Of a stretch of DNA of 64,000 nucleotides, positions 1 to 64,000 are shown one piece after another (positions within the stretch are counted from its first letter, which is position 1; every line of letters starts with the position of its first letter). Location of the stretch: assembly GCA_964490395.1 (NCBI GenBank), contig CAZBAS010000004.1, positions 30,615 to 94,614 of the forward strand, in the 5' to 3' direction. A program made the translations under genes and the position numbers. The notes under the pieces are model-generated. The model was not told the DNA's origin. It worked only from the letters and a program-made list of their open reading frames with translations, and searched no databases. The stretch is from an uncultured Candidatus Saccharibacteria bacterium (lineage in GTDB: Bacteria; Patescibacteriota; Doudnabacteria; UBA920).

Positions 1-133
1 GTATATACTTCGCCGGACATCCTCATTTTCAAAAGAAATGAAGCCATTCCTGCCGGGCAGTAGGGTAGTGCTGTGTGCCTGACTATGCTGAATGCTAATA
101 AGTCTATTAAGTAGTTTCTGGTAGAATATAATA

Positions 134-1414
134 ATGAAATTTAACCTATTACCTAAAAGTATAATACTGGCCATTGCTGCAACTATTGCGCTCTTATATG
201 CTCCGACCCCTACTTTCGCAGCGCCTTTGCCGACCCCACCTGCAGGGCAGCTGTGGCACTATCAATGTATAGATACCATGAAAGTTTCGCGGGATGCTGC
301 GCGGGAGTTTTTGAGTAAGCCCGAGTATGCTACAACATTCATAGTCAAAGAAGTTGCGGAAATTAAATCCCTGGGCGCAACGTGCATAGCCATAGATACT
401 CCGTACGATGAAGAATTTGTTCCGCTTATAGCAAAGTGGGTAAGTGCGAGCAGGCAGCAAGGTTTGAACGTGTGGTTCCGCGGAAACTTTTCGGGGTGGG
501 AAGCATGGTTTAACTATCCAAAATTAAAAAATGGTGCAGAACATTCTGCGAAGCTTTCGGAATTTATAACTAAGCATGCAGACTTGTTTGCAGATGGGGA
601 CATACTTAGTCCTGCGCCAGAAGCAGAGAATGGAATACTTGGAAATCCCTGGCGCACAGAAGCATCTAAACAACAGCTGCGAGACTTTGTGTGGCAGTCT
701 AGCGATGCATGCCAAAGGGCGATTGCGGGAATAAACAAAAAAGTACACTGCGGGTGGTTTAGTGCAAATGGCGATGTAGCGCGTGATATATATAACCACG
801 ATCTATTACAAAAAGCTGGTGCGGTTACGGTTATAGACCACTATGTTTCTAGTAGCAGTCGCATGGGTAGGGACTTAGATACGTACGCAAGTAAACAAGG
901 GTTGCCCATAATGATAGGGGAGTTTGGCGCACCCATTTTAGATATAAACGGACCCATGTCCGAAAGCCAGCAAGCGCAGTTCGTAGGGGAGTTGTTTCGC
1001 CAGTTCTATACCCACAAGAGTACGGTAATAGGCGTAAACTACTGGGTACTCCGTGGTGGTTCTACCTCTATTCTGAACGACGACGGAAGCGAACGGCAGG
1101 TGGCAAATGTCATACGCGACTATTTTATGCCTGGGCAAATTACCGGTAGAGTAGAGGACGGCCTGGGTAAAGCAATGAAGGGTGCGACTATTTCTACTGG
1201 GGATGGGGTTACACAAGTTACCACGAATGATAAAGGAGAGTATAGTATTTCCGCTCCTGCTGGTGGGCTCGATATTTCTATTACAAAAGACTCCTATACA
1301 ACGGTAAGTGCGAGAACAGAGTCTGTGCGCGGCGGTAAAACAATAGTAGACATTCGTCTTGACCCCCTTAAACCAAGTTTTTGGTATAAGGTTCGAGCAA
1401 AGCTGCGTTTATAA
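134..1414 (+). CDS. Secreted glycoside-hydrolase-like protein (TIM-barrel, clan GH-A-like) with C-terminal carboxypeptidase-regulatory-like beta-sandwich domain
   Basis: N-terminal signal peptide (MKFNLLPKSIILAIAATIALLYAPTPTFA). IGEFGAP motif resembles a GH-A nucleophile region. C-terminal segment GRVEDGLGKAMKGATISTGDGVTQVTTNDKGEYSI resembles a CarboxypepD_reg domain. Family assignment is by eye only. Confidence 0.5.
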   Translation: MKFNLLPKSIILAIAATIALLYAPTPTFAAPLPTPPAGQLWHYQCIDTMKVSRDAAREFLSKPEYATTFIVKEVAEIKSLGATCIAIDTPYDEEFVPLIAKWVSASRQQGLNVWFRGNFSGWEAWFNYPKLKNGAEHSAKLSEFITKHADLFADGDILSPAPEAENGILGNPWRTEASKQQLRDFVWQSSDACQRAIAGINKKVHCGWFSANGDVARDIYNHDLLQKAGAVTVIDHYVSSSSRMGRDLDTYASKQGLPIMIGEFGAPILDINGPMSESQQAQFVGELFRQFYTHKSTVIGVNYWVLRGGSTSILNDDGSERQVANVIRDYFMPGQITGRVEDGLGKAMKGATISTGDGVTQVTTNDKGEYSISAPAGGLDISITKDSYTTVSARTESVRGGKTIVDIRLDPLKPSFWYKVRAKLRL

Positions 1415-1552
1415 ATAAATGTATCTCAAGGCTTGATTAAACCCCCAATCTGGCTTATACTTTGTCTAGCAAATACCAACATACAACACGCTGAACCAAC
1501 GGGGTCAGCGTGTTGTTGCGTAGTAAAACACAAAAAACTTTGAGGAGACACT

Positions 1553-1972
1553 ATGTTAAACAAAACGGCCATGCAGGCCTTACTGGTTTTAGTCTTGGTT
1601 CTTATTCCTGTTTCCATTGCATCTGCACAACCTTCCACTGGCGACTTTAAAAAAGCGGCAAAACTGCAGTCTGAGCTTTCGAAACAAAGAAAGACGACCT
1701 GCAATTCTGTGAGTAGCTTTGCTGATGGGGTGAATGTGGAGTTCCATAATTGGCATAATGATGAAGAAGTGGTCATAGTTCTGGTCTTCATCAATGCTTA
1801 CCACCCAAGCGCCCAGGACCAAAAAAAGCTGCTTCAGATGGTTGGAGACGACGACTACACCTTGGAGTACTCAGAAACCCGAGTGGATGGTGGTAAGGGG
1901 CGGGAATCGGCTGGGTCCTATCTTACTTTCAAAAAACGGGAGCCAGCCAGGACGGTTCCAAAAAAGAAGTGA
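1553..1972 (+). CDS. Small secreted hypothetical protein; paralogue of the 2132..2626 product
   Basis: Signal peptide present. Shares YSETRVDGG...GSYL and FHNWHN/FQLWKN segments with the next ORF. Confidence 0.4.
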   Translation: MLNKTAMQALLVLVLVLIPVSIASAQPSTGDFKKAAKLQSELSKQRKTTCNSVSSFADGVNVEFHNWHNDEEVVIVLVFINAYHPSAQDQKKLLQMVGDDDYTLEYSETRVDGGKGRESAGSYLTFKKREPARTVPKKK

Positions 1973-2000
1973 TATTGAATAGGCACGGTCAAACTTTGTC

Positions 2001-2030
2001 GCGGGGCACCCAGCTAGTGCCCCGCGCTAT
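2001..2030 (+). terminator. Possible intrinsic terminator hairpin after the 1553..1972 gene
   Basis: GC-rich hairpin gcggggcac-ccagcta-gtgccccgc followed by a weak T-rich tract. Confidence 0.3.
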
Positions 2031-2131
2031 ATTTACTGGCAAGAAATACCCCCCTAACGCTCTTGCTATGCTCAGTTAGACGGTTCTAGCTGGGAGTTGA
2101 CTACCCAAACGGGTAGTGTGTGGAGATATGA

Positions 2132-2626
2132 ATGGAGAGGAATATGAATTTGAAAAGAGCCTTCTTATTTGCAGTCTTTGCGTTGCCAGTGTCTTTGGCC
2201 GTGGTGAGTTACATGTATGCGCCGGACCATAGCCATAGCGGCAATGCGAAGGAGTATGCGGGTCGGGCGGCGGATGCTGAAAGGGTAGTTTTTCAAAGTA
2301 GCGCGGAAGAACGAGGTGGCATTCTCTTGTACTTCCAGCTCTGGAAAAATAAAACAGAACATGAGCTCATTACCATCAAGGTGAACTCAACGCATCCATT
2401 CTGCAGAGCTCTTGGTACGGCGGCAGGAGAGTACTTTATTACTTATTCTGATAGCAGGGTGGATAGCCCCGCTAGCGAAGAAACCGATGGGTCTTATTTA
2501 GACATAAGCCCAAAGGTTCCCGAGGGAGGAATTAGATTAATAGGGCTGACCACACGAAGTCAGTCATTTCACAGAAGCTTGCCGCGGGGTAAGCTTCTTT
2601 TTCATTTTATACATATATATAAATAA
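2132..2626 (+). CDS. Small secreted/membrane hypothetical protein; paralogue of the 1553..1972 product
   Basis: N-terminal hydrophobic segment. Shares YSDSRVDSP...DGSYL with the upstream ORF. Confidence 0.35.
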   Translation: MERNMNLKRAFLFAVFALPVSLAVVSYMYAPDHSHSGNAKEYAGRAADAERVVFQSSAEERGGILLYFQLWKNKTEHELITIKVNSTHPFCRALGTAAGEYFITYSDSRVDSPASEETDGSYLDISPKVPEGGIRLIGLTTRSQSFHRSLPRGKLLFHFIHIYK

Positions 2627-2825
2627 AACCGCAGCGTACTGTCTGCGACTGGGAAAACCCAATAGTGCTTGTTAAATTACACATTTTAATGTTTGCAATG
2701 CTCAGGGTAGGTGTTTGCTTTTAAATGTGCTTTGTGGTATAGTACGCAAAGCAAAAACAAACAGCTCGCAATTAGGCGGGTTGTTTGTTTTTCCGAAATA
2801 GAATTTAGCCAAAAAGGAGAAAGTC

Positions 2826-2975
2826 GTTGAGAATTAGAAAGGTCTTAATAATTCTTTTGCTGCTCTTGTTGGCGCTGCTTGCAAGTTCGGTTTTGACTCC
2901 AACAAATAAGCAATCCCCAACTCAGCAAGAGTCGAGCGAGCCAGACCAACAGCCAAGCCCGGACCCACTGTAGGG
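2826..2975 (+). CDS. 49-aa signal-peptide micro-protein (TTG start); absent from the ORF track because it is under 60 aa
   Basis: Strong SD (aaaaaggagaaagtcg) 8 nt before TTG. Translation LRIRKVLIILLLLLLALLASSVLTPTNKQSPTQQESSEPDQQPSPDPL. Confidence 0.3.
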
Positions 2976-3035
2976 TCGGGGCACGCCAAAAAACTGCTCA
3001 AGAAATTCTTGAGCCACAAACATGAGGCGGAGCTA

Positions 3036-3167
3036 ATGAAGTTCGCGAACAACTTGCTTCTTGCTCTAGTATTTTTACTGGCATTTGCCGCAGTGTTGTA
3101 TTTCGGCAATGCCGTAGCGCAAATGATAGGGAGGATTATTGCAAAGCTCGGAAGAGTTTTGCAGTAA
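3036..3167 (+). CDS. 43-aa single-TM micro-protein
   Basis: Translation MKFANNLLLALVFLLAFAAVLYFGNAVAQMIGRIIAKLGRVLQ. Coordinates are +/-2. Confidence 0.25.
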   Translation: MKFANNLLLALVFLLAFAAVLYFGNAVAQMIGRIIAKLGRVLQ

Positions 3168-3180
3168 CATAGCTAACTCA

Positions 3181-3270
3181 AACAGAAAGCAGCTTAACCT
3201 GCTTTCTCCGACCACCCGGACACGAGTGGCAACCCGCGCATAATTACTGCGCACAAAAAAGGAGACACAT
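3181..3270 (+). promoter_or_regulatory. Conserved hairpin-rich leader element, copy 1 (three stem-loops directly before the SD of the 3271 gene)
   Basis: Stem-loops gaaagcag-cttaac-ctgctttc, ccac..gtgg and gcgc-ataattact-gcgc, then aaaaaggagacacat ATG. Homologous to the elements at 3459 and 3929. Confidence 0.5.
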
Positions 3271-3450
3271 ATGCCGGGGCTATTTGCTGGCGTTGTATTC
3301 TTTCTCATTGCGTGTGGGGTGGTAGGTTGGTGGACCGGTACAAGCTGGAAGTTTTCTTGGCTTCCGCTTGGTATAGGGATAGTGCTCTTAGTAGGGTACG
3401 TATTAGTGGGGAGTAGTGTTTCCCACGAGCCACCAAACCGCGAGAGTTAA
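3271..3450 (+). CDS. 59-aa two-TM micro-protein
   Basis: Translation MPGLFAGVVFFLIACGVVGWWTGTSWKFSWLPLGIGIVLLVGYVLVGSSVSHEPPNRES. SD ggaga 6 nt upstream. Preceded by leader copy 1. Confidence 0.35.
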   Translation: MPGLFAGVVFFLIACGVVGWWTGTSWKFSWLPLGIGIVLLVGYVLVGSSVSHEPPNRES

Positions 3451-3458
3451 AAAACCTA

Positions 3459-3549
3459 AACGGGAAGTGGCTCAGCCTGCTTTCCAAACACCACTGACCG
3501 TAAGTGGAAACCCGCGTAGGCATTACACTGCGCACAACCAGGAGAATTC
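3459..3549 (+). promoter_or_regulatory. Conserved hairpin-rich leader element, copy 2
   Basis: Sequence aacgggaagtggctcagcctgctttccaaacaccactgaccgtaagtggaaacccgcgtaggcattacactgcgcacaaccaggag. About 85% identical to copy 3. Stem 1 keeps its pairing through a G-U wobble. Confidence 0.5.
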
Positions 3550-3897
3550 ATGCTTACTGTAATTTCATTGGTTATTCTAGGCTTTCTTGCCTGGAGGAGG
3601 GAAGTTGGGCTCCGCCGCAAAATTGCCGAGTTGGAAGCTGATTTGCTTTTTGGTAACGCTACCATAACCAGCTTTGAAAAAGACGGTTATGGGTTCTTGC
3701 TGAAGCTTAGGACCGAGCATAATGGCATGAGGAGTCTATTTTTGCCACCCAATCACGAGTTTCGCCACCAAGTCGGTACTTGTGTGAGCGTTCGTATTAG
3801 ACCCAGCGGCAAAGAAAAGGCACGCCTGAGCCTTGAGCCGGCGGATAAGCTAAAAATTACCAACCTTGACGCCGTAACTGAACAGCCAGATGACTAG
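3550..3897 (+). CDS. Hypothetical membrane-anchored protein (115 aa)
   Basis: ORF with N-terminal TM (MLTVISLVILGFLAWRR). Preceded by leader copy 2 and an SD. Confidence 0.45.
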   Translation: MLTVISLVILGFLAWRREVGLRRKIAELEADLLFGNATITSFEKDGYGFLLKLRTEHNGMRSLFLPPNHEFRHQVGTCVSVRIRPSGKEKARLSLEPADKLKITNLDAVTEQPDD

Positions 3898-3928
3898 GAC
3901 CGCATAAGTCATTTTTGCTGTTCAAAAG

Positions 3929-4026
3929 AACGGGAAGTAGCTCAGCATACTTCCCAAACACCACTGACTGTAAGTGGGAACCCGCGCAGATACTACATTG
4001 CGCACAACAAAACGGAGGTGAGCACC
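3929..4026 (+). promoter_or_regulatory. Conserved hairpin-rich leader element, copy 3
   Basis: Sequence aacgggaagtagctcagcatacttcccaaacaccactgactgtaagtgggaacccgcgcagatactacattgcgcacaacaaaacggagg. Stem 1 is a perfect gggaagta/tacttccc pair. Confidence 0.5.
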
Positions 4027-4680
4027 ATGCTCAAAATATTTAGTCTTCTTAGCTTTCTGGCGACAATATTGCTTGCAGCACTATATTCGTCAAAAAAACG
4101 AGAATGGGCGGAGGCCGAAGGTCTGCTTGGTCAATCAGAGGCGTCAAAGTATAAAGGAGAAATTTTTGTCGTCGGTTTTATAGAGACGGCAAAGTGTGTC
4201 ACATTTGCACTTATTGGCGTTGACGGATGGACTACTCTAGAAGTTTTTGAGGGTAGTCCAATTCTAGAGGGGTTGCGAAAGAGGTCACAGCACCTTCTTT
4301 GGTTTTCTCTGAGTTGTCTCACGGAAGGTGACACGGCACCCAAAAGGAACCCTGCACGTTTTCTCGATTTTACGAGATTGCTTCAGCGCGCAGATCTTCT
4401 TCAAAGGCACCTTGGTGACATCGCAATAAAATTCCATTCGTTCCCTAAAATGCATCAAGAGGATGCTATCCTTTCAGCGGGGGAAGCAGCAGACATCCTA
4501 GTTGAGTGCTGCAAGGGGTTTAATGCTATTCATGGCGTTAGAATTGCATTGTGGGTGGACTCAATGAGGGGTATGTATGGTGACGAATCTGAGATATTAA
4601 AGGTTCTCGATAAGCTCGAAGAGGATCTTGGCATTTCGTCAATCCGTCGGTTGATGCAACTTCTTCCTGAAGAATCCTAA
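4027..4680 (+). CDS. Hypothetical protein with N-terminal TM
   Basis: The track ORF starts at GTG 4018. ATG at 4027 has better SD spacing (aacggaggtgagcacc ATG). Confidence 0.45.
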   Translation: MLKIFSLLSFLATILLAALYSSKKREWAEAEGLLGQSEASKYKGEIFVVGFIETAKCVTFALIGVDGWTTLEVFEGSPILEGLRKRSQHLLWFSLSCLTEGDTAPKRNPARFLDFTRLLQRADLLQRHLGDIAIKFHSFPKMHQEDAILSAGEAADILVECCKGFNAIHGVRIALWVDSMRGMYGDESEILKVLDKLEEDLGISSIRRLMQLLPEES

Positions 4681-4744
4681 ACTTACACCTCAAGTCCACT
4701 TGGACTACTCACAGCTGGGGTGTGTGCAATTTCAAAAACTAAGG

Positions 4745-4850
4745 CGATCGCTGTGATCGTCTTTTTCTTTTACCAATTTTCCGTCGGAGTGGTCATCCCG
4801 CTCAGTGGAATACTAACCACGCTTAGCGTGGTCATCTTTGCAACGGGCTT
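4745..4850. repeat. Intergenic repeat R1 (palindrome-containing), paired with the copy at 5560
   Basis: Shares gatcgtctttttctttt(a/g)ccaattttc, actaaccacgc(t/c)tagcgtggtcat (itself a perfect palindrome) and ggtcatctttgcaacgg with 5560..5690. Confidence 0.55.
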
Positions 4851-5006
4851 CATCCAATTCAAAAAACAGCAGTATTGCCGGAAGGTGTATTTTGTGTTAA
4901 AGTATAGCCGGCATTTTGAACCACATGCGTGGGAAAAAATGGCCATAGGCACACAAATTAAAAAATGTGCAACAAACAACCCGACGGAACAAAAAGAAGG
5001 TGGAAA

Positions 5007-5495
5007 ATGAAATTCAGAACTACAATTGTGGTAGGTTTTCTCACACTGCTCGCTATCGGAGCATTTAGTTTCTATGCACACAACGGCTCGGCCGCAACGC
5101 CGCAGAAACAGTTAGCCACAATCTATTTGGCAATCGCGAATAGGCCGGGTGCGGTTGAAAATCAAGAGCACGATGCAACGCATACTTCTGGTGCGCTAAC
5201 CGTTGATGGGACAAGGTTTGAGATTCAGTTCATCTCAAACTTTTCTAACGCCGATATGCCGGCAACCATTACTAGGATTGGGAAAGATCATACGGAGATT
5301 TTGACAATCTCCAGAAGTGGTGATCTTATCGAATCCTACGACATGCCCAACACGCCTGGGGCAACGCCTCAGAACAGGTGGAGCCAAAAAGAAGGTGGTG
5401 CGGAAAACGACCAGGCCATGGGCACTGTTCGTCGCGACAGTTGGTTGAAAATTCTGGCTGAGAAGCTTCAACCGCCTCCGGCACCTGTAGGCTAA
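5007..5495 (+). CDS. Hypothetical secreted/membrane-anchored protein
   Basis: SD aaggtgg before ATG 5007 (MKFRTTIVVGFLTLLAIGAFSF...). The track start at 4965 is a 5' extension. Confidence 0.5.
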   Translation: MKFRTTIVVGFLTLLAIGAFSFYAHNGSAATPQKQLATIYLAIANRPGAVENQEHDATHTSGALTVDGTRFEIQFISNFSNADMPATITRIGKDHTEILTISRSGDLIESYDMPNTPGATPQNRWSQKEGGAENDQAMGTVRRDSWLKILAEKLQPPPAPVG

Positions 5496-5559
5496 TACGC
5501 TGTCCCACGCAGCTGGGACATAGCCGCGGGCAAATTCATGAACTTACAAACACAGACGA

Positions 5560-5690
5560 TGCTGCGATCGTCTTTTTCTTTTGCCAATTTTCATTTTGAT
5601 GGTTGCAAAGATGACCATTGCAACCAAAATTTCCGTCGCAATGGTCATCTTTGCAACGGCAGTACTAACCACGCCTAGCGTGGTCATTCC
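5560..5690. repeat. Intergenic repeat R2, with nested inverted repeats
   Basis: Homologous to 4745..4850. Contains gttgcaaagatgaccat ... atggtcatctttgcaac, a 17-bp perfect inverted repeat. Confidence 0.55.
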
Positions 5691-5907
5691 CAACCTGATT
5701 GGGAATCCAGTCGGCCTACCAGCCGACATCAAACTAGTCCAATAATCCCGCTTGTATGGCGGGACTGGATCCCCGCCCGCTTCGTCCGAACTACAGCGCG
5801 GCGAGCATTCGCGAGGATGACAGAAAATATTTTTATAGATAAAAAGAAAGAGTAGTGCAGGATGGGCTTTTAGGCCAATCACTTACACTACTCTTTTGTT
5901 GATGCTT

Positions 5908-6312
5908 TTACCACTCTGGGTATTCAGTCCTTGCGACTGTCCTACCAGTGTGGCCCATCCCTTTTAAGTGCTTCTTCTCTTCACCAACCATGGCTGAGCG
6001 AAAAGCAATTATCGCCAGCACAACGCCAATTATGAACGTGTGCATCATTGGCATCTCCATAAAATTGAAGAGTCCAACTTCAAACTCGATAATTGCTAAC
6101 GTGATAATCGCCACTGTAGCAGCCAATACGTAACTATTTTTCCATGCCATCGCGCCGATGGCAATTATGAATAGTACAACGAAGGCCGTCGCAAGCATCT
6201 CCTTCGAAAAGGTATTGCTGAGAAAGCTCTCAAAAGATTGGAAAGGGTCGTTGTTAACGACCTGCAAAAATATTGTTGTTAAAAGCATTTGTATTATTCC
6301 TCCCGGAATCAA
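5908..6312 (-). CDS. Hypothetical integral membrane protein (about 4 TM)
   Basis: Hydrophobicity pattern only. Confidence 0.4.
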   Translation of the reverse strand: MIPGGIIQMLLTTIFLQVVNNDPFQSFESFLSNTFSKEMLATAFVVLFIIAIGAMAWKNSYVLAATVAIITLAIIEFEVGLFNFMEMPMMHTFIIGVVLAIIAFRSAMVGEEKKHLKGMGHTGRTVARTEYPEW

Positions 6313-6721
6313 ATTGTAATATTGTGATTTTGCGTGTAAGTAACTGTTTTATTGGGTTGTTTTGCTCTTATTAAGAGCTTTTCTTCCCACAGTTACCAGG
6401 TGTTTGTGTTAAAAATACTATAACATATTATGCACAATATGTCAAGTATTAACGCACAAAAACACCGTATGTTACAGCGGGGAACGGGCAATTGCTTAAT
6501 TACCTCTTGCTTAGTAGGGATTAAATAAACTTCCGCAGAGAAACGGTAAATTAACTTTTATCTATGCAGTTTTCCCCAGGTGAGCATGATAGTATATATG
6601 TATGTCCTCTACACGGGATGGAGTCAGCATCGCCTGCAGCTTTGCTTACACATCCAGCACCTTCTGGAAAAAATACCATTAAGTAAGAAGTGCGGTAGGA
6701 CAGAAAAGCTTAAACTCAAAT

Positions 6722-8218
6722 ATGAAAAAGAAATTATGGATTGTCGCAGGGCTTGGGAGCCTTGCCCTCGTAGCTGCCATCTACCAAGGTGTACAGCTTA
6801 CCCGTCAAAACGCAGCACCTTCATACGAACCCATTAGCAAGCGACGCGCACTAGAACTACAAGCAAACAATCTCAGTGTACAAGCCGGCCCTACCACAGA
6901 TACCATTGTTGTGCCGCCGCCAGCCACTCCTATGGCTGCAGACTCTACTGCACCTGCGGTGCTTGGCACCTCTGTGGCAGTGGACCTTACCGCTCCTACA
7001 CTTGCCTGTTTGAGTGGAAAGCTTACTGCAAAACTTTCTTGGACTGCAGGCAGCGGAGTAACTTCTTATATTATTGAAAAGAAACCAGCAGGCAGCAGCG
7101 ACTCCTCGTGGGTTGCAGTGTCTCCTAAATTACCAGCAACAGTTTTGTCTTATACAGACGCCAACGTGAGCCAAAGCGGCTCATGGACCTACCAAGTACA
7201 CGCAGTAGCAAGCAGGAAGAACATCTACTCAGATGAGCTCACCGTAAACAGCTACTCGTGTAGCGCCGCAGCATTCTCCGGTGGTGCAACTCCTACCCCA
7301 ACACCGCCACCAGCCGCAGCTCCAACTCCTACCCCAACTCCAGCCCCGCAGCCAACCCCATCTCCAATAACTACCGCAACTGTTCCCGCAACTACGAACA
7401 TGCAGTGGGGTGCATATGTAGGCTGGCGCACAACCGATTTGCCTGCGTTTGAATCTACCGTTGGCAAAAAGGTAAACATACAAGCCACCTTCGTGCACTG
7501 GGGAAATGAAAACCAGTTTCCTTCAGACTTAGCAGCGCCTTTGAAAGCTTCGGGTAAAACCTTGCTCATATTCTGGGAAGCCATGGACTACAATGGCGAC
7601 GTCATAAACCAACCTGCATTTAGCTACGACAGAATTCTTGCAGGGGATTATGATAGTTACATAAAGAGCTTTGCAGCCCAAATAAAAGCCTATGGTGCTC
7701 CTGTTATTGTAATTCCGTTTGAAGAAGCAAATGGAGACTGGTACCCATGGTCTGGTACGGTAAACGGCAATACTCCTGCCAAGCACATAGCTGCCTACCG
7801 CAGAGTACATGACCTCTTTGCCGGAGTATCGAACGTAAAGTTTGGATGGAGCATGAACAACGACTCCCAGCCAGACACTACAGCAAACAAACTGGAAAAC
7901 TATTACCCAGGTGATGCGTACGTAGACTACGTGGGTGTAAATGGATTTAACTTCAACAATCCATGGCAAACCTGGGACCAAGTATTTGGCCCAGCACTTA
8001 CCAAGCTTACTCAGTACAACAAACCAACCTACATATTCTCTATGGCCAGTGCTCCTGGCACGCAGAAAGCTACCTGGATAACTACGGGTATAGGCAGCAG
8101 CCTTAAGAAGTATCCCAAGGTTGCTGGCTGGGTATGGTTTAATGAAAACAAGGAACGCGACTGGCGCGTAAACTCAGATGCCACATCGCTGAGTGCGTTT
8201 AAGGCAGTGCTTCCGTAG
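6722..8218 (+). CDS. Secreted GH26-like (clan GH-A) glycoside hydrolase with N-terminal anchor, Fn3-like region and Pro/Thr linker
   Basis: IPFEEANGDWYPW resembles the GH26 HEMNGxWYxW acid/base motif. TPTPTPPPAAAPTPTPTPAPQPTPSP linker. N-terminal TM/signal segment. Confidence 0.55.
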   Translation: MKKKLWIVAGLGSLALVAAIYQGVQLTRQNAAPSYEPISKRRALELQANNLSVQAGPTTDTIVVPPPATPMAADSTAPAVLGTSVAVDLTAPTLACLSGKLTAKLSWTAGSGVTSYIIEKKPAGSSDSSWVAVSPKLPATVLSYTDANVSQSGSWTYQVHAVASRKNIYSDELTVNSYSCSAAAFSGGATPTPTPPPAAAPTPTPTPAPQPTPSPITTATVPATTNMQWGAYVGWRTTDLPAFESTVGKKVNIQATFVHWGNENQFPSDLAAPLKASGKTLLIFWEAMDYNGDVINQPAFSYDRILAGDYDSYIKSFAAQIKAYGAPVIVIPFEEANGDWYPWSGTVNGNTPAKHIAAYRRVHDLFAGVSNVKFGWSMNNDSQPDTTANKLENYYPGDAYVDYVGVNGFNFNNPWQTWDQVFGPALTKLTQYNKPTYIFSMASAPGTQKATWITTGIGSSLKKYPKVAGWVWFNENKERDWRVNSDATSLSAFKAVLP

Positions 8219-8260
8219 GAGGCAAGGTAGAATCTTGAATTACGAATCAAGAATTATGCA

Positions 8261-8296
8261 CAGAGACTCTTCGCAATCGCGGAGAGTCTCTTTTAA
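8261..8296 (+). terminator. Intrinsic terminator after the GH26-like gene
   Basis: Hairpin agagactct-tcgcaatcgcgg-agagtctct followed by tttaag. Confidence 0.5.
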
Positions 8297-8569
8297 GCTA
8301 AGGAGGTTGAATTTTCGCAACAGGGGAGTGTAACGTTGTGTGCGGTAAAAGCAATATGCTAGTTACAGCCTTTGGCCCATTTATCAAAGTTCCGTTGTGC
8401 ATAACTATGCGGTGAGCATATGCATTACGCCACAAAACTGCTTATTTACAAGCAAAGAAAGACTTTGACAAAATAGGCAATAAGTTATATAGTAATACGA
8501 TGGCTTTTTAGCTGTTACTGCTATAACGAGCTATTTTTTATTGTCGTAAAAACGACTAATCCTTTTTCC

Positions 8570-9655
8570 ATGTCTACAGAAACTACTCCATCTAAAGCCA
8601 CAGATGAAATAGAGTACAAGCCAGAGCTGGCGCCTAAAAAGCACAGCATCTCCATACTCATTCCATGCTGGAACGAAGAAAAGACGATAGAGCGTTGTGT
8701 TTTGTCGTGTCTAGAGCAGACCACCCCTGCAGATGAAGTAATTGTGGTAGATGACTCGTGCACCGACTCCAGCCCAGAAATACTTGCTCGCTTTGGCGAC
8801 CGTATTCGCGTGGTGAGGACCCCTAAAAATAGTGGGAACAAAAGCCATGCTCAGGAATACGGTCTTAGTTTTGTACAAGGGGATATAGTCGTTACCACCG
8901 ATGCCGACACAGAAATGCATCCAAAATTTGTTGAAACCATTTTAAAAGATTTCCAGGACCCCACCGTAGCAGCTTCGGGCGGATATGTAGTTAGCCGCGC
9001 CCATAACTGGCTTACTTTGTGCCGTGCCTTTGAATACTGCATAGGGCAAAATATTCACAAACCAGCGCAGCGCTACATAAACTACATGTTCGTTATACCA
9101 GGGGCAGCGGGCGCGTTCCGTACCGAGGTGTTTAAAACCTATGTAAAGTTTGACCACGACACCATTACCGAGGACTTAGACTTTACGTACAAGCTGCACA
9201 AGCAAGGGCTAACCGTTGAGTACAACAAGAACGCCATTGTGTATACGCAGGACCCGGCAACGCTGCACTCCTACATAAACCAAATGCGCCGGTGGTACGG
9301 TGGCGGCTGGCAGTGTCTGATGAAGCATAAGGACATAGTTATTCAGCCAGCAAAGGCACTTGAGTTGTCACTTATGTACATAGAAGGATTGGTGTTTGCA
9401 CTTCTCATATTTATCCTTCCCATCATAAACTTCCACGCACTTGGTTACTTCTTACTAACTTACTTTATTACTACCTCTGTCTTTGCCACCTACACTGCTA
9501 TTCGAGAAAAAAGACTTGCCCTGCTTATAGTGCCTATCCCGTACCTGCCCATAGTATTTATAAACGCCTATATATTTATTGAACAATTTATTAAAGAAGT
9601 CATACTGAGACGGAAGCACTTGGTGTGGTTCAAACCGGAGCGAATACGCATATGA
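8570..9655 (+). CDS. Family 2 glycosyltransferase with C-terminal TM domain
   Basis: GT-A fold signature: ISILIPCWNEEKTIERCVLSCLEQT...VIVVDDSCTDSS...TDADTE. Four C-terminal TM helices. Confidence 0.75.
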   Translation: MSTETTPSKATDEIEYKPELAPKKHSISILIPCWNEEKTIERCVLSCLEQTTPADEVIVVDDSCTDSSPEILARFGDRIRVVRTPKNSGNKSHAQEYGLSFVQGDIVVTTDADTEMHPKFVETILKDFQDPTVAASGGYVVSRAHNWLTLCRAFEYCIGQNIHKPAQRYINYMFVIPGAAGAFRTEVFKTYVKFDHDTITEDLDFTYKLHKQGLTVEYNKNAIVYTQDPATLHSYINQMRRWYGGGWQCLMKHKDIVIQPAKALELSLMYIEGLVFALLIFILPIINFHALGYFLLTYFITTSVFATYTAIREKRLALLIVPIPYLPIVFINAYIFIEQFIKEVILRRKHLVWFKPERIRI

Positions 9656-9773
9656 GTTTAGTCCCTTTTATCGGAATATCCATGACAGTACATCTTGTTA
9701 TTATTGCCGTACAGCAGAGTAGAAAGGCGTTGGCGTTTCTTACCACCGCACGGGTTAAAAAGGAAGTAATTGC

Positions 9774-10247
9774 ATGAACAGATTAATTTCATTTTTTATT
9801 GTTACCATAGTAGCGGTAGCAGTATTTGGCGTAGCTGGCACCATAGTCTGGATAAACATAGCCAACTCTCACTCCAATTACAGTTTTATAAAGCATGAGG
9901 TTGCGGACCACCACCTGTACGAACAGTTCCAGCAAAGAGTCCAGGCCGCTTCTCCAAACTCACCCGAACCAGAGACGGTAACCCCTGCGCCCAGTGAAGC
10001 GGACTCGCAGTCGGGTACTTCCCGCTCCAAAGCGCATGCACTGGTGTGCCAAGAGCTTGGCCAGCGCGACAGTTCTACGCTCTATGCCTATCTTGAAAGC
10101 TCTGGACGCTCAAAGTCGTTTACCACTCGGCAGTTTCTTGCAGAGAAATATGGTATAAACGGCTACAAGGGCAACAGCGTGCAAAACCAGGAGCTGCTGA
10201 AAGCACTGAAAGCCGATGATTTACAGACTGCCCAATGTGTGCAATAA
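9774..10247 (+). CDS. Hypothetical membrane-anchored protein
   Basis: N-terminal TM. No recognisable domain. Confidence 0.4.
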   Translation: MNRLISFFIVTIVAVAVFGVAGTIVWINIANSHSNYSFIKHEVADHHLYEQFQQRVQAASPNSPEPETVTPAPSEADSQSGTSRSKAHALVCQELGQRDSSTLYAYLESSGRSKSFTTRQFLAEKYGINGYKGNSVQNQELLKALKADDLQTAQCVQ

Positions 10248-10277
10248 TATACCAACCCTATCTACATTAGTAAGTAT

Positions 10278-13034
10278 TTGTTTATGAATTTCATGAAGAT
10301 TAAAAAAGCTGCATCTATAGCAGTGGCACTCTTCCTCCTGGTAGCAACTACCATGGTGGGCGCTGCCCCAGCATTTGCTGCAGGACCAAACCTTATTGCT
10401 AACCCTTCCTTAGAAACCGCAGCAGGAGCCCTTCCTGCGAGCTGGCAAAAAGGTGGATTTGGTACTAACACTACAGTGTTTACCTATCCGGTAGCTGGCG
10501 TTGATGGTGCCAATGCAGCAAAAGTAGCCATGACTGCTCGCACTGGTGGCGATGCAAAATGGTTTTTTAACGATGTAGCTATAACTCCAGGAAAGAGCTA
10601 CACCTTTTCCGATCAGTACAAGTCTACCGTAGCAACCAAGCTTGTGGCTCGCTATACCTCCACCACAAATGTACTCAGCTACATAGACATGGGTAGCGTT
10701 GCTTCTTCTGCAGGCGCATGGAAAACATTTACCTATACATTTACTGCTCCTGCTGGCAGCGCCAAGATGACCGTATTCCACCTTATAGCTGCAGTAGGGG
10801 AACTTACGACCGATGCATATTCTTTAACTGAAAATACTGTTACGCCTCCTACAGATACCACTGCTCCAACTGTTGCCTTAACCGCACCTGCGGCAAATGC
10901 TACTGTGTCTAACACCGTAACCCTCAGCGCTACTGCTTCCGACAATGTTGGTGTAGCAGGCGTGCAATTTATAGTAGATGGCGCAAATGTAGGCGCTGAA
11001 GATACTACTGCTCCATACAGCATTTCTTGGGATTCCAAAACTGTTGCAAACGGCAGCCACACTGTTTCGGCAAAAGGCCGGGATGCTGCAGGGAACACTA
11101 CCACTACAACTCCTATTTCTATAACTGTATCTAATACCGTAACCCCTCCGGCAGATACTACTGCTCCAACGGTTACTCTGACCGCACCAGCTGCAAACGC
11201 AACAGTCACCGGCACTATAAATCTTACTGCTACTGCAACTGATAACGTTGCGGTAACGGGCGTGCAGTTTATAGTAGATGGCGCAAATTTTGGCAGCGAA
11301 CTTACTACAGCTCCATACACTGCTGCGCTCGACACGACTACCTTGACCAATGGTGCTCACACCATAGCGGTAGCAGCGCACGATGCAGCAAACAACTCCA
11401 AAACTACTACTGCTATTTCCGTAACGGTATCTAACACTGTAACCCCTCCAGCAACTAACCTTATTGCTAACCACTCTTTGGAGATGGCAACCGGAAGCCT
11501 GCCTACCAACTGGAGCAAGGGGAGCTGGGGTACAAACAACGCAACATTTACCTACCCAGTAGCTGGCGTAGACGGTACAAAAGCCGCTAAAGTTGCCATG
11601 ACTACGTACACCAATGGCGATGCCAAGTGGTTCTTTGATGATGTTGTCATAACGCCTGGTAAAAACTACACCTTCTCTGAGCAGTACAAGTCTACGGTGC
11701 CAACCACCGTTTTAGCTCGCTACACAAATGCAGATGCAAGCGTGGCATATGTTGAATATGCAAACCTTCCTTCTTCGGGCAACCAGTGGACTACGTTCTC
11801 TCATGAATTTACTGCTCCAGCTGGGGTTGCTAAAGTCACTGTATTCCATTTGCTCTCTGCAGTAGGGGAATTGACCATAGATAACTACACCATGGGTGAC
11901 CAGTCCAACAATACTTCCGCCTTCTTCTCACAGGGTATAGTAAGCTTCACGTTTGATGACGGTTGGATCTCCCACTACGACACTGTACTTCCTATACTCA
12001 ACGCAGCTGGTCTTAAAGGTTCGTTCTACATTATTACTGACCCAATGAACCAGGTGGTAGAGCCGAATAAAGTTCTAAACTCTGGGCTTGAAACAGATAG
12101 CGGCACTGGTACTCCAACCAACTGGACAAAGAGCAGCTGGGGTACGAACAATGCTGCGTTTACCTACCCAACTGCTGGTAAAACAGGCAATGGCGCAAAA
12201 GTTGCCATAACCTCCTACACCGATGGCGATGCAAAATGGTTCTTTGATGACATTGCTATAGTGGCAAATGCTCAGTATCGCTTCCGCGATTCCTACAAGA
12301 GCACAACCCCAACTACACTTACAGCTCGCTTTACCATGGCGGACAATACCGTTGCCTACCGCGACCTGGCAGTCTTGCCAAGCAGCAACAACAACTGGGC
12401 TACTACCGACATACCATTTACTGCTCCTGCAAACGTACAAAGCGTAACCATTTTCCACCACCTCGCAAGCGTAGGCGAACTCACTATAGACGATGCTTCA
12501 CTTACTCTGTACGCCATTTACATGAATCCAAGCCAGGTAAAGGATATGCAAGCAGCGGGACATGAAGTTGGTGGCCACACTAAGACACATCCTGACCTTA
12601 CTACCCTTACCGTACAACAGGCAACCGATGAAATTGTTGGTTCTCGCACTGCGCTTCAGAACATTGGCATAACGGTTAACACCATGGTGTATCCGTACGG
12701 TGCTGCAAACCCAACCATACAGCAGATAACCAAGAACGCAGGATATCTTGCTGCTCGCACGGTTGAAGCTGGGTATAACACTAAAGCAACCGATCACTAT
12801 GCGCTTCGTGTGCAGAACGTAGGTGTTGGTACTACCTTGGCCGATGTGCAAGGTTGGGTAACCACTGCCGCTACTGACCACACCTGGCTCATATTGGTAT
12901 TCCACCAGGTAGACCTGAGTGGCGATACCTATGGCACAACTCCAGCCCTGTTCCAGCAAATGGTAGATTACGTAAAAACTCAACCAGTACAGGTCCGCAC
13001 CATGGACGATGTACGAACAGAGCTCAATCCATAA
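10278..13034 (+). CDS. 918-aa secreted multidomain protein: 3x CBM4/9-like modules, 2x bacterial Ig-like modules and a NodB-type polysaccharide deacetylase (CE4) domain
   Basis: Signal peptide. Three copies of NLIANxSLE...WxKGxWGTNxxxFTYPxAG...AKVAxTxxTxGDAKWFFxDVxIxPGKxYTFS. Two copies of TTAPTVxLTAPAANATV...VQFIVDGAN (Big-like). CE4 motifs TFDDGW and HEVGGHTKTHP, with CBM 3 inserted between them. Confidence 0.7.
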   Translation: MFMNFMKIKKAASIAVALFLLVATTMVGAAPAFAAGPNLIANPSLETAAGALPASWQKGGFGTNTTVFTYPVAGVDGANAAKVAMTARTGGDAKWFFNDVAITPGKSYTFSDQYKSTVATKLVARYTSTTNVLSYIDMGSVASSAGAWKTFTYTFTAPAGSAKMTVFHLIAAVGELTTDAYSLTENTVTPPTDTTAPTVALTAPAANATVSNTVTLSATASDNVGVAGVQFIVDGANVGAEDTTAPYSISWDSKTVANGSHTVSAKGRDAAGNTTTTTPISITVSNTVTPPADTTAPTVTLTAPAANATVTGTINLTATATDNVAVTGVQFIVDGANFGSELTTAPYTAALDTTTLTNGAHTIAVAAHDAANNSKTTTAISVTVSNTVTPPATNLIANHSLEMATGSLPTNWSKGSWGTNNATFTYPVAGVDGTKAAKVAMTTYTNGDAKWFFDDVVITPGKNYTFSEQYKSTVPTTVLARYTNADASVAYVEYANLPSSGNQWTTFSHEFTAPAGVAKVTVFHLLSAVGELTIDNYTMGDQSNNTSAFFSQGIVSFTFDDGWISHYDTVLPILNAAGLKGSFYIITDPMNQVVEPNKVLNSGLETDSGTGTPTNWTKSSWGTNNAAFTYPTAGKTGNGAKVAITSYTDGDAKWFFDDIAIVANAQYRFRDSYKSTTPTTLTARFTMADNTVAYRDLAVLPSSNNNWATTDIPFTAPANVQSVTIFHHLASVGELTIDDASLTLYAIYMNPSQVKDMQAAGHEVGGHTKTHPDLTTLTVQQATDEIVGSRTALQNIGITVNTMVYPYGAANPTIQQITKNAGYLAARTVEAGYNTKATDHYALRVQNVGVGTTLADVQGWVTTAATDHTWLILVFHQVDLSGDTYGTTPALFQQMVDYVKTQPVQVRTMDDVRTELNP

Positions 13035-13040
13035 TCGTTA

Positions 13041-13078
13041 AAACTGCTTTTCCATGTGGAAGGCAGTTTTTTTTTATT
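13041..13078 (+). terminator. Intrinsic terminator after the 918-aa gene
   Basis: aaactgcttttcc-atgtg-gaaggcagttt followed by a T(9) run. Confidence 0.6.
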
Positions 13079-13286
13079 CTATCTATGTATGCAGTAGGGC
13101 ATCGGTGAAGTATGTGTGAAGCTCTGTGCGAAAGTAGACAAAAAGGTTTTACCTAAGCCTAAATGAATGGTTACGGATGTTATTGCGGTTTTTCTCCGAA
13201 AGTGGTATAGTAATATGTCTTATTGCTCAGCAATAAAACAGATATTTAGTTATTAACTGGCTTGGCCAACAAGTCATTATTACGCT

Positions 13287-15854
13287 ATGAAGTATTTAGT
13301 ATCGAGCCGCTTACGCACAGCTTTGGCAATTGCACTTTCGCTGGTCTTGGCGTTGCAAATGTCAGCTGCACGTATTGCAGTTGCCGCAGACGAAACCACT
13401 CCACTTACCGATGAAGTAGGGGAGCAGGGGAAAGGGTTTACTGACCTTAAATTATTTGTCCACCACAAAGAAGCAGACCTTGGTGTGACTAAAACAGTTG
13501 ACGAGCCTTTGCCAAACATAGGCGGTGCCATCACGTACAGCCTTAGTGTAACGAACTTTGGTCCCGATGACGCAACTGGTGTGGTGGTAACAGATGTGCT
13601 TCCCGAAGGAGTCACATTTGTTTCTGCAGATCCAGCTGCCGAGTACAACAGCGCCACCGGCGTGTGGACCATAGGTGACTTGGCAAATGGTGCTACTGCA
13701 CTGTTAGATATAAATGTAACTGCAAATATGGATGCAGGGGACACTGCTCCAGTAAACACTGCTACAGTCTCGTCCAATACCACAGACCCAAACATGGACA
13801 ACAACAGTGCCAGTGTTACGGTTGAAATTGGTATTCCATCTACGCCGGTAGATGAGCCTCTTGCTCCGTGTGTGGAAGGCCCTGCTCACGTAAACGAAGT
13901 CGTGGCGAGCGCACAAGGCACCCTGAACAATGGGAGCGCTATTACCGACAGTACTCGCACTAACCCAGCGAAAACACTTGGCGCTGCAGATGGTGTATTC
14001 TTCTCACTTGGAAAAAATGGCACAGTAACTGACTCCATGGCTGGCTATGCTGTAGATGTACCAGGGGTAGATGTAAGCATTCACGAAATTACCAATGGCC
14101 GCGACAGTTACCCAGAAGAGCGCGCTAAGGTTGAAGTGAGCCAAGACGGCTCTACGTGGTTTGTAGTTGGTACTGCAAGCGGTAAAGACGCGGGCGGCAT
14201 AAGCAGCTTCGACATAGCACCAACAGGACTTGGTTGGTTCACCATGGTTCGTGTTACCGATACTACTGACTTTACTATTCACGATGCAACTGCAGATGGG
14301 TTCGATTTGGATGCCATAGATGCAACCTATCAGTCGTGTGTATTGGTAGACCCAGCTAAAACCGCGACCTACGACAGCACTACCGGAACCCTGCACTACG
14401 CAATTTCCTGGAACGTTAAGGGTGGTACTGCAAATGTAGTGCTTACCGACGCGCTTCCAGCTGGTATAACCTACGTTGCTGGCTCTGCAGACAATGGTGG
14501 TACATACGATAATGGCACACGCACCCTAACCTGGAATCTTGGTTCCCATGTGGGCGGCGATAGTGGCGTTGTAAAGTTCGATGCCACGCTCGACGCAGCT
14601 TTGGCGCTTAACCAGTGGGCAAGCAGCGTAAAGTCCTTTACTCAAGGAAAAGATGCTGACCTCACTACTGCGGTAGATGCAGTCCGAAGCAACCCAGCAC
14701 AGGCCCTTGGCCCTGCTGAAACTTCTGGTGCACTTTACGATAACCCACTTCCAGACTACGTTGGAAAATTTGTATCTCTTGGATTTACCAACAACCCTAC
14801 GGGCGGCGAACTCGTGCTAGGTTTCGATCATGATATATATAATGGTCCTGGAAATGACCTGCAAATTTTTGAAGTTACGAGCGGCGACAACTACGGCAAT
14901 GAAAGTGCAAAAATTGCTGTAAGCAGCAACGACTCTACCTGGACCGATGTTGGTGTAGTAGTGCGCGATGGTGGTGTGGACCTTGGTTCAGTTACCAGCG
15001 CAAAATATGTTCGCATAACCGATACTTCTAACAAAGCTGAGTTTGAACCTACTGCAGACGCTTTCGATGTGGACGCAGTAAAAGCGCTGCAACTGGTACC
15101 AAACGTATGTAAAGTAGTAAACACCGCACAAGCAAGCTGGACCGTATTTACCGATAACGTCCCAACCACTGCAACATTGCCTGCAGTAGTAACCACTACT
15201 ATAAACCAAAGTGCCTGCGACAACGCCGGTGGTGGTGGCGGTAACGGTGGCGGCAATGGTGGTTCAAATACAGGTACTGGTTCTATCACTGGTTTGGTGT
15301 TTAACGATGCAAACAACAATGCTGCTTTAGACGAAGGTGAATCTTCACTTTCAGGCTGGGTAGTATACCTCGATACAAATGACAATGGCGTGCTCGATGG
15401 CGGCGAAGTTTCCAAAACAACAGCATCCCCATACTTATTTACTGGTCTTGCCGATGGTACCTATACTGTTCGTGAAGTACTGCAGTCTGGCTGGACACAG
15501 ACACTGCCAACCGCAGGAAACAGCTTTAAGTACGTAGTAGCTATTTCTGGCGGCAACGCGGTTACCAATAAAGACTTTGGTAACTTTGTAGCAACAAGCG
15601 GTGGCACAGGTGGTAGTGGTGGTGGTGCTAATGGTGGTGGTGGAACTGTCCCTGCTCCACAAATCCTGGGCGACTCCACAAACACTCCTAACGCAGACAC
15701 AGGTTCTGGCATGGGCGGCGGTGCTCCTACCGGACTAGTGCTAAGCGCAACCGAGCTCCCTCGTACCGGAAACGGCAGCGCAGTACTCCTTCTTGCACTT
15801 TTGGTAGGTGGTAGTGCAGCATTTGCACTTCGCAAGCTACGACAATCGTTGTAA
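13287..15854 (+). CDS. 855-aa LPXTG cell-wall-anchored surface protein with DUF11 repeat and SdrD-B/CnaB-like domains
   Basis: Signal peptide. DUF11-like segment (GVTKTVDEPLPNIGGAITYSLSVTNFGPDDATGVVVTDVLPEGVTFVS). Gly-rich linkers. C-terminal LPRTG, hydrophobic stretch, then RKLRQSL. Confidence 0.7.
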   Translation: MKYLVSSRLRTALAIALSLVLALQMSAARIAVAADETTPLTDEVGEQGKGFTDLKLFVHHKEADLGVTKTVDEPLPNIGGAITYSLSVTNFGPDDATGVVVTDVLPEGVTFVSADPAAEYNSATGVWTIGDLANGATALLDINVTANMDAGDTAPVNTATVSSNTTDPNMDNNSASVTVEIGIPSTPVDEPLAPCVEGPAHVNEVVASAQGTLNNGSAITDSTRTNPAKTLGAADGVFFSLGKNGTVTDSMAGYAVDVPGVDVSIHEITNGRDSYPEERAKVEVSQDGSTWFVVGTASGKDAGGISSFDIAPTGLGWFTMVRVTDTTDFTIHDATADGFDLDAIDATYQSCVLVDPAKTATYDSTTGTLHYAISWNVKGGTANVVLTDALPAGITYVAGSADNGGTYDNGTRTLTWNLGSHVGGDSGVVKFDATLDAALALNQWASSVKSFTQGKDADLTTAVDAVRSNPAQALGPAETSGALYDNPLPDYVGKFVSLGFTNNPTGGELVLGFDHDIYNGPGNDLQIFEVTSGDNYGNESAKIAVSSNDSTWTDVGVVVRDGGVDLGSVTSAKYVRITDTSNKAEFEPTADAFDVDAVKALQLVPNVCKVVNTAQASWTVFTDNVPTTATLPAVVTTTINQSACDNAGGGGGNGGGNGGSNTGTGSITGLVFNDANNNAALDEGESSLSGWVVYLDTNDNGVLDGGEVSKTTASPYLFTGLADGTYTVREVLQSGWTQTLPTAGNSFKYVVAISGGNAVTNKDFGNFVATSGGTGGSGGGANGGGGTVPAPQILGDSTNTPNADTGSGMGGGAPTGLVLSATELPRTGNGSAVLLLALLVGGSAAFALRKLRQSL

Positions 15855-15895
15855 AACGGTTGCCTCTATGGAGCATGTAACATGTAACAAAAGAT

Positions 15896-15928
15896 ACGGA
15901 AAGCTTTGCTTTCCGTATTTTATTTTCT
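15896..15928 (+). terminator. Intrinsic terminator after the LPXTG gene
   Basis: acggaaagc-tttg-ctttccgt followed by attttatttt. Confidence 0.6.
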
Positions 15929-15929
15929 T

Positions 15930-16010
15930 GTTACATGCTTTTTGCTACATGTTACATGTTACATGCTCTACGCTACATGCTCTATGTTACATAGTATGCT
16001 GCATTGCTGT
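15930..16010. repeat. Array of ttacatg/ctacatg heptamer direct repeats
   Basis: tgttacatgctttttgctacatgttacatgttacatgctctacgctacatgctctatgttacat. Inverted copies catgtaacatgtaac lie just upstream of the terminator. Confidence 0.55.
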
Positions 16011-16151
16011 TTAATGCTGAATTTGGTACTGTTAAGATATTACGCCAAACGTTACGAGGCCTTTATGTCGGCAATTAAAAGACCTCTGGCTCGATCACCC
16101 TACTGGCTTTCGACGTGATAGACGTGAAGACGTTCAACGCCACACCTTTCT

Positions 16152-16874
16152 ATGCCAAAAGTTACCGTTACTAATCTTTCAAGACGAACTCCAAGCGCTG
16201 CTGCGCCACGACGAAAAGTTGCGGCCGAGCCCACAATGCCCGCGCCAAAAGAAAAAATGACGCTAAAAGCAGCACTGAAGCTGCTTATCTGGGTATGCCT
16301 ATTAAGTGGTGTGTGTTTAAGTCTGATGAATTGGGGGTTTGTTTCTGCGCGCGTCTCCTTCTTCTTTCACAAGCCCAATGCTGCTACGGTTATTCAGCCT
16401 AAAACCGAGGCAACAGCACCTTCAGAAGGGGCGTGGCCTAAAGATACATTGGCCATTCCGAGCCTCGGCATTAGTGCTCCGGTTATATACGATGTAGCGC
16501 AAAATGAAGAAGCATTTCAAGTAGCATTACAGAGCGGCGTGGTACACTATCCAGGTAGTAGTTTGCCGGGCGAAGTTGGGAATGTCTACATATTTGGCCA
16601 CTCTTCGGACTATGCATGGAGCAAGGGGAGTTATAAATCTGTATTTGCGGTGTTGCCGAAAATAGAAAAAGGTGCGGAAATAAAGCTCACCGACAGCAAA
16701 GGTTTTATGTACACATATATAGTTACGAAGCAGTTCGTAGTGGGGCCAAAAGACGTAAGTGTGCTCAGCCAGGACACCAAAGGTAAGCGCATACTTACAG
16801 TACAAACCTCATACCCCATTGGCACTGCCTTAAAACGATACGTGGTACAGGCCGAACTAAGACAGTCAGACTGA
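16152..16874 (+). CDS. Sortase-family (class E-like) transpeptidase homologue with Ser at the canonical catalytic Cys position
   Basis: N-terminal TM. HYPGSSLPGEVGN and FGH motifs. ILTVQTSYP...KRYVVQAEL aligns to class-E LLTLTTC...R, with Ser codon TCA at about 16809..16811. Confidence 0.6.
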   Translation: MPKVTVTNLSRRTPSAAAPRRKVAAEPTMPAPKEKMTLKAALKLLIWVCLLSGVCLSLMNWGFVSARVSFFFHKPNAATVIQPKTEATAPSEGAWPKDTLAIPSLGISAPVIYDVAQNEEAFQVALQSGVVHYPGSSLPGEVGNVYIFGHSSDYAWSKGSYKSVFAVLPKIEKGAEIKLTDSKGFMYTYIVTKQFVVGPKDVSVLSQDTKGKRILTVQTSYPIGTALKRYVVQAELRQSD

Positions 16875-16876
16875 CG

Positions 16877-16977
16877 GTCCAAATTTACAAATGTGACAAA
16901 TCTACAAATACCTACTAATCCTGGTTACGTAATTTGTATTATTTGTAGCCATTTGTAGATTTGTCTTATTCGTAGAT
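16877..16977. repeat. Palindromic intergenic repeat, family C, copy 1
   Basis: gacaaatctacaaat and atttgtagatttgtc form a 15-bp perfect inverted repeat. Homologous to 61493..61597. Confidence 0.6.
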
Positions 16978-17700
16978 TTGAACAATATGTTAATAGAAAT
17001 TAAAGACTTAAAAAAAGACTACATAAACGACGAGGTCGTAACTCCGGTTCTCCACGGGGTAAGTTTTGATATAGAAGAAGGGGAGTTTGTGGCCATTATG
17101 GGCCCTTCAGGGAGTGGTAAGTCAACACTCATGCACATTCTTGGTTTTTTGGACCGGTCTACTGGCGGCACATACAAGTTTGAAGGCAAAAATACTACCA
17201 CCTTTACCGATGAAGAGCTGGCGCGCATTCGCAATGAACGTGTCGGGTTTGTGTTCCAGGCGTTTAACTTGCTTGCTAGAACTACGGTACTCGATAACGT
17301 AAAACTGCCACTTATTTATGGTACTAAAAAGAACCAAGATCAACTGGCTAAGAAGGCATTGGAATCTGTGGGCCTGGGTCACCGGTTAGACTTTTATACC
17401 AACCAAATTTCTGGTGGAGAAAAGCAGCGCGTGGCCATTGCTCGGGCCCTGGCTACTGACCCTGCTGTTATATTTGCGGATGAGCCAACGGGAAACCTGG
17501 ACTCAAAGAGCGGTAATACCGTGATGCATATTCTGCAACGTCTGAACGATGAAGGCAAAACCATCATCTTAGTTACTCATGAAATGGACACGGCAGAACA
17601 CGCCAAGCGCCTCATAAAAGTAAAGGACGGAAACATTGTTGCAGATGAAAAAATTAAACACCGAACTATCGCCAAAGCGGAAGGAGAATTAGTTAAGTAG
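16978..17700 (+). CDS. ABC transporter ATP-binding protein, MacB/LolD/FtsE-type
   Basis: Walker [10 protein letters not shown], signature [15 protein letters not shown], Walker [13 protein letters not shown]. Confidence 0.85.
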
Positions 17701-17732
17701 CTTGTAGGAGTTAGGGATTAGGTTGTAGAAGT

Positions 17733-18098
17733 ATGCCAGTAGAATCGTACAAAGATCTAATAGTGTGGCAAAAGTCGATACAACTGGTATTGCTCATTTA
17801 CGAACTGACGGAAAAATTCCCAAAGTCTGAAATATATGGACTTACTTCCCAAATGCGCCGGTGCGCCGTTTCCGTGCCACCGAACATTGCTGAAGGGAGA
17901 AGGCGTAGCACCCGAAAAGAGTTTGGACATTTTGTGAGCATCGCATTTGGCTCAGGCTCAGAATTGGAAACGCAGCTCATCATATGTAAACAATTACCCT
18001 TTGGTGCAAGCTTGGACTATGCACATATTGATTCAATCCTTAGCGAAATTATGAAAATGCTGAACACTCTCCTGGTTAAGCTACAAGCTAATTCATAA
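17733..18098 (+). CDS. Four-helix-bundle protein (23S rRNA intervening-sequence protein family)
   Basis: LIVWQKSIQLVLLIYELTEKFPKSEIYGLTSQMRRCAVSVPPNIAEG matches the family pattern. Inserted between the ABC ATPase and permease genes. Confidence 0.65.
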   Translation: MPVESYKDLIVWQKSIQLVLLIYELTEKFPKSEIYGLTSQMRRCAVSVPPNIAEGRRRSTRKEFGHFVSIAFGSGSELETQLIICKQLPFGASLDYAHIDSILSEIMKMLNTLLVKLQANS

Positions 18099-18115
18099 AT
18101 CCTAATTCCTTTTTT

Positions 18116-19357
18116 GTGAAATTCATCGGTGAAATAAAATTAGTTATCAAAGGTTTGCTGTCCCGCAAAGGACGGTCGTTTTTGACGATTCTGGGAATTG
18201 TGATAGGAGTGGCGGGTGTTATTACTATTATTTCTCTTGGTGCGGGCGCGCAGAGCTTGGTGTTGTCGCAATTAACGTCCCTCGGAAGTAATTTAGTTGG
18301 TATTTTACCGGGCAAATCAAACGAAACAGGGCCTCCAGCGGCTGTGTTTGGGGTGCAAATTACGACTTTAACACTGGACGATGCTCATGCGTTATTAAAT
18401 AACCCAAGACTGCCCCATGTAGCAGCAGTAGCTGCGTTTACAAGAGGTAGCGCTACAGTAGTATGGAGAAACAAAGATGTAGACACGAGCTTTACTGCAA
18501 CAGAAGGCAGCTTACCCGACGTGCAAAACACACCTATTGCAGTAGGGCGGTTTTTTGACGAACGCGAAGAAAGAAGCGGTGCAAATGTTATTGTACTGGG
18601 CTGGGACGTAAAGAATGAGCTTTTTGATACGCAAGACCCCATTGGCCAGGTGGTAAAAATAAAAAACATACCATTTGAAGTAATTGGTGTAACCAAAAAG
18701 CAGGGGACTGTGGCGTTTCAAAACCAGGACGACCAAGTATATATGCCCCTATCCATTGGGCAAAAACAAATTTTAGGAATAAATTACTTGCAGTTTATTC
18801 GCGCGCGCATAGACCAGACTGCGTTTGTAAAGTCCACCATTGCCGACATAGAACAGTTGTTAAAGGAGCGGCATCGTATTCGTACTGAGGCGGAGGTGGA
18901 TTACTCTGTGCGGGATTTAGCAGACGCCATAAAACTGATAGGAAGCATTACAGACGCGCTTAAATATTTTCTTGCGGCCATGGCAGCGCTTAGTCTTGTG
19001 GTAGGGGGCATAGGTATAATGAACATTATGTTGGTTACGGTTGCAGAGCGTACGCGCGAGATAGGCCTGCGTAAGGCCGTGGGCGCCACAAATAAAAATA
19101 TTCGTAATCAATTTTTGCTTGAGTCCAGCACCGTAACGCTGCTTGGCGGCATAGTTGGTATTATTATAGGCTCACTTCTTGCCTATGGTGCTGCGCTGGG
19201 TGCGCGCTACGCCGGCTATACCTGGGACTTTGTTATTTCCCCGGTGTCTATTTTGGTTGCGGTTGGGGTATCGGTTGGAGTAGGGGTCCTCTTTGGTTAC
19301 TACCCCGCCCGCAAGGCCGCAAAACTGAACCCGATTGAAGCGCTAAGGTACGAATAA
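18116..19357 (+). CDS. ABC transporter permease, FtsX/MacB-like
   Basis: N-terminal TM, large extracytoplasmic domain, then 3 C-terminal TM helices with FtsX-like features. Confidence 0.8.
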   Translation: MKFIGEIKLVIKGLLSRKGRSFLTILGIVIGVAGVITIISLGAGAQSLVLSQLTSLGSNLVGILPGKSNETGPPAAVFGVQITTLTLDDAHALLNNPRLPHVAAVAAFTRGSATVVWRNKDVDTSFTATEGSLPDVQNTPIAVGRFFDEREERSGANVIVLGWDVKNELFDTQDPIGQVVKIKNIPFEVIGVTKKQGTVAFQNQDDQVYMPLSIGQKQILGINYLQFIRARIDQTAFVKSTIADIEQLLKERHRIRTEAEVDYSVRDLADAIKLIGSITDALKYFLAAMAALSLVVGGIGIMNIMLVTVAERTREIGLRKAVGATNKNIRNQFLLESSTVTLLGGIVGIIIGSLLAYGAALGARYAGYTWDFVISPVSILVAVGVSVGVGVLFGYYPARKAAKLNPIEALRYE

Positions 19358-19828
19358 GTATCGATGCTAATATACTAATTTACTAATGAATACTAATTAT
19401 ACAAATAAAAACCAAAAGTTAATTTATCCGGAACTCTCTTTTATAATAACTGGGATATGTTTCGATGTTCACAATGCACAAGGGAGGTTTTGCCGAGAAA
19501 AACAATATGCCGATGCAATAGAAATAATATTAAAGGAGCGTCAAATTCCTTATGCAAGAGAGCATAGAGTTGTAGATACAGGCAATGTCATTGATTTCAT
19601 TATTGATGATAGAATTGTCCTAGAACTCAAAGCAAAGAGGCTCATAGAAAAAGACGACTTTTATCAAGTACAACGATATCTGCAGTCTACAAATAAACCA
19701 TTGGGTTTGTTGGTAAACTTTAGAAATCGTTATATAAAACCCATTAGGATTGTCCGAATTGATACGGATGCGCGACAGCGCTTTCTGGATTAGTATCATT
19801 AGTAAATTAGTATATTAGCATCGATACT
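19358..19828 (+). mobile_element. Putative small mobile element: about 38-bp terminal inverted repeats enclosing a single GxxExxY/PD-(D/E)XK gene
   Basis: Left end agtatcgatgctaatatactaatttactaatgaatacta and right end tagtatcattagtaaattagtatattagcatcgatact are reverse complements apart from one indel. Inserted exactly between the stop of one permease gene and the start of the next. Two miniature ORF-less copies occur elsewhere. Confidence 0.55.
19386..19793 (+). CDS. GxxExxY-family protein (PD-(D/E)XK nuclease superfamily)
   Basis: PELSFIITGICFDVHNAQG...YADAIEIILKERQIPYAREHRV...VIDFIIDDRIVLELKAKR...LGLLVNFRN matches the family consensus pattern. Confidence 0.65.
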   Translation: MNTNYTNKNQKLIYPELSFIITGICFDVHNAQGRFCREKQYADAIEIILKERQIPYAREHRVVDTGNVIDFIIDDRIVLELKAKRLIEKDDFYQVQRYLQSTNKPLGLLVNFRNRYIKPIRIVRIDTDARQRFLD

Positions 19829-21079
19829 ATGCGAACAGCATTTAAACAAGCCTACCGAGGCCTCACCATTAACCCAGCACGCACAGCGCTAACCACGCTG
19901 GGTATTGTTATTGGCATTGCTACAGTTATAGTCGTACTGAGTGCGGGTGCAGGTTTTCGCAGCTTTATAAACTATCAAATAGACCAGTTCGGAAGCAATA
20001 CGGTATATATTCAAACGAAAGTACCGCCGAGCACAAAACAACGGGCACGTGGTGGAGGCGGGGCAGACCAGGCTAACCAGGCAGTACAAATTACGACCCT
20101 CAGAAATCGCGACGTAGAAGATGTGGCCCAGCTCAAAGGTGTGGTGGGGACGTATGGAGCGGTCATTGGCCAGAAAGTGGCGAGCTATAAACAAATTAGC
20201 AAGAATGCATTTATATTTGGCTCGAGCGCATCACGGTTCAAAATAGATAAAGGCGCACTCGCCGAGGGTCGCCCTTACTCCGAACAGGAAGATGCTGCTG
20301 CTGACCAGGTAGCCATCCTTGGGGCGGATATAGCAAAAGACTTGTTTGGTAGCGACACGGGTATAGGTAAAACCATTCGGGTAGGGAATCTGAATTTCAT
20401 TGTCATTGGAGTATACGAACGCCGGGGCAGCTTTGGGTTTAGTAACGACGACCAGCAAGTGTTTATCCCGCTGCAAACCGCTCAGAAAAAACTCCTCGGT
20501 ATAGACCACTTACTGTATATGGTTGCGCAGATTGATAGTTCAGATAATACAGCTCCTGTCGCAGAAGATATACGCATCGTACTTCGTCATAACCACGAAA
20601 TAAAAGACCCAGCCAAAGATGACTTTGACGTACAAAACCAAGCGCAGGCTTTGGAGACGTTTAACGTTATTCTCAAAGGTATAACGCTCTTACTTATTGC
20701 AGTGGCGGCCATAAGTTTGCTGGTTGGCGGTGTGGGCATTATGAACATTATGTACGTGGTCGTTACTGAACGCATTTCCGAGATTGGTCTTAAAAAGGCT
20801 CTTGGCGCAACCCCAAATAACATTCTCAGTGAGTTTTTAATAGAAGCAGTACTCCTTACGTTCCTGGGGGGCATTATTGGTATACTACTTGGCGCACTGG
20901 TGTCGTACGGCATTAGCCTTGCCGCAAACGCGTTTGGCTTTGCCTGGGCATTTAGCGTGCCGCTCAGCGGCATTGCCCTGGGTATGGGCGTTTCTGGCGG
21001 CATAGGACTACTCTTTGGCGTATTTCCCGCCCGCCGCGCCGCCAAGCTCGACCCGATGGAAGCCCTCCGCTACGAATAA
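19829..21079 (+). CDS. ABC transporter permease, FtsX/MacB-like (paralogue of 18116..19357)
   Basis: Same architecture as the upstream permease. C-terminal PARRAAKLDPMEALRYE matches the upstream PARKAAKLNPIEALRYE. Confidence 0.8.
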   Translation: MRTAFKQAYRGLTINPARTALTTLGIVIGIATVIVVLSAGAGFRSFINYQIDQFGSNTVYIQTKVPPSTKQRARGGGGADQANQAVQITTLRNRDVEDVAQLKGVVGTYGAVIGQKVASYKQISKNAFIFGSSASRFKIDKGALAEGRPYSEQEDAAADQVAILGADIAKDLFGSDTGIGKTIRVGNLNFIVIGVYERRGSFGFSNDDQQVFIPLQTAQKKLLGIDHLLYMVAQIDSSDNTAPVAEDIRIVLRHNHEIKDPAKDDFDVQNQAQALETFNVILKGITLLLIAVAAISLLVGGVGIMNIMYVVVTERISEIGLKKALGATPNNILSEFLIEAVLLTFLGGIIGILLGALVSYGISLAANAFGFAWAFSVPLSGIALGMGVSGGIGLLFGVFPARRAAKLDPMEALRYE

Positions 21080-21083
21080 CCTC

Positions 21084-21122
21084 CTTGAAAAATAATTTCA
21101 CAATTGTACAAATATTTTTCAA
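21084..21122. repeat. 39-bp inverted repeat, left copy, flanking the 21156..21851 gene
   Basis: cttgaaaaataatttcacaattgtacaaatatttttcaa. Its reverse complement matches 21852..21890 at 37 of 39 positions. Contains overlapping palindromes ttgtacaa and acaattgt. Confidence 0.7.
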
Positions 21123-21155
21123 TAGCGATTAGTACATAACAATAGTGTAAACCCT

Positions 21156-21851
21156 ATGGGTTATACGAAAGTAAATTCAGATGGTACGCAAGCACTCGCT
21201 ACTGTAGTACGTGCGAGTTTGGGGGTCACAGCGCCAGCAAAACCGTTACTATCACCTGAAAGCATTCATGACTTAAAGAGGGTAGGGGAAATTACACTGG
21301 CACTTGTGGCCATGGTCGGTGCAACAGCGCTAACCATTGTGGCGCCGTCAATATGGAGAGCCGTGAGTGTTGCCCAAAAGATATATAAAGCAACCAGGCG
21401 TGCTACGCCGCGACAAAGCCGCACGCTCGCGCAAGCCATCTACTATTTGAAGAAGCGTGGGTATGTGCGCATAGAACCAAATGGCTTGGGGGATTATATT
21501 ATCTCACTGACACATAAAGGCAAAAGTCGTGTAAGCGAGATAGAATTTAATGCCCTACACGTACCAAAACCTACAATATGGGACAAATCTTGGTGGTGCG
21601 TAGCAGGGGACATACCAACCAAAGAACATCGAGCAGGGGCTGACTTGCTTCGCCGCAAGTTAAAACATATGGGTTTTGCTTCGCTGCAACGTAGTATGTG
21701 GTTTTATCCATTTGACCCTCGCAAGGAAATAAATACAATTACTGAAACGTATCACATTGGTAAGTATGTTACCGTTATGCAGGTGGTAAAGATGGACAAG
21801 GACGACGAAGTAGTACTGAAGCGCCATTTTAAAAAACTCAGAATACTGTAG
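21156..21851 (+). CDS. Hypothetical protein, possibly a PaaX-like winged-helix regulator
   Basis: C-terminal WDKSWWCVAGDIPTKEHRAGADLLRRKLKHMGFASLQRSMWFYP resembles the PaaX C-terminal pattern W.G.W.LV...P...R..LR..L...GFG.L..G.W..P. Confidence 0.35.
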   Translation: MGYTKVNSDGTQALATVVRASLGVTAPAKPLLSPESIHDLKRVGEITLALVAMVGATALTIVAPSIWRAVSVAQKIYKATRRATPRQSRTLAQAIYYLKKRGYVRIEPNGLGDYIISLTHKGKSRVSEIEFNALHVPKPTIWDKSWWCVAGDIPTKEHRAGADLLRRKLKHMGFASLQRSMWFYPFDPRKEINTITETYHIGKYVTVMQVVKMDKDDEVVLKRHFKKLRIL

Positions 21852-21890
21852 TTGAAAAATATTTGTACAATTGTGGAATAATTTTTCAAG
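21852..21890. repeat. 39-bp inverted repeat, right copy
   Basis: ttgaaaaatatttgtacaattgtggaataatttttcaag. Confidence 0.7.
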
Positions 21891-22027
21891 AGTGTAGGAG
21901 TCGGATGGTGTGAGGGGTGTTATGGCGGGGATTTGTGGGATGGGTGCTGGACGGAGGAGGGAGCTTTGAGGTACTATGTAGATATTGTATCGTAAGTAAT
22001 TTTAGTAAACGGAGCATTGGAAGTTAT

Positions 22028-22660
22028 ATGCCATATTTAATTTTAGTAAGACACGGAAAATCAGAGTGGAACCAGCTTGGTTTGTGGACGGGGCATACCG
22101 AAACGGATTTAAATGAAGAGGGAAAGGTAGAGGCCCGCAGGGCTGGTCACGCCTTACAAGATACTCCTATCCATAAAATACACGTTTCAGACATGAGACG
22201 TGCGCAGCAAACGGCGGAAGAAATTAAAACAGCGCTCGGCATTGGCCATATTGAACACGCAACTCACCCCGCACTTAAGGAACGCCACTACGGCATATAT
22301 ACAGGCAAGAATAAATGGCAAGTGAAAGAAGAAATAGGCGAGGAAGAGTTTCAAAAAATTCGGCGCGGCTGGGATACAATAATTCCAGAAGGAGAATCTC
22401 TTAAGGATGTGCACGACCGTATAACCAAATACTACGAAGAAGAGATAAAGCCTCAACTACGAGAAGGCCATAATGTGCTCATAGTTGCTCATGGCAATTC
22501 ACTCAGGGCACTCGCTAAATATATAGAAGGTCTTACCGAAGAAGAAGTAACTGCACTCGAAATAGGCACCGGAGAAATCCATTTCTACCATATGGATAGC
22601 GATGCTAACATGACCAAGAAAGAAATCCGCTCAACAAGCGAAAATAAAGGCAAAGTCTAA
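22028..22660 (+). CDS. gpmA: Histidine-phosphatase-family phosphoglycerate mutase (2,3-BPG-dependent type)
   Basis: LILVRHGKSEWN catalytic His motif. The track ORF start at 21917 is an upstream extension. Confidence 0.65.
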   Translation: MPYLILVRHGKSEWNQLGLWTGHTETDLNEEGKVEARRAGHALQDTPIHKIHVSDMRRAQQTAEEIKTALGIGHIEHATHPALKERHYGIYTGKNKWQVKEEIGEEEFQKIRRGWDTIIPEGESLKDVHDRITKYYEEEIKPQLREGHNVLIVAHGNSLRALAKYIEGLTEEEVTALEIGTGEIHFYHMDSDANMTKKEIRSTSENKGKV

Positions 22661-22687
22661 CAACTGAAGATAAAATTCCAAGGACCA

Positions 22688-22800
22688 CATAACAAATTAC
22701 AAACAAATCCCAATATCGAAATTCAAATTTCCAAAACCAGATATTAGTGCTTAAAATTTGTGATTTATTTGGTACTTGATACTTGTTATTTGGTGCTTTA
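22688..22800. repeat. Intergenic repeat, family D, copy 1
   Basis: taacaaattacaaacaaatcccaatatcgaaattcaaatttccaaaac matches the core at 47596..47710 (taacaaactacaaacaaatcacaactcccaattttccaaac). Confidence 0.45.
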
Positions 22801-23330
22801 ATAAACTTATGGGTTTAATTCGAAACTTACAAAGAAACATAAAAGAAAAAATTGAGAAACATCAACATGGATTGTATGTAGTGTTGGTATTTCCTATTGC
22901 CTTTGCTTGTCTTATAACCTTTGCCAGCGCGCGAGTAATAAGCGTGTACTGGCCGTGGTATTACATACAGTGGTCACCAGGACTGCACGTGCACCATTTT
23001 GCGTATGGTTTTTTTGTGCTAGCGGCGTCTGGCTACCTTGCCCTCATATTTAGTGGTCCTCGAGCAAAATTTCTTATCTCACTTTTATATGGTATCGGGC
23101 TTGGTATGGCGTTTGACGAGTTCGCTATGTGGATTCACTTACGGGAAGATGATGTTGCTCGGTGGCAGTACGACGGCATTGTGGTAGTTGCGAGTATATT
23201 CTTTGTGCTTATTACCCTCCAGCCAGGTATAAGGTTTTTAACGCACCACTGGCCGTTTACACGTAAAAAACTTATTTCTGAGCATGTAACCAGGCAACCG
23301 TTTAGCTGGGATGAGCAGAAAAATCCTTAG
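22776..23330 (+). CDS. Hypothetical integral membrane protein
   Basis: Four hydrophobic helices. The start is uncertain and could be at M12. Confidence 0.4.
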   Translation: MILVIWCFNKLMGLIRNLQRNIKEKIEKHQHGLYVVLVFPIAFACLITFASARVISVYWPWYYIQWSPGLHVHHFAYGFFVLAASGYLALIFSGPRAKFLISLLYGIGLGMAFDEFAMWIHLREDDVARWQYDGIVVVASIFFVLITLQPGIRFLTHHWPFTRKKLISEHVTRQPFSWDEQKNP

Positions 23331-23506
23331 AGTTAAGCCATGTTCCGAGTTCGCTCGGCTAAGTTGCAAAAAACTGTGCAAAACCCCTTGATTTTACAGG
23401 GGTTTTTGTTATTGTAGATACAGAGCCTAACAAAACGCATTCGCGGCATTGTATGGCATAAGTCCTTGGGACACATAATTAATAGCCTTAACGGCAAAAC
23501 GAAACA

Positions 23507-23779
23507 ATGACTAAAACAGAGTTACTCCAGACTCTTGCTGAGAAACTTGGCAAGACCCGCAAAGAAGTAAGCGAGATGATAGAAGCCCTCGTAGAGATGG
23601 CTTACACTGAAACCAAGAAGCATGGTGAATTCACCCTTCCTGGTCTTGGAAAACTCGTAAAGAAGCGCCGCGATGCACGCCAGGGTCGCAACCCAGCAAC
23701 TGGTGAAACCATCCAGATTCCTGCTAAGACTGTTGTGAAGTTCCGCCTTGCAAAAGCAGCTAAGGATGCAATCCTTTAA
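23507..23779 (+). CDS. hup: DNA-binding protein HU
   Basis: 90 aa. GEFTLPGLGKLVKKRRDARQGRNPATGETIQIPAKTVVKFR is the HU beta-arm signature. Confidence 0.9.
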   Translation: MTKTELLQTLAEKLGKTRKEVSEMIEALVEMAYTETKKHGEFTLPGLGKLVKKRRDARQGRNPATGETIQIPAKTVVKFRLAKAAKDAIL

Positions 23780-23784
23780 ATAAT

Positions 23785-23816
23785 AAAAAACCCAGCCAAT
23801 ACGGCTGGGTTTTTTA
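23785..23816. terminator. Bidirectional intrinsic terminator after hup
   Basis: aaaaacccagcc-aata-cggctgggttttt. Confidence 0.8.
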
Positions 23817-23827
23817 TTATTTAAAGC

Positions 23828-23914
23828 AATGTCCAATTTCTAATATCTAATTCTTAATGAGTAGGGCAGTCTTTTGTCCTACTTTAGACATTAGAAATTA
23901 GGTATTAGATATTT
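23828..23914. repeat. AT-rich palindromic repeat, family A, copy 1
   Basis: aatgtccaatttctaatatctaattcttaatg ... gacattagaaattaggtattagatattt. Confidence 0.6.
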
Positions 23915-24302
23915 ACTCTAGATGAAGCACCTTATTCACTGTATTCAATATTTCTTCCGTCGTGAAATACGCCTTTATCATATAGTCGGAAACCTTGAGC
24001 TCTCGAACACGCAGAATATCCTGGTCGTTCCAAATATTTGATAGAATAATTACAGGGGTATTGGCTATGGCAGGGTCCGGGTTTTTGCGGATGGTTTCCA
24101 AAACTGTGAAGCCGTCCACCTCGGGGAGCATCAGGTCGAGTAAAACCAGGTCTGGGTGCTCACGATCGAACACGACTAAACCTTCTTTACCATCGGCTGC
24201 CTGGCTTACTAAAAAGCCATGAGATTGAAGTTTATGGGCCACTATGTCCCGCATAGCGCCTTCATCCTCCACCACCAATATTTTCTTAGGCTGTTCGTCC
24301 AT
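23913..24302 (-). CDS. Stand-alone response-regulator receiver-domain protein (CheY-like)
   Basis: KILVVEDEGAMRD...LVLLDLMLPEVDG...VIILS: conserved DD, D and K of a receiver domain. Confidence 0.8.
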   Translation of the reverse strand: MDEQPKKILVVEDEGAMRDIVAHKLQSHGFLVSQAADGKEGLVVFDREHPDLVLLDLMLPEVDGFTVLETIRKNPDPAIANTPVIILSNIWNDQDILRVRELKVSDYMIKAYFTTEEILNTVNKVLHLE

Positions 24303-24421
24303 ATTATAATAAGCTATATTGCTATAGTATCTGCTTTTACTAGCATATCATACTTAAAAATCTTTACAACTAATCCCTGAAGCCTTCCACCACATTACCA
24401 CTGTGCAAGAAGGTTACTAGC

Positions 24422-25471
24422 ATGACACATCATTTAGCAGCCCAGGATCTCCGCACAGTTTTCTCAGCGCTCCCTGAGCTTGCGCGTTACAAAACTTACG
24501 CTACAGAGCCCTTTGAATGCGATATTCGGGTTATACGGCCGTTGCTTGATACATCTCCTATATCTGACCAGCAAATTGCCCTTTTAAGCACCCTGAGAGG
24601 CTCCTATGCTCGGTACGGCTCAGTACCAGCCATAGATGAATACGATACCAAATCATGCACCTACATAGGCATGGTACATAGCCAGTGTCCATGCGGAAGG
24701 TCGGAAAAGCATAGAGCTGTAGAGTGGCATAGCATACGGTTTATACCAGCTGCGGGGAAGCCAGATGGGACTGACGATTTTGCGCTCTGCGTGGTCAAGA
24801 CAGGTACCCTTAATACGCTCTTGCAAAGTACGCTCTTTTCTAATAGGCCAGATTACGAAAAATACTTAGTAAGTATTACTCGTATATGCGCTACGCCGCG
24901 GTATTGCCTGCTAGACAATATGGAGCTTACTTACAGAGTGGGCACTGCAGCAAATTTCTGGCTCATGAATAAAACTTTTTATGGTGTATATGCAGAACAA
25001 GGGTTTACGCACATGACCGGACTGTTCCGAAATGATTTAACCTCGCGACTACTGGTAGACGCGAGTAAGCCGCCAGAGACCATATTCACTCCCGCCTATA
25101 CCGTCCTTGGACTTCCCCCAGATGCCATTACCATAAATCGGGGACTGGCTGGGTACCGATGGCCTGCGTATTTTCTGAATACGAACGACCTCGTGCAAAC
25201 ACTTACGCAGCTCGCTCAAACGGGGAAAGTGTCAAAAGCTTTTGTTGATACAGCCGTAGCAGATGGATTCCAAAACTTTGGTGGCATACTGCAAGCCATG
25301 GGTCCCATACCGCACACTTCAGTAACGGGCGAGGAGCTCCGAAGTATTGTAAACGCACAGGTGTCAGACGGCCCACTGCTCCGACTGTTCCCATTACCGA
25401 CCTGGCAAAAAACCATCGAACAGCAAGTAGCAGCCCTGCATGTACAAGCAGTAGCGCCAGTGAGTATATAA
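24422..25471 (+). CDS. Hypothetical protein (349 aa) with Cys cluster CTYIGMVHSQCPCG
   Basis: ORF only. Lies 18 bp upstream of the E1-like gene, probably co-transcribed. Confidence 0.45.
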   Translation: MTHHLAAQDLRTVFSALPELARYKTYATEPFECDIRVIRPLLDTSPISDQQIALLSTLRGSYARYGSVPAIDEYDTKSCTYIGMVHSQCPCGRSEKHRAVEWHSIRFIPAAGKPDGTDDFALCVVKTGTLNTLLQSTLFSNRPDYEKYLVSITRICATPRYCLLDNMELTYRVGTAANFWLMNKTFYGVYAEQGFTHMTGLFRNDLTSRLLVDASKPPETIFTPAYTVLGLPPDAITINRGLAGYRWPAYFLNTNDLVQTLTQLAQTGKVSKAFVDTAVADGFQNFGGILQAMGPIPHTSVTGEELRSIVNAQVSDGPLLRLFPLPTWQKTIEQQVAALHVQAVAPVSI

Positions 25472-25489
25472 ATAACCAACACATAATTT

Positions 25490-26758
25490 ATGCAACAATC
25501 TCATACGATTGGTAAGCCATTACTTATACCTGCTGCTGCCAGTCATAGAACAAAGCGGGTGCAATACAAAAAAGATGGCACTGTCATGCTCTCCCTTGGA
25601 AAGGGCCAAGTAGTGGCCATTCCAAAAAGCAAACAGTACGACCTAACCCAAGCAACCATATTTGGCTTGAATGAACGGTTGACCATGGCTGCCACCTCTC
25701 CAGTCGTAGACAAGCGCGGGAAAACATTGCGCGAGCTCTTTAATGCAGAGTGGCAAAAATACGCCCAGGCCTTGGAAAAAGCAAAAAAAGGGACCCTGGA
25801 TTACGGAGTCTATGCCTATTACGAACGGAGTGGTGACTTAGTCCGGTACGCCGACCCCTACTGGCACAAAGTAGTTAGCATGGCGAGCAATTCCATGCTT
25901 ATAGCTGATCAAAAGCAAAAACTCTCGTGGAAAGAAATTCGCGCAATATTCGATACAACTACAGTTGGAGTAGTAGGTGCCAGCGTTGGTGGGAGCATTA
26001 TGCACACCACAGTCATGGACCTGCGACCCAACCACATCAAAGTGGCGGATAAAAGTTTATATAAACTGGAGAATGTAAACCGAGTACGCCTTCGTTACTC
26101 AGAAGTGGTGGAGTCTAACGAAAAAAGAACAAGCGCTACAGATTCTTTGCTCAGAAACAAAGCCATCGTAACTGCTGAACAAATTTATGCAATAGACCCC
26201 TTTATTACCGTACATGCATACAGCGAAGGTATAAACCTTGGGAACATTGACCGGTTTTTTAAGGGTGGCGCAGGGGAGCCAAAAGTAGACATTTTAGTAG
26301 AAGAAGTAGACGATGCACAAATGAAAGTTACGCTCCGCGAGTACGCCCGAAAACACCGCATACCACTACTTATGGTGAGTGACTTTGGTTCGAACGTGCA
26401 ATTGGATATTTCACGGTTCGACCTTGACCCAAAACTTTCGCTCACTTACGGCACACCAGATAAAAAACTACACGAAGCTACTGCAGCTGTGTACGCACGA
26501 GGCGGCGAAGTCTCTGCATTTTTTGACTTTGTAGATGCGCTGGTGGGACGGGATTACAGAGCAGGGGAGTTGGATATGATCCTTAACCAAAAGTGTGAAA
26601 TACCTACTTCAACTATTATTCCGCAGCTCGGATCAACTATATCAACAGCAGCCGGTATAATGGCAGAAACCATTGCGCGCATCCGCCTTGGCTGGAAAAA
26701 CCACCCTCGCCGCATGGTGTTTAATAAACGAGATTTTACCATAAAACTGTATAGCTAG
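25490..26758 (+). CDS. E1-like (ThiF/MoeB/HesA-fold) adenylyltransferase-superfamily protein with a ~130-aa N-terminal extension
   Basis: Gly-rich Rossmann loop VGVVGASVGGS, then VADKSLYKLENVNRV (compare ThiF D..V..SNLNRQ), and later LLMVSDFGSNVQLD. Confidence 0.55.
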   Translation: MQQSHTIGKPLLIPAAASHRTKRVQYKKDGTVMLSLGKGQVVAIPKSKQYDLTQATIFGLNERLTMAATSPVVDKRGKTLRELFNAEWQKYAQALEKAKKGTLDYGVYAYYERSGDLVRYADPYWHKVVSMASNSMLIADQKQKLSWKEIRAIFDTTTVGVVGASVGGSIMHTTVMDLRPNHIKVADKSLYKLENVNRVRLRYSEVVESNEKRTSATDSLLRNKAIVTAEQIYAIDPFITVHAYSEGINLGNIDRFFKGGAGEPKVDILVEEVDDAQMKVTLREYARKHRIPLLMVSDFGSNVQLDISRFDLDPKLSLTYGTPDKKLHEATAAVYARGGEVSAFFDFVDALVGRDYRAGELDMILNQKCEIPTSTIIPQLGSTISTAAGIMAETIARIRLGWKNHPRRMVFNKRDFTIKLYS

Positions 26759-26921
26759 CGTTATATTACCCCCTGTAATAACGAAGGCGAAAAACTTCCT
26801 ACATAGTTGCACTATTTACTGGGTCGCTGCATAATACACTCTCATATTCAACAGGAGGGTATGATGTATTAGCGGTTAATATCCTGGATTACTCCCACCC
26901 ACTAAATAAGGAGACTGATTT

Positions 26922-27569
26922 ATGGAAGCCTTTACAACGGCGTTTGCCATTATTACAAGGCTGTTTGAGATTATGGGATCGAAGGGTGCTTTGGCGATTT
27001 GCAATAACGCCAGTCATACGAGTGATGATAAAACTATTCACATAGTACATACTCCGAATACTAATGATTACGGAGTAGACATCTCAGCAGTATCAAATTT
27101 GCTAGACGCACTCCACGGTCACAAGCATTCTCCACAACTGTCTGTGACACAAAATAGAAAAGGCGGCGCATGCGCTGGCGACAATTATTTTTTACTGGCA
27201 GTAGGTGCGGCAGGAATTGGATTGCCTGAACATGTGCTCATGTTTCTTGCCGGAATTGCTATAGTACCACACTACTTCCCGATTGAATTGCAGAGGGTCA
27301 TTGGATACAGCACTTCACCGGCCCTGGACGATCTTCTCCGTCGCGCGAAGGCATGCGCAGTACCTGTCAGCACAGGGGCACATACAAGTGTAGGAAAACC
27401 TACGTTGATATTCGTGTTCCGGTCAATAAACAGGCAATGCGAGGAGGCCTGCCGCCTCTTAAGCTCATTATGCGGCGGCTCGAACAATCTGCAAGTAAAT
27501 TCGGATGCGATCATTATTCCAGCTACGACCTACGCAGTAGATTTGGGCTTTGCATTTATCTCAACATAG
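26922..27569 (+). CDS. Hypothetical protein (215 aa)
   Basis: Good SD (aaataaggagactgattt ATG). Convergent with the nitroreductase-like gene. Confidence 0.35.
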   Translation: MEAFTTAFAIITRLFEIMGSKGALAICNNASHTSDDKTIHIVHTPNTNDYGVDISAVSNLLDALHGHKHSPQLSVTQNRKGGACAGDNYFLLAVGAAGIGLPEHVLMFLAGIAIVPHYFPIELQRVIGYSTSPALDDLLRRAKACAVPVSTGAHTSVGKPTLIFVFRSINRQCEEACRLLSSLCGGSNNLQVNSDAIIIPATTYAVDLGFAFIST

Positions 27570-27647
27570 GACGGCAGGTCTCTCATTTAACCAAAACAAA
27601 AGCGGCTAGAGCCCTCAGAACTTTAGCTGCTTTTTTATTTTTATCGT

Positions 27648-28769
27648 TTAGAGGAGTACCGATGATAACGGCAACCTTGGTGAGTGGGGGCGTAGCAAAT
27701 CTTCTTTTCGTTTTATGTACCCAATCCTGTACACCGTAAGCAGCTTACCGGTCTGCCCAAAGGTATTGGTAAATATATCGTGCACAAGACCTACTTCAGT
27801 TAATCCCGCGTGGATAGATACGCGTATGCCGTGCATCTCAAACAGCAAAAACTGTTTTGTAGCCAATACTCCGGTTTTGAGCCAATCAACAGGAGTATCT
27901 GTATTACCAAATAAAAAGCCGAGTACTGCAGATCGTTCAATTAGAAACTTGGTGCCAAGGCTAAACTTGAGCATGTCTTCCGGCTTCAGTTTTATTTTTC
28001 CGAGCAGTCCTAAGTGAAGCCGAGTACTGCCTTCCTGCGTCAGGCCCATATTGCTGCCCGGCATGCCTACAAATGAAGTTGTATCGTTCGGGAGTATCCA
28101 CGCACCCAGTTCTTTAGCAAATTTAGGGGAGTTCGCTACAAACCCGTCTGCTTGCTGCTGCAGCTCCGATACCTTGAGCCGGTCTGGGGCTTTATCCAAA
28201 AACAGCGTACGAATGTCTCCGCCAGCTTCTGCGCGGATGGCCTGTTTCAAAACAGTTGGCGAGACTTTTTTTACTGTATCGAATTCAGCCCGAACTACTT
28301 TGCGGGTAAAAATAGCCTTCAGAAGTGCACGAGGTGCAGCAGTACGCGCGGGCGCAAACGAAATAGTGGCGAGTCGGGTGTATCTGTTTTTAGCTTTTGG
28401 ATTCGAAAGGGGAGTAACGTCGCGTGGCTGTATGGAGGCATACGCCACCCGCGCGGTAAGAGCATAGCAGCGTGCTCCTTCTAGTATGTTACCAACAGAG
28501 CACCCCATGCTAACGAGTGCTTGCCGGCCAGTTGGGTCGGATTCAGGTAAGATTGCGGTTCGGTCCACGAGCACCTCTATGGTGTATTTTTTTGCGTCAA
28601 TTTTGTATCGCCAAGGCTGCGTATTGTGTGAGCTCGCAGCTAAGTGGCCGAGCAGACAGAGATATTCAAGCTGCTGCTGCTTGGACAAACTACGAAACTC
28701 CGGGCGAGTATGCTGCGGCGTAGTCCACACAGCATAGTTAGAGTCCACGGTCTCTTTTTTGCTTGTCAT
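27648..28769 (-). CDS. Two-domain nitroreductase-superfamily protein (SagB/ThcOx-like architecture)
   Basis: NTQPWRYKI nitroreductase signature in the N-terminal half, plus a second nitroreductase-like half. Confidence 0.55.
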   Translation of the reverse strand: MTSKKETVDSNYAVWTTPQHTRPEFRSLSKQQQLEYLCLLGHLAASSHNTQPWRYKIDAKKYTIEVLVDRTAILPESDPTGRQALVSMGCSVGNILEGARCYALTARVAYASIQPRDVTPLSNPKAKNRYTRLATISFAPARTAAPRALLKAIFTRKVVRAEFDTVKKVSPTVLKQAIRAEAGGDIRTLFLDKAPDRLKVSELQQQADGFVANSPKFAKELGAWILPNDTTSFVGMPGSNMGLTQEGSTRLHLGLLGKIKLKPEDMLKFSLGTKFLIERSAVLGFLFGNTDTPVDWLKTGVLATKQFLLFEMHGIRVSIHAGLTEVGLVHDIFTNTFGQTGKLLTVYRIGYIKRKEDLLRPHSPRLPLSSVLL

Positions 28770-28819
28770 ATGGGTATAACGTGTTATGCTTAAAGAGGTA
28801 TTTCCCTCATAATATCATG

Positions 28820-30490
28820 GAAACTCTACAGCTCGAAATTTTACTCGATACCATTGCATTTATTAGCAGTATTATTCTTGGCGCGCTTATTTTCTTTAAA
28901 GATCCGAAAAGCTGGACCAACCGATTGTTCTTCGTGCTTTCCGCGCTCATTGACACCTACATAGTTGTAAATTATATTTCGCTGCACCCGCCAACTCCCA
29001 CACCAGAGAGTCAGTTGTTTTGGATACGCATAGTCATGTTCGTGACTTCGTTTATTGGCCCCGCGCTGGTGGTGTTCATCCATACTTTTCCCGGGACAAG
29101 GGTAACCCTTCGCAAAAAATACTTATTGCCGCTACTCAGCCTTATGGTGCTTTCTGCATCATTCTCCCTTGGCACGTTAGTATTCAAATCCATTGAGTAC
29201 CCGAACGGAAGCCCCGTACCCCAGCCTGGCGCGGGCATTCCGGTTTTTCTGCTGGATTTTGTAGGGATGTTCATTTTAAGCTTTGTCATACTTATATATA
29301 AGTATCGTCACGCAAGTGGTGTAGACAAAAACAGGCTTCTCTACATGCTCGTTGGAGTATTCGCCTCGTTTTCATTGATGGGTGTGACCACGGTTATATT
29401 TGTTGCATTTCTTAAAACATCGAGCTTCGTGTTTTTGGGTCCGGTATTCACCGTGATACTCATGGCCTGCATTGCCTATGCAACCGTGAAGTACCAGCTG
29501 TTTAATCTCAAGGTGTTTGCTACCGAGATGCTCGTAGGTGGGCTTTGGATTTTACTTTTTGGCAAAGTGTTTACCTCCCGCTCTGTATCGGAACGAATTG
29601 TGGATGTATCCATTTTCCTGGTGACCATGGTGGTGGGGAGTTTTCTAGTGCGGAGCGTAGCGCGCGAAGTGAGGCAGCGCGAGCAATTGGAAACCCTTAC
29701 AAAAGAGCTGAGCGAGGCCAATGTACAGCTAAAACAGCTCGACCAAGCCCGGGCCGACTTCCTTACTCTCACCTCGCACCAACTTAGAACTCCTCCCGCA
29801 ACTATCAAATGGTACCTCGCAGCTATTCAAAGCGGTGATTTTGGCGCATTGCCGAAAGATGTGGCAGAGGCCATTGCCAAGACTGAGGTAACGAACAATG
29901 CACTTATATCGCTCATTGACGATTTACTCAATGCATCACGCATAGAAAGGGGTAAGCTTGAGTTTTTATTTGAGCCGGTTAAACTTGATGAGCTGACCAA
30001 ATTTACGGTTGAGCAGCTACAGCCACAAGCGCACTTAAAAGGGCTTGAGCTCCTGTACGAAGCTTCGCCCATACCAGTACCCGAAGTAGTGGCGGATAAA
30101 GAAAAAATTCGTCAGGTGGTAAATAATTTCATAGACAATGCTATAAAATATAGCCCCAAGGGCAATATTGTGGCTCGAGTTACCGTGGATGAAAAATTTG
30201 TAACGGTTGAAGTGCAAGACACCGGTAAAGGGATAGAGGCGGGGATTATCAACTCTTTGTTCCACAAATACAGTCGGGGCAAAGACTCGGTTACGCATGC
30301 AACAGGTATTGGCATTGGGCTGTACGTGGCAAAAATTGTTGTAGAGAATCACAAGGGTGAAATTGGCGCAAAGAGTGATGGCGTGGGTAAGGGTTCTACA
30401 TTCTATTTCCGCATACCCATTAAGAATGACTTACCGCATATTAAGATGATGGATCTTGTCGAAGAACAAAGTGGAAATGACAAAAGTTAA
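28820..30490 (+). CDS. Membrane sensor histidine kinase (multi-TM sensor + HisKA + HATPase_c)
   Basis: LTSHQLRTPP (H-box), NFIDNAIKYSP (N-box), DTGKGIEAG (G1), GIGIGLYVAK (G2). The start is moved from the track's 28763 to avoid overlapping the divergent gene's start. Confidence 0.8.
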   Translation, partial: ETLQLEILLDTIAFISSIILGALIFFKDPKSWTNRLFFVLSALIDTYIVVNYISLHPPTPTPESQLFWIRIVMFVTSFIGPALVVFIHTFPGTRVTLRKKYLLPLLSLMVLSASFSLGTLVFKSIEYPNGSPVPQPGAGIPVFLLDFVGMFILSFVILIYKYRHASGVDKNRLLYMLVGVFASFSLMGVTTVIFVAFLKTSSFVFLGPVFTVILMACIAYATVKYQLFNLKVFATEMLVGGLWILLFGKVFTSRSVSERIVDVSIFLVTMVVGSFLVRSVAREVRQREQLETLTKELSEANVQLKQLDQARADFLTLTSHQLRTPPATIKWYLAAIQSGDFGALPKDVAEAIAKTEVTNNALISLIDDLLNASRIERGKLEFLFEPVKLDELTKFTVEQLQPQAHLKGLELLYEASPIPVPEVVADKEKIRQVVNNFIDNAIKYSPKGNIVARVTVDEKFVTVEVQDTGKGIEAGIINSLFHKYSRGKDSVTHATGIGIGLYVAKIVVENHKGEIGAKSDGVGKGSTFYFRIPIKNDLPHIKMMDLVEEQSGNDKS

Positions 30491-30499
30491 AAAACAGTT

Positions 30500-30970
30500 A
30501 TGACTATAATTTGTGAAGTTTCGGCCAGGCACTATCACCCTGTAAAAGATACTGGTTATACTAAGAAAAAAGATATTTCCCAAACCGGCCAGTGGGCAGC
30601 AAACGAACGAGTGGAGTACAACGGCCTTACATTCGGTGTAATAATGCCAGAACGACCCTATGAAAAATACGAGCTCAGCATTACTGACTGGTGGAAAGCG
30701 TGCGGGGGAGAACCCGTGTTTGAAGATGGAAAGTCTACTGTTGTTGTCCAACTCAGACACTTTCATTGCTCTACAGCAACAGCAGAGCAGCTCAAGCTGA
30801 AAACAGGGGACAAAGTATCCATTTACAAAAGTGGCATACGTGCGGGCCGGCTCGACGAAGTATATGTAAAAGTAGACCCCAGCTTCCAAGACCGCATACA
30901 TTTGGATACTGATGAAGCCAATGCACTATACATAAAAAATGGCGACGAAGTAGAACTTATTATTGAGTAA
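30500..30970 (+). CDS. Hypothetical protein (possible beta-barrel MOSC/PK-barrel-like C-terminus)
   Basis: ORF with SD. GDKVSIY...NGDEVELI pattern. No firm assignment. Confidence 0.35.
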   Translation: MTIICEVSARHYHPVKDTGYTKKKDISQTGQWAANERVEYNGLTFGVIMPERPYEKYELSITDWWKACGGEPVFEDGKSTVVVQLRHFHCSTATAEQLKLKTGDKVSIYKSGIRAGRLDEVYVKVDPSFQDRIHLDTDEANALYIKNGDEVELIIE

Positions 30971-31066
30971 GCAGTAAGTGGAAAGCGGAAAACAAAAATC
31001 TGAAAAAAACTAGTCATAAGCTAGCAATTCACTAATAACTATTTACTGTTTACTAGCAAACATTCT

Positions 31067-31507
31067 ATGTCTACAAAACATTCAATCCTTTCAATAGAGA
31101 CCACGCAGCAATTTGAAATAGTCAACATAACGGAACATGTGCAAGAGGCAGTGCATGCAAACGGCATTGTTTCCGGCCTGCTTACTGTGTCTACTCCGCA
31201 CACTACTGCGGGGATAAAGTTGAATCATTTTGAACCCATGCTCTTGCAAGATATACTGCGCACCATGTACAAGCTCGCGCCGCAGGACACAAGCTACAAC
31301 CACGACTTGTTTGAGCTGAGGCAAAATGTTGCGCCCGGAGAACGGAGTAATGGGCATGCGCACATAAAAGCATTTCTGCTCGGCGCTTCGGAAAGCTTAC
31401 CCATTATAGACGGGCGAATTGTGCTCGGCGATAGGCAAAACATTTTATTTGTAGAATGCGACGGGGCACGAAAACGCACGGTACACATTACCATGCTTGG
31501 TGAATAA
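31067..31507 (+). CDS. yjbQ: YjbQ/UPF0047 family protein (secondary thiamine-phosphate synthase-like)
   Basis: TVSTPHTTAGIKLNHFEP...NGHAHIKAFLLGASESLPIIDGRIVLGDRQNILFVECDG matches YjbQ conserved blocks. Confidence 0.75.
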   Translation: MSTKHSILSIETTQQFEIVNITEHVQEAVHANGIVSGLLTVSTPHTTAGIKLNHFEPMLLQDILRTMYKLAPQDTSYNHDLFELRQNVAPGERSNGHAHIKAFLLGASESLPIIDGRIVLGDRQNILFVECDGARKRTVHITMLGE

Positions 31508-31604
31508 TGCCCACCATACGTACCCATCACCTTACTATATTCTTGCTCGGCCGCGAAAGAGTATAGTAAGCGATCCACCTGACCATAAGTAACCCAACTA
31601 ACGC

Positions 31605-32504
31605 ATGAGAAAATTTGTTGCACTTGTATTTTTAATTATCATCGCGGGTCTTGCTTGGCTCGGGGTTTCTGTTCGTCATAGAATCGCGGAAAAAGAAGCA
31701 CGCCAGAAAGCTGCTGCGGAAAAGAAGTTTGAAGAAGTCAAAGTTACCCTTATAGAGGGGTGGGGGAATGCAGAAATTTTCGCAGCGTTGGAAAAAGCCG
31801 GGTTTGGTAGTGTGGCAGATTTTGAAAAAGCGGAGAAAGAGCTAGATAGATCAAAATACGGCTTTCTTGATACCATACCGCCCAAAGTAGACTTAGAAGG
31901 GTATTTTTTTCCCGATACCTATCGCATAGCAAAAAACGCCACACCCAGTGACGTTCTCGATATGTTGTTAGAAAATTTTAAAACCCGATTCGCAAAAGTG
32001 CAAGCAGGGGCGAACTATACGGATGGGTACTATATTATTCCTGAATTTGAAACGTTACACCTTAAAAATAGAGTTGCTCCTGGCCTCACGCTGCATGAGG
32101 TCGTCACCCTTGCCGCCATTGTAGAAAAAGAAACGGGCAAGAGGGGGGAGGCGGCAACTTCGGATCGCTTGCTAGAAGAACGTAAAACCGTAGCGGGGAT
32201 ATTCTTGAATAGATTAACCATAGGGCAGGCCCTGCAAAGCGATGCAACTATAAACTACATAACTAAATCCGGCCGCAGCAGCTCCACGTTAGCTGATACA
32301 GAAATTGACTCTCCGTATAACACCTATAAATACGCTGGACTTCCTCCAGGGCCTATAGGTAGTCCCTCCTCGGCAAGCTTGAGCGCGGTACTTTCTCCAA
32401 TTAAAACAGATTATTTTTATTTTCTTCACAGCGCCACAGGCGAGATTTACTACGCTAAAACTTTCGAGCAGCATGTAAACAATAGGAATAAGTATTTGAA
32501 ATAA
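31605..32504 (+). CDS. mltG: Endolytic murein transglycosylase MltG/YceG
   Basis: N-terminal TM. YFFPDTYRI and NTYKYAGLPPGPIGSPS motifs typical of YceG. Confidence 0.8.
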   Translation: MRKFVALVFLIIIAGLAWLGVSVRHRIAEKEARQKAAAEKKFEEVKVTLIEGWGNAEIFAALEKAGFGSVADFEKAEKELDRSKYGFLDTIPPKVDLEGYFFPDTYRIAKNATPSDVLDMLLENFKTRFAKVQAGANYTDGYYIIPEFETLHLKNRVAPGLTLHEVVTLAAIVEKETGKRGEAATSDRLLEERKTVAGIFLNRLTIGQALQSDATINYITKSGRSSSTLADTEIDSPYNTYKYAGLPPGPIGSPSSASLSAVLSPIKTDYFYFLHSATGEIYYAKTFEQHVNNRNKYLK

Positions 32505-32514
32505 TTGTCCAGAA

Positions 32515-34284
32515 TTGCGCAAAATTGTCCAAAAATTTATGAAAGTACACATACTAAACAAAATTACGCGCAACGTGCTTATATACACTATAGTTCTTTG
32601 TAGCTTACTAGGAGTGTTTGGAGAGGTGGCGTATGCACAACAAGGAGTTGGTGAATATGAACGTATAGAGCATTTTCATAGCAAAATTATAGTAAATGCC
32701 GACGCGTCGCTTAAGGTAACAGAAGATATACAAGTATATGCCACAGGTGACCAAATTCGCCATGGCATATACCGCGATTTTCCTACAAGCTATAAAGATC
32801 GGTTCGGCAATAAGATCCGAGTGGGGTTTACTATTGTAAGTGTAGAGCGGGACAACGCCTCCGAGCCGTATCATACAGAGCGTAAAGTGAATGGTACGCG
32901 TATATATTTTGGAGATGCGAATACAATCATACCCACGGGCCTACACACGTATACATTCACATACACGGTAACGCGTGAGTTAGGTTTTTTTGTAGACCAT
33001 GATGAACTCTACTGGAACGTAACTGGAAATGGCTGGATATTTCCCATACTGAATGCGAGTGCGCAGGTAATACTTCCTTCGGGCATACTTTCTAACAAAA
33101 TTAGCACGGCGGCATATACCGGGGCCGCGGGTTCAAAGGCTCAAGATTTTACGGTGAGCACGAGTGAAGCAGGGGCCACTTTTAAGACAACGAAACCATT
33201 GAGCGCCGAGGAAGGCTTAACCATAGTGGTAGGCTTTCCCAAAGGTTTCGTGCAAGAGCCTACTACCAAACAGAAGATAGAGTGGTTTTTAAACGACAAT
33301 AAGGGCATTTTAGTTTCGGGCATTTTACTTTTGCTGCTTATAGCATATTACATTCGTACCTGGGGAAAGTACGGAGTTGACCCAGCCAAGGGTACTATAG
33401 TTGCACAATACGAAGCCCCACGAAAGCTTTCACCAGCTGGAGTATTTTACATTCACAAAATGGGCTACCGCATGAATGCTTTTACGGCAGGCGTGCTATC
33501 GCTCGCGGTAAAGGGGTATATACACATAACCAATGACGACAAACGATACGTAATAAGCAAGGCGTCTACTGCCGGCAAAGGCGCAAGCACGGACGAACAA
33601 GCGCTCTATGACGAACTGTTTACAGAGAGCGAAAACATTACCCTCAGTAATGCTGAGTATAAAAGATTGCAAAAAGCCCAGGCAAAACAGCGAGCCGTAT
33701 TAGTGGGAGAACTGGGAAACAATACGTACTTCATCAACAACACAAAATACTTTGTGGGTGGGTTTTTACTCTCTGTAGTTGTCATAATAACCGCAATTGC
33801 CTTGCAAACGCCGCCATATGCAATTGCATTAGTGATTGTTATAAGTGTGGTCATGGATGTCCTTTTTTATAACCTGCTTCGAAAGCGTACCCTAGAAGGA
33901 CAACAACTCTACGAAGAGATTGAAGGATTCAAACTCTACATGTCTGTTGCGGAAAAGGATAGGTTAAATTTTCACAACCCACCCGAACAAACACCGCAGC
34001 TATTTGAAAAACTGTTACCCTATGCGCTCGCTCTTGGCGTAGAGCAAAAATGGGCTGAACAGTTCGCCAGCGTATTTGCCAAACTCGGACCCGAAGGCCA
34101 AGGCGGTTACATGCCGCTGTGGTATACTGGCGCTTACTTTAACGCGCATTCAGTCGGCGACTTTAGTAGTTCATTCTCCAGCGCCATATCCTCATCCTCC
34201 ACACCACCTGGATCCAGTTCAGGAGGGGGCGGAGGAGGCTCCTCAGGCGGAGGAGGCGGCGGCGGAGGTGGGGGAGGATGGTAG
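32515..34284 (+). CDS. DUF2207-family membrane protein with Gly-rich C-terminus
   Basis: Signal/TM. HGIYRDFPTSYKD...LYWNVTGNGW block typical of DUF2207. Internal TM helices. Ends in a poly-Gly tail. Confidence 0.6.
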   Translation: MRKIVQKFMKVHILNKITRNVLIYTIVLCSLLGVFGEVAYAQQGVGEYERIEHFHSKIIVNADASLKVTEDIQVYATGDQIRHGIYRDFPTSYKDRFGNKIRVGFTIVSVERDNASEPYHTERKVNGTRIYFGDANTIIPTGLHTYTFTYTVTRELGFFVDHDELYWNVTGNGWIFPILNASAQVILPSGILSNKISTAAYTGAAGSKAQDFTVSTSEAGATFKTTKPLSAEEGLTIVVGFPKGFVQEPTTKQKIEWFLNDNKGILVSGILLLLLIAYYIRTWGKYGVDPAKGTIVAQYEAPRKLSPAGVFYIHKMGYRMNAFTAGVLSLAVKGYIHITNDDKRYVISKASTAGKGASTDEQALYDELFTESENITLSNAEYKRLQKAQAKQRAVLVGELGNNTYFINNTKYFVGGFLLSVVVIITAIALQTPPYAIALVIVISVVMDVLFYNLLRKRTLEGQQLYEEIEGFKLYMSVAEKDRLNFHNPPEQTPQLFEKLLPYALALGVEQKWAEQFASVFAKLGPEGQGGYMPLWYTGAYFNAHSVGDFSSSFSSAISSSSTPPGSSSGGGGGGSSGGGGGGGGGGGW

Positions 34285-34389
34285 GATCCCAAAGGGAATT
34301 TTCAATTTTACAATTTTCAATTTTTAAAATAAAACACACTCTTGCAAAATCTACAGCGAGAGTGTGTTTTATTTTATATCTAAGATTTA

Positions 34390-35367
34390 TCAAGCCAAGT
34401 AGGAGCCTACAAATGTTTTATTTCCGTTTAGGAATGACTTTATGTGCATGGGCTGTTTGCCTTCGGGTTGGAGGGTGAGGATTTGTAGGTAGGTGCTGGA
34501 GCCGCAGGCTATAATGCCGTCATTAATAACTGTGCCTGGCAGGTTCATACCACCCCTAGCCCCTCCTATCTTAGGAGGGGAATCGGAGGACGCATCCTGC
34601 GCAATGGATTCGATATCGACAGGCTTACACTCAACAATTTTAAGCAGCTTACCATTCCAGGTGGTATAGATACCTGGCCAGGGTTGGTAGGCGCGCCAGG
34701 CGTTGTATATATCTTGCGCGGACTTAGACCAGTCTATGCGTCCGTCTTCTTTTTTTATCATGGGAGCTTTGGTGGCTAAGTCGTGGTTTTGCTCCTTAGG
34801 TGCTAGCTCTCCATTTTGATATGCGGGCAATATTTCAATCAGTTTATCCGCGGATATTTCTGCCATTCGCTGAGCTAGAGTAGTAAATGTATCGTCTGGC
34901 CTTATATCTTCCGCGACCTGCGCAAGAACCTGACCATGATCCAGGAACTCATCCAGTATAAATATAGTAGTGCCAGTAACGGCGTCACCATTCTTCAACG
35001 CGGCTTGGATTGGCGCTGCGCCTCGATACTGTGGCAATAACGAAAAATGAATGTTGAGTGTTTTAAGTGGGGGAGTATCTATTAACTCTTTTGGCATTAT
35101 CTTACCGTAGGAAACGACTATGTAGATATCTGCTGCAAGACTCTTAAGCTGTTCTAAAATTTCGGGACTATTTTTTACTTTTTCCGGCTTTAAAATATTC
35201 AGGCCAAGCTCTTGAGCTCGGATAGCAACAGAAGAGGGAGTTAAAATTTGCTTACGGCCCACAGGCGCATCTGGACTACTAACCACGCCAACTACTTCGT
35301 GATGCTCTACCAATTTTTCTAGCGTAGGGAGTCCTACGTCCGATGTTCCAAAAAATACTATACGCAT
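34390..35367 (-). CDS. fmt: Methionyl-tRNA formyltransferase
   Basis: MRIVFFGTSDVGLPTLEKL...NIHFSLLPQYRGAAPIQAALKNGDAVTGTTIF. Confidence 0.9.
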   Translation of the reverse strand: MRIVFFGTSDVGLPTLEKLVEHHEVVGVVSSPDAPVGRKQILTPSSVAIRAQELGLNILKPEKVKNSPEILEQLKSLAADIYIVVSYGKIMPKELIDTPPLKTLNIHFSLLPQYRGAAPIQAALKNGDAVTGTTIFILDEFLDHGQVLAQVAEDIRPDDTFTTLAQRMAEISADKLIEILPAYQNGELAPKEQNHDLATKAPMIKKEDGRIDWSKSAQDIYNAWRAYQPWPGIYTTWNGKLLKIVECKPVDIESIAQDASSDSPPKIGGARGGMNLPGTVINDGIIACGSSTYLQILTLQPEGKQPMHIKSFLNGNKTFVGSYLA

Positions 35368-35376
35368 AAGGTAATG

Positions 35377-35492
35377 AATGTCTAATTTCTAATATCTAAT
35401 TCCTAATGTCCAGATACCTTTTTGTCTTTCATCCAACTTCGCTAAAGTTATGTCGGACAAGTTAGACCTTAGAAATTAGGAATTAGATATTT
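35377..35492. repeat. AT-rich palindromic repeat, family A, copy 2
   Basis: aatgtctaatttctaatatctaattcctaatgtcc ... gaccttagaaattaggaattagatattt. Confidence 0.6.
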
Positions 35493-36069
35493 GTATTTTA
35501 CTAAGTAATCTTCGCAAAACTTCTGCTTCGACTTCTACGTCAGTAAGGGCGTCGTGAAAATTACCAGTGGTTGTTATACCCAACAACGCTGCCATATCGG
35601 ATAATCCGAAGCCAATTGGTTTTTTGGGGTTTAGGTTTGTACGTGATTCACTACTCCAGTACAAATACGCTAAAGTCCAAATATCAAAACTATGGAACTC
35701 GTACGGAAGGCGTTTGCCCATCTTTTCATAGCTTTGACGCAAAAAGCCAGTATCAAACCAAGCATTGTATGCGGTCAGCAGGACATCGCCTACAGGAAAT
35801 TGCTCCTCAAAATCGCCCAGAGCACGCTCGATAGGCGGAGCGCTCTTTAGAGTTTCTATGCTAATTTTATTCACTTCCATGGCCTCAGGCAACCAGTTGC
35901 CCCACTGCTTTGGTTGGACATACGAAGAAAACCTAGAAACTTCTTCTAGAGTATCTTTGCGAAGCCTAATGGCGGCAATCTGAATAATTTCAGCATGCGC
36001 TATATCGAGCCCCGTACTTTCTATATCAAATATCACTAGGTCTCTGGTAAACATAATTTGAGGCGACAT
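35476..36069 (-). CDS. DEDD-family 3'-5' exonuclease (DnaQ/epsilon-like)
   Basis: Exo I FDIESTGLD, plus later Exo II and III-like acidic and H residues. Confidence 0.7.
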   Translation of the reverse strand: MSPQIMFTRDLVIFDIESTGLDIAHAEIIQIAAIRLRKDTLEEVSRFSSYVQPKQWGNWLPEAMEVNKISIETLKSAPPIERALGDFEEQFPVGDVLLTAYNAWFDTGFLRQSYEKMGKRLPYEFHSFDIWTLAYLYWSSESRTNLNPKKPIGFGLSDMAALLGITTTGNFHDALTDVEVEAEVLRRLLSKIQISNS

Positions 36070-36174
36070 TAATTTACAGATACCACATGAATGTCACGAA
36101 TAATTAATCTTAAGCCAAGGGGGCATGTCCGTATTATTCGCATCATTCGGGTGCCATTCGTAGATTCGGGTCGC

Positions 36175-36711
36175 TTACACTTCTTTAAGAATTTTCCGCA
36201 ATACTTCAGCCTGCAATTTTACTCGCTCAAATGCATCGTATGGGTTGCTAATGCGAAGGTGGAAATGATCAAGTAAGGTATGAAGTGAAGGAATTTTTTT
36301 TAGGCCTATGCGCATACCAAAGGTGTAGTATAGAGTCCATAAATCTATAACGGAAAGATCGTACGGAAACGCTGTAGCCTGTTTTCGAAACATTTGCCTA
36401 AAAGAAAACAGCTGACTTGCACTGGGTACTGCAAGGGTCGCGTCTGGGCGAAAACGAGTCGTTACTTCTTTTATAAAATCGAGCGGCTTGGGGGAGTTTT
36501 GAAGCACTGAAATGTCTACGCGCACGCTTGCTGCATGGCCTTGCAGGGTCTCGGAAAGGAGGCTGTTTCGCACATAGGTCGAGTAGTTGGCTTTTTCCAA
36601 TAGGTTGTCTTTGTCCAGCAACACAGCACCAAACTGCACAACAACGTCGCGCTCTACATCGGGCCCGCTAGTTTCTAAGTCTATAAGAAGGATGTCTTTG
36701 ATAAAACGCAT
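36175..36711 (-). CDS. DEDD-family 3'-5' exonuclease paralogue
   Basis: LLIDLETSGPD Exo I motif. Tandem with the previous gene. Confidence 0.6.
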   Translation of the reverse strand: MRFIKDILLIDLETSGPDVERDVVVQFGAVLLDKDNLLEKANYSTYVRNSLLSETLQGHAASVRVDISVLQNSPKPLDFIKEVTTRFRPDATLAVPSASQLFSFRQMFRKQATAFPYDLSVIDLWTLYYTFGMRIGLKKIPSLHTLLDHFHLRISNPYDAFERVKLQAEVLRKILKEV

Positions 36712-36808
36712 GAGTCTCGATGCTAATATACGAATGAATACTAATAATACAAATAAGTGCCAATGTATTGATTCGTATCATTAGTACATTGGTATATTCG
36801 TATCGATA
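36712..36808. mobile_element. Miniature ORF-less copy (MITE-like) of the GxxExxY element family
   Basis: Left arm tctcgatgctaatatacgaatgaatactaataatacaaataag retains ATG AAT ACT AAT.. (MNTN..), the first codons of the GxxExxY gene. Right arm gtatcattagtacattggtatattcgtatcgatact is identical to the right arm at 59050..59082. Confidence 0.55.
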
Positions 36809-37297
36809 CTACCGGTATTGTTCTAGGAGTTCTTTTCCCTGGGTTATATTGTCGAACTTATCAAGTATGAGCGTACCTAGTAGGTGATCTATTTCATGCT
36901 GACACACCCTGGCTATCCAACCATTGTCACTTATGGTTTGTTTTTCGCCGTTCATATCAAAGTACTCAACAGTAATATTTTTTGGTCTGGTAACATTGCC
37001 GAACAGCCCAGGGAGCGAAAGGCACCCTTCTTCTATGGCCGCAGTTTCGGAAGAAGTCTTAACAATTTTTGGATTAATGATAGGGAATACGGGAATACCG
37101 GAATGCTCTAAAAAGATAAGTGCTAAGTTCAAATTTCTACCGACCTGGGGAGCAGCCAGCCCAATGCCATCTGCCTTTATAACCGTATCGAGCATATCGC
37201 GGATAAGGCGTTTAATATCCTTATTCAATGGGAAAACTACATCCTCAACGGGACGTCGTAGTACTTGTGCTGGAAGTTTTACAATAGGGAGAACCAT
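36809..37297 (-). CDS. def: Peptide deformylase
   Basis: GIGLAAPQVG, EGCLSLPG and HEIDHLLG: the three canonical PDF motifs. Confidence 0.9.
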   Translation of the reverse strand: MVLPIVKLPAQVLRRPVEDVVFPLNKDIKRLIRDMLDTVIKADGIGLAAPQVGRNLNLALIFLEHSGIPVFPIINPKIVKTSSETAAIEEGCLSLPGLFGNVTRPKNITVEYFDMNGEKQTISDNGWIARVCQHEIDHLLGTLILDKFDNITQGKELLEQYR

Positions 37298-37385
37298 AAG
37301 TCATGTAAACATATAATCATCTAAACATCTAAGCAGGAATACCGCGCTCATGGGTTCTTGTTTACATGTTTAAATGTTTTTATGC

Positions 37386-37655
37386 TTATATATTCTGCTG
37401 TGCTTTCTTAACTAAGAACACAAACAGTTTTGCGGGAAATTTAACATTGCTTTGCTCACGCACTTCTTGTGCGGTCTTACGGAGGAAATCGTGATTATAT
37501 TTCAACGCAAGCTTCAAGTAAAAGCCGAAGTGCTTTGTATCACCAAAAGCTTTCGACAACTCATCAGCGAGAAGATGTGCGGGAGAGTGAATAAACTGCT
37601 TAGTCTCTTGGCCGCGTTTTTTCAATTCTTTAATTCGGTTTGCGTTTATCTCCAT
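37386..37655 (-). CDS. Hypothetical basic helical protein (89 aa)
   Basis: ORF only. Confidence 0.3.
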   Translation of the reverse strand: MEINANRIKELKKRGQETKQFIHSPAHLLADELSKAFGDTKHFGFYLKLALKYNHDFLRKTAQEVREQSNVKFPAKLFVFLVKKAQQNI

Positions 37656-37746
37656 GTACAGAGTATACCAAATTTCCGCTTGTTTGAACAGTTTTTTCTG
37701 ACTATTTTACCCAGCGCATTTATAGGGTTTTTGCTATACTTTTTAC

Positions 37747-38610
37747 ATGGTAAAAAGACTCATTATTTTCTTACTTATTGTGTGTGGGCTTATAGGAGCC
37801 GGTATTTACTTTAGCAAGGATAGCCATGCACCAAGTTTCGCAAGCGGATTAGGCTTTATCCAAAGTCTTTCTGAGCAACTTCCAAAACAGCAAAACTTGC
37901 CTGAACCACTCCAGAAATTGCAGGCCACGGCGACCGGACGTAAGGTAGAAAACCTGAATGCCAAAACCATCATTCAATTAACTAACCAGGAACGCGCTAA
38001 AGAAAATGCCGTAACCCTTAAAGAAAACGCGCTCCTCAATAAAGCAGCGGAAAGTAAGATTGACGACATGTTTGCCCAGCAATACTTTGAGCACATCTCG
38101 CCAACTGGTAAAGGTCCCGCAGATATAATTGAAAAAACAGGGTACACCTACATAGTAGTGGGGGAGAACCTTGCCGAAGGTGGGTTCGAGAGCAATGCAG
38201 AACTGATGGCAGGATGGATGAACAGTCCCGGTCACCGAGAAAATATTTTAAATGCAAAGTATAGAGAAATAGGAGTGGCAGTACGCCAAGGTACCTATAA
38301 AGGCGCAAAAGTGTGGATGGCTGTTCAAGAGTTCGGCAGACCACTAAAAGACTGTCCGCAAATTGACACCCAGCTCAAAGCTACTATTACAGAGAACGAG
38401 GCGCAAATTCACCTCCGCCAAGACCAACTCCAGGCCATGAACATTGAAATGGCGGACGCACAGCGAAAAGGTGATGCCGCCACTTACAATGCTATGGTGC
38501 CAAAGTACAATGAGTTTGTAGCGCAGATAAACCAAGTCATAGAACAAACCAAAGTGCTGGTGGAAACGTATAACACCCAAGTACAAAACTTTAATACGTG
38601 CATAAAATAG
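37747..38610 (+). CDS. CAP/SCP-domain (PR-1-like) protein with N-terminal TM and C-terminal coiled coil
   Basis: YTYIVVGENLAEG...WMNSPGHRENILNAKYREIGVAV matches the CAP-domain pattern. Confidence 0.65.
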   Translation: MVKRLIIFLLIVCGLIGAGIYFSKDSHAPSFASGLGFIQSLSEQLPKQQNLPEPLQKLQATATGRKVENLNAKTIIQLTNQERAKENAVTLKENALLNKAAESKIDDMFAQQYFEHISPTGKGPADIIEKTGYTYIVVGENLAEGGFESNAELMAGWMNSPGHRENILNAKYREIGVAVRQGTYKGAKVWMAVQEFGRPLKDCPQIDTQLKATITENEAQIHLRQDQLQAMNIEMADAQRKGDAATYNAMVPKYNEFVAQINQVIEQTKVLVETYNTQVQNFNTCIK

Positions 38611-38617
38611 ACAAAGC

Positions 38618-38703
38618 AATGTCTAAGTTCTAATACCCAATTTCTAACAATCGGAAATTCTACGGTATGTACATTGGACATTGGAAATTAGGTATTAGAC
38701 ATT
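38618..38703. repeat. AT-rich palindromic repeat, family A, copy 3
   Basis: aatgtctaagttctaatacccaatttctaaca ... gacattggaaattaggtattagacatt. Confidence 0.55.
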
Positions 38704-38706
38704 ACT

Positions 38707-39558
38707 ATGTTACATTCTGTTTCGGTTGCGGGGCTTCGCGTTACTGCAGCCCCGAAAAAAGAGGTCCTCAAAGAAATACGCACGCGTGTAGAGCAAGGAG
38801 AAACTACTCGCATCATTACTCCGTATTCGGAGTTTCTATTCGCGGCGCTCAAAGATGCCAGCGTTATGGATATGCTCAACGGCGCAGATATATCCATAGC
38901 CGATGGCGTGGGCATGCTCTGGGCAGCAACATATTTGCACGTACCGCTCCGGATAAAAAACATCCTTCTCAGATACCTTTATGCGATAGCACAAATGGTA
39001 TACACCGGAGCGCGAATTTTGTTAAAACCGGATTCAATATATAAAACCATTCCAGAAAAAATTGTCGGGGCCGATTTTTTTATAGACCTAGTAGACTTGG
39101 CAGCAGACCAAAATTTGTCCATATACCTACTGGGAGGCTATGGTGAAGTGGCGTTGCAAACAGGTAAGAAATTAAGGAAGCGACACCCGCAGTTACGCAT
39201 AGCCGGATTCAGCAACAAACTTTCTTCTGATCCATCCATAATACGTGACGTAGTAGCAGCAAGCCCCGATTTTCTATTTGTTGCTTTTAATCCCATCGGC
39301 CAAGATGCTTGGATTGCAGAGCATCTGCATGAGCTTCCGAGTGTTACACTTGCAATTGGCCTTGGTGGGACATTCGATTACGTTTCGGGCCATAAAACCC
39401 AGCCACCAAAATTTATTCGGAGCATAGGTCTGGAGTGGCTATTCCGCCTTATAACGCAACCAAAAAGATATAAGCGTATTTACAACGCCACGTTCGGGCT
39501 CGTCACCGCGCTCATCCAGTACAAGGTGCGGCACATGGACGAAACGCATACAAGCTGA
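38707..39558 (+). CDS. WecB/TagA/CpsF-family glycosyltransferase (GT26)
   Basis: About 250-aa GT26 pattern: TRIITPYSEFLF...ISIADGVGMLWAA...YLLGG...GFSNKL...IGLGGTFDYVSGH. Confidence 0.65.
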   Translation: MLHSVSVAGLRVTAAPKKEVLKEIRTRVEQGETTRIITPYSEFLFAALKDASVMDMLNGADISIADGVGMLWAATYLHVPLRIKNILLRYLYAIAQMVYTGARILLKPDSIYKTIPEKIVGADFFIDLVDLAADQNLSIYLLGGYGEVALQTGKKLRKRHPQLRIAGFSNKLSSDPSIIRDVVAASPDFLFVAFNPIGQDAWIAEHLHELPSVTLAIGLGGTFDYVSGHKTQPPKFIRSIGLEWLFRLITQPKRYKRIYNATFGLVTALIQYKVRHMDETHTS

Positions 39559-39646
39559 TAAAATAGCTTTAGATATTGGACATATATAAGTTTTGGGCGT
39601 TCAATGGAGCGCCCTTTTTTCTTTCAATTATTTACACCGCACGTCT

Positions 39647-41227
39647 ATGACAGAATCTACAACACCAAAAGTTCGCACCCGCTTCGCACCAAGCCCAACA
39701 GGCTATGTGCACATGGGAACCTTACGTACCGGTCTTTTTAGTTTCCTCCTGGCCCGCCATAGCGGGGGAACAAACATCCTCCGCATTGAAGATACAGACC
39801 AGAGCAGGCTCGTCCCCGGTGCACTAGAAAACCTTGTCGAAGTCTTATACAAACTCGGCGTAGACTTCGACGAAGGATATTTTTGGGACCCCGAAAGCAA
39901 TTCGGTAAAAGAAAAAGGGGACTACGGACCATATTTGCAGTCCAAGCGGCTTGGCTTATATGAACAATACGCTCGCGAACTGGTAGAGAAGGGGAGTGCG
40001 TACTATTGCTTTTGCAGCGAAGAACGTTTAGAGGAGCTAAGGGCAGAGCAGGTCGCGCTCAAAAAGCCGCCCATGTACGACAGGCTTTGCCGTACGCTTT
40101 CCACTGATGAAATAGTAAAAAAACAAAAAGAATTTTCCGACAGCGGCAAACGCCCCGTTATTCGACAAGCAGTAGCCATTGACGGTGAGACCTCGTATGA
40201 GGATTTAGTGCATGGTAAATTAACTTTACAAAACCGCATACTCGACGACCAAATTTTAATGAAGTCGGATGGTTTTGCAACGTACAATTTCGCAAATGTA
40301 ATTGACGACCACCTCATGGAGATTACGCATATTATCCGGGGTGAAGAATTTATTTCTTCAACACCTAAATACATAATGCTGTACGAGTCCTTTGGCTGGC
40401 CTGTTCCACATTTTGCACACTTACCCTTGATACTCAATCCGGATAAAACCAAGCTATCTAAGCGCCAAGGCGATGTCGCGGTTGAAGATTTTTTGAAGAA
40501 GGGATACCTCAAAGAAGCTCTGGTAAACTTTGTAGTCTTTTTAGGTTGGAATCCAAAAACCGAGCAAGAGTTTTTTACGATACCCGAGCTAATTGAGCAA
40601 TTTGAGCTAAGTAAAATAAATAAAGCAGCTCCCATTTTTGACGTACAAAAGCTGGACTGGATAAATAGTCATTATATACGGGAAAAGAGTGTCGCAGAGC
40701 TCGCTACATTACTTACTCCATATTGGGCCGAGGCAGGATACATTTCGGGCGACGAACATGGCTACACCGTCCCGAATCTAGATAATGCTTTAGCATCTCA
40801 AGAATATCTAGGAGCGATAACTGCCATAGAGCAAGAGCGTCTTAAGAAGCTTTCTGAGATTGTTGAACGCACTAGCTATTTCTTTACTGAGCCAACGTAC
40901 AATTCTGGGCTCCTGGTCTGGAAAAAAAGTAATGCCGATGACGCTAAAGAAAAACTTGCCCTTGTGGACAAGTTTCTAGCGACCCTTACCCCAGAAACAA
41001 TTTCATCATCCACAGCTCTACACGAAGCGCTTATGGCCTATATAAAAGAAAACGCATTTGACGTAGGCTCGGTATTGTGGCCGCTCCGGGTAGCGTTAAC
41101 CGGTATGCAAATGAGCCCAAGTCCTGCTGAAGTAGTCAGCGTGCTATATAAGGGGTTGGGGCAAATGGAGATTGCTAAGCGCATACAAAAAGCTATTACA
41201 TTGTTAGAAGAAGCTTCCATAGCGTAG
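39647..41227 (+). CDS. gltX: Glutamyl-tRNA synthetase
   Basis: RFAPSPTGYVHMGTLRT (HIGH region) and KLSKRQG (KMSKS). The start is moved to ATG 39647; the track's 39593 is an extension. Confidence 0.9.
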   Translation: MTESTTPKVRTRFAPSPTGYVHMGTLRTGLFSFLLARHSGGTNILRIEDTDQSRLVPGALENLVEVLYKLGVDFDEGYFWDPESNSVKEKGDYGPYLQSKRLGLYEQYARELVEKGSAYYCFCSEERLEELRAEQVALKKPPMYDRLCRTLSTDEIVKKQKEFSDSGKRPVIRQAVAIDGETSYEDLVHGKLTLQNRILDDQILMKSDGFATYNFANVIDDHLMEITHIIRGEEFISSTPKYIMLYESFGWPVPHFAHLPLILNPDKTKLSKRQGDVAVEDFLKKGYLKEALVNFVVFLGWNPKTEQEFFTIPELIEQFELSKINKAAPIFDVQKLDWINSHYIREKSVAELATLLTPYWAEAGYISGDEHGYTVPNLDNALASQEYLGAITAIEQERLKKLSEIVERTSYFFTEPTYNSGLLVWKKSNADDAKEKLALVDKFLATLTPETISSSTALHEALMAYIKENAFDVGSVLWPLRVALTGMQMSPSPAEVVSVLYKGLGQMEIAKRIQKAITLLEEASIA

Positions 41228-41331
41228 GTCTTCTATGGCTTCTCAAAACCGCACTTTGTGCGGTTTTGTTTTCATATGCTTAATTCATAATTCATGCTTC
41301 TTGATTCAAGTTTCATGGTATAATTAATGCA

Positions 41332-42633
41332 ATGAAATTGAGCGTAAATAACCGCTTTTGGAGCAGCATCTTACTCGCAGTGACCCTGGTAGGGGCGACT
41401 GTTGGTTTTGGCTATGTACGAGTACACGCTGCGGACGTAGACGAAATCAAATTCAAGCAAACACAGTTACAAGAAAAACTCGACGCTTTAAATAAACAGA
41501 TAAGCAACTACCAAAGCCAAATTAGCACCACCCAAAAACAGGCTGCGTCACTAAAGAATGAAATATTTATATACGACACACAGATTAAATCTACTGAGCT
41601 GGCCATAGATGCTAAGCAGACCGAAATGGAAGATACGAATTTGCAAATTAACGAATTGCAAATTCAAATAGACAGGCGCGTTGCAGAAATAGAAGATAAT
41701 AAAAAAGTTTTAAAAGAACTTATCATAGAACTGAACGAGCTTGGTGATAATTCCTTCGTACAGCTCGCTCTGGGTACGAGCAATTTTTCGGCGTTCCTTG
41801 ACGACCTTCAGTACACAAATAACGTCCAAGACAAAATTTATCAAATAGTCCAGAACATAAAGCTTGTTAAGAGTAAGCTCGAAGATCAACAGAACGACCT
41901 CAAAGTACAGCTTAAAAAACTGCAGGATCTTACCGACCAGCTCAAAGCCACCCAAAGCTCTCTCGAGGCGCAGGAGCAGGATAGACAAAATCTTTTGGCC
42001 AAAACCAAGGGCGTTGAGAAAAACTATCAAAAGTTACTCACGAACAGCAAGAGCGAGCAGGCTGACTTGCAAAAAGAAATGGACGACCTTGATGCACAGG
42101 TTCGTGCCAAGCTCGGAAACAAAACCATTACTGCAAAAAAGGGAAGTCTGGTCATGCCTATGAAAGGCATACTAACACAAGGTTACGGCAATACCGGCTT
42201 TACTTCGCTCGGGTACTCTTTTCACAATGGACTGGATGTAGCTGCCCCAGCAGGCACACCTATTTACGCTGCCCAAGACGGTACGGTAAACGGCTGTGAT
42301 ACTGGCGACGCATCGTATGGAAACTGGTGCAGTATAAAACACAATATCCAAACTACAAACGGCAGTGTATGTGTAATTACCCTTTACGGTCACATGCGGT
42401 CATTTAAATTAAAAGTGGGCCAGACCGTAAAACAAGGAGATTTAGTTGGGTACGAAGGCAACACTGGCAACACCACAAGACTACTCTACGGTCCGGATAG
42501 GGGATACCACTTGCATTTTACCGTGTTTGATTGCGAAGGCTTTGGCATATCACAGGGAAAATATTCTAAGACATACGGACCATATACCGTACCATACGGA
42601 TACACCTATAACCCGAAAGATTTCTTACCATAA
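41332..42633 (+). CDS. M23-family peptidoglycan endopeptidase with long N-terminal coiled coil (EnvC/NlpD-like)
   Basis: Signal/TM, then about 230 aa of coiled coil, then GLDVAAPAGTPIYAAQDGTV...LYGHM...HLHFTV M23 motifs. Confidence 0.8.
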   Translation: MKLSVNNRFWSSILLAVTLVGATVGFGYVRVHAADVDEIKFKQTQLQEKLDALNKQISNYQSQISTTQKQAASLKNEIFIYDTQIKSTELAIDAKQTEMEDTNLQINELQIQIDRRVAEIEDNKKVLKELIIELNELGDNSFVQLALGTSNFSAFLDDLQYTNNVQDKIYQIVQNIKLVKSKLEDQQNDLKVQLKKLQDLTDQLKATQSSLEAQEQDRQNLLAKTKGVEKNYQKLLTNSKSEQADLQKEMDDLDAQVRAKLGNKTITAKKGSLVMPMKGILTQGYGNTGFTSLGYSFHNGLDVAAPAGTPIYAAQDGTVNGCDTGDASYGNWCSIKHNIQTTNGSVCVITLYGHMRSFKLKVGQTVKQGDLVGYEGNTGNTTRLLYGPDRGYHLHFTVFDCEGFGISQGKYSKTYGPYTVPYGYTYNPKDFLP

Positions 42634-42660
42634 AATAAAACGTACCCCAAGAAACAAAAT

Positions 42661-43590
42661 ATGCGAAACTCGTACACCACATTTTTTAAAAAAGCATTCC
42701 TTGCGTTCAGCTTGTCGGCCTCACTCTTGCTTCCCCATGCTGCCCTTGCAGCAGCAGTAGACTTACCGTGCACACCCTCCCAAGCGCCAGCAACAGTCGC
42801 AGGACAAGACACCTCTACCCCAAACAACGACCTCTTTGACTGCATTAACCGCCTCTACAAATACGCCCTGGTTATATCGAGTATTGCGGGTGTATTTATG
42901 ATTATGCTTGGCGGGTACATGTATATCTTCTCAGGTGGCAATGACAAGAAGGTAAGCACAGCAAAAAGGTTTATTACTACGTCACTCCCGGGTATAGCCG
43001 TGCTGCTAACGGGGTTTTTACTTCTGAAACAGATCAACCCGAGCTTATTACAAATTAAAAGCATTACTCCGGCACAAATAGCGCAGTCTGATTGGGCCAT
43101 CCTTCCTCACGACGGCGGATTGGGAGGCGGTGGTGGAACTGGTGGTGGAGGCGGGGGAAATGTAGGCACAGGAAAATGCGAGCCAGTCACTAGTGGCCCA
43201 GCATCTGTCGCCAATTTGCAAGGTACTTGTTTTGGCGCAAACGCAGCAAAAGCATCAAGCATTGCAAACCTTGAAAGTAACGGCAACCCGGCAAGGCATG
43301 GCGACAAATGCGTTGATGGGAACTATGCTTCATGGGGTCTATTCCAAATCAATATTTCAGCCAATACCATGGCAGGATTAAATTGCCCCAAGGCATTTGA
43401 TGTGCCGGCACGAGCAAGTACGCTCTTGTCCGGGGGAGTATACAACTGCCATGTTATCAACAAACCACTCTATGACCAGTGTGTGGCTGCGGCAACAAAT
43501 GAATCCACCAATATTGAAGCAGCGTGCCGCATATCTAACAACGGGACCAGATGGGGCGCATGGAGCACTAACAAAACTTGTAAATTTTAG
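42661..43590 (+). CDS. Secreted protein: VirB2/TrbC-pilin-like two-TM N-terminal module + Gly linker + lysozyme-like (SLT/Rpf-like) C-terminal domain
   Basis: Signal peptide and two TM helices (YALVISSIAGVFMIMLGGYMYIF; SLPGIAVLLTGFLLLKQI). C-terminal LESNGNPARHGDKCVDGNYASWGLFQIN resembles the SLT/Rpf ES..GN...G.GL.Q motif. Confidence 0.5.
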   Translation: MRNSYTTFFKKAFLAFSLSASLLLPHAALAAAVDLPCTPSQAPATVAGQDTSTPNNDLFDCINRLYKYALVISSIAGVFMIMLGGYMYIFSGGNDKKVSTAKRFITTSLPGIAVLLTGFLLLKQINPSLLQIKSITPAQIAQSDWAILPHDGGLGGGGGTGGGGGGNVGTGKCEPVTSGPASVANLQGTCFGANAAKASSIANLESNGNPARHGDKCVDGNYASWGLFQINISANTMAGLNCPKAFDVPARASTLLSGGVYNCHVINKPLYDQCVAAATNESTNIEAACRISNNGTRWGAWSTNKTCKF

Positions 43591-43623
43591 ACCTTGAAGA
43601 GCCATAATTAACTTTAAATACTT

Positions 43624-44097
43624 ATGTTCGAAAATAATAAAAATATTATCATTGGCGTAATTGTTTTTGTTATGTTGGTGGTCATTGCGGCGCTCGCATA
43701 TGCTGCGTTCAGTAATCCAAGTAAGACGGCGACGCCATTACCCACAAATGCGAACCCCACCGCAAACTCAAACACAGTGGCCATCTCGACCCCGAAAGGT
43801 GCTGTGGTAGTAAACAACTTTACCCAGAACGTACTTTCAAAGACAGAGTCATCTATGACCATCGCCGATACAAACGACTATCAAATTGTCTATTTTCAAA
43901 AAGAGGGGAGTTTCCTTATTACTCTTGCATCCCAGCCAGCAACTAGCGCGCGTATAAAAGCAGAAACAGCCTTTTTGAGCATATTAAACATAAACAAAGA
44001 ACAAGCCTGCAAGCTTACAGTGGCCCTGAAGATACCTTACTCAGTAGATGAGAACCTCGCAGGTCCCGATTACGGTTTAAGCTTTTGCCCTCACTAA
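43624..44097 (+). CDS. Hypothetical secreted protein
   Basis: N-terminal TM/signal only. Confidence 0.4.
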   Translation: MFENNKNIIIGVIVFVMLVVIAALAYAAFSNPSKTATPLPTNANPTANSNTVAISTPKGAVVVNNFTQNVLSKTESSMTIADTNDYQIVYFQKEGSFLITLASQPATSARIKAETAFLSILNINKEQACKLTVALKIPYSVDENLAGPDYGLSFCPH

Positions 44098-44147
44098 ACG
44101 ATGTACTGATAATGCAGCGCTTTAGAAAATAAAATGAACATAAACCT

Positions 44148-45020
44148 ATGCAGCACTTTAAAATAAAAAAAATTATATTCGCCGCTATGGTAGCAGCCAC
44201 CTGTTTGCTTCCCCACGCAGCCTTTGCCGCAGCAGTGGACTTACCATGCACACCCTCCCAAGTACCAGCAACAGTTGCCGGACAAGATACCGCAGCACCG
44301 AACAATGATCTATACAACTGCATTAACCGCCTCTACAAATACGCCCTGGTTATATCGAGCATAGCTGGTGTATTTATGATTATGCTTGGCGGGTACATGT
44401 ATATTTTCTCCGGAGGTAATGACAAGAAGGTTAGCACAGCAAAAAGTTTTATTACTACGTCTCTTCTGGGTATAGCAGTATTGCTGACCGGGTTTTTACT
44501 TTTGAAACAGATTAACCCCAGTTTGACTACGGTCAAAAGTATAACGCCGCAACAAATTGACTATCAAGAGTGGTATGTAATGAGGGCAGAAGATGGCATA
44601 GCCCAGGTAAACACCGGCCTATCGAATAGCGGGGCAGCAGTGGCAGCCCAGTGCCCGGGAGGGCAACTCGTGGATATCCCGCAAGGGGAGTTTCAGCAGT
44701 ACGATAAAAATAAGACATGCCCTACAGTCTTGGAGGCGCTACGGAAATTAAAAACTGCCGCCACTGCAGCTGGAATATCATTTAAAGTAAACGACTCGTA
44801 CGGCCCAGCGCATAAGAGTTCGTGCCATAAAGAATCAGGAACTTGCGTAGATATTGGCCTCACTGGATCAACTACATGGGACCAGCTTTGTAAAGTAGTA
44901 AACTCCACGGGATTATTTAAAATATTAAACGAATCGGGAGGCAATACGCCAAATTGCGGGACCTTTATAGCAACAAGTAAATCCACGGCCCCACATATTC
45001 ATTTAAATTTATTGAACTAG
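44148..45020 (+). CDS. Paralogue of 42661..43590: same pilin-like N-terminal module + peptidase M15 (VanY/L,D- or D,D-peptidase)-like C-terminal domain
   Basis: N-terminal ~135 aa nearly identical to the upstream paralogue. C-terminal SSCHKESGTCVDIGL (compare M15 SxHxxGxAxD) and TAPHIHLNL (HxH). Confidence 0.5.
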   Translation: MQHFKIKKIIFAAMVAATCLLPHAAFAAAVDLPCTPSQVPATVAGQDTAAPNNDLYNCINRLYKYALVISSIAGVFMIMLGGYMYIFSGGNDKKVSTAKSFITTSLLGIAVLLTGFLLLKQINPSLTTVKSITPQQIDYQEWYVMRAEDGIAQVNTGLSNSGAAVAAQCPGGQLVDIPQGEFQQYDKNKTCPTVLEALRKLKTAATAAGISFKVNDSYGPAHKSSCHKESGTCVDIGLTGSTTWDQLCKVVNSTGLFKILNESGGNTPNCGTFIATSKSTAPHIHLNLLN

Positions 45021-45097
45021 GAAACGATACCACGGAGGCAATCCAATACTGATACCAGTAACTCTTAATTATAGCCACCCGTGTATATATTAATTTA

Positions 45098-45134
45098 GAC
45101 CAGCAAAAGCTGGTCTTTCTATTTCAAATTTTTT
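45098..45134 (+). terminator. Intrinsic terminator after the 44148..45020 gene
   Basis: gaccagc-aaaa-gctggtc followed by tttctatttcaaatttttt. Confidence 0.6.
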
Positions 45135-45739
45135 ACATGGTGGAGCCTTGCTCGTACACCCATCAAGAACCTGGACATATGGCGGGAGCCCTAGCTAAGG
45201 ACTTATAAGTGTGTGCATTCGGAACTGGCACCTGCAGCCTTGCGAGCAGAGTGAAGATCTAAACCATCCAAACACCGAAGACACACAGCAATTGAACCGA
45301 TCCAACAGTATTATATAAAAGCAATACTGAATTACTTTAGAAATGCGAAATAGTACTACCAACGGGCGTGCTATATTAAAAGTAATGCTAGAGCATCAGA
45401 CGTGGAAGTTTATAAACGGGATTTAAACGAGAAGATATAGCATGCAGGTTGTATAACAAAGCAGGAGAGCGAGGGAACAAATAAAATCGATCATATATAC
45501 ATAATCAAAAGAAGTAACCACAAACCAGTTCAAAGCGCTTTTTTGTACATACTGTGTCGTACAAGATACATTGTACGACACAACAACATTAGCAAAACCA
45601 GCCTTTAAAGTACTACCCTCCGTGGTATCCGGATACACCCAGCTATCAGATCTGCCATGCTACTCTTGCATACGCCGGGCCATACATTCCGCCACACACA
45701 CTGCACTCTAATTGCTGCGTACTAGATTTCTGCCGCAGC

Positions 45740-45773
45740 AAAAAAATAAAACCAGACAGAGGAGTCTGGTTTT
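45740..45773 (-). terminator. Intrinsic terminator after the 45829..46272 gene (minus strand)
   Basis: aaaccagac-agaggagt-ctggttt with an A(9) tract on the plus-strand upstream side (a U-run on the minus-strand transcript). Confidence 0.55.
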
Positions 45774-45828
45774 ATGATATCAGGACGGTGACATTTTATA
45801 CGTGTGTATCCCCTACCTTAGAAAGTTT

Positions 45829-46272
45829 CTACTTACTAGACTTTCTAAACCCGGCCGCCTTAGCTTCTTCTTCGGTTTTAAAACACGCAACAGGTTTAGT
45901 AACCCGGCCATAGAACGTACCACCTTTTACGTGATATATTTTGCTCTTGGTACCTTTTACAATGCAGGGACCGTTCGTAGTCGCGCCCAACACCAATGGA
46001 GCTGCCACCTCGGCTACAGCTACCGCAGGACTCGCAGCCTGTTCGGGCGTTGCCGCCTCGGTCTTGCTCTCCGTAGCGGGCGGAGACTTCTCTGCTGCTG
46101 GTGTCTGCTTTGTGCTATAATTTGAATAATTACTGGAAGTTTTATGCGGAGAGCTGCGAGTTAGCTTCCCCACTCCGACACCGACAAAAAAGATAACCAC
46201 AAACGCGGCAACGCATATTAGTGCGCTCCGATGATCTTTGCCCCAGGCTTTGATCTTTTCATATGTAATCAT
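45829..46272 (-). CDS. Hypothetical secreted protein with N-terminal TM, low-complexity linker and conserved-looking Cys-containing C-terminal motif
   Basis: C-terminus CIVKGTKSKIYHVKGGTFYGRVTKPVACFKTEEEAKAAGFRKS. Confidence 0.45.
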   Translation of the reverse strand: MITYEKIKAWGKDHRSALICVAAFVVIFFVGVGVGKLTRSSPHKTSSNYSNYSTKQTPAAEKSPPATESKTEAATPEQAASPAVAVAEVAAPLVLGATTNGPCIVKGTKSKIYHVKGGTFYGRVTKPVACFKTEEEAKAAGFRKSSK

Positions 46273-47575
46273 ATTAGTTTTCTTTTGTATGACTTATGCT
46301 TTTGTATTAGGACGTGTATATACGCTCTCACTTGCTGAGATACTGGAAGTACTTGCTATATACGGCACATCTATCCGGGTAGTGGATGTATCTTTCGAAG
46401 CGCTCATCATCGAGTCAGATAAGGCGCTGGACGTTGAACGACTTCAGAAACGCATGGGTGGGGTTATTAAAATAGTGAAAATAATAGATGCAGTAAAGAA
46501 ACGCGAACAAGATTCTATCAACTTTGCCCTGCAAAACTATTTCAAACCCAGCAAGCTCAAGACCGACTTCCTCAAAGGAGCAAGCGGCAAGATTCAATTT
46601 GGTATAAGTATATATCTTTTAAACCCGGCCGTAAAAGCTTTTGGCGAGCCGAAGCGTTTAGGCATGTTTATTAAACGGGCCATGCAGGACTCAGGTAGCA
46701 GCATCCGCCTGAGCGTTCCAGAATATAACTCTCTCGCCCTTGCATCGGTAGCGGTAACGCACAATCAGCTCATTACCAAAGGCGCAGAAATAGTAGTATT
46801 CGCCGGGATAGACAGAGTCTATGTGGGCAAGACACTCGTTGTGCAAGACTTTGAAGATTACGGCAGACGTGACTACCAACGACCCGTACGCGACGACCTG
46901 CGAGGCATGATCCCTCCAAAAGTAGCCCAATCTATGCTCAACCTGACCGGGGCAAAAGCGGGCGATACTTTACTAGACCCCTTTTGCGGCATAGGCACCT
47001 TTGTTCAAGAAGGAGCCCTACTCGACTACCGCATGATTGGTACAGACATAGACAAGCCGGCCATAAGCGGGAGTGAAAAGAACCTGGAATGGTTTAGGAA
47101 CCGCTATAAAATCCCTAAGGGCAAGTACCACCTAGAAACCACTGACGCGCGCTCTGTGAGTGAATTTATAGCCCATCTTAAGCAAATAAAGGCTATAACC
47201 AAGGTTAATGCCATCGTAACCGAGGGAACCCTTGGCCCCATGTACAGCCAATTCCCCTCTTCCAATGAAATAGACAAAAACTTTAAGGATTTACAAAGTC
47301 TGTATTCCGCCTGTTTTGTTGATTTTGCGAAATTCCTCGAAGATAAGGGGAAAATAGTTATGTGCATCCCTGCTTACCGAAAAGGGCAAAATGAGTATGT
47401 TTTATTGCCCAATCTTGACTTTGCCACAGCCAATGGGTATAATATCGTTAGTGTGATTAAGCCCGAATTTGTCTCACATATGCCGTTTTTGCGGCTTTCT
47501 CCACGAGGCAGCGTCATTTATGATCGCAAAGATCAAATAGTCGCCCGGGAAATCCTCATATTCGAGAAGCAATAG
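46238..47575 (+). CDS. Class I SAM-dependent RNA methyltransferase (Trm11/RlmL-like N2-guanine type), possibly THUMP-containing
   Basis: LLDPFCGIGTF (motif I), DIDKPAI and later NPP-like region. The true start is probably downstream of 46238 to avoid overlapping the divergent gene. Confidence 0.55.
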   Translation: MPQALIFSYVIILVFFCMTYAFVLGRVYTLSLAEILEVLAIYGTSIRVVDVSFEALIIESDKALDVERLQKRMGGVIKIVKIIDAVKKREQDSINFALQNYFKPSKLKTDFLKGASGKIQFGISIYLLNPAVKAFGEPKRLGMFIKRAMQDSGSSIRLSVPEYNSLALASVAVTHNQLITKGAEIVVFAGIDRVYVGKTLVVQDFEDYGRRDYQRPVRDDLRGMIPPKVAQSMLNLTGAKAGDTLLDPFCGIGTFVQEGALLDYRMIGTDIDKPAISGSEKNLEWFRNRYKIPKGKYHLETTDARSVSEFIAHLKQIKAITKVNAIVTEGTLGPMYSQFPSSNEIDKNFKDLQSLYSACFVDFAKFLEDKGKIVMCIPAYRKGQNEYVLLPNLDFATANGYNIVSVIKPEFVSHMPFLRLSPRGSVIYDRKDQIVAREILIFEKQ

Positions 47576-47595
47576 CTTCCCTCTTAAATCTCAAT

Positions 47596-47710
47596 TATCA
47601 AATAACAAACTACAAACAAATCACAACTCCCAATTTTCCAAACTGAAGAATTCTACAATTGTTTTGAAATTTGGATATTGTTTGTAATTTGGATTTTGTA
47701 CTTTGGAGCT
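47596..47710. repeat. Intergenic repeat, family D, copy 2
   Basis: Shares the acaaa(c/t)tacaaacaaatc(a/c)caa...ccaaa(a/c) core with 22688..22800. Confidence 0.45.
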
Positions 47711-47721
47711 TATATAACTTT

Positions 47722-48012
47722 ATGGCACATAAAAAGGCTGGTGGTAGTTCACAATACGGTAGAGACTCAGTATCTAAACGTCTTGGTGTAAAAATATTTG
47801 GCAACCAACGCGTTAAAAAGGGTGAAATTATTGCTCGTCAGCACGGAACTCCTTTCCACGCTGGAGCAAACGCTCAAATAGCTGGCGACTCTACTGTGTA
47901 TGCTCTCATAGACGGTATAGTAAAGTTCCAGAAGAAACTTGTACGTAAGTTCCATGGTGGACTTAAGAAAACTCGTATTATAAGCGTAGAACCAGTACCG
48001 AACTCCAAGTAA
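47722..48012 (+). CDS. rpmA: 50S ribosomal protein L27
   Basis: [27 protein letters not shown]...[16 protein letters not shown]. The track start at 47671 is an extension. Confidence 0.85.
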
Positions 48013-48027
48013 ACTACCTACCAATTT

Positions 48028-48052
48028 AAAAACCCTCACTCGAGGGTTTTTA
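48028..48052. terminator. Bidirectional terminator between rpmA and pyrG
   Basis: aaaccctc-actc-gagggttttt. Confidence 0.55.
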
Positions 48053-48059
48053 TAATGTA

Positions 48060-49742
48060 TTATATTTTTAACGAAGCGTTTATAAATCCAGAAAACAATG
48101 GGTGAGGGCGGAGCGGGCGCGAAAGGAACTCCGGGTGGAACTGAGAGGCTACAAAGTATGGATGATTTTTAAGTTCAATAATTTCTACTAATTGTTTATC
48201 TGGGGTCGTCCCTGCAATAACTAGTCCATGGGCCGTTAATGTATCTCTGTACGTGTTGTTAAATTCGTACCTGTGCCGATGCCGCTCTTCTATAAGTGCC
48301 TTCCCGCTCTGTTTAATCCATCCAGCTTTAAGATATTCCTTTTCAGTACGCGTCCCCCGCTCTATTACACAATCCCAGCTTCCCAGGCGCATACTCGCAC
48401 CGTACTCACGATTTAAGAGTTTTTTAGCTTGATCAGGCATTAGATCTATAATTGGATGAGGTGTTTTTTTATCAACCTCAGTAGTATTGGCGTCTTTCAG
48501 GCCTGCCACGTTCCGAGCAAACTCTATAGCGGCCATTTGCATGCCATAACAAAGCCCAAGATACGGAATGCCTTTCGTGCGAGCATATGTAATAGCCCGA
48601 ATCATACCCTCTGTTCCTCGGCTACCAAAACCGCCGGGTACTACAATGCCCTGGTACCGCTTAAGCACAGTTGCCGCACCCTTCAATTCAATCTCTGTAC
48701 TGGAAACCCAGGACAGAGAAATGCGGGCGTTTTGCGCCCATGCTGCATACCTGAGCGATTCAATTACCGAAATATACGCATCGTGCAAAGTAAAGGTACC
48801 AGTACCAAAATATTTTCCCACTATGGCAACGCGCAGTTCTTTTGAGGCAGTATTGGCTTTGCGTACAAAGCCCTTCCATGGTTCATTGATTGCCTTTTTT
48901 GAACGTATACCAAAGGCTTTAGTAATAAACTCACCCAACCCCTGTTGTTCAAAATTAAGTGGAACCTCATATATATTTTTTACGTCTGGAGCAGATATTA
49001 TACTACCTGGCGCAAGCGAACACATGAACTCTAATTTTTGTTTTCTTTTATCATCAAGCGGCACTGAAGCTCGCGCAAATAAAATATCTGGATGAACTCC
49101 CGCAGCGTTAAGATTTTGGACAGCGTGTTGAGTGGGCTTGGTCTTAAGCTCGTTGCCGCCAGCGCCAAGGGTAGGCACATAGCTCACCAAGGCCACCAAA
49201 ACATTGTCAGGATATTTAAACTTAAGAATGCGCGCAGCTTCAAGGAAAACTACATTCTGGTAATCTCCCACCGTACCCCCTATTTCGACAATTGCAACAT
49301 CCGCACCAGCAAGATTCGCCGCATTCTCTATACGTGATATTACTTCGAGCGGTATATCTGGAACCACTTCCACACAACGCCCTCCAAACTCAAGGTTTCG
49401 CTCTTTTGTAATGAGCGAAAGATACACACTACCGGTCGTCATGTAATTTGCTTTACTTAGGGTAGTATCGAGAAAGCGTTCATAATTGCCCATGTCTTGA
49501 TCGCACTCGGTTCCGTCCGCAAGTACAAAAACCTCACCATGCTCAGTGGGGTTCATGTTCCCAGCATCTACGTTTACGTATGGATCTATCTTAAGTGAAG
49601 TGACTTTTAACCCGCGCGCTTTGAGCATATGCGCAATCGAAGCAGAAGCGACTCCCTTACCCACACTCGACATAACACCACCGGCTACAAAGATAAATTT
49701 TACGCGACTTGTTGGAGCTATACTTTTTGTTTTTGGTGTCAT
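48060..49742 (-). CDS. pyrG: CTP synthase
   Basis: FVAGGVMSSVGKGVASASIAHML N-terminal synthetase motif. GATase C-terminal domain GLCYGMQ with Cys. Confidence 0.95.
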   Translation of the reverse strand: MTPKTKSIAPTSRVKFIFVAGGVMSSVGKGVASASIAHMLKARGLKVTSLKIDPYVNVDAGNMNPTEHGEVFVLADGTECDQDMGNYERFLDTTLSKANYMTTGSVYLSLITKERNLEFGGRCVEVVPDIPLEVISRIENAANLAGADVAIVEIGGTVGDYQNVVFLEAARILKFKYPDNVLVALVSYVPTLGAGGNELKTKPTQHAVQNLNAAGVHPDILFARASVPLDDKRKQKLEFMCSLAPGSIISAPDVKNIYEVPLNFEQQGLGEFITKAFGIRSKKAINEPWKGFVRKANTASKELRVAIVGKYFGTGTFTLHDAYISVIESLRYAAWAQNARISLSWVSSTEIELKGAATVLKRYQGIVVPGGFGSRGTEGMIRAITYARTKGIPYLGLCYGMQMAAIEFARNVAGLKDANTTEVDKKTPHPIIDLMPDQAKKLLNREYGASMRLGSWDCVIERGTRTEKEYLKAGWIKQSGKALIEERHRHRYEFNNTYRDTLTAHGLVIAGTTPDKQLVEIIELKNHPYFVASQFHPEFLSRPLRPHPLFSGFINASLKI

Positions 49743-49750
49743 AATAGGAT

Positions 49751-50200
49751 CTAATTAATTGCTTTTACATCAAGGGCAACTCGAGCCTCAGTAGCATGTC
49801 CCAACTTAAGTAATACTACATGCTGCCCCACTGTGCGAATAGGATTGGGTATGTGGATGGAATTTTTATCTATGGTTTTGCCGAGCTTCTGAGTTAAGGC
49901 TTCGGCTACGTCCTTTTCTCGCACAGCACCAAAGAGCTTACCGCCATCCCCTGCTTTGGCAAGTATAGTAAACGTGCGTTTCTCAAGCTCGGCCTTAAGC
50001 GCAAGGTTTTTTGCTCGCGCTTTTTCTAACTCCTCAGCTTTTGCGTCCAGTTTTTTCTTTTCTTTTATTTGTACCTTTTCAGTAGCCGCAACTGCATGCC
50101 CTAGTTTTATTAAAAAATTAAGCGCATACCCGTCGGAAACTTCTTTAAGTTCACCTTTTCTCCCCTGCCCTTTTACATCTTTTAGAAACAATACCTTCAT
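49751..50200 (-). CDS. rplI: 50S ribosomal protein L9
   Basis: [31 protein letters not shown]. Confidence 0.85.
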
Positions 50201-50295
50201 ACGTAATCATTTAAACATAAAATCATATAAACATATGAGCATTCAGATCTGCGCGTGTTTATATGCTTGCATGATTATATGTTTATATAGTATTT

Positions 50296-51237
50296 CTATA
50301 CTCGCAAATACTTCCGGATAGCCAACGTGCTAGAAACAAAGCTCAGTATAAGCGCTACGACCAATAAAGCCAAGGACAGGAGCGGTAAATTAAACACTGT
50401 TGCCGGAGCAAGTGCAATTAATCCCCCACCCTGACTATTTGTGCTGCCATTTACCAGAACAGTAATGGCAGGTTCGATCTTTGTAAACAAAAGCGCGAGG
50501 AGTCCAGTGGTAATGGCACTGGCAACCACAGAATACAATAAAGATTCTATCAGAAACGGCCCACGAATGTACCAGTTAGTTGCTCCAACAAGCCGCATAA
50601 TCTCTACTTCTTCACGGCGATTGTAAATAGTTAAGGTAATGGTGTTAAAAATTACCAACACCGCAATAATAGAAAATATTACAACGAGCGCAATTCCACT
50701 AGTAACAATGAACCTTAAGACTTTCCCGAGGCGCTCAATGAGCAACCGGTTATCCTCAAAGTTAACTTTGCTAATGCTGTCTTTATACGTACCACCTTGA
50801 AGTGAGGCGGCTATATCTGCATAGTCATCTAAGTTTGCTGCTTTAATTTGCAAAGTAGCTGGGAGTGGGTTGTCTGTAAGCTCTGCCAAGGAGTCTAGGA
50901 TGAGAGAGTCCTTTGCATGTTTAGTCTTAAAGCTCTCAAGCGCATTTGCAGCTGAAGTATAGGTAACGCTACTAACTTTAGGGTTTCGCTGAAGGTCCGT
51001 TTTAAAATCGTTTATTAGACTTTCGGCCACGCCAGTTTTAAAGTACACGCTTATGTCTACTCGATCTCGAATGCTTGCCACCGAGTACTTGGTTACTCCA
51101 AACAGTAAAATGAGTACGCTAAAAATAATCAGGGTAATAACCATGACCATGGTAGCAGCTGCAGAAAGCCATATATTGCGCCAAAAATTTACGAATCCGG
51201 CTTTTATTACTCTAAAAAAACTTATTGAGTCAAACAT
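50296..51237 (-). CDS. ftsX: Cell-division permease FtsX
   Basis: 4-TM FtsX topology, directly downstream of ftsE. Confidence 0.85.
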   Translation of the reverse strand: MFDSISFFRVIKAGFVNFWRNIWLSAAATMVMVITLIIFSVLILLFGVTKYSVASIRDRVDISVYFKTGVAESLINDFKTDLQRNPKVSSVTYTSAANALESFKTKHAKDSLILDSLAELTDNPLPATLQIKAANLDDYADIAASLQGGTYKDSISKVNFEDNRLLIERLGKVLRFIVTSGIALVVIFSIIAVLVIFNTITLTIYNRREEVEIMRLVGATNWYIRGPFLIESLLYSVVASAITTGLLALLFTKIEPAITVLVNGSTNSQGGGLIALAPATVFNLPLLSLALLVVALILSFVSSTLAIRKYLRV

Positions 51238-51250
51238 AGTATGAAGAAAT

Positions 51251-51346
51251 GCCTAATTCCTAATGTCTAATTTCTAATATCCGGGAATTTCTTATGTCTT
51301 TTGATTAGACATTGGAAATTAGAAATTAGACATTTCCTATAACTTA
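51251..51346. repeat. AT-rich palindromic repeat, family A, copy 4
   Basis: gcctaattcctaatgtctaatttctaatatcc ... gattagacattggaaattagaaattagacattt. Confidence 0.55.
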
Positions 51347-52014
51347 TACCTTCCTTTTTCTTGCTCAAGAACTACCCGACCACCTTCAACGGTAATAACT
51401 CTTTTTTGTATACGATTTACTAAATCTGCCGCATGGGTAGCCAGAATAACGGTTGTGCCGAGTTTATTTATCTTCAAAAGTAAATCTAGTACTTCGGCAG
51501 CGTTTACTTCGTCTAAGTTGCCCGTAGGCTCGTCTGCCATAAGCAGGGCTGGGCGGTGGGCCAAGCTTCGCGCTATCGCAATACGCTGTCGCTCTCCCCC
51601 GGACATCTCATGAGGGAAATTATGCTTCTTATGAAGCAGGCCAACGAGCTCCAAAATTTTGGGTACTTCTTTATCTATACGGTCTCTCCGGTGCCCACTA
51701 ACTTCCATAGCAAATGCCACATTCTCAAAAGCTGTCCTCCGTGGCAGTAATTTTATATCCTGAAATACCATACCTATTTTTCTTCGAAGGTACGGCAAGT
51801 CGCTTGTTTTGACCTGGGCAATGTCTATGTCATCTATAAGCACACGCCCGTCATCTGCACGCTCTTCGCCAGTAATAAGCTTGAGCAGCGTAGACTTACC
51901 AGCGCCTGAGAGTCCCACTATTGAGACAAATTCACCATGATTAATCTCAAGGTTAATGCTGGCAAGTGCCTTAGTATTTCCGTAATATTTTGCTACAGAT
52001 TCAAATCTAATCAT
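51337..52014 (-). CDS. ftsE: Cell-division ATP-binding protein FtsE
   Basis: Walker A GLSGAGKSTLL, signature MSGGERQRIAIAR, Walker [13 protein letters not shown]. Confidence 0.9.
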   Translation of the reverse strand: MIRFESVAKYYGNTKALASINLEINHGEFVSIVGLSGAGKSTLLKLITGEERADDGRVLIDDIDIAQVKTSDLPYLRRKIGMVFQDIKLLPRRTAFENVAFAMEVSGHRRDRIDKEVPKILELVGLLHKKHNFPHEMSGGERQRIAIARSLAHRPALLMADEPTGNLDEVNAAEVLDLLLKINKLGTTVILATHAADLVNRIQKRVITVEGGRVVLEQEKGRYKL

Positions 52015-52038
52015 ACTGAGTTATTTTAGCACAAATTG

Positions 52039-52371
52039 CTATTTATTTCTGCTAGTCCTATGGTATATAGCCAGAAAGCCTGAACCAATTGTGAAGGCAA
52101 CCAGAAATATGTAAATATATTCAAAAATTGGTACATAGAGCAGCCTATGTCGCGCAAGTGTAATGTGCTCTTGATCGTATATCCATATTCCATGAATGTG
52201 AATATAGGGATCTGTAAGCACTGTCCATAGTACTGCAATGATACTAATTGTGAAAAGGAGGCGCAATTGCATTCGTAGAAACCGGAACTCCTTACACCAC
52301 ACAATACCCAATGCGCATGCGCAGAACAAAGCTGTTGTGATTATCTCGCTGTATGTAAAAAATAAATTCAT
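52039..52371 (-). CDS. Small 3-4 TM membrane protein, possibly a second lycopene-cyclase-domain family member
   Basis: YVPIFEYIYIF resembles the PxEE(x)xF motif region of the family. Overlaps the neighbouring gene by 4 nt. Confidence 0.35.
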   Translation of the reverse strand: MNLFFTYSEIITTALFCACALGIVWCKEFRFLRMQLRLLFTISIIAVLWTVLTDPYIHIHGIWIYDQEHITLARHRLLYVPIFEYIYIFLVAFTIGSGFLAIYHRTSRNK

Positions 52372-52682
52372 GGGTTGCGGCGTTTATGGTAAAGCACAAG
52401 CGTAAGCACACAAAAAAGCCAAGTGGTGGTAATAATAAATGCAAACTCTTCAAGTGGTATCCCCAGTAGCCAAAAACCAAAAATATACTGCGGGTTAAAC
52501 TGCCAAACTTCGCCCTTGATCATAACCAAATCCCACGGCCACCCAAATAACAACGCTGCTAATATAGAAAACGCAATTGCTTTTCTAGCAGGCTTTATAT
52601 ATCTCCAGTATGTCAATGTGAGCAGCGCGGCGGGCAGTACAATTGATAGCAGCTGCCAAATACCATACGACCACTTACCCAT
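52368..52682 (-). CDS. Lycopene-cyclase-domain family membrane protein (CrtYcd-like, about 100 aa)
   Basis: WLLGIPLEEFAFIITTTW matches the family signature (LG.P.EE..FF). Confidence 0.5.
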   Translation of the reverse strand: MGKWSYGIWQLLSIVLPAALLTLTYWRYIKPARKAIAFSILAALLFGWPWDLVMIKGEVWQFNPQYIFGFWLLGIPLEEFAFIITTTWLFCVLTLVLYHKRRNP

Positions 52683-53775
52683 GGGTTGTAATATATTCTA
52701 AGTAACGTTCAATAAACTCGTCCAATTCTCCGTCCAAAACAGACTCGGGATCACTTGTTTCATATCCGGTACGGTGGTCTTTCACGAGTTTATAGGGATG
52801 AAGTACATAGCTGCGTATTTGGTTGCCCCACTCAGCAGATTTGAATTCCCCTCGGAGTTCTTTTTTTGCTGCTAAGTTTTTTTCATCTTCTAGAATCTGC
52901 AACCGCGCTGCCAAAATCTTCAGAGCGAGTTCTTTGTTTTGGTGCTGACTCCGCTCATTTTGAATACTCACTTTAATGCCAGTGGGGATGTGAGTGATGC
53001 GAATAGCTGAGTAGGTAGTGTTAACACTTTGGCCGCCATGCCCGGATGCGGTATTGGCTTCAATTTTCAAGTCTTTAGGGTCCAGCGAAATAGTTTCCGA
53101 CTCTCCTAATGCAGGCAATACTTCCACCAACGCAAAACTGGTTTCCCGAGTATGGGCCGGGTTGAACGGACTTAATCTGACCAACCTGTGAACGCCTGCC
53201 TCAGCCTTTAAGTAGCCATAGGCGTAGGGACCATCAAGCTGTATGAGCACAGACTTAATTCCAGCCTCACCGCCCCGACTTTGCTCCAGTATTTCCATCT
53301 TAAAGTTTTTAGCAGATGCGTATCGCGTGTACATACGAAAGAGCATTTCCGCAAAATCCTGTGCATCGGTACCACCAGCCCCTGCGTGTATTGCCACCAC
53401 TGCGCCGTGATCATCGTACTGCTTAGATAGCAGTGCAATAAGTCTATTTTGGGAAAACTCTTTTTCTGCCCGGGCCACACTTTGCTGCAAATAGCCACGC
53501 GTTTCTTCGCTTTCATCGGTATTCTGCTCTATAAGTGTTTTTAGTTCGGCAAGTTGCTGAGCAAAGCCCTCCCAAAATGTTACGTAATTTTTAAGGAGAG
53601 TATAATTTTGTGATACCGTTTGCGCGTGCTGCTGGTCTGACCAAAAATCCGCAGCCTGCATGGACTCTTCCATTTCTAACACACGTTGCTGCTTCTGAGC
53701 CAATTGCAAAGACGGAAGCAGTTGCTCCACCTTTTCTTCCAATATGCCTATTTGTTTTAATAATTCTGTGTCCAT
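52675..53775 (-). CDS. prfB: Peptide chain release factor 2 (single ORF, no programmed frameshift)
   Basis: SPF tripeptide (RLSPFNP) specific to RF2. GGQ motif (ASGHGGQSVNTT). Confidence 0.9.
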   Translation of the reverse strand: MDTELLKQIGILEEKVEQLLPSLQLAQKQQRVLEMEESMQAADFWSDQQHAQTVSQNYTLLKNYVTFWEGFAQQLAELKTLIEQNTDESEETRGYLQQSVARAEKEFSQNRLIALLSKQYDDHGAVVAIHAGAGGTDAQDFAEMLFRMYTRYASAKNFKMEILEQSRGGEAGIKSVLIQLDGPYAYGYLKAEAGVHRLVRLSPFNPAHTRETSFALVEVLPALGESETISLDPKDLKIEANTASGHGGQSVNTTYSAIRITHIPTGIKVSIQNERSQHQNKELALKILAARLQILEDEKNLAAKKELRGEFKSAEWGNQIRSYVLHPYKLVKDHRTGYETSDPESVLDGELDEFIERYLEYITTHG

Positions 53776-53869
53776 AAGAGTTAATAGGTGTCAAATGTTG
53801 TCACGTCTTAACGTCGAACGTCAAAATTCCTGACCTTATGACGTGAAGACCTTATGACGTTTGACTACG

Positions 53870-54562
53870 TTACGCTGCAGGGCGTAAGTTTGATTTCAAC
53901 GCTACTCTCCTGACTAAATTCCAAAGTTCATTCTGAATTTCTGAGTCGGGCTTGAGTAGGTCGTCGCGGAAACACGAAACAATCTTCGCGCCTGGGGTAA
54001 GTTTTGCTGCTTCAATATAACGTTCTCGAAGCACCGTTACTTCCGGTACCTCACGACTCCCCCACCCTACTGGTACAAGTACGGTCTCGTGTATGTCTAT
54101 GTGGTCGGGCAGGCAATCGAGGAACACTGTAAAATCTATACGCCTTTGCGAGAACACCGCGTGCTCCAGCTCGTCGAGCCAACGGTAAAGTCCAATTCTT
54201 TCCCCATGTTCCTCCATGCCGGCGGTAAGCCAAGCCATGGTAGCCAAATTGCTTCCCGTGCACAACACAACTTCTTTTTCAGGAGCTTCGCCGAGTCTGG
54301 CAAACGTACGCGCTCTATCGAGCGAAGCCACAATACCTAGTGACTGCATGCTTTCCGTAAGGTCTGGCGTGTCGAGCAAGCCTGGTATATTTGCCTCAGC
54401 ACTACTGCTTGGAAACTCAAGTCTGCGCACAGAAAAACCAGCAGTAGAGAGTTCTGCTTCGAGCAAATGCAGCTGCGCTTCAAGCATGTCTTGTGACAAG
54501 CTCTCAAGCGCAATTACAGTACTGGTCTTTACAGGTTGTGAGGTTTTTTTAAACCAAGACAT
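53870..54562 (-). CDS. Hypothetical protein (possibly a degenerate nucleotide-kinase-like fold lacking a P-loop)
   Basis: Weak resemblance to dTMP-kinase blocks (DRARTF; IDFTVFLDCLPDHI). No GxxxxGK[ST]. Confidence 0.3.
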   Translation of the reverse strand: MSWFKKTSQPVKTSTVIALESLSQDMLEAQLHLLEAELSTAGFSVRRLEFPSSSAEANIPGLLDTPDLTESMQSLGIVASLDRARTFARLGEAPEKEVVLCTGSNLATMAWLTAGMEEHGERIGLYRWLDELEHAVFSQRRIDFTVFLDCLPDHIDIHETVLVPVGWGSREVPEVTVLRERYIEAAKLTPGAKIVSCFRDDLLKPDSEIQNELWNLVRRVALKSNLRPAA

Positions 54563-54614
54563 GGGAAAATGTAGGTTGCAGATTTAATGAGTACAGAAAA
54601 TTCTAAAGGGATAA

Positions 54615-55166
54615 TTAGCTTAGCAGTTTCAATATGTTATCAATGTTGGTATGCAGATTTTTAGTAGTGCTATCATTGATGATTGTAAAATCTGCACGGG
54701 CAATGGGACCAGCCTGGTGCAATGTATCAATTTGAGTATAGTCACGAGATTCCAATTCGGCTCGCGTTAGTGGCCGCTCCGGTCTATGTATCATGCGCGC
54801 AGCACGTGTTTCAAAATTTGCATAAATTGCCAGAACAAAGAATTTATCACCAAACTCCTCTTTCACAATAGTGTATTCTTCCCAAGAATAAAAACTTTCT
54901 AGAATAACACTACCCTGTTCAAAGAGCTCGCGGATTTTTGGCAAATTCATTATGGCTAGTGCGCCCATGCCTTCTTTAGCCCTAAACTCTTCTCTTACTA
55001 TCCTTTCATTTGCTTGGTTCACTTCCATGCCCCTCGCTCGGACCTCGTCTACCACCGTATGGCCAAAATGCACATTGGGCCAGCCCGTGCGTTTCATAAT
55101 GTATTGGGAACTTTCTGTTTTACCAGAACCTGGCAAGCCAACAACCGCGAGTATAATTTTGCTCAT
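54615..55166 (-). CDS. P-loop nucleoside/nucleotide kinase-family protein
   Basis: ILAVVGLPGSGKTE Walker A. About 180 aa, adenylate/dephospho-CoA kinase-like size. Confidence 0.55.
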   Translation of the reverse strand: MSKIILAVVGLPGSGKTESSQYIMKRTGWPNVHFGHTVVDEVRARGMEVNQANERIVREEFRAKEGMGALAIMNLPKIRELFEQGSVILESFYSWEEYTIVKEEFGDKFFVLAIYANFETRAARMIHRPERPLTRAELESRDYTQIDTLHQAGPIARADFTIINDSTTKNLHTNIDNILKLLS

Positions 55167-55307
55167 ATATAAGAGAAAAGTTTATTTTATAATAACATAT
55201 TTTTGTGCTGGTGATAAGTCGCGCACTCAACTTCTGGCAGTATAATACTAAGACGGCACCTTCAAAAAGACAATAAAAAATCCCTCGCAAGAGGGATTAA
55301 TTTATAG

Positions 55308-55991
55308 TTAGAACTTAACCTTTATACCAGGGCCCATGGTAACGTTCAAAGATACTGAGGTGATGAACTGCCCTTTTACGGTTGGAGACTTTGCGCTGTT
55401 TACTGCATCCATGAACGCTTTGGCGTTTTCGAGCAGCTTAGCAGTATCAAAATCTGCTTTACCAATAATCTGGTGAACATTGGCGGAGTCATCATTCTTG
55501 AAGCTTACGCGACCACCAGCAATTTCTTTGATCATTGCCGCAATGTTCTCTGAAACTGTACCGGTCTTTGGGTTTGGCATAAGACCACGTGTACCAAGGA
55601 TTTTAGCAATTTGAGCAAGTTTAGGCATCATGGCAGGCTCAGCAATAGCAACATCAAAGTCGGTCTTTTCCGTTTCTTTAATCTGCTTAACCAAATCTTC
55701 ACCGCCAACAAGGCTCGCACCTGCATCTTGTGCTTCTTTTTCTTTAGCGTCGGTTACAAACGCAGCAATGCGCTTGGTTTTACCAGTTCCGTGAGGAAGG
55801 GTTACTGAACCGCGAATAGCTTGATCGGTTTTCTTAGCGTCTATACCAGTACGAATGTGAACTTCTATAGAGCCTACAAATTTAGTAGTAGCGGTTTTCT
55901 TGGCCAGCTCTATTGCCTCTTCTATAGAATAGGTCTTATTTGCGTCTACGAGTTCGTTGTTTGCGCGTACGCGCTTGGATGCTGTCTTCAT
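55308..55991 (-). CDS. rplA: 50S ribosomal protein L1
   Basis: 227 aa. TVKGQFITSVSLNVTMGPGIKV C-terminus at the 5' side of the minus-strand gene. Confidence 0.9.
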   Translation of the reverse strand: MKTASKRVRANNELVDANKTYSIEEAIELAKKTATTKFVGSIEVHIRTGIDAKKTDQAIRGSVTLPHGTGKTKRIAAFVTDAKEKEAQDAGASLVGGEDLVKQIKETEKTDFDVAIAEPAMMPKLAQIAKILGTRGLMPNPKTGTVSENIAAMIKEIAGGRVSFKNDDSANVHQIIGKADFDTAKLLENAKAFMDAVNSAKSPTVKGQFITSVSLNVTMGPGIKVKF

Positions 55992-56153
55992 TGTGTACCC
56001 TTTCGTGGTCTTGCGAAGCGCAAGTCGAAAGTTTATAAAGTTCTTAAAGTTTATAAAGTAAGACCTGAATATGCTTAACTTTATAAACTTTCGACTTTAC
56101 GAACCTTTTACTTACCCCTCTCCCACAAATTAATTAGTTCATAAATTGTACCA

Positions 56154-56501
56154 TTATTGCTCTTTTCTGGCAAGTCTCCAGTGGAAGTACCAAACCGGTG
56201 TTGCAACCAATATATAGGCCAACGCCTGAGCGGCATCGCGCTGCTTTTGGGCCGCTCTATTTTCTGCATCTTGCCTCTGCTGCAGAGCCTGAGCTTTCTC
56301 ATCACATTCGGCGCCAGGAGTCATCGCACCATCAGGGCTTTTTACCATTACTGTGCACGGGGGTGTGTAATAGTTGTTGTCTGCCTTGGTAAATACCCAA
56401 GTCTTGAGTGCCATATTTACTAACATGATTGCCCCTACAACGGCAATAACCAATGCTATTGTAGAAACGAGATAGAGATAGATTTTCTTTATATGTTGCA
56501 T
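56154..56501 (-). CDS. Hypothetical single-TM protein
   Basis: ORF with N-terminal TM. Confidence 0.35.
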   Translation of the reverse strand: MQHIKKIYLYLVSTIALVIAVVGAIMLVNMALKTWVFTKADNNYYTPPCTVMVKSPDGAMTPGAECDEKAQALQQRQDAENRAAQKQRDAAQALAYILVATPVWYFHWRLARKEQ

Positions 56502-56554
56502 ATGCGAAATGCTGAATTATGAATTAAGAAGTATGAATTAAGTATAGTAGTGCG

Positions 56555-57004
56555 TTACTTCTCATTTATGGCTGCAATATTCGATGTAGTACCACGAAAC
56601 CCTAGTAAGATTCGCGTCAATAGATATACACCGGCAAAGACAAGGATAATTGAGAATATATTTAGTATCTCTTGGCTTAGAATGTATATAGCGTATGCTG
56701 CCGTAAAACACATGAAGGCAAATGCTACGCCGAGTATATTAATGGAGGTCTTTCGTGCCACAGACCCTGCTGTATCTTTTTGTGTTGAAAAAGCAGCGAG
56801 CAGCACTACGACCCCTAAAACCATGCTCATTTTTCCTGTTCCTGCGTAGTCAAAGATAGCATTAGTGCCTTGATGCTGAGTAAAGCTAAATATATAGCAT
56901 ATGACACCCGCCAGCAAGAAAAGGCCTGCAAATAATTTTGCTATTCTGCGAAATGAGTTCATATATTTATTGATGTTCAGCTTGCATGAATTTTTTGATG
57001 TCAC
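56555..57004 (-). CDS. Hypothetical 4-TM membrane protein
   Basis: Hydrophobicity only. Overlaps the SPFH gene by 38 nt. Confidence 0.4.
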
Positions 57005-57719
57005 TGATGGTGCTCATGAACTGGGCTGGGAAGATGATGGTGGAGTTCTTTTCTACAGATATTTCAGACATGGTCTGGAGGTTACGGAGTTGCAGCGCTA
57101 TAGGATGGGCCGCCATTATGTCTGCGGTTTCTGCAAGTTTTTGAGCGGCTAGGGCCTCCCCTTCTGCTGCAATAATTTTAGCGCGTTTCTCACGTTCTGC
57201 TTCTGCTTGCTTTGCCATGGCGCGCTGCATACCCTCGGGAAGCTCTATGTCTTTTATTTCCACAACAGGAATAACTACGCCCCAGGCTTCGGTGTGAGAG
57301 TCGAGTACTTTGGTAATTTCTGGGTTAATAGTTTCGCGCTCACTTAAAATTTCATCAAGCTGAAACTTACCCACAATGTTACGAACCGATGTTTGGGAAA
57401 TTTGGTTAATGGCGTTTATCACACTTTGAATTTCTACCAGACTCTTGGTAGCGTCGGTAATTTTATAGTATGCCACAGCGCTTACGTCTACCGAGACGTT
57501 ATCGCGAGTAATAATTTTCTGTGGTGGTATAGGCAGCGTTATGGTGCGCATGTCTACCTTTTTAACTATGTCGATGAACGGAATAACCCAGGTCAGTCCT
57601 GGCTCTTTTATTCCAATAACTTTACCAAAACGAAATACAACCCCTTTTTGGTACTGCTGAACAATACGCAGTCCAAGCAAGACCAACAAAACAAGAACTA
57701 TCAAAATGATTACTGGCAT
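56967..57719 (-). CDS. SPFH/band-7 (stomatin/prohibitin/HflC-like) protein
   Basis: N-terminal [35 protein letters not shown] and a C-terminal coiled coil ([20 protein letters not shown]). Confidence 0.8.
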
Positions 57720-57842
57720 ATACTTGCTAATTTAATTATGACCAACGCTTATATAAACATAAAAACATTTAAACATATAAGCAGGCTATTTCTAGCGCGT
57801 CCTATTGTTTAAATGTTTATATGGTTTCATGCTTAGATGAAG

Positions 57843-58268
57843 TTATTCTATTACTTCAACACCCATGCTGCGGGCAGTACCCATGACCGTCTTCATGGCA
57901 GATTCTACATCGGTAGTGTTAAGATCTACCATTTTCTGCTCTGCAATTGCCCGGACCTGAGCTTTGGTAATTTTACCAACCTTGTTAAGGAGAGGATTAG
58001 CAGCACCCTTAGGTACGCCAATTGCTTTCATAATAAGGTTAGCTACCGGAGGAGTCTTAAGGACAAAACTGTAAGTTCTGTCTTCGAAGATGGTCATCTC
58101 AACAGGGATAACCATGTCTCCCATGTTTGCAGTTTGGTCATTGAACTCTTTTACGAACTGAGCAATGTTCAAACCGTGGGGACCAAGGGCAGTACCAACT
58201 GGTGGTGCTGGAGTAGCCTTGGCAGCCTTAAGCTGAAGCTTTACGACTACTTTAACTTTCTTTGCCAT
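57843..58268 (-). CDS. rplK: 50S ribosomal protein L11
   Basis: MAKKVKVVVKLQLKAAKATPAPPVGTALGPHGLNIAQFVKEFN. Confidence 0.9.
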   Translation of the reverse strand: MAKKVKVVVKLQLKAAKATPAPPVGTALGPHGLNIAQFVKEFNDQTANMGDMVIPVEMTIFEDRTYSFVLKTPPVANLIMKAIGVPKGAANPLLNKVGKITKAQVRAIAEQKMVDLNTTDVESAMKTVMGTARSMGVEVIE

Positions 58269-58274
58269 TTTTTT

Positions 58275-58425
58275 AGTAGCTTCTAGGTGCTAGGTACTAG
58301 CTTCTAGAATGCAGGTTATAAATGAGACAGGTAGAGAAGCCGAAGGATACCCTTCGCAACCCGAAAAGCTTTTGGCTTTTAGAATTAGCTCCTAGATTTC
58401 TAGAAGCTAACAGCTAGAAGCTATA
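58275..58425. repeat. Palindromic repeat, family E (agcttctag / ctagaagct arms), in the nusG-rplK spacer
   Basis: tagcttctaggtgctaggtactagcttctag ... ctagatttctagaagctaacagctagaagct with a central hairpin cgaagg-ataccc-ttcg. May include the rplK leader. Confidence 0.4.
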
Positions 58426-58427
58426 AG

Positions 58428-58973
58428 CTAACTCTTCTTGACCTGGAGGAAATCTAGTTCAACTGGTGTTTCTCTACCGAAGATGGTAACCATAACCTTT
58501 ACCTTGCCCTTAGATTCATCCAGTTCGCCAATTTTACCTTCGTAGTCTTTAAATGGGCCGTCTACAATTCTGACCAAATCGCCCTTTTGCAAATCAACCT
58601 TAAACTTCGGCTCATCTGCGCCCATTCGTTTCTGAAGGCTTTCCATTTCTTGTGGATCAACTGGTGTTGGGATGGTACCGCTTCCTACGAATCCTGTTAC
58701 GTTAGGGGTATTACGAACCACATACCATGAGTCATCGGTAACAATCATTTCTACCAATACATACCCTGGAAAAATCTTTTCTTCCATGGTAATTCGCTTG
58801 CTGTCTTTTATGCGAATCTTTTTCTCTTTTGGCACCATGACATTGAAGATTTTATCTTCCATGCCCAAATTCTCCACACGTTGCTTGAGGTTTACTGCTA
58901 CAGAATCTTCGTAGCCACTATAGGTATGGAGCACGTACCAGTGACGCTCACCAGTAACTTGTTGTCTAGACAT
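58428..58973 (-). CDS. nusG: Transcription termination/antitermination factor NusG
   Basis: NGN domain (WYVLHTYSGYEDSV) and KOW (GDLVRIVDGPFKDYEGKI). Confidence 0.9.
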   Translation of the reverse strand: MSRQQVTGERHWYVLHTYSGYEDSVAVNLKQRVENLGMEDKIFNVMVPKEKKIRIKDSKRITMEEKIFPGYVLVEMIVTDDSWYVVRNTPNVTGFVGSGTIPTPVDPQEMESLQKRMGADEPKFKVDLQKGDLVRIVDGPFKDYEGKIGELDESKGKVKVMVTIFGRETPVELDFLQVKKS

Positions 58974-58974
58974 A

Positions 58975-59082
58975 ATGTATCGATTCTAATATGCGAATAA
59001 TTACTAATGATACGAATCATGACCAATAGCGCACATGTATTAATTAGTATAATTAGTACATTGGTATATTCGTATCGATACT
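58975..59082. mobile_element. Miniature ORF-less copy (MITE-like) of the GxxExxY element family, in the secE-nusG junction
   Basis: Left arm gtatcgattctaatatgcgaataattactaatgatac. Right arm ttagtacattggtatattcgtatcgatact is identical to the right arm of the 36712 copy. Confidence 0.5.
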
Positions 59083-59083
59083 T

Positions 59084-59278
59084 TTATTTAACTACTATCT
59101 TTTCAAATAACCGCAATAGTCCGTAGTCAGCAGCGCCAAGAATAATGGCAACCAAAAGACAAAATACTATTACTTGCACGGTATAGATAAGGGTCTGCTT
59201 GCGAGTAGGCCAAACAACCTTTTGCATTTCACCATACACGTCTTTAAAAAAACCGGTAACTTTTCTCATATAACGCAT
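59084..59278 (-). CDS. secE: Preprotein translocase subunit SecE
   Basis: 64 aa, single C-terminal TM. WPTRKQTLIYTVQVIV. Sits upstream of nusG. Confidence 0.75.
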   Translation of the reverse strand: MRYMRKVTGFFKDVYGEMQKVVWPTRKQTLIYTVQVIVFCLLVAIILGAADYGLLRLFEKIVVK

Positions 59279-59429
59279 TTCGCATCCACGAATGCATCCG
59301 AATTACAGAATTACGGGTATCGGATGCCTCGCTTTTTAAGTCTTTTTTAAAAGGCCTCGGAGGCCTTTATGTGGCCTTATTATACAATATCTCTTAATTT
59401 ACTGTCAAACCCCGCCAAGGCGAAAAAAC

Positions 59430-61597
<2,168 letters not shown>

Positions 61598-61601
61598 TAA
61601 G

Positions 61602-62396
61602 TTACATATAGAGGTAACAATAATATTGTTCAGTTTCGGGAATGCGGAACAGTGCGGCACGGCCAGTTTTCGTTTTTTCTGTTAACTCCAAAGTAGAGAT
61701 ATGATGCCACGGAACGCGAGTTTCAAGCTCAAGGAGCGAAAGCTCTGAGCAATCCACAAAGAGTCCTTGAAGCGCCTGCGCCGCTTCCCTTTTTCGCGCA
61801 AGCTTAACTGTGTCTGGCTGCAAAAATGGCAAGCGCACCCACTTTTCGTTTTCGCTTATAGAGAGCTTGTATTCACCCCGAGCCTCTGCGAGCAAGATGG
61901 CTTCTTCGTATGTTTGGATGTATTGGTTCAGCGTAGCAGCTATCTCCGCGCTTGGCTTTGCAAAACTCTGCGCATAGGAAATAAGCCTACCAAGTCTTTG
62001 TTCAAGCCCCGGGTCTATGCTCTCCGCATCTAAAGCCCCTTCTGGACTCGCTTGTTTATACACATGTATTTCTAACGCAAAATGCTCTTTTGCTTCGCCA
62101 AAAAAAGTCGCAGCTTTGCCTGCCTGACCTGGAGCGCTTGCTTCCAGCTCCTTACTTTTAAGCTCTGATTGCTCGTATGCTTGCTGAAGATAATTCTTTT
62201 TTTGCTCCGCCGCAGCACCTGCTAAGCCAGCCTCAAATGCTCCAACAAGGGTTGCGTGGGGTGGGGTTGTATTTTGTTTTCCAAATCCAAAGAAGCGTTT
62301 TATGGTACTAAGAAGGGGCATAGTTTGCAGTGAGTTTACTCCATATAGTATAGCACAAAAACCGCTGTATTTACAGGAAAACGCGCATTTTTTCAA
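61602..62396 (-). CDS. Hypothetical protein upstream of gyrB (the start may be the internal Met at MPLLS)
   Basis: ORF only. Its position upstream of gyrB is where DciA/DUF721-like genes often sit, but no motif was recognised. Confidence 0.35.
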   Translation of the reverse strand: MKKCAFSCKYSGFCAILYGVNSLQTMPLLSTIKRFFGFGKQNTTPPHATLVGAFEAGLAGAAAEQKKNYLQQAYEQSELKSKELEASAPGQAGKAATFFGEAKEHFALEIHVYKQASPEGALDAESIDPGLEQRLGRLISYAQSFAKPSAEIAATLNQYIQTYEEAILLAEARGEYKLSISENEKWVRLPFLQPDTVKLARKREAAQALQGLFVDCSELSLLELETRVPWHHISTLELTEKTKTGRAALFRIPETEQYYCYLYM

Positions 62397-62419
62397 AAAT
62401 ATTTCTGTGGTTTCCAGCC

Positions 62420-64000
62420 CTATTCTTCTGTTTGTGCGGGTACTGTGGTACCAAAGACCTTTTCGTGTAATTCTTTTGCGTCGCCATCGGATAAGTTCTG
62501 ATAGGTTGCTCGCACGGTATACCTAAAGCTACCCCCTGGCAATGGATAGCTATCTACTACTTCAAATGACCACACGTGCGGACGAGTAATCTGTTTTTGC
62601 GCATTGGCAAGGGTTTGTTCAAGTTCAGTGCGACCTGCAGCTTCTACATTTGCATCGAGCACTACCAATTTTTGTACAAGCTCAGCTGCCCCTCGAGGAC
62701 GTTCATGTGAGAGCTGCTCCAAAAGCATAAGCAAATCAATTTCAGCAAATGCTGTAGAAGGTGCTGTGCGGTTTCCAGAGAGTGGCAGTTTCTGGAGTTG
62801 GTACATAATGCCTACGGTTTTACCTGCGACTAACACAAGCCAAGCCGCATGCGGGTTTGCGAGCGTGGGTTTTTTCCCCAGTTCTTCAAAACTCACCCGA
62901 ACTGCACCCAAGGTGCGCAAAAGCTGTTCAATTGCAGTTTGCAGCCCAGCTACTACGGGTTCGCCCTTCTCTGTCTGGACTAGTAGCGCAAGTCTGTCGC
63001 TTTCGGTATACCGCTTACCGTGCATGCCAAAGACCTTACCTATTTCAAAAAGTTTAATGTGTACTATCTCTTTCCGTAAATACTCATGCTGCTGTTCAAT
63101 GAGCCCCGCAGCCAATCCTTGCCGCAGTACAGGAAACTCTTCGTTTATAGCATTTTGTGTACGCACCGCAGCAAGATCTTCCCACAGCATACTCGCATTC
63201 GCAGATGGAGTTGTCATGGGCAAGGTCAGCACTTCATCAAAGCCCTGACTTGGCAGTAGACTGCGCAATGTATCGGCCAAGCGAATGTGCGCTGGGGTTA
63301 CATCCGGCACGGGAACCAAGGTCGGTGCAATAGGAGAGATGGTGTGGAACCCTTTTATACGCACTACATCTTCTGCTACGGTACGAGGACCATGAATTTC
63401 GGAACGCCACGCTGGCGGAACAACCGCGAAGCCATTCTTTATGGGCTTTACTGCATAGCCCAATCGTTTCAAGTGCCGCGCAACTTCTGCAGGAGATATG
63501 TCTATGCCTGACACTATGGACGGTAAGTTTGCAGCCATGACTACAGGCTTGCGCTTTGGCTTATGCTGCGTAGGATAGACGTCGAACACGGTGGAGGCAA
63601 CTCGCCCGCCGCCTACCGTGACTAATACGTTTGCTAAATACTCAAGAGCAAATTTAACTCCCTCAGGACTTAGTTCTTTCTCTAAACGATTAGAAGCTTC
63701 CGTTGTTACTTGCAATGAACGAGCATCGGTTCGAACTTTAACAGCATCGTATACAGCCACTTCCGCAAGCACGCTGGTAGTGCGCTCGGAAATAGCGCTG
63801 CGGCGACCGCCAACAGCGCTCGCAAGTACAAGTGGCCCTAAGTTATCCGATATAACCAACTCTTTGCCTTTGTGCAGCTCTAAAACCGTGCCGTCGAGTG
63901 TAGTGAGGGTGTCGTTTTTTGGCGCACGCTCCCAAAGCAAGCCGCCCACAACTTTCCCCGCATCAAAAATATGGTTTGGGTACCCAGTCATCAGCATGGC
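62420..64000 (-). CDS. pheT: Phenylalanyl-tRNA synthetase beta subunit, C-terminal part (the 5' end lies beyond the window)
   Basis: B3/B4-like block (GYPNHIFDAGKVVGG...LGPLVLASAVGG), B5-like block (KPKRKPVVMAANLPSIVSGIDISPAEVARHLKRLGY), and a C-terminal catalytic-like and FDVYP region. Confidence 0.65.
   Translation of the reverse strand, partial: AMLMTGYPNHIFDAGKVVGGLLWERAPKNDTLTTLDGTVLELHKGKELVISDNLGPLVLASAVGGRRSAISERTTSVLAEVAVYDAVKVRTDARSLQVTTEASNRLEKELSPEGVKFALEYLANVLVTVGGGRVASTVFDVYPTQHKPKRKPVVMAANLPSIVSGIDISPAEVARHLKRLGYAVKPIKNGFAVVPPAWRSEIHGPRTVAEDVVRIKGFHTISPIAPTLVPVPDVTPAHIRLADTLRSLLPSQGFDEVLTLPMTTPSANASMLWEDLAAVRTQNAINEEFPVLRQGLAAGLIEQQHEYLRKEIVHIKLFEIGKVFGMHGKRYTESDRLALLVQTEKGEPVVAGLQTAIEQLLRTLGAVRVSFEELGKKPTLANPHAAWLVLVAGKTVGIMYQLQKLPLSGNRTAPSTAFAEIDLLMLLEQLSHERPRGAAELVQKLVVLDANVEAAGRTELEQTLANAQKQITRPHVWSFEVVDSYPLPGGSFRYTVRATYQNLSDGDAKELHEKVFGTTVPAQTEE

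Follow-up and report, generated by a model that had tools for sequence, protein, structure and literature searches.

The window analysed here, 64 kb in total, is a segment of a bacterial chromosome with a GC content of 45% that carries gyrB, pheT, gltX and pyrG. On its plus strand lies an operon that runs in the order promoter, 17-bp hairpin, orf48, hairpin, orf43, leader copy 1 with orf59, leader copy 2 with orf115, leader copy 3 with orf217, and terminator. The leader copies are three versions of one intergenic repeat, each with three hairpins (hp1, hp2 and hp3); their scores below refer to covariance model R1, which was built from the three copies.

~2715..2745, plus strand: putative sigma-70-type promoter, TTGCTT-17-TATAGT, read by eye and not reported by the consensus scan
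2753..2792, plus strand: 5'-leader hairpin of the operon, 17 bp, MFE -25.7 kcal/mol, z -4.33
2827..2973, plus strand: orf48, the first cistron, 43% identical to the 50-aa protein of the related locus L013 (E 7e-12), with no leader copy upstream
2996..3014, plus strand: hairpin of 8 bp, after which come CACAAAC and the orf43 SD (read by eye and by folding)
3036..3167, plus strand: orf43, a small hydrophobic protein missing from related operons; the codon-usage frame test favours the frame
3181..3259, plus strand: leader copy 1, with hp1 3184-3192/3199-3207, hp2 3212-3215/3226-3229 and hp3 3236-3240/3248-3252; CACAA to 3256, SD AGGAG at 3260-3264; covariance model 83.2 bits
3271..3450, plus strand: orf59, a small membrane protein of 59 aa with orthologues in two related species
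3459..3540, plus strand: leader copy 2, with hp1 3462-3470/3477-3485, hp2 3491-3495/3503-3507 and hp3 3514-3519/3528-3533; CACAA to 3537, SD AGGAG at 3540-3544; covariance model 101 bits
3550..3897, plus strand: orf115, an N-terminal hydrophobic segment and a soluble part; coding frame supported by codon usage
3929..4010, plus strand: leader copy 3, with hp1 3932-3940/3947-3955, hp2 3961-3965/3973-3977 and hp3 3984-3989/3998-4003; CACAA to 4007, SD GGAGGTGA at 4014-4021; covariance model 102.1 bits
4027..4680, plus strand: orf217, an N-terminal hydrophobic segment and a soluble part; coding frame supported by codon usage
4741..4773, plus strand: intrinsic terminator closing the operon, a 10-bp stem followed by TTTTCTTTT, from the terminator scan

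As far as can be read from the sequence, the leader copies sit inside one apparent transcription unit: the scan found no strong plus-strand terminator between the operon genes, the first one downstream of the promoter being that at 4741-4763. The hairpin at 2753..2792 has a U-rich 3' arm and is terminator-like in appearance; it is no copy of the repeat. The hairpin at 2996..3014 resembles the repeat's 3' end, that is, hp3 with CACAA and SD. In the codon-usage frame test, orf43, orf59, orf115 and orf217 scored like held-out real genes, and did so in the annotated frame only. The sequence-only reading had taken the genes behind the leaders to encode tiny membrane proteins; of the three products, that of orf59 alone is mostly membrane-spanning by reading, those of orf115 and orf217 have one N-terminal hydrophobic segment each, and 217 aa is not small. 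The products of orf59, orf115 and orf217 are mutually unrelated and not paralogues; a tandem duplication of gene plus leader was rejected, as the downstream proteins and coding DNA are unrelated. The only homologue of orf217 in a protein database of 5.8 billion clusters was orf217 itself, and orf115 likewise found only itself among 1.84 billion representatives. No protein of the operon matched a family above threshold in Pfam, PHROGs or PADLOC, and the AlphaFold2 model of orf217 (pLDDT 43) was unusable.

The three leader copies are homologous. Reading and alignment of the three intergenic regions delimited cores at 3181-3259, 3459-3540 and 3929-4010, all on the plus strand and arranged as direct repeats, with a mean column identity of 84% in the three-copy alignment and pairwise identities of 0.85 (copies 2/3), 0.65 (1/2) and 0.62 (1/3). 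The 64-kb window contains three occurrences of AGTGGNAACCCGCG-N(5-20)-TGCGCACAA, a composite motif that 100 shuffles did not produce once. The similarity is limited to the intergenic core, since neither the 90 nt preceding it nor the opening 90 nt of the three CDS agree beyond background level (44-52 of 90 positions), and within the leader it is distributed unevenly: in the 3' half every pair of copies has 77-82% identity, whereas the 5' half of copy 1 shares 48-55% with the other copies, which is the background level. The 3' half includes a block in which 22 of 23 positions are invariant across the copies, and the near-invariant part of the leader reads AGUGG-N-AACCCGCG ... UGCGCACAA. At its 3' end the leader runs out in CACAA, 2-6 nt short of the SD (AGGAG, AGGAG and GGAGGTGA after copies 1, 2 and 3, respectively), and the start codon follows 9-16 nt after the core; the gap between the upstream stop codon and the core is 8-31 nt. 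Because the spacing to the SD is tight and that to the upstream stop loose, the leader is to be seen as anchored to the downstream gene. The leader of about 90 nt before three consecutive genes, as described from the sequence alone, was thus recovered at the right coordinates, with cores of about 80 bases; the 10-15 nt given there as the distance between copy end and SD had to be corrected to the values above. As the copies open in three different reading frames, they have no peptide in common, and we rejected on the same ground that the repeat encodes a conserved small peptide.

Folded alone, each copy adopts the same three hairpins (z versus shuffles -4.65, -2.34 and -3.13 for copies 1, 2 and 3), and these make up the RNAalifold consensus fold as well, in agreement with the three hairpins per copy of the sequence-only reading. 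Helix hp1 comprises 9 bp, hp2 5 bp (in copy 1, 4 bp of CCAC/GUGG offset by one column) and hp3 5-6 bp of the form GCG(C/U)A(G).../(C/U)UGCGC, followed by a short, unstructured, A/C-rich tail that runs into the SD. Loop-loop contacts and a GGG/CCC pseudoknot, examined by eye, are not kept in copy 1. When copy 1 is compared with copy 2 or 3, 5-7 of the 18 stem positions of hp1 have changed and 8-9 of its 9 pairs are kept, a degree of retention with a probability of 0.0006-0.01 when the same number of stem positions is substituted at random; copy 1 has preserved a perfect 9-bp hp1 via compensatory changes despite its background-level 5' half. Both sides have changed in three pairs of the leader. 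The argument that pairing is kept while the sequence varies, originally advanced to identify an RNA, therefore stands as far as the retention of hp1 is concerned, but lacks formal covariation support, as 82 of 500 shuffles reach the value observed with these three sequences, so that it is not significant.

The wobble pairs speak for the transcribed strand. On the plus strand, copy 2 has four G·U pairs (three in hp1, one in hp3) and copy 3 has one, with zero A·C, which also establishes as real the G-U wobble noticed at the outset in the first stem-loop. Among same-species contigs that are 99.4-100% identical, a single SNP lies inside any copy, 3199 C>U, and it converts a G-C into a G·U pair in hp1 of copy 1. 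Six G·U versus zero A·C corresponds to a two-sided binomial P of ~0.03, with the proviso that the events may not be independent. Since all six wobbles are G·U on the plus strand and would be A·C on the opposite one, a sense-strand RNA is favoured; likewise, copy 2 forms 20 of its 20 pairs on the plus strand compared with 16 of 20 on the minus strand. We conclude that the leader probably works as a sense-strand RNA. Selection at the RNA level is further indicated by the compensatory changes that keep hp1, by the 22/23 invariant block and by the lone strain SNP being one that preserves pairing. The background-level 5' half of copy 1, set against the 77-82% identity of the 3' half, suggests that hp1 may be a structure-only element and the 3' block sequence-specific.

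Following the proposal of the sequence-only reading to build a covariance model, search relatives with it and compare the element with Rfam, R1 was run with filters off. It returned the three copies only, in one operon and one orientation, from the 64-kb window, and no match, hence zero extra copies, from the syntenic loci of related species. The comparison with Rfam 15 yielded no matching family either: cmscan over the window gave 0 matches at the gathering threshold, and at E<=10 the region 2600-4800, as well as copies 2 and 3 alone, gave chance-level matches of which none spanned a copy. Exact-pattern scans for the invariant core in 596 Gb species-representative genomes plus JGI metagenomes plus IMG/VR produced chance matches only, which either lay in high-GC coding DNA or scored <=20 bits with R1. 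The 35 viral loci that have the 17-nt core by construction scored <=20 bits with R1 as well (default filters), and blastn against phage and plasmid collections found no match. Within the collections searched, the leader is found in one species only. A tRNA-like origin was rejected: ARAGORN detected 0 tRNA or tmRNA genes in the window, and CGGGAAGURGCUCAGC at the 5' side of copies 2 and 3 is only superficially like the 5' end of a tRNA.

The window belongs to a CPR/Patescibacteria organism, as the neighbouring GT2 protein indicates, for which homologues at ~60% identity carry the names Woesebacteria, Paceibacterota and Nomurabacteria. This protein has closer relatives at 92% (L013, GCA_964648985.1) and 83% identity (L017). 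Homologues of orf59 occur in two other species clusters only, on L013 and on L018/L019, in both cases without the leader. The operon there consists of promoter, 111-aa gene, 50-aa gene, 58-aa gene and terminator with spacers of 11 nt, the 50-aa gene being the orthologue of orf48 and the 58-aa gene that of orf59; leader, orf43, orf115 and orf217 are absent from the L013 and L018/L019 operons. In L013 and L018, the orthologous operon is preceded by the same promoter arrangement (TTGCTT-17-TATGGT), and a homologous terminator lies 3' of the 58-aa gene. In L017 the whole island of ~5 kb is missing, and the GH26 gene comes immediately after the CarboxypepD_reg-domain gene. The island is hypervariable and differs among four related genomes. 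The leaderless 111-50-58 aa operon of the two sister species represents the ancestral state, and this comparison ties the leader cassette to gene gain, its copies fronting the resident orf59 and the orphans orf115 and orf217. The related loci together with the orphan genes thus characterize the leader as private to the species, located in a hypervariable island and associated with gained genes. That orf59 as such needs no leader follows from its relatives' orthologues, which work without any. To our mind, the most informative new fact is that the leader is linked to the gain of genes in an island that varies.

These findings have to be weighed against other readings of the repeat. It seems very improbable to us that the element acts on the opposite strand or at the DNA level, be it as terminator of an antisense RNA in the manner of type I toxin-antitoxin systems, as an operator or as an attC-like recombination site. 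The minus-strand hp1 of copies 1 and 3 does have a T-rich tail and was flagged as terminator-like, copy 2 carries GTTTAGGTTTTTT at the minus-strand tail position (by eye), and small hydrophobic proteins are encoded downstream; yet this is the strand on which the wobbles would turn into A·C and on which copy 2 pairs incompletely, and inspection by eye revealed no antisense promoter common to the copies. A type I toxin-antitoxin locus combines a toxin of under ~60 aa with an overlapping antisense RNA equipped with a promoter and a terminator of its own, whereas two of the three products here have 115 and 217 aa. For an operator, the arm spacing of hp3 varies by 3 bp, a poor arrangement for a dimeric DNA binder. 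An attC site has R''(RYYYAAC)/R'(GTTRRRY) core sites at its ends and forms one long imperfect hairpin; the leader forms three hairpins, and its ends, AAC(A/G)G... and ...GCGCACAA, misfit such core sites, the minus-strand ends GTTTAGG, GTTCTTT and GTTTGAG including none that fits GTTRRRY. Internal promoters, with a -35 in hp2 and a -10 in the AT-rich loop of hp3, would provide each gene with its own short-leader transcript and could draw on CGGACA-16-CATAAT in copy 1 (9/12 matches) and on the TAnnnT hexamers seen by eye in the loop of hp3 in the other two copies. We nevertheless judge them improbable: of the three copies, the first alone gave a promoter-like site in the scan, no promoter is common to them, the best -35/-10 pairs of copies 2 and 3 have spacers of 19-24 nt, and the length of the hp3 loop varies by 3 nt among the copies. 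In addition, where promoters are clear, in this genome as in related ones, they follow the pattern TTGC..-17-TA..GT, which is not in the copies, and the G·U bias is a sign that selection acts on RNA.

A regulated switch is unlikely in our view. Here, a bound hp2-hp3 block would favour a three-way junction in which the hp1 3' arm pairs with the SD and translation is off, the hp1 5' arm serving as anti-anti-SD; the ligand could be a protein, a small RNA or a small molecule, and the three cistrons would be co-regulated. When the hp1 5' arm is omitted, the minimum-energy fold in 3/3 copies indeed pairs the pyrimidine-rich hp1 3' arm with the SD, enclosing hp2 and hp3, and the most conserved bases fall in the would-be junction and the base of P3, a type of conservation that is usual in ligand- or protein-binding RNAs. 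However, the duplexes between hp1 3' arm and SD are unremarkable relative to random windows (fractions 0.027, 0.17 and 0.14), and hp1, which is also transcribed first, is more stable than this state by 4.6-7.5 kcal/mol. In full-length folds, moreover, the base-pair probabilities give the SD different, non-homologous partner sequences in different copies. Sequestration of the SD by the hp1 3' arm, attractive at first, did not stand up to the background comparison and is kept as a rival, not as the preferred reading. Known riboswitch classes are normally widespread, with an aptamer that recurs across lineages and shows covariation; the leader has neither an Rfam match at the gathering threshold or E<=10 nor relatives with the conserved core in the genomes, metagenomes and viral contigs scanned, and is represented by three copies in one species with a non-significant covariation control. 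Thermometers of the ROSE or fourU type hold the SD or start codon within a conserved hairpin, but in the leader none of the three hairpins includes the SD. In place of the GC-rich hairpin and U-tract of an attenuator, the plus-strand scan finds nothing in the copies and ACAA follows each hp3. As there is no terminator, no conserved SD sequestering and no conserved promoter, riboswitch, thermometer and attenuator are all unsupported, so that of the cis-regulatory leader originally proposed the general idea, a leader repeated before consecutive genes, is supported, whereas these three specific forms are not. It is distinctly unlikely that the copies are an evolutionary by-product, i.e. spacers duplicated or recombined in the course of cassette-like gene gain, with the SD and homology for recombination as their only relevant content. 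The occurrence of the copies in one species only, solely within an island that varies among four related genomes and flanking orphan genes, would suit this explanation, as would the precedent of phage PeSLs, repeated intergenic cassettes beside orphan genes that can drive insertion and deletion (PMC2839356). It is at odds, on the other hand, with a perfect 9-bp hp1 kept by compensatory changes in the otherwise background-level 5' half of copy 1, with the 22/23-position block invariant in the 3' half and with strains at 99.4-100% identity showing one change in the copies, and a pairing-preserving one at that.

The reading we prefer, tentatively and with somewhat less than even confidence, is that of a leader cassette specific to this lineage, placed between cistrons, which acts in cis, as RNA of one operon's sense transcript, on stability or the start of translation and came in together with gained genes. 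A caveat is that the likeness of the three copies could reflect recent duplication alone. The analysis shows the repeat and how it folds, a bias to the sense strand, a location inside an operon, no copies in relatives and two genes of orphan status; the role of the leader in stability and translation is inferred and could take the following form. The folded part would mark and protect the 5' side of each cistron, either as a barrier against 5'-to-3' decay following processing or as the binding site for a common factor, while the A/C-rich tail would present the SD. The leader would further separate the translation start region from upstream coding RNA, such that each added gene might be translated and stabilised independently, and it may have been duplicated or recombined in together with the new genes. 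Improved SD accessibility, a candidate contribution of the leader, was not seen: in local folds, P(unpaired) with the leader is 0.26-0.35 and does not improve on the values of orf48 and orf43, which have no repeat in front of them.

A more far-reaching version, which we consider a long shot, is a new, narrowly distributed regulatory RNA module whose invariant hp2-hp3 block would be read by a dedicated factor or ligand and which would have been copied before orphan genes, newly acquired or newly born, to bring them under the post-transcriptional control of an existing operon. If so, the element would amount to a portable "adoption leader" that serves gene gain in a CPR bacterium with a reduced genome. 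For the intercistronic leader cassette, too, function would make this a clear natural case in which one cis-acting RNA module is reused for unrelated, lineage-specific genes within one operon, which would bear on the way in which orphan genes gain expression in CPR bacteria, where post-transcriptional control is, to our knowledge, almost unstudied. As the leader is confined to one species and its downstream genes are without known function, we see its immediate value as a candidate for 5'-end mapping in metatranscriptomes and not as a new regulatory class.

Among known systems, those nearest to the leader in behaviour are the PeSLs of T4-type phages, the repeated structures that process or stabilise polycistronic mRNAs between cistrons, and PPR10-type sites of chloroplasts. 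PeSLs (Arbiol et al. 2010, PMC2839356) and the leader copies are both short homologous intergenic cassettes before small, mostly orphan genes, and both lie in regions that are hypervariable between close relatives, where they are plausible substrates of recombination or of modular gene gain and loss. A PeSL, or promoter-early stem-loop, unites a strong sigma-70 promoter with a terminator stem-loop and belongs to hyperplastic regions of phages (PMC2839356). In contrast, the leader has no conserved promoter, the promoter-like site being present in copy 1 only, and no U-tract after any hairpin, and it resides within an operon of a cellular genome, where searches of the island proteins against phage families (PHROGs) gave no convincing match.

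Structures between cistrons are also known from mRNA processing and stabilisation, namely the RNase III sites of phage T7, the 5' stem-loop of B. subtilis cggR-gapA and the REP/BIME elements in E. coli malE-malF. As with the leader, structured RNA is located between cistrons, with the expected role of defining and protecting the ends of mRNA segments, and the T7 RNase III sites are, like the leader copies, repeated and mutually homologous. RNase III needs ~20 bp, so the leader helices of 5-9 bp are too short to be of this type, and in general the leader differs from processing structures by its three distinct hairpins in fixed order and orientation and by its tie to the downstream SD instead of the upstream stop. 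REPs are single palindromes in hundreds of genomic copies; compared with REP/BIME or MITE elements, the leader has three copies in 64 kb, in a single operon and orientation, and no terminal inverted repeats. In chloroplasts, PPR10-type sites likewise repeat a conserved block intercistronically, and in both settings the binding of a factor could stop exonucleases and set free the ribosome-binding site downstream; PPR sites, however, lack structure and are single-stranded RNA to which a known protein binds (PMC3326301), whereas the leader is structured and has no predicted binding protein. The alternative fold of the leader, finally, is reminiscent of translational riboswitches with a three-way junction (purine class) in that a P1, formed by hp1 arm and SD, encloses two hairpins with conserved junction bases. 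It departs from them in having no Rfam similarity or wider family, a weak and statistically unremarkable P1 and downstream genes that hint at no ligand. Of its three nearest analogues, PeSLs, processing or stabiliser structures and PPR10-type sites, the leader is a member of none; it represents a further case of a general kind that is already known.

The leader of orf43 (2996-3035), a gene of the same operon as the three copies of the three-hairpin leader, contains a hairpin of 8 bp followed by CACAAAC and then the ribosome-binding site (SD), a layout that parallels the 3' end of the repeat, where the third hairpin is likewise followed by CACAA and the SD. CA-rich tracts of the form ACAA(C/A) were also seen ahead of the SD of orf162 (~4968-4990) and, in the related locus L013 (GCA_964648985.1), ahead of the SD of one gene (~3660-3680 of that locus). 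A CA-rich tract before the SD may be a general trait of the translation start regions in this genome.

Directly downstream of the putative operon promoter, a 17-bp hairpin is predicted at 2753-2792 (MFE -25.7 kcal/mol, z -4.33), with an A-run in its 5' arm and a U-run in its 3' arm. Lying in the operon's 5' leader, it could act as an attenuator or as a bidirectional terminator; in L013 and L018 the corresponding operons have a leader different from the one holding this hairpin.

Comparison with L013, L017 and L018 identified the region between the genes for the CarboxypepD_reg-domain and GH26 proteins (~1420-6490) as a hypervariable island that encodes small proteins, either secreted or located in the membrane. 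L017 lacks the island, and in L013 and L018 its gene content is different; at 4229-4602 of L013 the island sequence includes a stretch of N (X in translation), and the comparison covered the rest of that locus. Island genes shared with the relatives diverge far more than the flanks, amino-acid identity being 57% for orf59, 43% for orf48 and about 66% for orf162 (longest tblastx segment), as opposed to 92% for the flanking GT2 protein. At 26% identity (E 1e-9), the neighbouring secreted proteins orf139 and orf164 (1553-1972 and 2132-2626) are distant paralogues of each other; neither matched a family in Pfam, PHROG or PADLOC.

Repeats also occur within genes of the window. A surface-protein gene (10278-13034; 918 aa) holds tandem repeats at 10378-12260, with units spaced by 300 and 1068 nt and 72-75% identical, and the neighbouring genes 42661-43590 and 44148-45020 share a 300-nt segment of 87% identity (region 42727-44504).

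Several families of AT-rich intergenic repeats, with 3-5 occurrences per family, are likewise present in the window:

23828-23913, 35377-35491, 38618-38703 and 51248-51334: AT-rich repeats, first set
37303-37408, 50201-50297 and 57751-57855: AT-rich repeats, second set
19350-19415 with 19756-19828, 36706-36810 and 58969-59082: AT-rich repeats, third set
16941-16981 and 61557-61597: AT-rich repeats, fourth set
15924-15979: AT-rich repeat

Their architecture comprises about four periodic units of 7-8 nt (e.g. AATNTCT ... TTAGNNA) around a short central GC-rich hairpin, the units on its two sides being opposite in polarity. Such families could represent binding sites for proteins, set in arrays, or bidirectional terminators of an unusual kind; compared with them, the three-copy leader may be the less unusual feature.

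What the first reader, a model, noticed from the sequence alone, without database searches (positions are those of the whole stretch)
16152..16874. Sortase homologue next to an LPXTG substrate has Ser in place of the catalytic Cys
The protein aligns well to class-E sortases: HYPGSSLPGEVGN, FGH, and a C-terminal ILTVQTSYP...KRYVVQAEL matching LLTLTTC...R..V.A.L. At the canonical Cys position the codon is TCA (Ser, about 16809..16811). That is two substitutions away from any Cys codon, so it is unlikely to be a single sequencing error. The gene follows an 855-aa LPRTG-anchored DUF11 surface protein directly. The homologue is either a pseudo-sortase, or a Ser-dependent transpeptidase, which would be mechanistically unusual.
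Basis: seen in the sequence. Interest (0 to 1): 0.65.

Follow-up and report, generated by a model that had tools for sequence, protein, structure and literature searches.

The report
Sortase family using serine, not cysteine
This gene belongs to a large, strongly conserved group of sortase-like enzymes in tiny uncultured (Patescibacteria) bacteria. In this group the normally essential catalytic cysteine is always a serine, and the gene almost always sits right behind a surface protein carrying an LPRTG anchoring signal, so it is probably a working, chemically unusual enzyme rather than a dead gene.

Summary
ORF 16152..16874 (+) is a sortase-fold protein (Pfam PF04203, E=4.8e-25; AF2 pLDDT 89). 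Ser220 (TCA, 16809-16811) sits on the catalytic Cys column; His150 and Arg229 are kept. It is not an error or a decaying gene. All 120 closest database homologues, 111 of the best 150 cluster representatives, and all relatives found in GTDB species genomes have Ser there, using six different Ser codons. dN/dS against orthologues is about 0.04-0.05. The Ser clade carries fixed co-substitutions next to the active site (Gln218 in 230/231, Tyr/Trp221, Asp153). These are absent from 144 Cys-bearing sister sortases of other CPR lineages. In 68 of 77 informative loci the gene lies directly downstream of a secreted protein ending in an LPxTG sorting signal (LPRTG in 63 of the 67 tallied). Three protein clusters are in-frame substrate-sortase fusions, and four loci place the gene between murG and murC. 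Best reading (about 0.6): a dedicated Ser-nucleophile sortase that processes the adjacent LPRTG protein. The main rival is a non-catalytic signal-binding pseudo-sortase. I found no description in the searched literature. I could not test whether the same genomes also carry a Cys sortase.

The parts
13287..15854 (+). Substrate gene: an 855-aa secreted surface protein with an N-terminal signal peptide, 2x DUF11/CLIPPER and an SdrD_B-like domain, carrying a C-terminal cell-wall sorting signal.
   Evidence: DUF11 E=8.7e-39; SdrD_B E=7.6e-8. The syntenic orthologue in L001 is annotated CLIPPER+SdrD_B.
15756..15770 (+). LPRTG pentapeptide of the sorting signal (aa 824-828), preceded by T-E.
   Evidence: Read. 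The same [TD][ET]-LPRTG is found upstream of the Ser-sortase in 63 related loci.
15780..15851 (+). Hydrophobic segment AVLLLALLVGGSAAFAL (15780-15830) and basic tail RKLRQSL (15831-15851) of the sorting signal.
   Evidence: sequence read directly.
15891..15921 (+). Terminator-like hairpin with a T-run between the substrate and sortase genes. It is flanked by GTTACAT heptamer repeats, including a 19-nt perfect inverted repeat at 15871-15889 / 15950-15968.
   Evidence: These are consensus and repeat scans only; function is not shown.
16152..16874 (+). Ser-type sortase gene (240 aa).
   Evidence: Pfam Sortase E=4.8e-25. AF2 pLDDT 89.4, and all top PDB fold matches are sortases. dN/dS is 0.036-0.05 against orthologues.
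16263..16328 (+). N-terminal membrane-anchor helix (aa 38-59), type II topology as in sortases.
   Evidence: AF2 helices 38-59 and 61-72. The hydrophobic sequence LKAALKLLIWVCLLSGVCLSLM is read.
16443..16865 (+). Sortase beta-barrel catalytic domain (aa 98-238).
   Evidence: Pfam match covers aa 100-236. AF2 strands: E143-149 ends at His150, E213-221 ends at Ser220/Tyr221, and E228-239 starts at Arg229.
16599..16601 (+). His150 (CAC) in the invariant F-G-H-S-S-D motif; catalytic His equivalent.
   Evidence: Invariant in 121/121, 146/146 and 115/115 sequences.
16608..16610 (+). Asp153 (GAC), a Ser-clade hallmark: 97% Asp, versus mixed N/D/Y/G in Cys relatives.
16803..16805 (+). Gln218 (CAA), two residues before the nucleophile on strand beta7. 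It is Gln in 230/231 Ser-type sequences and hydrophobic (I/M/L/V/F) in all 144 Cys-type relatives.
16809..16811 (+). Ser220 (TCA) at the position of the catalytic Cys.
   Evidence: It is Ser in all 120 nearest homologues. Codons across species are TCT/TCG/TCC/TCA/AGC/AGT.
16836..16838 (+). Arg229 (CGA); catalytic Arg equivalent at the start of beta8.
   Evidence: Invariant wherever the column is covered.

Best explanation
The gene encodes a membrane-anchored, extracellular sortase-fold acyl-transferase of a Patescibacteria (Doudnabacteria-like) lineage. In this lineage the nucleophile has been switched from Cys to Ser. The proposed mechanism runs in three steps. (1) The co-encoded surface protein is exported by Sec and held in the membrane by its C-terminal hydrophobic segment and basic tail. 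(2) The enzyme binds the [T/D][E/T]-LPRTG signal. Ser220, activated by His150, attacks the Thr-Gly bond to form an ester acyl-enzyme, with Arg229 (and probably the clade-specific Gln218) stabilising the oxyanion or substrate and Asp153 possibly orienting His150. (3) The acyl-enzyme is resolved by an amine, most likely the peptidoglycan precursor lipid II, which anchors the protein to the wall. What is shown: the fold; the positions of His, Ser and Arg at the canonical strand ends; clade-wide invariance; purifying selection; co-substitutions; near-obligate synteny and fusions with LPRTG substrates; and the presence of peptidoglycan-synthesis genes in these genomes. What is inferred: that Ser is the working nucleophile, the roles of Gln218 and Asp153, the acceptor, and transpeptidation rather than hydrolysis.
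For: Fold: Pfam Sortase E=4.8e-25. The AF2 model has pLDDT 89.4 and pTM 0.78, with His150, Ser220 and Arg229 at the ends of beta4 and beta7 and the start of beta8. The top 50 PDB fold hits shown are all sortases.
Conservation: all 120 nearest homologues, down to about 45% identity, have H/S/R. Of the best 150 representatives at 50% clustering, 111 have Ser and 29 have Cys, with His and Arg invariant. Minimum pairwise domain identity within the Ser clade is 27%, yet Ser is retained.
Selection: six Ser codons are used at this site across species. dN/dS is 0.05 and 0.036 against orthologues whose synonymous sites are near saturation.
Re-tooled active site: Gln218 co-occurs with Ser in 230/231 sequences and with Cys in 0/144. 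Asp153, Tyr/Trp221, Ala226 and Pro169 are also clade-specific.
Substrate linkage: of 82 non-redundant loci, 68 have an LPxTG sorting-signal protein immediately upstream on the same strand or fused, 5 lack upstream sequence, and 4 lie between murG and murC. The pentapeptide is LPRTG in 63. Substrates vary from about 200 to 1558 aa, but the signal is constant.
Rosetta-stone fusions: substrate-LPRTG-TM-Ser-sortase fusions occur in three separate protein clusters (P0131, P0139, P0142).
No competitor seen: 1.32 Mb of flanking DNA from about 80 genomes holds no Cys sortase and no LPXTG protein away from a Ser-sortase, apart from one tandem second substrate.
Acceptor plausibility: peptidoglycan genes murD-ftsW-murG-[Ser-sortase]-murC are present.
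Against: Nothing here is biochemical. In S. aureus SrtA the C184S mutant is reported to lose most activity (as cited in PMC4827206), so Ser is not a drop-in replacement. Activity would depend on the inferred compensating changes. I could not scan whole genomes, so a Cys sortase elsewhere in the same genomes that actually processes LPRTG is not excluded. If every genome had one, only about 1.6 would be expected in the sampled flanks, so finding none is weak evidence. The 80 genome loci were retrieved partly with a QTS[YW]P pattern, so their uniform Ser is partly by construction. The unbiased counts are those.
Confidence: 0.6

Rival explanations
1. Pseudo-sortase. The protein keeps the sortase fold and the signal-binding groove but does not catalyse. 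It binds or retains the LPRTG tail of its neighbour (as a chaperone, a membrane-retention factor or a regulator), while any covalent anchoring is done by a Cys sortase elsewhere or not at all.
For: SaSrtA C184S is reported to lose most activity. Conserved synteny and a conserved signal would also be expected for a binding partner. Co-occurrence with a Cys sortase could not be tested.
Against: His150, Ser220 and Arg229 are invariant wherever covered in more than 230 Ser-type sequences, down to 27% domain identity. A binder has no obvious need for all three. Clade-specific polar substitutions appear exactly beside the nucleophile (Gln218, Asp153). No Cys sortase was found in 1.32 Mb of flanks. 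LPXTG proteins occur only next to Ser-sortases. When the gene duplicates, both copies stay Ser-type (L056, L078).
Confidence: 0.2
2. Ser-dependent enzyme with a different outcome. It is either a signal-specific hydrolase that releases the surface protein at LPRT|G, or a transferase to a non-peptidoglycan acceptor (lipid, glycan, S-layer, or another protein as in pilus polymerisation).
For: Ester acyl-enzymes are more prone to hydrolysis relative to aminolysis than thioesters (general chemistry). The envelope chemistry of these bacteria is poorly known. The window's neighbours include glycan-modifying genes (GH26, GT2, polysaccharide deacetylase).
Against: Four loci place the gene inside the lipid II synthesis cluster between murG and murC. 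The complete tripartite cell-wall sorting signal is retained. PBPs show that Ser acyl-enzymes can transpeptidate efficiently (established knowledge).
Confidence: 0.17
3. Artefact or recent pseudogene: a sequencing or assembly error at the codon, or a decaying sortase copy.
For: None beyond the a priori oddity of Ser at this site.
Against: The same residue occurs in hundreds of independent assemblies, with six codons. The ORF is intact, dN/dS is about 0.04-0.05, and the predicted fold is high-confidence.
Confidence: 0.01

Closest known systems
Cys-type sortases of other CPR/Patescibacteria lineages (Saccharibacteria, Berkelbacteria and others; NCBI names them 'class D/E sortase' or 'sortase'); examples P0215, P0231, P0232, P0312
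   Same: They are the nearest sequence relatives, with up to about 58% domain identity. They share G-H-S-S after the His, T-[C/S]-x-P-x-G-T...R around the nucleophile, the N-terminal membrane anchor and the fold.
   Different: They have Cys at the nucleophile, a hydrophobic residue (I/M/L/V/F) at -2 instead of Gln, T/W/V at +1, and a variable residue in place of Asp153. The three loci inspected have no adjacent LPXTG substrate. In a neighbour-joining tree with hallmark columns masked, 28 of 29 form a clade separate from all Ser-type sequences.
Class D sortase (e.g. Clostridium perfringens SrtD, PDB 4D70)
   Same: It is the best solved-structure match by sequence profile (E=2e-13) and among the top fold matches. 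It is also the best NCBIfam class score. Like this protein, it is a dedicated sortase encoded near its substrate.
   Different: It has a Cys nucleophile. The score is far below the class D cut-off (51-55 vs 140-165 bits). Class D signals are LPxTA-type (NCBIfam description 'LPxTATN-specific'), whereas here the signal is LPRTG.
Class E sortase (Streptomyces SrtE, Thermobifida fusca SrtE)
   Same: Fold match (TM about 0.65-0.7) and a T-x-x-P motif after the nucleophile.
   Different: NCBIfam class E scores 46 bits against a cut-off of 160. Class E enzymes prefer LAxTG signals (established knowledge), whereas here the signal is LPRTG. They have a Cys nucleophile.
Class C sortase (e.g. Actinomyces oris SrtC2, PDB 8T28)
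   Same: The motif TLVTCTPLGINTHR aligns residue for residue with TLQTSYPIGTALKR. It is also clustered with its substrate genes.
   Different: It has a Cys nucleophile and polymerises pilins. No lid motif or pilin features were examined or seen here. NCBIfam class C scores 35 bits against a cut-off of 160.
Natural Cys/Ser nucleophile swaps within one protease fold (PA clan: chymotrypsin-like Ser proteases vs viral 3C Cys proteases); Ser acyl-enzyme transpeptidases (PBPs)
   Same: These are analogies only: the same fold can work with either nucleophile, and Ser ester intermediates can be resolved by amines (established knowledge).
   Different: They have unrelated folds and are not members of the sortase family.

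Membership tests
Sortase superfamily (Pfam PF04203 / MEROPS C60) | Eight-stranded sortase beta-barrel domain recognised by the family profile | tested here: met
   PF04203 E=4.8e-25, 88 bits vs cut-off 26.6. TIGR01076 scores 44 vs 39.35. The AF2 model plus Foldseek returns only sortases among the hits shown.
Sortase superfamily (Pfam PF04203 / MEROPS C60) | Catalytic Cys in the TLxTC motif at the end of beta7 | tested here: not met
   Ser220 occupies the column. There is no Cys anywhere in the domain. So this is a member by fold and homology but not a 'cysteine transpeptidase' as the family is defined.
Sortase superfamily (Pfam PF04203 / MEROPS C60) | Catalytic His (end of beta4) and Arg (start of beta8) | tested here: met
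   His150 and Arg229 are aligned and invariant. Strand positions come from AF2.
Sortase superfamily (Pfam PF04203 / MEROPS C60) | N-terminal membrane anchor with an extracellular catalytic domain | tested here: met
   Hydrophobic helix at aa 38-59. Topology itself is inferred.
Sortase superfamily (Pfam PF04203 / MEROPS C60) | Substrate with a tripartite sorting signal (LPXTG-like motif, hydrophobic segment, basic tail) | tested here: met
   The neighbour 13287..15854 ends LPRTG + 17 hydrophobic residues + RKLRQSL. The same arrangement occurs in 68 of 77 informative loci.
Sortase superfamily (Pfam PF04203 / MEROPS C60) | Transpeptidation of the Thr-Gly bond to a cell-wall amine | not testable with these tools
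   Needs biochemistry or mass spectrometry.
Class D sortase (NCBIfam NF033746 / NF058671) | Score at or above the curated class cut-off | tested here: not met
   51 and 55.5 bits against cut-offs of 165 and 140.
Class E sortase (NCBIfam NF033747) | Score at or above the curated class cut-off; LAxTG-type signal | tested here: not met
   46.3 bits against a cut-off of 160. The signal is LPRTG.
Pseudoenzyme / decaying paralogue | Relaxed constraint on former catalytic residues and on the gene | tested here: not met
   H/S/R are invariant. dN/dS is 0.036-0.05. Synonymous codon turnover occurs at Ser220.
Formylglycine-type Ser/Cys modification motif ([CS]-x-P-x-R) | Arg at +4 of the Ser/Cys | tested here: not met
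   The motif is S-Y-P-I-G (Gly at +4, invariant). Considered only because of the S-x-P, and rejected.

The most novel reading that the evidence does not exclude
These are the first natural sortases that run on a serine nucleophile. The clade is ancient and species-rich, spanning at least 173 GTDB species and at least 111 clusters at 50% identity. It converted a Cys-His-Arg transpeptidase into a Ser-His-Arg (+Gln/Asp) one and became the sole, dedicated anchoring enzyme for LPRTG surface proteins in Doudnabacteria-like CPR bacteria. That would make them thiol-independent, oxidation-insensitive sortases with a strict LPRTG specificity.
Probability: 0.5. Interest if true: 0.85.

Novelty: new variant of a known kind. 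Interest (0 to 1): 0.72.

Why it matters
Sortases are defined, classified (MEROPS C60) and targeted by drugs as cysteine transpeptidases. A large natural clade that keeps the fold, the His and Arg, and the LPXTG substrate, but has fixed Ser plus a specific set of neighbouring changes, has three consequences. (i) It would be a natural experiment showing what it takes to switch the nucleophile in this fold. (ii) It could supply oxidation- and thiol-reagent-resistant enzymes with LPRTG specificity for protein ligation ('sortagging'). (iii) It bears on how ultra-small CPR bacteria build the surface they use to attach to hosts. The hypothesis can be tested directly with a recombinant ectodomain and an LPRTG peptide. 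If the protein proves inactive, it would be a rare example of a deeply conserved pseudo-sortase locked to its former substrate.

Tried and rejected
- Sequencing error or pseudogene: rejected.
- Another Cys taking over the catalytic role: rejected. 191 of 231 Ser-type ectodomains are Cys-free and no column exceeds 13% Cys.
- Alternative genetic code or recoding: rejected. Both TCN and AGY codons occur at the site, and no known code reads these as Cys (established knowledge).
- Formylglycine-type modification motif: rejected, because the motif is S-x-P-x-G and not S-x-P-x-R.
- Second sortase or other LPXTG proteins in the 64-kb window: none found.
The single genome scan therefore used Ser-type patterns, and co-occurrence with Cys sortases stayed untested.
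- Search with a profile of Cys relatives: the named hits are Saccharibacteria, Saccharimonadales and Berkelbacteria (one Methylomirabilota label), none Doudnabacteria. No 'longest contig' length matched any Ser-locus contig length. This is only weak evidence against co-occurrence.
- Model coordinates are not exposed, so active-site distances could not be measured.
- Biopython NJ timed out and was replaced by my own NJ implementation.
- Literature: no paper describing a Ser-type sortase. Meheust et al. 2019 (PMC6744442) note that sortases are common in CPR bacteria but say nothing on the nucleophile in the sortase passages retrieved.
- Rfam scan of the window: no hits.

Full report
**1. The observation**

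ORF 16152..16874 (+) encodes 240 aa. Codon 220 is TCA at 16809-16811. It matches Pfam Sortase over aa 100-236 (E=4.8e-25, 88 bits) and passes the generic NCBIfam sortase model. It falls far below every class-specific cut-off: class D 51-55 bits, class E 46, class C 35, against cut-offs of 140-165.

Pairwise alignments to solved sortases and a 66-sequence profile search of the PDB both put Ser220 on the catalytic Cys. For example, LLTLQTSyPiGtaLkR aligns over LLTLVTCTPLGINTHR of A. oris SrtC2. His150 and Arg229 fall on the catalytic His and Arg.

The only Cys residues in the protein (49 and 55) are in the membrane helix.

The upstream gene 13287..15854 encodes an 855-aa DUF11/SdrD_B protein. 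It has a signal peptide and a textbook sorting signal: TE-LPRTG, 17 hydrophobic residues, then RKLRQSL.

**2. Not an error and not a decaying gene**

- A search of 5.8 billion proteins returned 396 hits. All 120 listed, down to about 45% identity, have Ser at this column. They also share invariant F-G-H-S-S-D and L-Q-T-S-[YW]-P-x-G-T-x-x-x-R motifs.
- An exhaustive profile search of 1.84 billion cluster representatives gave 848 hits at E<=1e-30. Of the best 150, 111 have Ser, 29 have Cys and 6 are truncated. His and Arg are invariant.
- A scan of one genome per GTDB species found relatives in 173 species. I examined 80 loci. All 86 sortase ORFs in these and the earlier loci have Ser, encoded by TCT (28), TCG (24), TCC (18), TCA (13), AGC (2) and AGT (1).
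- Caveat: one of the two scan patterns contained QTS[YW]P, so that uniformity is partly by construction. The codon turnover is still informative.
- Nei-Gojobori dN/dS of the window gene against its two closest orthologues is 0.05 and 0.036, with synonymous sites near saturation.
- AlphaFold2 with the family alignment gives pLDDT 89.4 and pTM 0.78. His150 lies just after strand 143-149, Ser220/Tyr221 at the end of strand 213-221, and Arg229 at the start of strand 228-239. This is the canonical beta4/beta7/beta8 arrangement. All top PDB fold matches shown are sortases of classes A, C, D and E.

**3. A distinct clade with a re-tooled active site**

I compared 231 Ser-type sequences with 29 Cys-type nearest relatives, then with 115 further Cys-type sequences. 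Most conserved columns are shared: GHSS, P222, G224, T225, R229.

Six columns are specific to the Ser clade:
- Ser220.
- Gln218: 230/231 in the Ser type, against I/M/L/V/F in all 144 Cys-type sequences.
- Tyr/Trp221.
- Asp153: 97%, against mixed N/G/D/Y in Cys relatives.
- Ala226.
- Pro169.

Gln218 is two residues before the nucleophile on the same strand.

A neighbour-joining tree with these six columns masked puts 28 of 29 Cys-type sequences in one clade apart from all Ser-type sequences. This fits one main Cys-to-Ser transition.

Named Cys-type relatives come from Saccharibacteria, Saccharimonadales and Berkelbacteria. Named Ser-type proteins come from Doudnabacteria and unclassified Patescibacteria.

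**4. Linkage to the substrate**

I tallied 82 non-redundant loci, counting the window:

| Context of the Ser-sortase gene | Loci |
|---|---|
| LPxTG sorting-signal protein ending within 1.2 kb upstream, same strand | 66 |
| In-frame fusion with the substrate | 1 |
| Overlapping upstream LPVTG protein (L084) | 1 |
| No upstream sequence available | 5 |
| Between murG and murC in the dcw cluster | 4 |
| Other | 5 |

- The pentapeptide, tallied for 67 of these substrates, is LPRTG in 63, LPVTG in 3 and LPGTG in 1. The L084 substrate (LPVTG) was tallied separately. The motif is usually preceded by [T/D][E/T].
- Substrates range from about 200 to 1558 aa with different domains, so the constant element is the signal.
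- Three separate protein clusters (P0131 = L050 ORF, P0139, P0142) are in-frame fusions. They run: DUF11 or other surface domains, then LPRTG, a hydrophobic segment, a basic tail, the sortase membrane helix, and the Ser-sortase domain.
- In 1.32 Mb of flanking DNA there is no Cys sortase. No genuine LPXTG protein lies away from a Ser-sortase, apart from a second tandem substrate in L083.
- Where the gene is duplicated (L056, L078), both copies are Ser-type.
- Three loci of Cys-type relatives show no adjacent LPXTG protein.

**5. Interpretation**

A pseudo-enzyme would not be expected to keep all three catalytic positions invariant over this depth. Nor would it be expected to acquire fixed polar residues beside the nucleophile.

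The most economical reading is a working Ser-His-Arg acyl-transferase dedicated to the neighbouring LPRTG protein. Peptidoglycan precursors are the likely acceptor, given the murG/murC context and the presence of a dcw cluster.

A chemical rationale follows, and it is inference. Ser-based acyl transfer depends more than thiol chemistry on a general base and on oxyanion stabilisation, which is what Asp153 and Gln218 could provide.

Three points weigh against this reading. The simple C184S mutant of S. aureus SrtA is reported to lose most activity (PMC4827206). No biochemistry exists for these proteins. I also could not check whether the same genomes carry a Cys sortase elsewhere: if each had one, only about 1.6 would be expected in the sampled flanks, so finding none is weak evidence.

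I give 0.6 to the active Ser transpeptidase. I give 0.2 to a non-catalytic signal-binding pseudo-sortase. I give 0.17 to a Ser enzyme with another outcome (release by hydrolysis, or a non-peptidoglycan acceptor). I give 0.01 to artefact.

**6. Comparison with the known, and novelty**

By homology and fold this is a sortase-superfamily member. It fails the family's defining chemical feature (the catalytic Cys) and fits none of the curated classes A-F.

Its closest solved relative by profile is C. perfringens SrtD (E=2e-13). Its closest sequence relatives are Cys-type CPR sortases.

Seven full-text literature searches found no description of a natural Ser-type sortase. The CPR protein-family survey that highlights sortases does not mention the nucleophile in the sortase passages retrieved (PMC6744442). 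The library lacks most subscription journals, so prior mention cannot be excluded.

I rate it a new variant of a known kind, with interest 0.72.

Noticed in passing
window 15868-15993: The 298-bp gap between the substrate and sortase genes holds a terminator-like hairpin (15891-15921, followed by a T-run). It sits inside GTTACAT(G) heptamer tandem repeats, with a 19-nt perfect inverted repeat at 15871-15889 / 15950-15968. This could be a regulatory or operator site; the sortase may have its own promoter.
   Followed up: partly
window 17733-18098 and 19386-19793: Two small 'selfish-looking' genes sit inside the downstream ABC/MacB-FtsX transporter operon. One is a four-helix-bundle / 23S-rRNA-IVS-type protein (TIGR02436, E=2e-34). 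The other is a GxxExxY protein (TIGR04256, E=1.6e-18). The GxxExxY gene is absent from the otherwise syntenic relative L001, where the two permease genes are adjacent.
   Followed up: partly
L003/L035 9965-10627, L018 3113-3727, L045 9959-10570, L078 9851-11099: In four genomes the Ser-sortase has no adjacent substrate. Instead it is inserted in the core cell-division/peptidoglycan cluster between murG and murC. In L078 it is present there as two tandem Ser-type copies.
   Followed up: partly
P0131 (= L050 8879-10432), P0139, P0142: These are in-frame fusions of an LPRTG surface protein to the Ser-sortase. The basic tail of the sorting signal doubles as the cytoplasmic N-terminus of the sortase (e.g. 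...LPRTGAGAAYLLLVNLPLLF-MRRLKK-ALAALFLL...). It is unclear whether the sortase is also translated from the internal ATG.
   Followed up: partly
L015 518-1282; L014 1160-1894; L062 7971-8441 (-): These ORFs have PEP-CTERM-like C-termini (e.g. ...VPEPLTLISCGAGLLALGLVRRKPRED). They occur in loci of Ser-sortase-bearing Patescibacteria and would hint at an exosortase-type system in the same organisms. Some may be spurious ORFs.
   Followed up: no
L038 9944-10585, L073 1637-2704, L083 9983-10615: In these three species the catalytic Ser is encoded by AGT or AGC rather than TCN. Both Ser codon families are one step from Cys TGY, so these lineages might have arisen from Cys independently, or passed through Cys or Thr.
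   Followed up: no
P0141, P0144, P0147 (336-369 aa); L073 1637-2704: A subgroup of Ser-sortases carries an extra extracellular N-terminal region with a bacterial TSP3 (calcium-binding) repeat ahead of the catalytic domain.
   Followed up: partly
window 6722-13034: Upstream of the cassette lies a surface-glycan-looking gene set: GH26 mannanase-like, GT2 glycosyltransferase, and a 918-aa secreted protein with Big_7 Ig repeats and a polysaccharide deacetylase domain. It is conserved in synteny with L001 (83% identical sortase).
   Followed up: partly
L055 (DATJFD010000080.1, labelled Candidatus Binatia) and several TPA_asm MAGs labelled Gammaproteobacteria or Saccharibacteria: Ser-sortase/LPRTG cassettes occur in assemblies whose record titles name non-CPR or other-CPR taxa. 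These are probably automatic mislabels or mis-binned contigs rather than true distribution.
   Followed up: no

Follow-up and report, generated by a model that had tools for sequence, protein, structure and literature searches.

Widespread foldback elements in operon spacers of CPR bacteria occur as ORF-less hairpins and with a GxxExxY gene between their arms

The operon spacers of CPR bacteria house a widespread, mobile and selfish family of foldback elements, which occurs in a form bearing an open reading frame (ORF) and in a miniature, ORF-less form (mini), a conclusion that is well supported. The window, i.e. the whole stretch of DNA that was analysed (64,000 nucleotides), contains one copy of the former, with a gene for a GxxExxY protein between its arms, and two copies of the latter. 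The explanation that accounts best for the observations as a whole, with a probability of roughly 0.55, is that of a selfish foldback family in which the GxxExxY protein is proposed to make the cuts, the minis would be mobilised in trans and the gene would be expressed by read-through. The least certain part is the role of the GxxExxY protein as the mobilising nuclease, which is suggested by the association of its gene with the arms. The element family had been predicted to be new, and no description of it was found in the searched literature, whose coverage was incomplete.

The orphan GxxExxY family gains in this way a candidate genomic role, its gene lying within conserved arms that are also found as ORF-less, apparently mobile hairpins. 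In the reduced CPR genomes, turnover-prone hairpin elements make up much of the intergenic DNA, which bears on assembly (through contig breaks), on how operons are expressed and on how gene transfer between CPR classes is inferred.

The full-length element and its host operon

The ORF-bearing element is located in an operon with the gene order ABC ATPase, permease 1, permease 2, which also holds a second, sister element. The features of this region are as follows.

16978-17700, ABC ATPase, first gene of the host operon
17701..18115, + strand, sister element in the same operon, with a four-helix-bundle ORF (17733-18098) and decayed TTGTAG/TTAGG flanks
18116..19357, + strand, MacB/FtsX-type permease 1, the upstream host gene (PF12704 and PF02687), whose TAA directly precedes the element
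19357..19397, + strand, left arm of the full-length element, AGTATCGATGC and then T[A/G]C-N-AAT heptads, holding the ATG of the ORF
19386..19793, + strand, GxxExxY / PDDEXK_3 nuclease gene (135 aa), in the same direction as the ABC operon
19789..19828, + strand, right arm of the full-length element, ATT-N-GTA heptads and then GCATCGATACT, holding the TAG of the ORF and abutting the next ATG
19829..21079, + strand, MacB/FtsX-type permease 2, the downstream host gene (PF12704 and PF02687)

The inverted-repeat search of the window yields two 33-nt arms, 19357-19389 and 19796-19828, which are 100% complementary and confirm the near-perfect terminal inverted repeats that had been predicted to bound the 135-aa GxxExxY ORF. 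With one bulged A the arms lengthen to 19357-19397 (~41 nt) and 19789-19828 (~40 nt). The ORF starts inside the left arm (…CTA ATG AAT ACT AAT…) and its stop codon falls within the innermost right-arm unit (GAT TAG TA…). The element occupies the entire gap between the two permease genes, with the TAA of permease 1 directly 5' and the ATG of its paralogue directly 3', and its predicted position exactly between these codons can be read in the sequence. As there is no room for a promoter of its own, the GxxExxY gene would probably be expressed by read-through transcription.

PF13366 PDDEXK_3 was the sole profile matched by the 135-aa ORF (72 bits, cut-off 22), and the TIGR04256 GxxExxY model gives 67.2 bits (cut-off 35). 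Exact-sequence look-ups of the window GxxExxY, permease and exonuclease-like proteins returned no match, and the relatives described below come from homology searches. The 19-mer at the arm end, GTATATTMGYATCGATACT, has 6 matches in the window with up to 3 mismatches, which are both arms of the three elements, and 0 matches at the same threshold in 100 shuffles of the window.

The arms are A+T-rich (GC about 0.30), 40 nt long and without a T run, and the elements sit within operons. Ordinary terminators, which the original prediction had named as an outcome that would refute it, were looked for; the short G+C-rich stem with a U tract is absent from the arms, and an intrinsic terminator was rejected.

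The ORF of the sister element (17733-18098) belongs to the 23S_rRNA_IVP family (PF05635, 125.8 bits). The weak inverted repeat at this four-helix-bundle gene was rejected as a nested hairpin on direct reading. When every intergenic spacer of the window was folded, ~15 spacers of 76-160 nt were found to be strong hairpins filling the gene gaps; they split into several sequence families, each made of 7-8-nt units, and a CNAAT core is common to several of them. Many of these other hairpin families have no cognate gene in view. An Rfam search of the whole window at the gathering thresholds found no family and no rRNA. An SD-like motif precedes 7 of 61 genes, which indicates that Shine-Dalgarno sites are rarely used by this organism. 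Its NusG homologues group it with the Doudnabacteria-like CPR.

Miniature copies in the window

Two shorter, ORF-less copies with the same arms had been predicted, and both arms are indeed found in each of them.

36713..36810, no strand assigned, mini 1, ORF-less 98-nt hairpin between peptide deformylase (def) and an exonuclease-like gene
58976..59082, no strand assigned, mini 2, ORF-less 107-nt hairpin filling the secE-nusG spacer

The arms of mini 1 show 1 and 0 mismatches to the 19-mer, and mini 2 is flanked by secE (59084-59278) and nusG (58428-58973), the junction in which the prediction had placed one of the copies. Both fold as hairpins, with DNA fold z-scores of -4.1 (36713-36810) and -3.9 (58976-59082), and for mini 1 the RNA fold z-score is -5.7. 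Retention of the first codons of the GxxExxY gene, claimed for both copies, holds for mini 1 (ATGAATACTAAT, MNTN) but not for mini 2 (ATGATACGAAT). Mini 1 is 88.9% identical to a mini of a Saccharibacteria-labelled MAG (L057) and 85.6% identical to a mini of a Staskawiczbacteria MAG. The assignment of the ORF-bearing unit and the two window minis to one element family is supported.

The family in CPR genomes and metagenomes

The genome scan, carried out with the exact 19-mer on one genome per species, gives 81 loci, while about 17 are expected by chance according to our own estimate. Some 76 of the 81 come from CPR MAGs of many classes, i.e. Saccharibacteria, Wolfe-, Taylor-, Lipton-, Staskawicz-, Nealson- and Jorgensenbacteria, Sungiibacteriota and Doudnabacteria, with the arm end present in about 35 CPR genomes. 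Further copies, for which the prediction had proposed a search, thus exist elsewhere, and the element is not confined to this genome, its family being very large in CPR. At the CPR loci, conservation extends to the 26 nt upstream of the 19-mer seed.

Pairing of left and right arms in the fetched loci and the window gives 67 complete elements after curation, consisting of 59 minis (69-119 nt), 7 long elements (434-479 nt) and one element of 200 nt. An eighth long element is present in L068, the full-length form spans about 435-490 nt, and the ratio of minis to full-length copies is about 7:1. Long elements were seeded by the arm alone, and 8 of 8 encode GxxExxY orthologues of the window protein; these begin MNTN[YD]TN, and the copy in L046 is truncated. 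The 200-nt copy (L075), in which the first 36 codons are kept, is to judge by its sequence an internal-deletion intermediate.

From the side of the protein, 860 homologues of the window GxxExxY protein were detected, the best 120 of which are 60-75% identical, belong to CPR and lie mostly on very short contigs. The metagenome scan shows more than 534 loci encoding the same GxxExxY subfamily, and about 68 of the 74 metagenome genes of this subfamily that were examined possess same-family arms of 35-60 nt. Viral contigs scanned for the arm gave no match, and there is thus no sign of a phage vector. Rearranged forms were also encountered: L010 and L052 contain permuted palindromes of a right arm followed by a left arm, and in the element of L018 a single left arm is combined with four right arms in tandem.

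Arm motifs and their conservation

In the alignment of 42 minis (alignment A3) each arm is composed of four T[A/G]C-N-AAT heptads (ATT-N-GTA in the opposite arm) and a CGAT-containing terminus, AGTATCGAT[G/A]C. The fixed bases of the heptads are identical in 40-42 of the 42 minis. None of the 27 predicted pairs shows compensatory changes in these minis, the paired columns being invariant. The N positions are variable, and complementary bases occur there less often than independence predicts (5% versus 24% expected for one pair and 10% versus 36% for another), and the stems are broken by a mismatch every 7-8 nt. The conserved feature is therefore an inverted array of sequence motifs and not simply base pairing, and the combination of conserved motifs with a non-pairing N points to a sequence-specific recognition factor.

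Nine full-length copies that were compared are 89% identical in the nucleotide sequence of their arms, compared to 64% in the coding core (67% for the protein). Conservation of the arms so far above that of the protein would agree, too, with their being recognised by a conserved host factor.

The mini consensus is asymmetric, with fixed G.A, T.C and C.C mismatches, and its sharing among the minis suggests that they spread as minis, as one proliferating lineage. No signature of an RNA strand was detected in either the mismatch type or the sense versus antisense folding energy: on the transcribed strand the G.U-compatible and A.C-type mismatches number 73 and 76, and the better fold belongs to the sense strand in only 23 of 46 cases.

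Evidence for mobility

Comparison of empty sites in related genomes had been proposed as a check, and such a site exists at the permease junction of L092, a syntenic contig of 84.5 kb, where the permease genes are 14 nt apart (TAA CCTATCACATATTT ATG). The window and L092 share ~78% DNA identity (94% for permease 2), and their blastn alignment stops exactly at 19357|19828. Permease 2 follows permease 1 by only 14 nt in L093 as well, while in L094, a 96%-identical strain, the junction is filled and the contig begins within the right arm. A contig of the same species, L096, begins within the secE-nusG mini. It counts against the favoured explanation that this is the only clean pair of filled and empty sites for a full-length copy, that the two genomes are just 78% identical, and that the filled site lacks the 14-nt spacer altogether where a spacer split by the element would be expected.

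The occupancy of the secE-nusG spacer varies among relatives as follows.

Window, 110 nt, family mini
L180 (NusG 92%), 137 nt, related mini with different termini
L185 (NusG 91%), 73 nt, unrelated sequence
L183 (NusG 87%), 38 nt, no hairpin

At nusG-rplK and rplK-band7, too, the hairpin family in the spacer differs from one relative to another. Minis at separate loci of single MAGs are up to 98-99% identical, and for 28 of 45 minis the best match lies in their own genome. Across CPR classes the minis are 75-89% identical, and their flanking genes do not align. Mobility of the family is supported by the empty site, the varying occupancy of spacers, the 98-99% identical minis and the contig breaks inside elements.

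The same observations bear on the possibility that the hairpins are beneficial to the host, acting in mRNA processing or stability, in translation coupling or as protein-binding arrays, and that a GxxExxY gene happened to land in one of them. The extreme conservation of the motif columns across CPR classes, the precise position at gene boundaries and the CNAAT core shared by several window hairpin families would all agree with it. However, orthologous spacers hold other families or nothing, which means that no site needs a particular hairpin, near-identical copies occupy different loci of one genome, the hairpins have neither an Rfam family nor the shape of a U-tract terminator, and the presence of the GxxExxY gene within arms at hundreds of loci is not accidental. 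Such a host function is considered improbable as the explanation of the family.

Placement and orientation

No direct repeat of any length flanks the 67 complete elements, and the target-site duplications that were to be looked for at each copy are thus missing; no target motif was found at the elements either. Of the prediction of a MITE-like mobile element, the mobile family therefore stands, while the elements, having no target-site duplication and no known class of transposase, are not MITEs in the strict sense.

In 46 of the 48 assignable cases the genes on either side of a mini are co-directional; minis begin at -2 to +5 from the upstream stop codon and end 0-13 nt before the downstream start. 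Where both neighbours could be assigned, 32 of 36 full-length copies are co-oriented with both, and no antisense copy between co-directional neighbours was seen among the 36. Full-length copies occur in diverse host gene pairs. Taking the ends of 13 full-length copies as a reference, the confident calls for minis are 12 sense and 17 antisense. Since full-length copies are sense and these minis antisense, many minis cannot be in-place deletions; either the minis would insert by themselves, or antisense full-length insertions would soon lose their ORF. The view of the minis as internal-deletion, non-autonomous derivatives is accordingly upheld by the shared arms and the L075 intermediate, but not in the form of simple deletions in place.

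The small nuclease gene, co-oriented among operon genes and adjoining intein-containing genes, could also be a free-standing homing endonuclease gene, whose product would cut the empty intergenic allele, the gene then being copied in by recombinational repair, with the repeats being incidental. PD-(D/E)XK homing endonucleases exist (I-Ssp6803I), and some junctions, pilB-pilC and others, are filled repeatedly in different metagenomes. Homing is nevertheless very improbable here: proteins 60-75% identical occur in dozens of unrelated junctions with no single conserved target site, the arms are conserved and the flanks are not, and the ORF-less minis at many sites would be left unexplained.

The GxxExxY protein

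PF13366/TIGR04256 GxxExxY proteins form a large orphan family without an assigned function (PMC3424549). Residues D70, E80 and K82, which make up the D...E-x-K motif of the PD-(D/E)XK fold, are invariant. The AlphaFold2 model is confident (pLDDT 87) and shows a Cas4/restriction-endonuclease-like fold, in which the arm-encoded residues 1-9 and the C-terminal tail are disordered. The predicted nuclease is probably active, and the invariance of its active site indicates that the protein is under selection. A PDB sequence search with the protein found no relative. PADLOC gave marginal matches only (E > 1e-4), i.e. no membership of a defence system, and in PHROGs one family, of unknown function, was matched. 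The Cas4/RecB-like PD-(D/E)XK nucleases SSO0001 and Pcal_0546 are different, as GxxExxY has ~130 aa and lacks both the Fe-S cysteine cluster and a CRISPR context.

Other genes within periodic-unit inverted repeats

Arms built of short periodic units are found around other genes as well. A second GxxExxY subfamily (L084, 357-749) has its own inverted repeats of CTAAT/CGAAT units, the repeat around a GxxExxY gene of Bacteroides finegoldii (L099) consists of CACAGAGG units (30 nt, 90%), a Treponema GxxExxY gene has one of 16 nt and 88%, and no convincing flanking repeat was seen at the GxxExxY gene of a Fusobacteria plasmid. Among the four-helix-bundle genes, that of L045 lies in a 32-nt repeat of AATTTCC units, and the flanks of the L092 orthologue form a 24-nt, 92% inverted repeat, which is the only clean repeat in comparison with the window copy. 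The T[CT]CTAAT hairpin family of the window resembles the arms of L045.

The presence of four-helix-bundle genes, which do not encode nucleases, in very similar heptad hairpins weakens the inference that GxxExxY acts as a transposase. As two unrelated families of small proteins travel in the same vehicle, the hairpin may serve as a vehicle in general, with the ORF as its passenger. A cassette of the intervening sequence (IVS) type would take this further: the functional unit, also in evolution, would be a transcribed hairpin processed by RNase III, an insulating stem able to reside in rRNA helices as well as in operon spacers, the GxxExxY and four-helix ORFs would be interchangeable passengers, selfish or accessory, in its loop, and spread would occur by recombination, natural transformation or a factor from elsewhere in the genome and not by GxxExxY. 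In line with this, PF13366 and PF05635 ORFs occupy the same type of repeat, even in one operon, full-length copies are sense-oriented (32/36 co-oriented and 0 antisense between co-directional genes), and at the filled site the element stands in place of the spacer seen at the empty one, as allelic exchange predicts. The rRNA intervening sequences, with or without an ORF, have the same architecture (PMC4990558), and 23S_rRNA_IVP ORFs are known from CPR rRNA insertions (PMC11270868). The arms, however, show no strand-specific RNA signature (73 vs 76; 23/46) and no compensatory changes, and their N positions are mismatched. Moreover, one mini family at many unrelated loci requires transposition beyond allelic exchange, and the invariant nuclease active site speaks for a protein under selection. 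A passenger role of the ORF in such a cassette is regarded as unlikely.

A broader proposal, possible but put forward only tentatively, is that GxxExxY and the four-helix-bundle "23S rRNA IVS" proteins are the element-encoded factors of a very widespread, hitherto unrecognised class of mobile foldback elements made of 7-8-nt-unit arrays in transcribed spacers of CPR, Bacteroides and spirochaetes, the rRNA IVS being a special case. The nuclease of such elements would recognise the heptad array and cut at the base of the hairpin, and no target-site duplication would result.

Proposed mechanism and comparison with known systems

In the favoured reading, that of a selfish foldback family with GxxExxY as the proposed nuclease, the protein would recognise the heptad arrays or the termini as duplex, cruciform or single-strand hairpin DNA. 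A PD-(D/E)XK hydrolase alone is incapable of strand transfer, and the cuts would start the copying or moving of the element, while host repair or replication would perform the joining. The minis would be non-autonomous derivatives that spread on their own, mobilised in trans. In the transcript the arms would form a long interrupted stem, which, by analogy with the rRNA intervening sequence, is probably processed by RNase III. The rare use of Shine-Dalgarno sites in this organism would make such processing tolerable.

The element resembles three known systems and lacks one defining trait of each: the rRNA site of the rRNA IVS, the HUH enzyme of REPIN/RAYT, and the target-site duplication or known transposase of MITEs. 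The closeness in architecture ties these elements to the rRNA intervening sequences, whose origin and ORF function have been in question since 1990. Like the rRNA IVS with an S23p/23S_rRNA_IVP ORF of Leptospira and Coxiella, the element has terminal inverted repeats that give a long stem, and its loop holds a small ORF (PMC4990558). The rRNA IVS are likewise either ORF-bearing (~430-750 nt) or ORF-less (~100 nt; Salmonella and others), form part of the host transcript, and show sporadic distribution and horizontal transfer (PMC4990558). They possess a 28-bp terminal stem, and RNase III excises them from the transcript (PMC4990558). An ORF of the 23S_rRNA_IVP family is, furthermore, located in a comparable repeat in the same window operon as the GxxExxY element. 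Unlike the rRNA IVS, the three window copies lie between protein-coding genes and not in rRNA helices, the ORF is of the PD-(D/E)XK type, and the arms consist of conserved heptads with an unpaired N, RNase III processing being proposed here by analogy.

Bacterial MITEs, such as Correia/NEMIS of Neisseria, ERIC and RUP, are similarly intergenic, multicopy and co-transcribed hairpins with terminal inverted repeats (TIRs), 100-150 nt in length. Correia hairpins are substrates of RNase III. The minis display the traits of MITEs in having TIRs, small size, no ORF and multiple copies (59), and they share their termini with the GxxExxY form, GxxExxY not being a known transposase. Classical MITEs, however, have target-site duplications (TA for Correia) and originate from DDE transposons, whereas here there is no duplication and the ORF encodes a nuclease.

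The only literature match for palindromic repeats in CPR is TIGR-Tas, whose arrays of tandem box C/D-like units lie beside a Tas/Nop-domain gene. This system was rejected, as the hairpins are single and dispersed and have no Tas gene.

REP/REPIN-RAYT (TnpA_REP) systems also have one small enzyme gene flanked by inverted hairpin repeats, many ORF-less intergenic hairpins of ~100 nt, no target-site duplication and few genes per repeat. The RAYT is an HUH/Y1, IS200-like transposase and the REP sequences have a GTAG head, in contrast to the PD-(D/E)XK nuclease and heptad array described here. REPIN/RAYT are, moreover, mostly inherited vertically, whereas CPR classes have the GxxExxY element family in common. 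A genuine RAYT (PNHFHLLL motif) with REP-like hairpins is present in L071, one of the genomes that carry the element, which indicates that the REPIN/RAYT system is distinct from the GxxExxY element.

Ends and structural variants of the element

On the side of the downstream gene, the end of the GxxExxY element often leads into N-CGCGAAGCG-ATG, as seen in the flanks of many elements (for example, positions 628–639 of L012, 1453–1464 of L070, 3311–3322 of L059 and 2189–2200 of L077, all loci from other genomes or metagenomes), while in one Saccharibacteria MAG the element end is followed by CATTT-ATG instead. GCGAAGC is a very stable DNA mini-hairpin motif. Elements of the GxxExxY family may bring a start-codon module along with them. 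Structural variants of the element also occur, with its arms in other arrangements:

L010 4620–4705 and L052 505–590, permuted palindromes, right arm plus left arm, fused on GTATCGATAC
L018 2440–2700, a single left arm plus four tandem right arms with a period of 43–49 nt

A Shine-Dalgarno-like motif precedes only 7 of the 61 gene starts in the window, where many start codons directly adjoin hairpin ends, and together these features suggest SD-independent, perhaps leaderless, initiation in this organism.

Other genes and spacers with inverted repeats

The operon that carries the GxxExxY element contains another inserted gene, which separates the ABC ATPase gene from that of permease 1; the syntenic relative L092 has its orthologue, and L045 has another gene of this kind:

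Window 17701–18115 (ORF 17733–18098), four-helix-bundle/23S_rRNA_IVP insertion
L092 8334–8733 and L045 5206–5692, other four-helix-bundle/23S_rRNA_IVP genes with their flanks

The flanks of the gene in the window are composed of TTGTAG/TTAGG units, those in L092 form a clean inverted repeat (24 nt, 92%), and a 32-nt repeat surrounds the gene in L045. These genes and their flanks appear to make up a sister class of ORF-in-hairpin elements.

The PaaX-like gene of the window (PaaX_M domain, ORF 21156–21851) is likewise enclosed by repeats:

Window 21084–21122 and 21852–21890, inverted repeat, 39 nt, 95%

Each arm is palindromic in its own right. This arrangement is conserved in the relatives L092 and L094, and a further PaaX-like gene, from a Wolfebacteria MAG (L049 5761–6566), is flanked in the same way. 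The repeats may be operator sites or may represent another type of cassette.

The window holds at least seven more intergenic hairpin families, 76–160 nt long and made of 7–8-nt units (ACAAAT, TYCTAAT, TAAACAT, CTAGAAG, ACGAAT, ACGTC, TTACATG).

Further hairpin families in the window
Set 1: 16875–16977, 61485–61601
Set 2: 23837–23912, 35368–35475, 38611–38706, 51238–51336
Set 3: 37298–37385, 50201–50295, 57720–57836
Sets 4 to 7: 58287–58427; 36070–36174; 53776–53869; 15868–15979

Each of these hairpins occupies the whole spacer, several of the families share the C-N-AAT core with the GxxExxY element, and relatives have different families in their place. Two spacers of ~95–115 nt (30971–31066 and 22661–22775), neither of which contains a strong hairpin, have no counterpart in L092, where the genes are 0–25 nt apart; the segment 22677–22713 recurs inverted at 47671–47707.

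Other selfish elements and repeats

A RAYT-like HUH transposase with a PNHFHLLL motif, flanked by REP-like hairpins (ACGAGGTTCAACCTCGT), is encoded in a Wolfebacteria MAG (L071 1464–2297), which shows that the CPR are also home to classical REP/RAYT systems. The DUF2229/BcrAD_BadFG activase operon of L082–L091 (for example, L084 1–5700) is a striking accumulation of selfish elements, with two different GxxExxY elements as well as two genes that contain inteins; more than 20 contigs, drawn from different samples, show this locus. A large surface-protein gene in the window (10278–13034) contains internal tandem repeats with periods of 300 and 1068 nt, and its L092 orthologue has Big/Ig-like domains.

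Follow-up and report, generated by a model that had tools for sequence, protein, structure and literature searches.

A short gene of the PaaX family is enclosed, in the stretch of 64 kb analysed here (hereafter the window), by two 39-nt copies of a single dyad-symmetric site, and these copies are probably the cognate operators of a PaaX-type dimer which would autoregulate or insulate its own gene. The arrangement recurs across the protein family: of 35 non-redundant loci with homologues in CPR genomes, 26 have a locus-specific palindrome of their own, 30-44 bp long, on each side of the gene. Apparently, the family is large and undescribed and such bracketing is typical of its members; the searchable literature yielded no description of a gene bracketed by its own palindromes in the PaaX-like family. 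Two readings had been offered in the preliminary description of this DNA, namely a cassette bounded by terminal inverted repeats and a pair of operators serving both autoregulation and control of the downstream gpmA-like gene. The paired operators are the reading best supported, owing to the bracketing throughout the family, the locus-specific half-sites and a geometry like that of the PaaX operator, while the proposed control of gpmA is not supported.

The regulator gene (21156..21851, plus strand) lies between genes identified by Pfam as coding for a MacB/FtsX permease and a His_Phos_1 (gpmA-like) protein. The left arm, at 21084-21122, is situated 4 nt past the permease stop (TAA, 21077-21079), and the right arm, at 21852-21890, begins with the first base past the stop of the regulator gene (TAG, 21849-21851). 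In a repeat search, the arms were 39 nt long, inverted, 37/39 (95%) complementary and 729 nt apart, and at the arm centre ACAATTGT and TTGTACAA overlap; the coordinates, the sequences, the 37/39 match and the overlapping palindromes reported earlier are thus all correct. Each arm is, moreover, an imperfect palindrome of 38 bp (19+19 nt, 84% and 79% self-complementary), and when the arms are aligned as direct repeats 31 of 38 positions are identical by our count. Since each arm is dyad-symmetric in itself, the "inverted repeat" consists of two copies of one site and not of terminal inverted repeats. The upstream site (21084..21122, without strand) contains the near-palindrome 21085-21122, centred between 21103 and 21104, with ACAATTGT as its core, TTGAAA/TTTCAA as its outer half-sites and an A/T-rich spacer; its downstream copy (21852..21890, without strand) is centred between 21870 and 21871.

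No further copies of the site are present in the window. With up to 3 mismatches, the 39-mer was found in two places only in the 64 kb, with 0 matches in 100 dinucleotide-preserving shuffles, and the looser patterns TTGAAAAAT-N16-24-ATTTTTCAA and TTGAAA-N25-27-TTTCAA returned the same two places. The search for other copies that had been suggested therefore speaks, as far as the 64 kb are concerned, against a dispersed REP-like element. A third candidate site, at 5008-5043, is statistically unexpected, but it was rejected because it lies within the first 12 codons of a signal-peptide ORF and because two orthologues have lost the core. The 33 nt between the upstream site and the ATG (21123..21155, plus strand) include a -10-like AACAAT at 21138-21143, which reads TAAAAT or TAGAAT in relatives in an alignment of three orthologous intergenic regions. 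This element was not called as a promoter by consensus promoter scans, and no consistent placement of a sigma-70-like promoter relative to the upstream site centres was found. If AACAAT does mark the promoter, the right half-site of the upstream site would, to judge by the sequence, cover the -35 and spacer region.

The encoded protein, of 231 amino acids, begins with a variable N-terminus and a hydrophobic segment, followed by a predicted winged helix and then by a Cas2-like PaaX_M domain; PaaX_C is absent. Pfam recognises PaaX_M alone, at residues 142-215 (E 4.5e-14, with a score of 52.7 bits where the gathering cut-off is 24), and the same model is matched by 17 of 17 aligned homologues. 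The NCBIfam equivalog model for PaaX (TIGR02277) gave 33.2 bits against a cut-off of 264.55, over profile positions 34-155 of 279 only. PaaX proper, the phenylacetate regulator, was rejected as an identification: the score is far below the TIGR02277 cut-off, the protein ends past the Cas2-like domain, and paa catabolic genes are absent nearby, the neighbours being an ABC exporter, a phosphoglycerate-mutase-like gene and various housekeeping genes. The fold is nevertheless PaaX-like, the best Foldseek match of the AlphaFold2 model being PaaX of E. coli W (8A39, E 1.3e-5, 217 columns aligned); MarR proteins were also matched, and the Cas2 structures 3EXC, 5ZYF and 6JHZ were among the matches.

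From the AlphaFold2 model and the structure matches, a recognition helix with the motif YYLKK.G and a beta-wing are predicted at codons 85-118 (21408..21509, plus strand), with a helix at 85-100 and strands at 104-108 and 114-118. The winged helix has a weak sequence match to that of AspA, and the N-terminal half of its recognition helix differs between paralogues; the Pfam PaaX N-terminal model was not detected in the window protein, and the helices before residue 85 are modelled at low confidence. The Cas2-like (PaaX_M) beta-alpha-beta-beta-alpha-beta domain, delimited by Pfam, AlphaFold2 and Foldseek at codons 142-227 (21579..21836, plus strand), contains the invariant residues Asp152, R159, D163, R166, K168, Q178 and R179, of which Asp152 ends strand 1, at what we take to be the place of the catalytic Asp in Cas2. 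The hydrophobic segment ITLALVAMVGATALTIVAP (codons 46-64; 21291..21347, plus strand) is conserved and falls within the N-terminal 84 residues, modelled at low confidence. Its maximum Kyte-Doolittle value over 19 residues is 2.09, the family median being 2.38, and from its sequence it is a possible, and even probable, membrane anchor. A repressor with an N-terminal membrane anchor is unusual. The regulator gene shows dN/dS values of 0.03-0.09, which indicate a stably maintained host gene.

The link between the sites and the protein extends across the family, which comprises 3527 clusters (50% identity, E <= 0.001), 1955 of them at E <= 1e-10. For the bracketing test, the 200 nt before the start were compared with the 150 nt past the stop and a match had to beat all 100 shuffles; the scores obtained were 13-44, against shuffle maxima of 6-15. 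Two remote relatives (L047 and L049) show the same bracketing with different sequences. Within the same loci, long palindromes are 49 times denser up to 150 nt from the ends of family genes (34 in 11.1 kb) than elsewhere (15 in 238.7 kb). Many of the sites are perfect palindromes of 30-44 bp without a spacer, the downstream one is located 0-11 nt past the stop codon in about 17 loci, and the two centres are 700-930 bp apart, with no helical phasing found in this spacing. The sequence is the same at both sides of a gene and private to the locus, even for paralogues within one genome. Several diverged paralogues, each with both sites, occur per small genome among unrelated housekeeping genes; no further or divergent paralogues were detected in the window or the loci by tblastn and a family HMM. 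Furthermore, site similarity follows protein similarity (Mantel r 0.27-0.42, p < 0.001), the test not singling out the winged helix over the Cas2-like domain, and a residue-base recognition code sought by eye revealed no simple one. The orientation of the pair is free, as expected for dyad sites: direct repeats fit better in L001, L018, L019, L024, L026, L027 and L035, and inverted ones in the window, L004, L012 and L038.

The upstream site is kept at the same position in L001, L004, L042, L043, L051 and L052, and the downstream site follows the stop codon immediately in both L001 and L004 and is identical in the strains L051 and L052. Between the window, L001 and L004, dS is saturated (1.7-4.2) and the intergenic DNA adjoining the sites is unalignable; the sites are nonetheless identical at 32 of 38 positions, which implies that they are under purifying selection. 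The comparison of FtsX-gpmA intervals that had been suggested earlier showed the gene to be carried together with the repeats: the unit with both sites and the same gene orientation is found in 7/7 related intervals, at 59% to 100% protein identity. Where two family proteins are at least 50% identical, their flanks are mostly homologous too. A possible cassette replacement was considered for L016, L018 and L037, in which 77% protein identity against 42% flank identity is mildly incongruent. In strain L051, a recombination breakpoint adjoins the upstream site, which carries 4 differences, at positions 6, 6, 10 and 19 from its centre.

With positions counted from the centre, the anatomy of the sites is similar at the bracketed loci, which have in common a CANNTG centre and differ in locus-specific half-sites about 15 bp to either side. 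Symmetry is about 100% at positions 1-4, which form the CANNTG core (at 2-3 this follows from how the sites were selected); positions 5-12 are A/T-rich and 83-92% symmetric, and positions 13-17 are 96-100% symmetric, yet not conserved across the family; symmetry falls off past position 20. Between the copies of a locus, 15 compensated, symmetry-preserving changes were counted against 2.3 +/- 1.5 expected by random placement, a number reached in 0 of 5000 simulations. These changes point to the formation of hairpins or cruciforms, or to template-switch correction of quasi-palindromes, and they count against the operator reading, since recognition of the duplex by one protein does not predict them.

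As operators, the sites could work as follows. As in E. coli PaaX, the winged helices of the dimer would be held about three helical turns from each other, on the locus-specific half-sites, roughly 12-17 bp to each side of the centre, with the conserved CANNTG beneath the dimer axis. Bound to the upstream site, the dimer would autoregulate its gene by repressing or insulating transcription, because this site has the permease stop on one side and the probable promoter on the other. Tied to the stop codon, the downstream site would give the same unit a second operator, which would either pair with the upstream site in a DNA loop or close off the transcription unit as a roadblock; no obvious promoter on which it might act was seen there, and the site is kept though the next gene may be convergent. 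The operator reported for E. coli PaaX is TGATTC-N27-GAATCA, and PaaX represses its own promoter Px (review PMC9493321). To judge by the sequence, the sites described here share this geometry of 6-bp inverted half-sites, in the form TTGAAA-N26-TTTCAA against TGATTC-N27-GAATCA (PMC9493321).

The excess of compensated changes fits better with an unlikely alternative, namely that the palindromes act as RNA hairpins (terminator, RNase III-type processing site or stabiliser, at the two ends of the cistron) or as DNA cruciforms, their sequence not being read by the encoded protein. Perfect palindromes without a spacer and downstream sites next to the stop codon are in keeping with it, as is the location of many family genes shortly behind a co-directional gene, a distance at which the sites are probably transcribed; besides, other small genes of the same operon are flanked by inverted repeats, like 23S rRNA intervening sequences. 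Structure alone, however, explains neither a sequence that is the same at both ends and private to each paralogue nor the enrichment of palindromes at family gene ends, and a symmetry that peaks at positions 1-4 and 13-17, with its minimum at 5-12, is unlike a plain stem. On the sense strand, the mismatched pairs reveal no bias of G-U over A-C (15 G/T against 13 A/C, in a test of low power). The window arms fold weakly (-4.9 to -12.7 kcal/mol, z -1.2 to -2.5), whereas the genuine terminators of the window are GC-rich stems with A/T tracts, and some sites, such as those of L013, have the T-tract ahead of the stem and the A-tract behind it. An intrinsic (Rho-independent) terminator as the main function was rejected on these grounds, the sites also being uncalled by a terminator scan; in Rfam, at E <= 1, nothing was found at the sites and the only matches were sub-threshold ones at the HU terminator, 23750-23900.

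It is improbable that the site-gene-site unit is, or recently was, a mobile or selfish element with the palindromic ends as its substrates, possibly cut by the Cas2-like domain. The diverged paralogues between unrelated housekeeping genes are what such an element would leave, for the unit must have duplicated together with its sites, and the sites directly adjoin the neighbouring genes. Asp152 at the end of strand 1, the breakpoint in strain L051 and the genuine cassettes with inverted repeats in the same operon also accord with mobility. Presence/absence of the unit was, however, not seen among the seven related FtsX-gpmA intervals, a sample of few genomes, and no near-identical copies in different contexts were found. 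The flanks CCTC and AGTG reveal no target-site duplication, the orientation of the unit ends varies between loci, the more similar family pairs mostly share their flanks, no relatives were found in a scan of viral contigs, PADLOC gave no match, and the dN/dS of the regulator gene is low. Thus, the cassette bounded by terminal inverted repeats is not supported: the arms are dyads of variable orientation, in two copies within the 64 kb, without target-site duplication and present in every interval compared. Presence/absence does occur in these genomes for the neighbouring PDDEXK_3 and 23S_rRNA_IVP genes. Least probable of all, with hardly any chance of being right, is a generic REP/MITE-like repeat or an invertible switch flipping the gene by recombination between inverted repeats. 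The pair in the window is indeed inverted, and real dispersed hairpin repeats, though of different behaviour, occur in this genome, within the window; but only two copies exist in the 64 kb, loose patterns included, the gene keeps its orientation in seven related genomes with no recombinase gene adjacent, and the pair is direct in many loci. When a metagenome collection was scanned with a degenerate pattern of the site, both matches obtained were unrelated, one of them lying before a mazEF-like pair; the lineage is evidently absent from the collection. There is, finally, little probability that the downstream copy is an operator placing the gpmA-like gene under the regulator's control. The gene after the downstream site is co-directional in 20 of 31 loci, several such genes belong to sugar-phosphate metabolism (His_Phos_1, GPI, inositol monophosphatase, PEP-utilising enzyme), and a third copy of the site is found after a neighbouring gene in L009 and L017 and before one in L031. 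Against this, the gpmA-like gene has a promoter and leader block of its own, with -35/-10-like elements conserved in three genomes at a variable distance (about 45-100 nt) from the site, which itself keeps its place at the stop codon of the regulator; the site is retained in at least 9 of 11 loci with a convergent next gene, and the neighbouring genes are otherwise of unrelated function.

Autoregulatory or insulating operators thus remain the preferred reading. More daring, and rather unlikely, is the idea that the site-gene-site unit is an autonomous, self-recognising module of an undescribed kind, which anchors its locus or propagates as a cassette. A membrane-anchored protein, winged-helix and Cas2-like, would be inserted co-translationally beside its own gene and would act only in cis, on the pair of palindromes private to it, which may be extruded as cruciforms or hairpins. 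It could then clamp the chromosomal locus to the membrane, orthogonal paralogues providing several anchor points in tiny cells; alternatively, the Asp152 site might nick the palindromes, so that the unit would propagate as a hairpin-ended cassette. If true, this would explain why there is a hydrophobic segment, why a second site stands at the stop codon and how the compensated changes arose, points that the plain operator model does not cover.

To our knowledge, regulation in the CPR (Patescibacteria) is almost unknown and recognisable transcription factors are few in their genomes. In the family members checked, the predicted site is given twice beside the gene, which provides dozens of ready pairs of protein and DNA site. 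Such pairs could serve to study DNA reading by PaaX-type winged helices, to obtain orthogonal sets of repressors and operators, and to approach the role of a Cas2-like domain outside CRISPR. As a rule for annotation, matching inverted repeats around a gene do not necessarily mean a mobile cassette: operators and transposon ends can be told apart by the self-palindromy of the arms and by the conservation of orientation in relatives.

Several known systems share features with this unit. The auxiliary operators of GalR, DeoR and LacI allow these repressors to loop the DNA between operators placed around a transcription unit. As in these systems, two equal operators would lie several hundred bp apart around a promoter or gene; unlike in them, the second site is past the stop codon, so that the whole regulator gene is enclosed, there is no helical phasing, and an oligomer beyond the dimer is hypothetical. 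REPtrons, in which RAYT/TnpA-REP genes are flanked by inverted REP palindromes, likewise consist of a single gene with co-varying palindromes on both sides, inherited vertically and with one copy per type; unlike REPtrons, the unit codes for no Y1/HUH transposase (no Y1_Tnp domain), its palindromes are not dispersed (two in 64 kb) and their orientation is not fixed. The 23S_rRNA_IVP and PDDEXK_3 cassettes of the same operon are also small genes tightly bracketed by repeats amid housekeeping genes, but their arms form one perfect inverted pair (33/33), are not self-palindromic and are present or absent in close relatives, whereas the PaaX-like unit does not vary in this way and both of its arms are complete palindromes.

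With Cas2, the modelled domain shares the ferredoxin-like beta-alpha-beta-beta-alpha-beta fold and the acidic residue ending strand 1, and the gene is enclosed by two repeats that are partly palindromic and have the size of CRISPR repeats. Unlike CRISPR-Cas, it has no Cas1 and no array, the "spacer" between the repeats being the gene itself; the Cas2 Pfam model PF09827 gave no match at E <= 1, no cas genes were found in the neighbourhood, and the resemblance to Cas2 is one of fold only. The closest comparison is with PaaX of E. coli and Pseudomonas, in which, as in the model of the window protein, a winged helix is followed by a Cas2-like central domain (PF20803). The window protein differs in lacking the PaaX_C effector domain and in having an N-terminal hydrophobic segment. 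Its site differs from the PaaX operator in that the whole 38 bp, and not the half-sites alone, tend to a palindrome with a conserved CANNTG centre, and the unit as a whole differs in having a second site, located at the gene's 3' end, and several paralogues per genome, each with its private site.

The PaaX-like ORF (21156-21851, 231 codons, TAG stop) follows a MacB/FtsX-type permease gene (19829-21079, TAA stop at 21077-21079) and is flanked by two arms: the left one, CTTGAAAAATAATTTCACAATTGTACAAATATTTTTCAA, at 21084-21122, lies 4 nt past the permease stop and 33 nt ahead of the ATG, while the right one, at 21852-21890, begins with the base directly after the TAG. The repeat search of the window bore out the 39-bp inverted repeats of the preliminary description in both coordinates and sequence, with 37 of 39 positions complementary between the arms. 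Since both arms are imperfect palindromes of 38 bp in their own right (self-complementarity 84% and 79%) and also align as direct repeats (31/38), they are two copies of one dyad-symmetric site rather than one-sided termini. No further copy of the 39-mer was found within the 64-kb window at up to three mismatches (0 matches in 100 shuffles), and two looser patterns led to the same two places only; within this stretch the site is not a dispersed element.

The gene order FtsX - PaaX-like - His_Phos_1 (gpmA-like) has been found in seven related contigs, with 59-100% protein identity, and in all seven the PaaX-like gene carries the site at both ends. Among the window and the homologous loci L001 and L004, dS is 1.7-4.2, that is, synonymous sites are saturated, and the surrounding intergenic DNA is mostly unalignable. 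The sites are still about 32/38 identical, with no change in the core ACA.TTGT or in the outer TTGAAAA/TTTTCAA, from which it follows that they are functional and passed on by vertical descent. The two arms are 95% complementary to each other in the window, 84% in L004 and 76% in L001, where they align better directly than inverted. In the sister strain L051, the upstream site shows four differences (positions 6, 6, 10 and 19 from the centre), which belong to a 7.8% divergent block ending just ahead of the start codon. Over 19829-22660, divergence from this strain is 7.8% across the permease gene and upstream site, and at most 0.3% from the start codon of the PaaX-like gene on through gpmA; this sharp mosaic boundary places a recombination breakpoint next to the upstream palindrome.

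As regards the encoded protein, the sole Pfam match is PF20803, the Cas2-like central domain of PaaX (residues 142-215, E 4.5e-14), the PaaX_C domain is absent, and the NCBIfam PaaX equivalog matches weakly over residues 88-214 (33 bits, cut-off 264). An AlphaFold2 model from 17 homologues (mean pLDDT 70.7, confident from residue 85 onward) predicts a helix (85-100), a beta-wing (104-118) and then a beta-alpha-beta-beta-alpha-beta domain. Its only Foldseek match in the PDB with E ≤0.001 was E. coli W PaaX (8A39, E 1.3e-5, 217 aligned columns), followed by MarR-family regulators and Cas2 proteins. The Cas2-like domain has a cluster of invariant residues (D152, where strand 1 ends, R159, D163, R166, K168, Q178 and R179), and the dN/dS of 0.03-0.09 indicates purifying selection on the gene. 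Residues 46-64 are very hydrophobic, as in every family member (median Kyte-Doolittle 19-residue maximum 2.38), which suggests a possible membrane anchor.

The paired palindromes are typical of the family. Taking one genome per species, 35 loci were obtained, all from CPR genomes (Candidatus Doudnabacteria, "uncultured Saccharibacteria" and Patescibacteria), some with up to three paralogues; the window has one copy. When the 200 nt 5' of the start were compared with the 150 nt 3' of the stop, the match surpassed all 100 shuffles per locus in 26 of the 35 non-redundant loci, and both members of each pair were palindromes of 30-44 bp. Their sequence is wholly different between loci, even within one genome (L018 and L033; L009 and L023), apart from a CANNTG centre (ACAATTGT, GCAATTGC, ACATATGT or ACAAATGT), and site similarity goes with protein similarity. 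Pair orientation is free: some pairs are inverted and others direct, and perfect palindromes leave it undecidable. Within 150 nt of the family gene ends, the density of long palindromes is 49 times that in the rest of the same loci. The wider family comprises 3527 clusters (50% identity, E ≤0.001), and L047 and L049, the two remote members accessible to inspection, have their own paired palindromes at both ends, with other centres.

A third copy of the private palindrome (L009 5214-5249, L031 1501-1536, L017 4535) brackets one neighbour gene in three loci; this gene encodes a PEP-utilising enzyme in L009 and a protein without Pfam match in L031 and L017. A small local regulon is thus possible in some cases, and these copies suggest that, for some family members, control extends to one adjacent gene. 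Two very long, perfect or near-perfect palindromes, L037 3806-3853 (48 bp, CAATCATGATTG centre) and L036 1521-1572 (52 bp), are unrelated to the family sites, the latter looking like a bidirectional terminator. A palindrome of similar kind and 38 bp in length, TTGAAAAAAGTTATTACATTTGTTTTAACATTTTTCAA, is present at 3178-3215 of an unrelated metagenome contig (L044). It overlaps the start of an antitoxin gene, AbrB/MazE-like, that precedes a MazF-like gene, and is probably that module's own operator. Within the window, TGAAATTCAGAACTACAATTGTGGTAGGTTTTCTCA at 5008-5043 mimics the site in core, spacing and near-matching half-sites; it lies within codons 1-12 of a signal-peptide ORF, its core is lost in both orthologues, and it was judged a coincidence.

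A symmetry profile of 48 sites from 29 loci was used to dissect the element. Positions 1-4 from the centre are about 100% symmetric (positions 2-3 by selection of the sites), positions 5-12 are A/T-rich and 83-92% symmetric, and positions 13-17 are 96-100% symmetric with almost no family-wide information; beyond position 20 symmetry drops toward background. The locus-specific symmetric positions are therefore separated by about 30 bp, which corresponds to three helical turns. We consider it rather probable that the sites are operators of the encoded PaaX-type dimer, inferring binding, oligomeric state and transcriptional effect alike. One dimer would occupy each site, with its winged helices on the private half-sites and its axis over CANNTG. 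Alignment of orthologous intergenic regions revealed a -10-like element between upstream site and ATG, and occupation of the upstream site would block initiation or read-through, resulting in autoregulation; the downstream site may act as a looping partner or as a roadblock closing the unit.

Some features fall outside the operator model and leave room for other readings: the lack of a promoter placed consistently relative to the sites, the hydrophobic segment, and the pattern of compensated changes. Between the two copies per locus, compensated, symmetry-preserving differences occurred 15 times against 2.3 ± 1.5 expected, a value reached in 0 of 5000 simulations, which suggests selection for a hairpin or cruciform, or symmetrisation of quasi-palindromes by template switching. 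A purely structural role of the palindromes would account for this excess but is unlikely overall, and its RNA-stem version is argued against by the lack of sense-strand wobble bias in site mismatches, a weak test. The protein as a cis-acting membrane tether or nuclease, which overlaps with the other alternatives, is slightly less likely still. Less likely again is an old or cryptic mobile cassette: the TIR-bounded unit initially envisaged is not supported, given no presence/absence among the seven relatives, no target duplication, no fixed orientation and no extra copies in the 64 kb. An invertible switch was rejected too, the orientation of the site pair not being fixed, as was a terminator, because the sites fold weakly and were not called by the terminator scan, the canonical terminators of this genome being GC-rich stems with A/T tracts. 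Rfam gave no match at the sites.

The window provides internal controls, which argue that the PaaX-like unit is neither a TIR cassette nor a REP element. Between two FtsX genes, a PDDEXK_3 (GxxExxY-type) gene (19386-19793) is enclosed by a perfect 33-bp inverted repeat (19357-19389/19796-19828); its slot is empty in L004 (14-nt spacer, 4659-4672), and in L001 the slot is taken by a 23S_rRNA_IVP gene that carries inverted repeats of its own (4262-4673). The cassette is a true one, present or absent depending on the genome, and may be a nuclease gene that entered a hairpin target. A 23S_rRNA_IVP gene of the window (17733-18098) has a 39-nt inverted repeat, 72% complementary (17669-17707/18081-18119), and the presence of such genes varies among related contigs. 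Furthermore, a REP element was rejected for the site, which has no extra copies in the 64 kb, whereas gene-less intergenic hairpins are truly dispersed (23828-23906, 35377-35491, 38618-38640 and 51248-51334; also 16877-16983 and 61496-61596). These form two families with units of about 7-nt periodicity, AATGTCTAATTTCTAATATCTAA (9 matches) and ACAAATCTACAAAT (4), with almost none in shuffles; they are the REP/MITE-like elements found in this genome and are similar in style to the arms of the PDDEXK_3 cassette.

Of the regulatory proposal made initially, paired operators and autoregulation are favoured by the family-wide bracketing and the PaaX-like geometry, but control of gpmA is not. A block of about 100 nt with -35/-10-like elements, conserved in three genomes, belongs to the gpmA-like gene itself, and its distance to the downstream site varies; the site is fixed to the regulator stop codon. 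Across the family, neighbour genes are unrelated housekeeping genes, and of 31 loci, 11 have a convergent gene downstream; at least nine of these keep the downstream site. The block (21940-22027, CTGGACGGAGGAGGGAGCTTTGAGGTA ... AGTAATTTTAGTAA) is kept in L001 and L004 despite saturated dS, has no Rfam match and reads LDGGGSFEV in one frame; it probably holds the gpmA promoter with a leader or regulator site.

No description of this PaaX-like family or of two-palindrome bracketing was found in the searchable literature, and a gene enclosed between two private palindromes is, to us, a new arrangement. The best comparison is E. coli PaaX, which represses its own promoter and whose operator is TGATTC-N27-GAATCA (PMC9493321). 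The protein described here differs in lacking the effector domain and the paa context and in scoring far below the equivalog cut-off, and is thus not PaaX proper. The likeness lies in the window site, TTGAAA-N26-TTTCAA, and by this analogy protein and sites may well work like PaaX with its operator.
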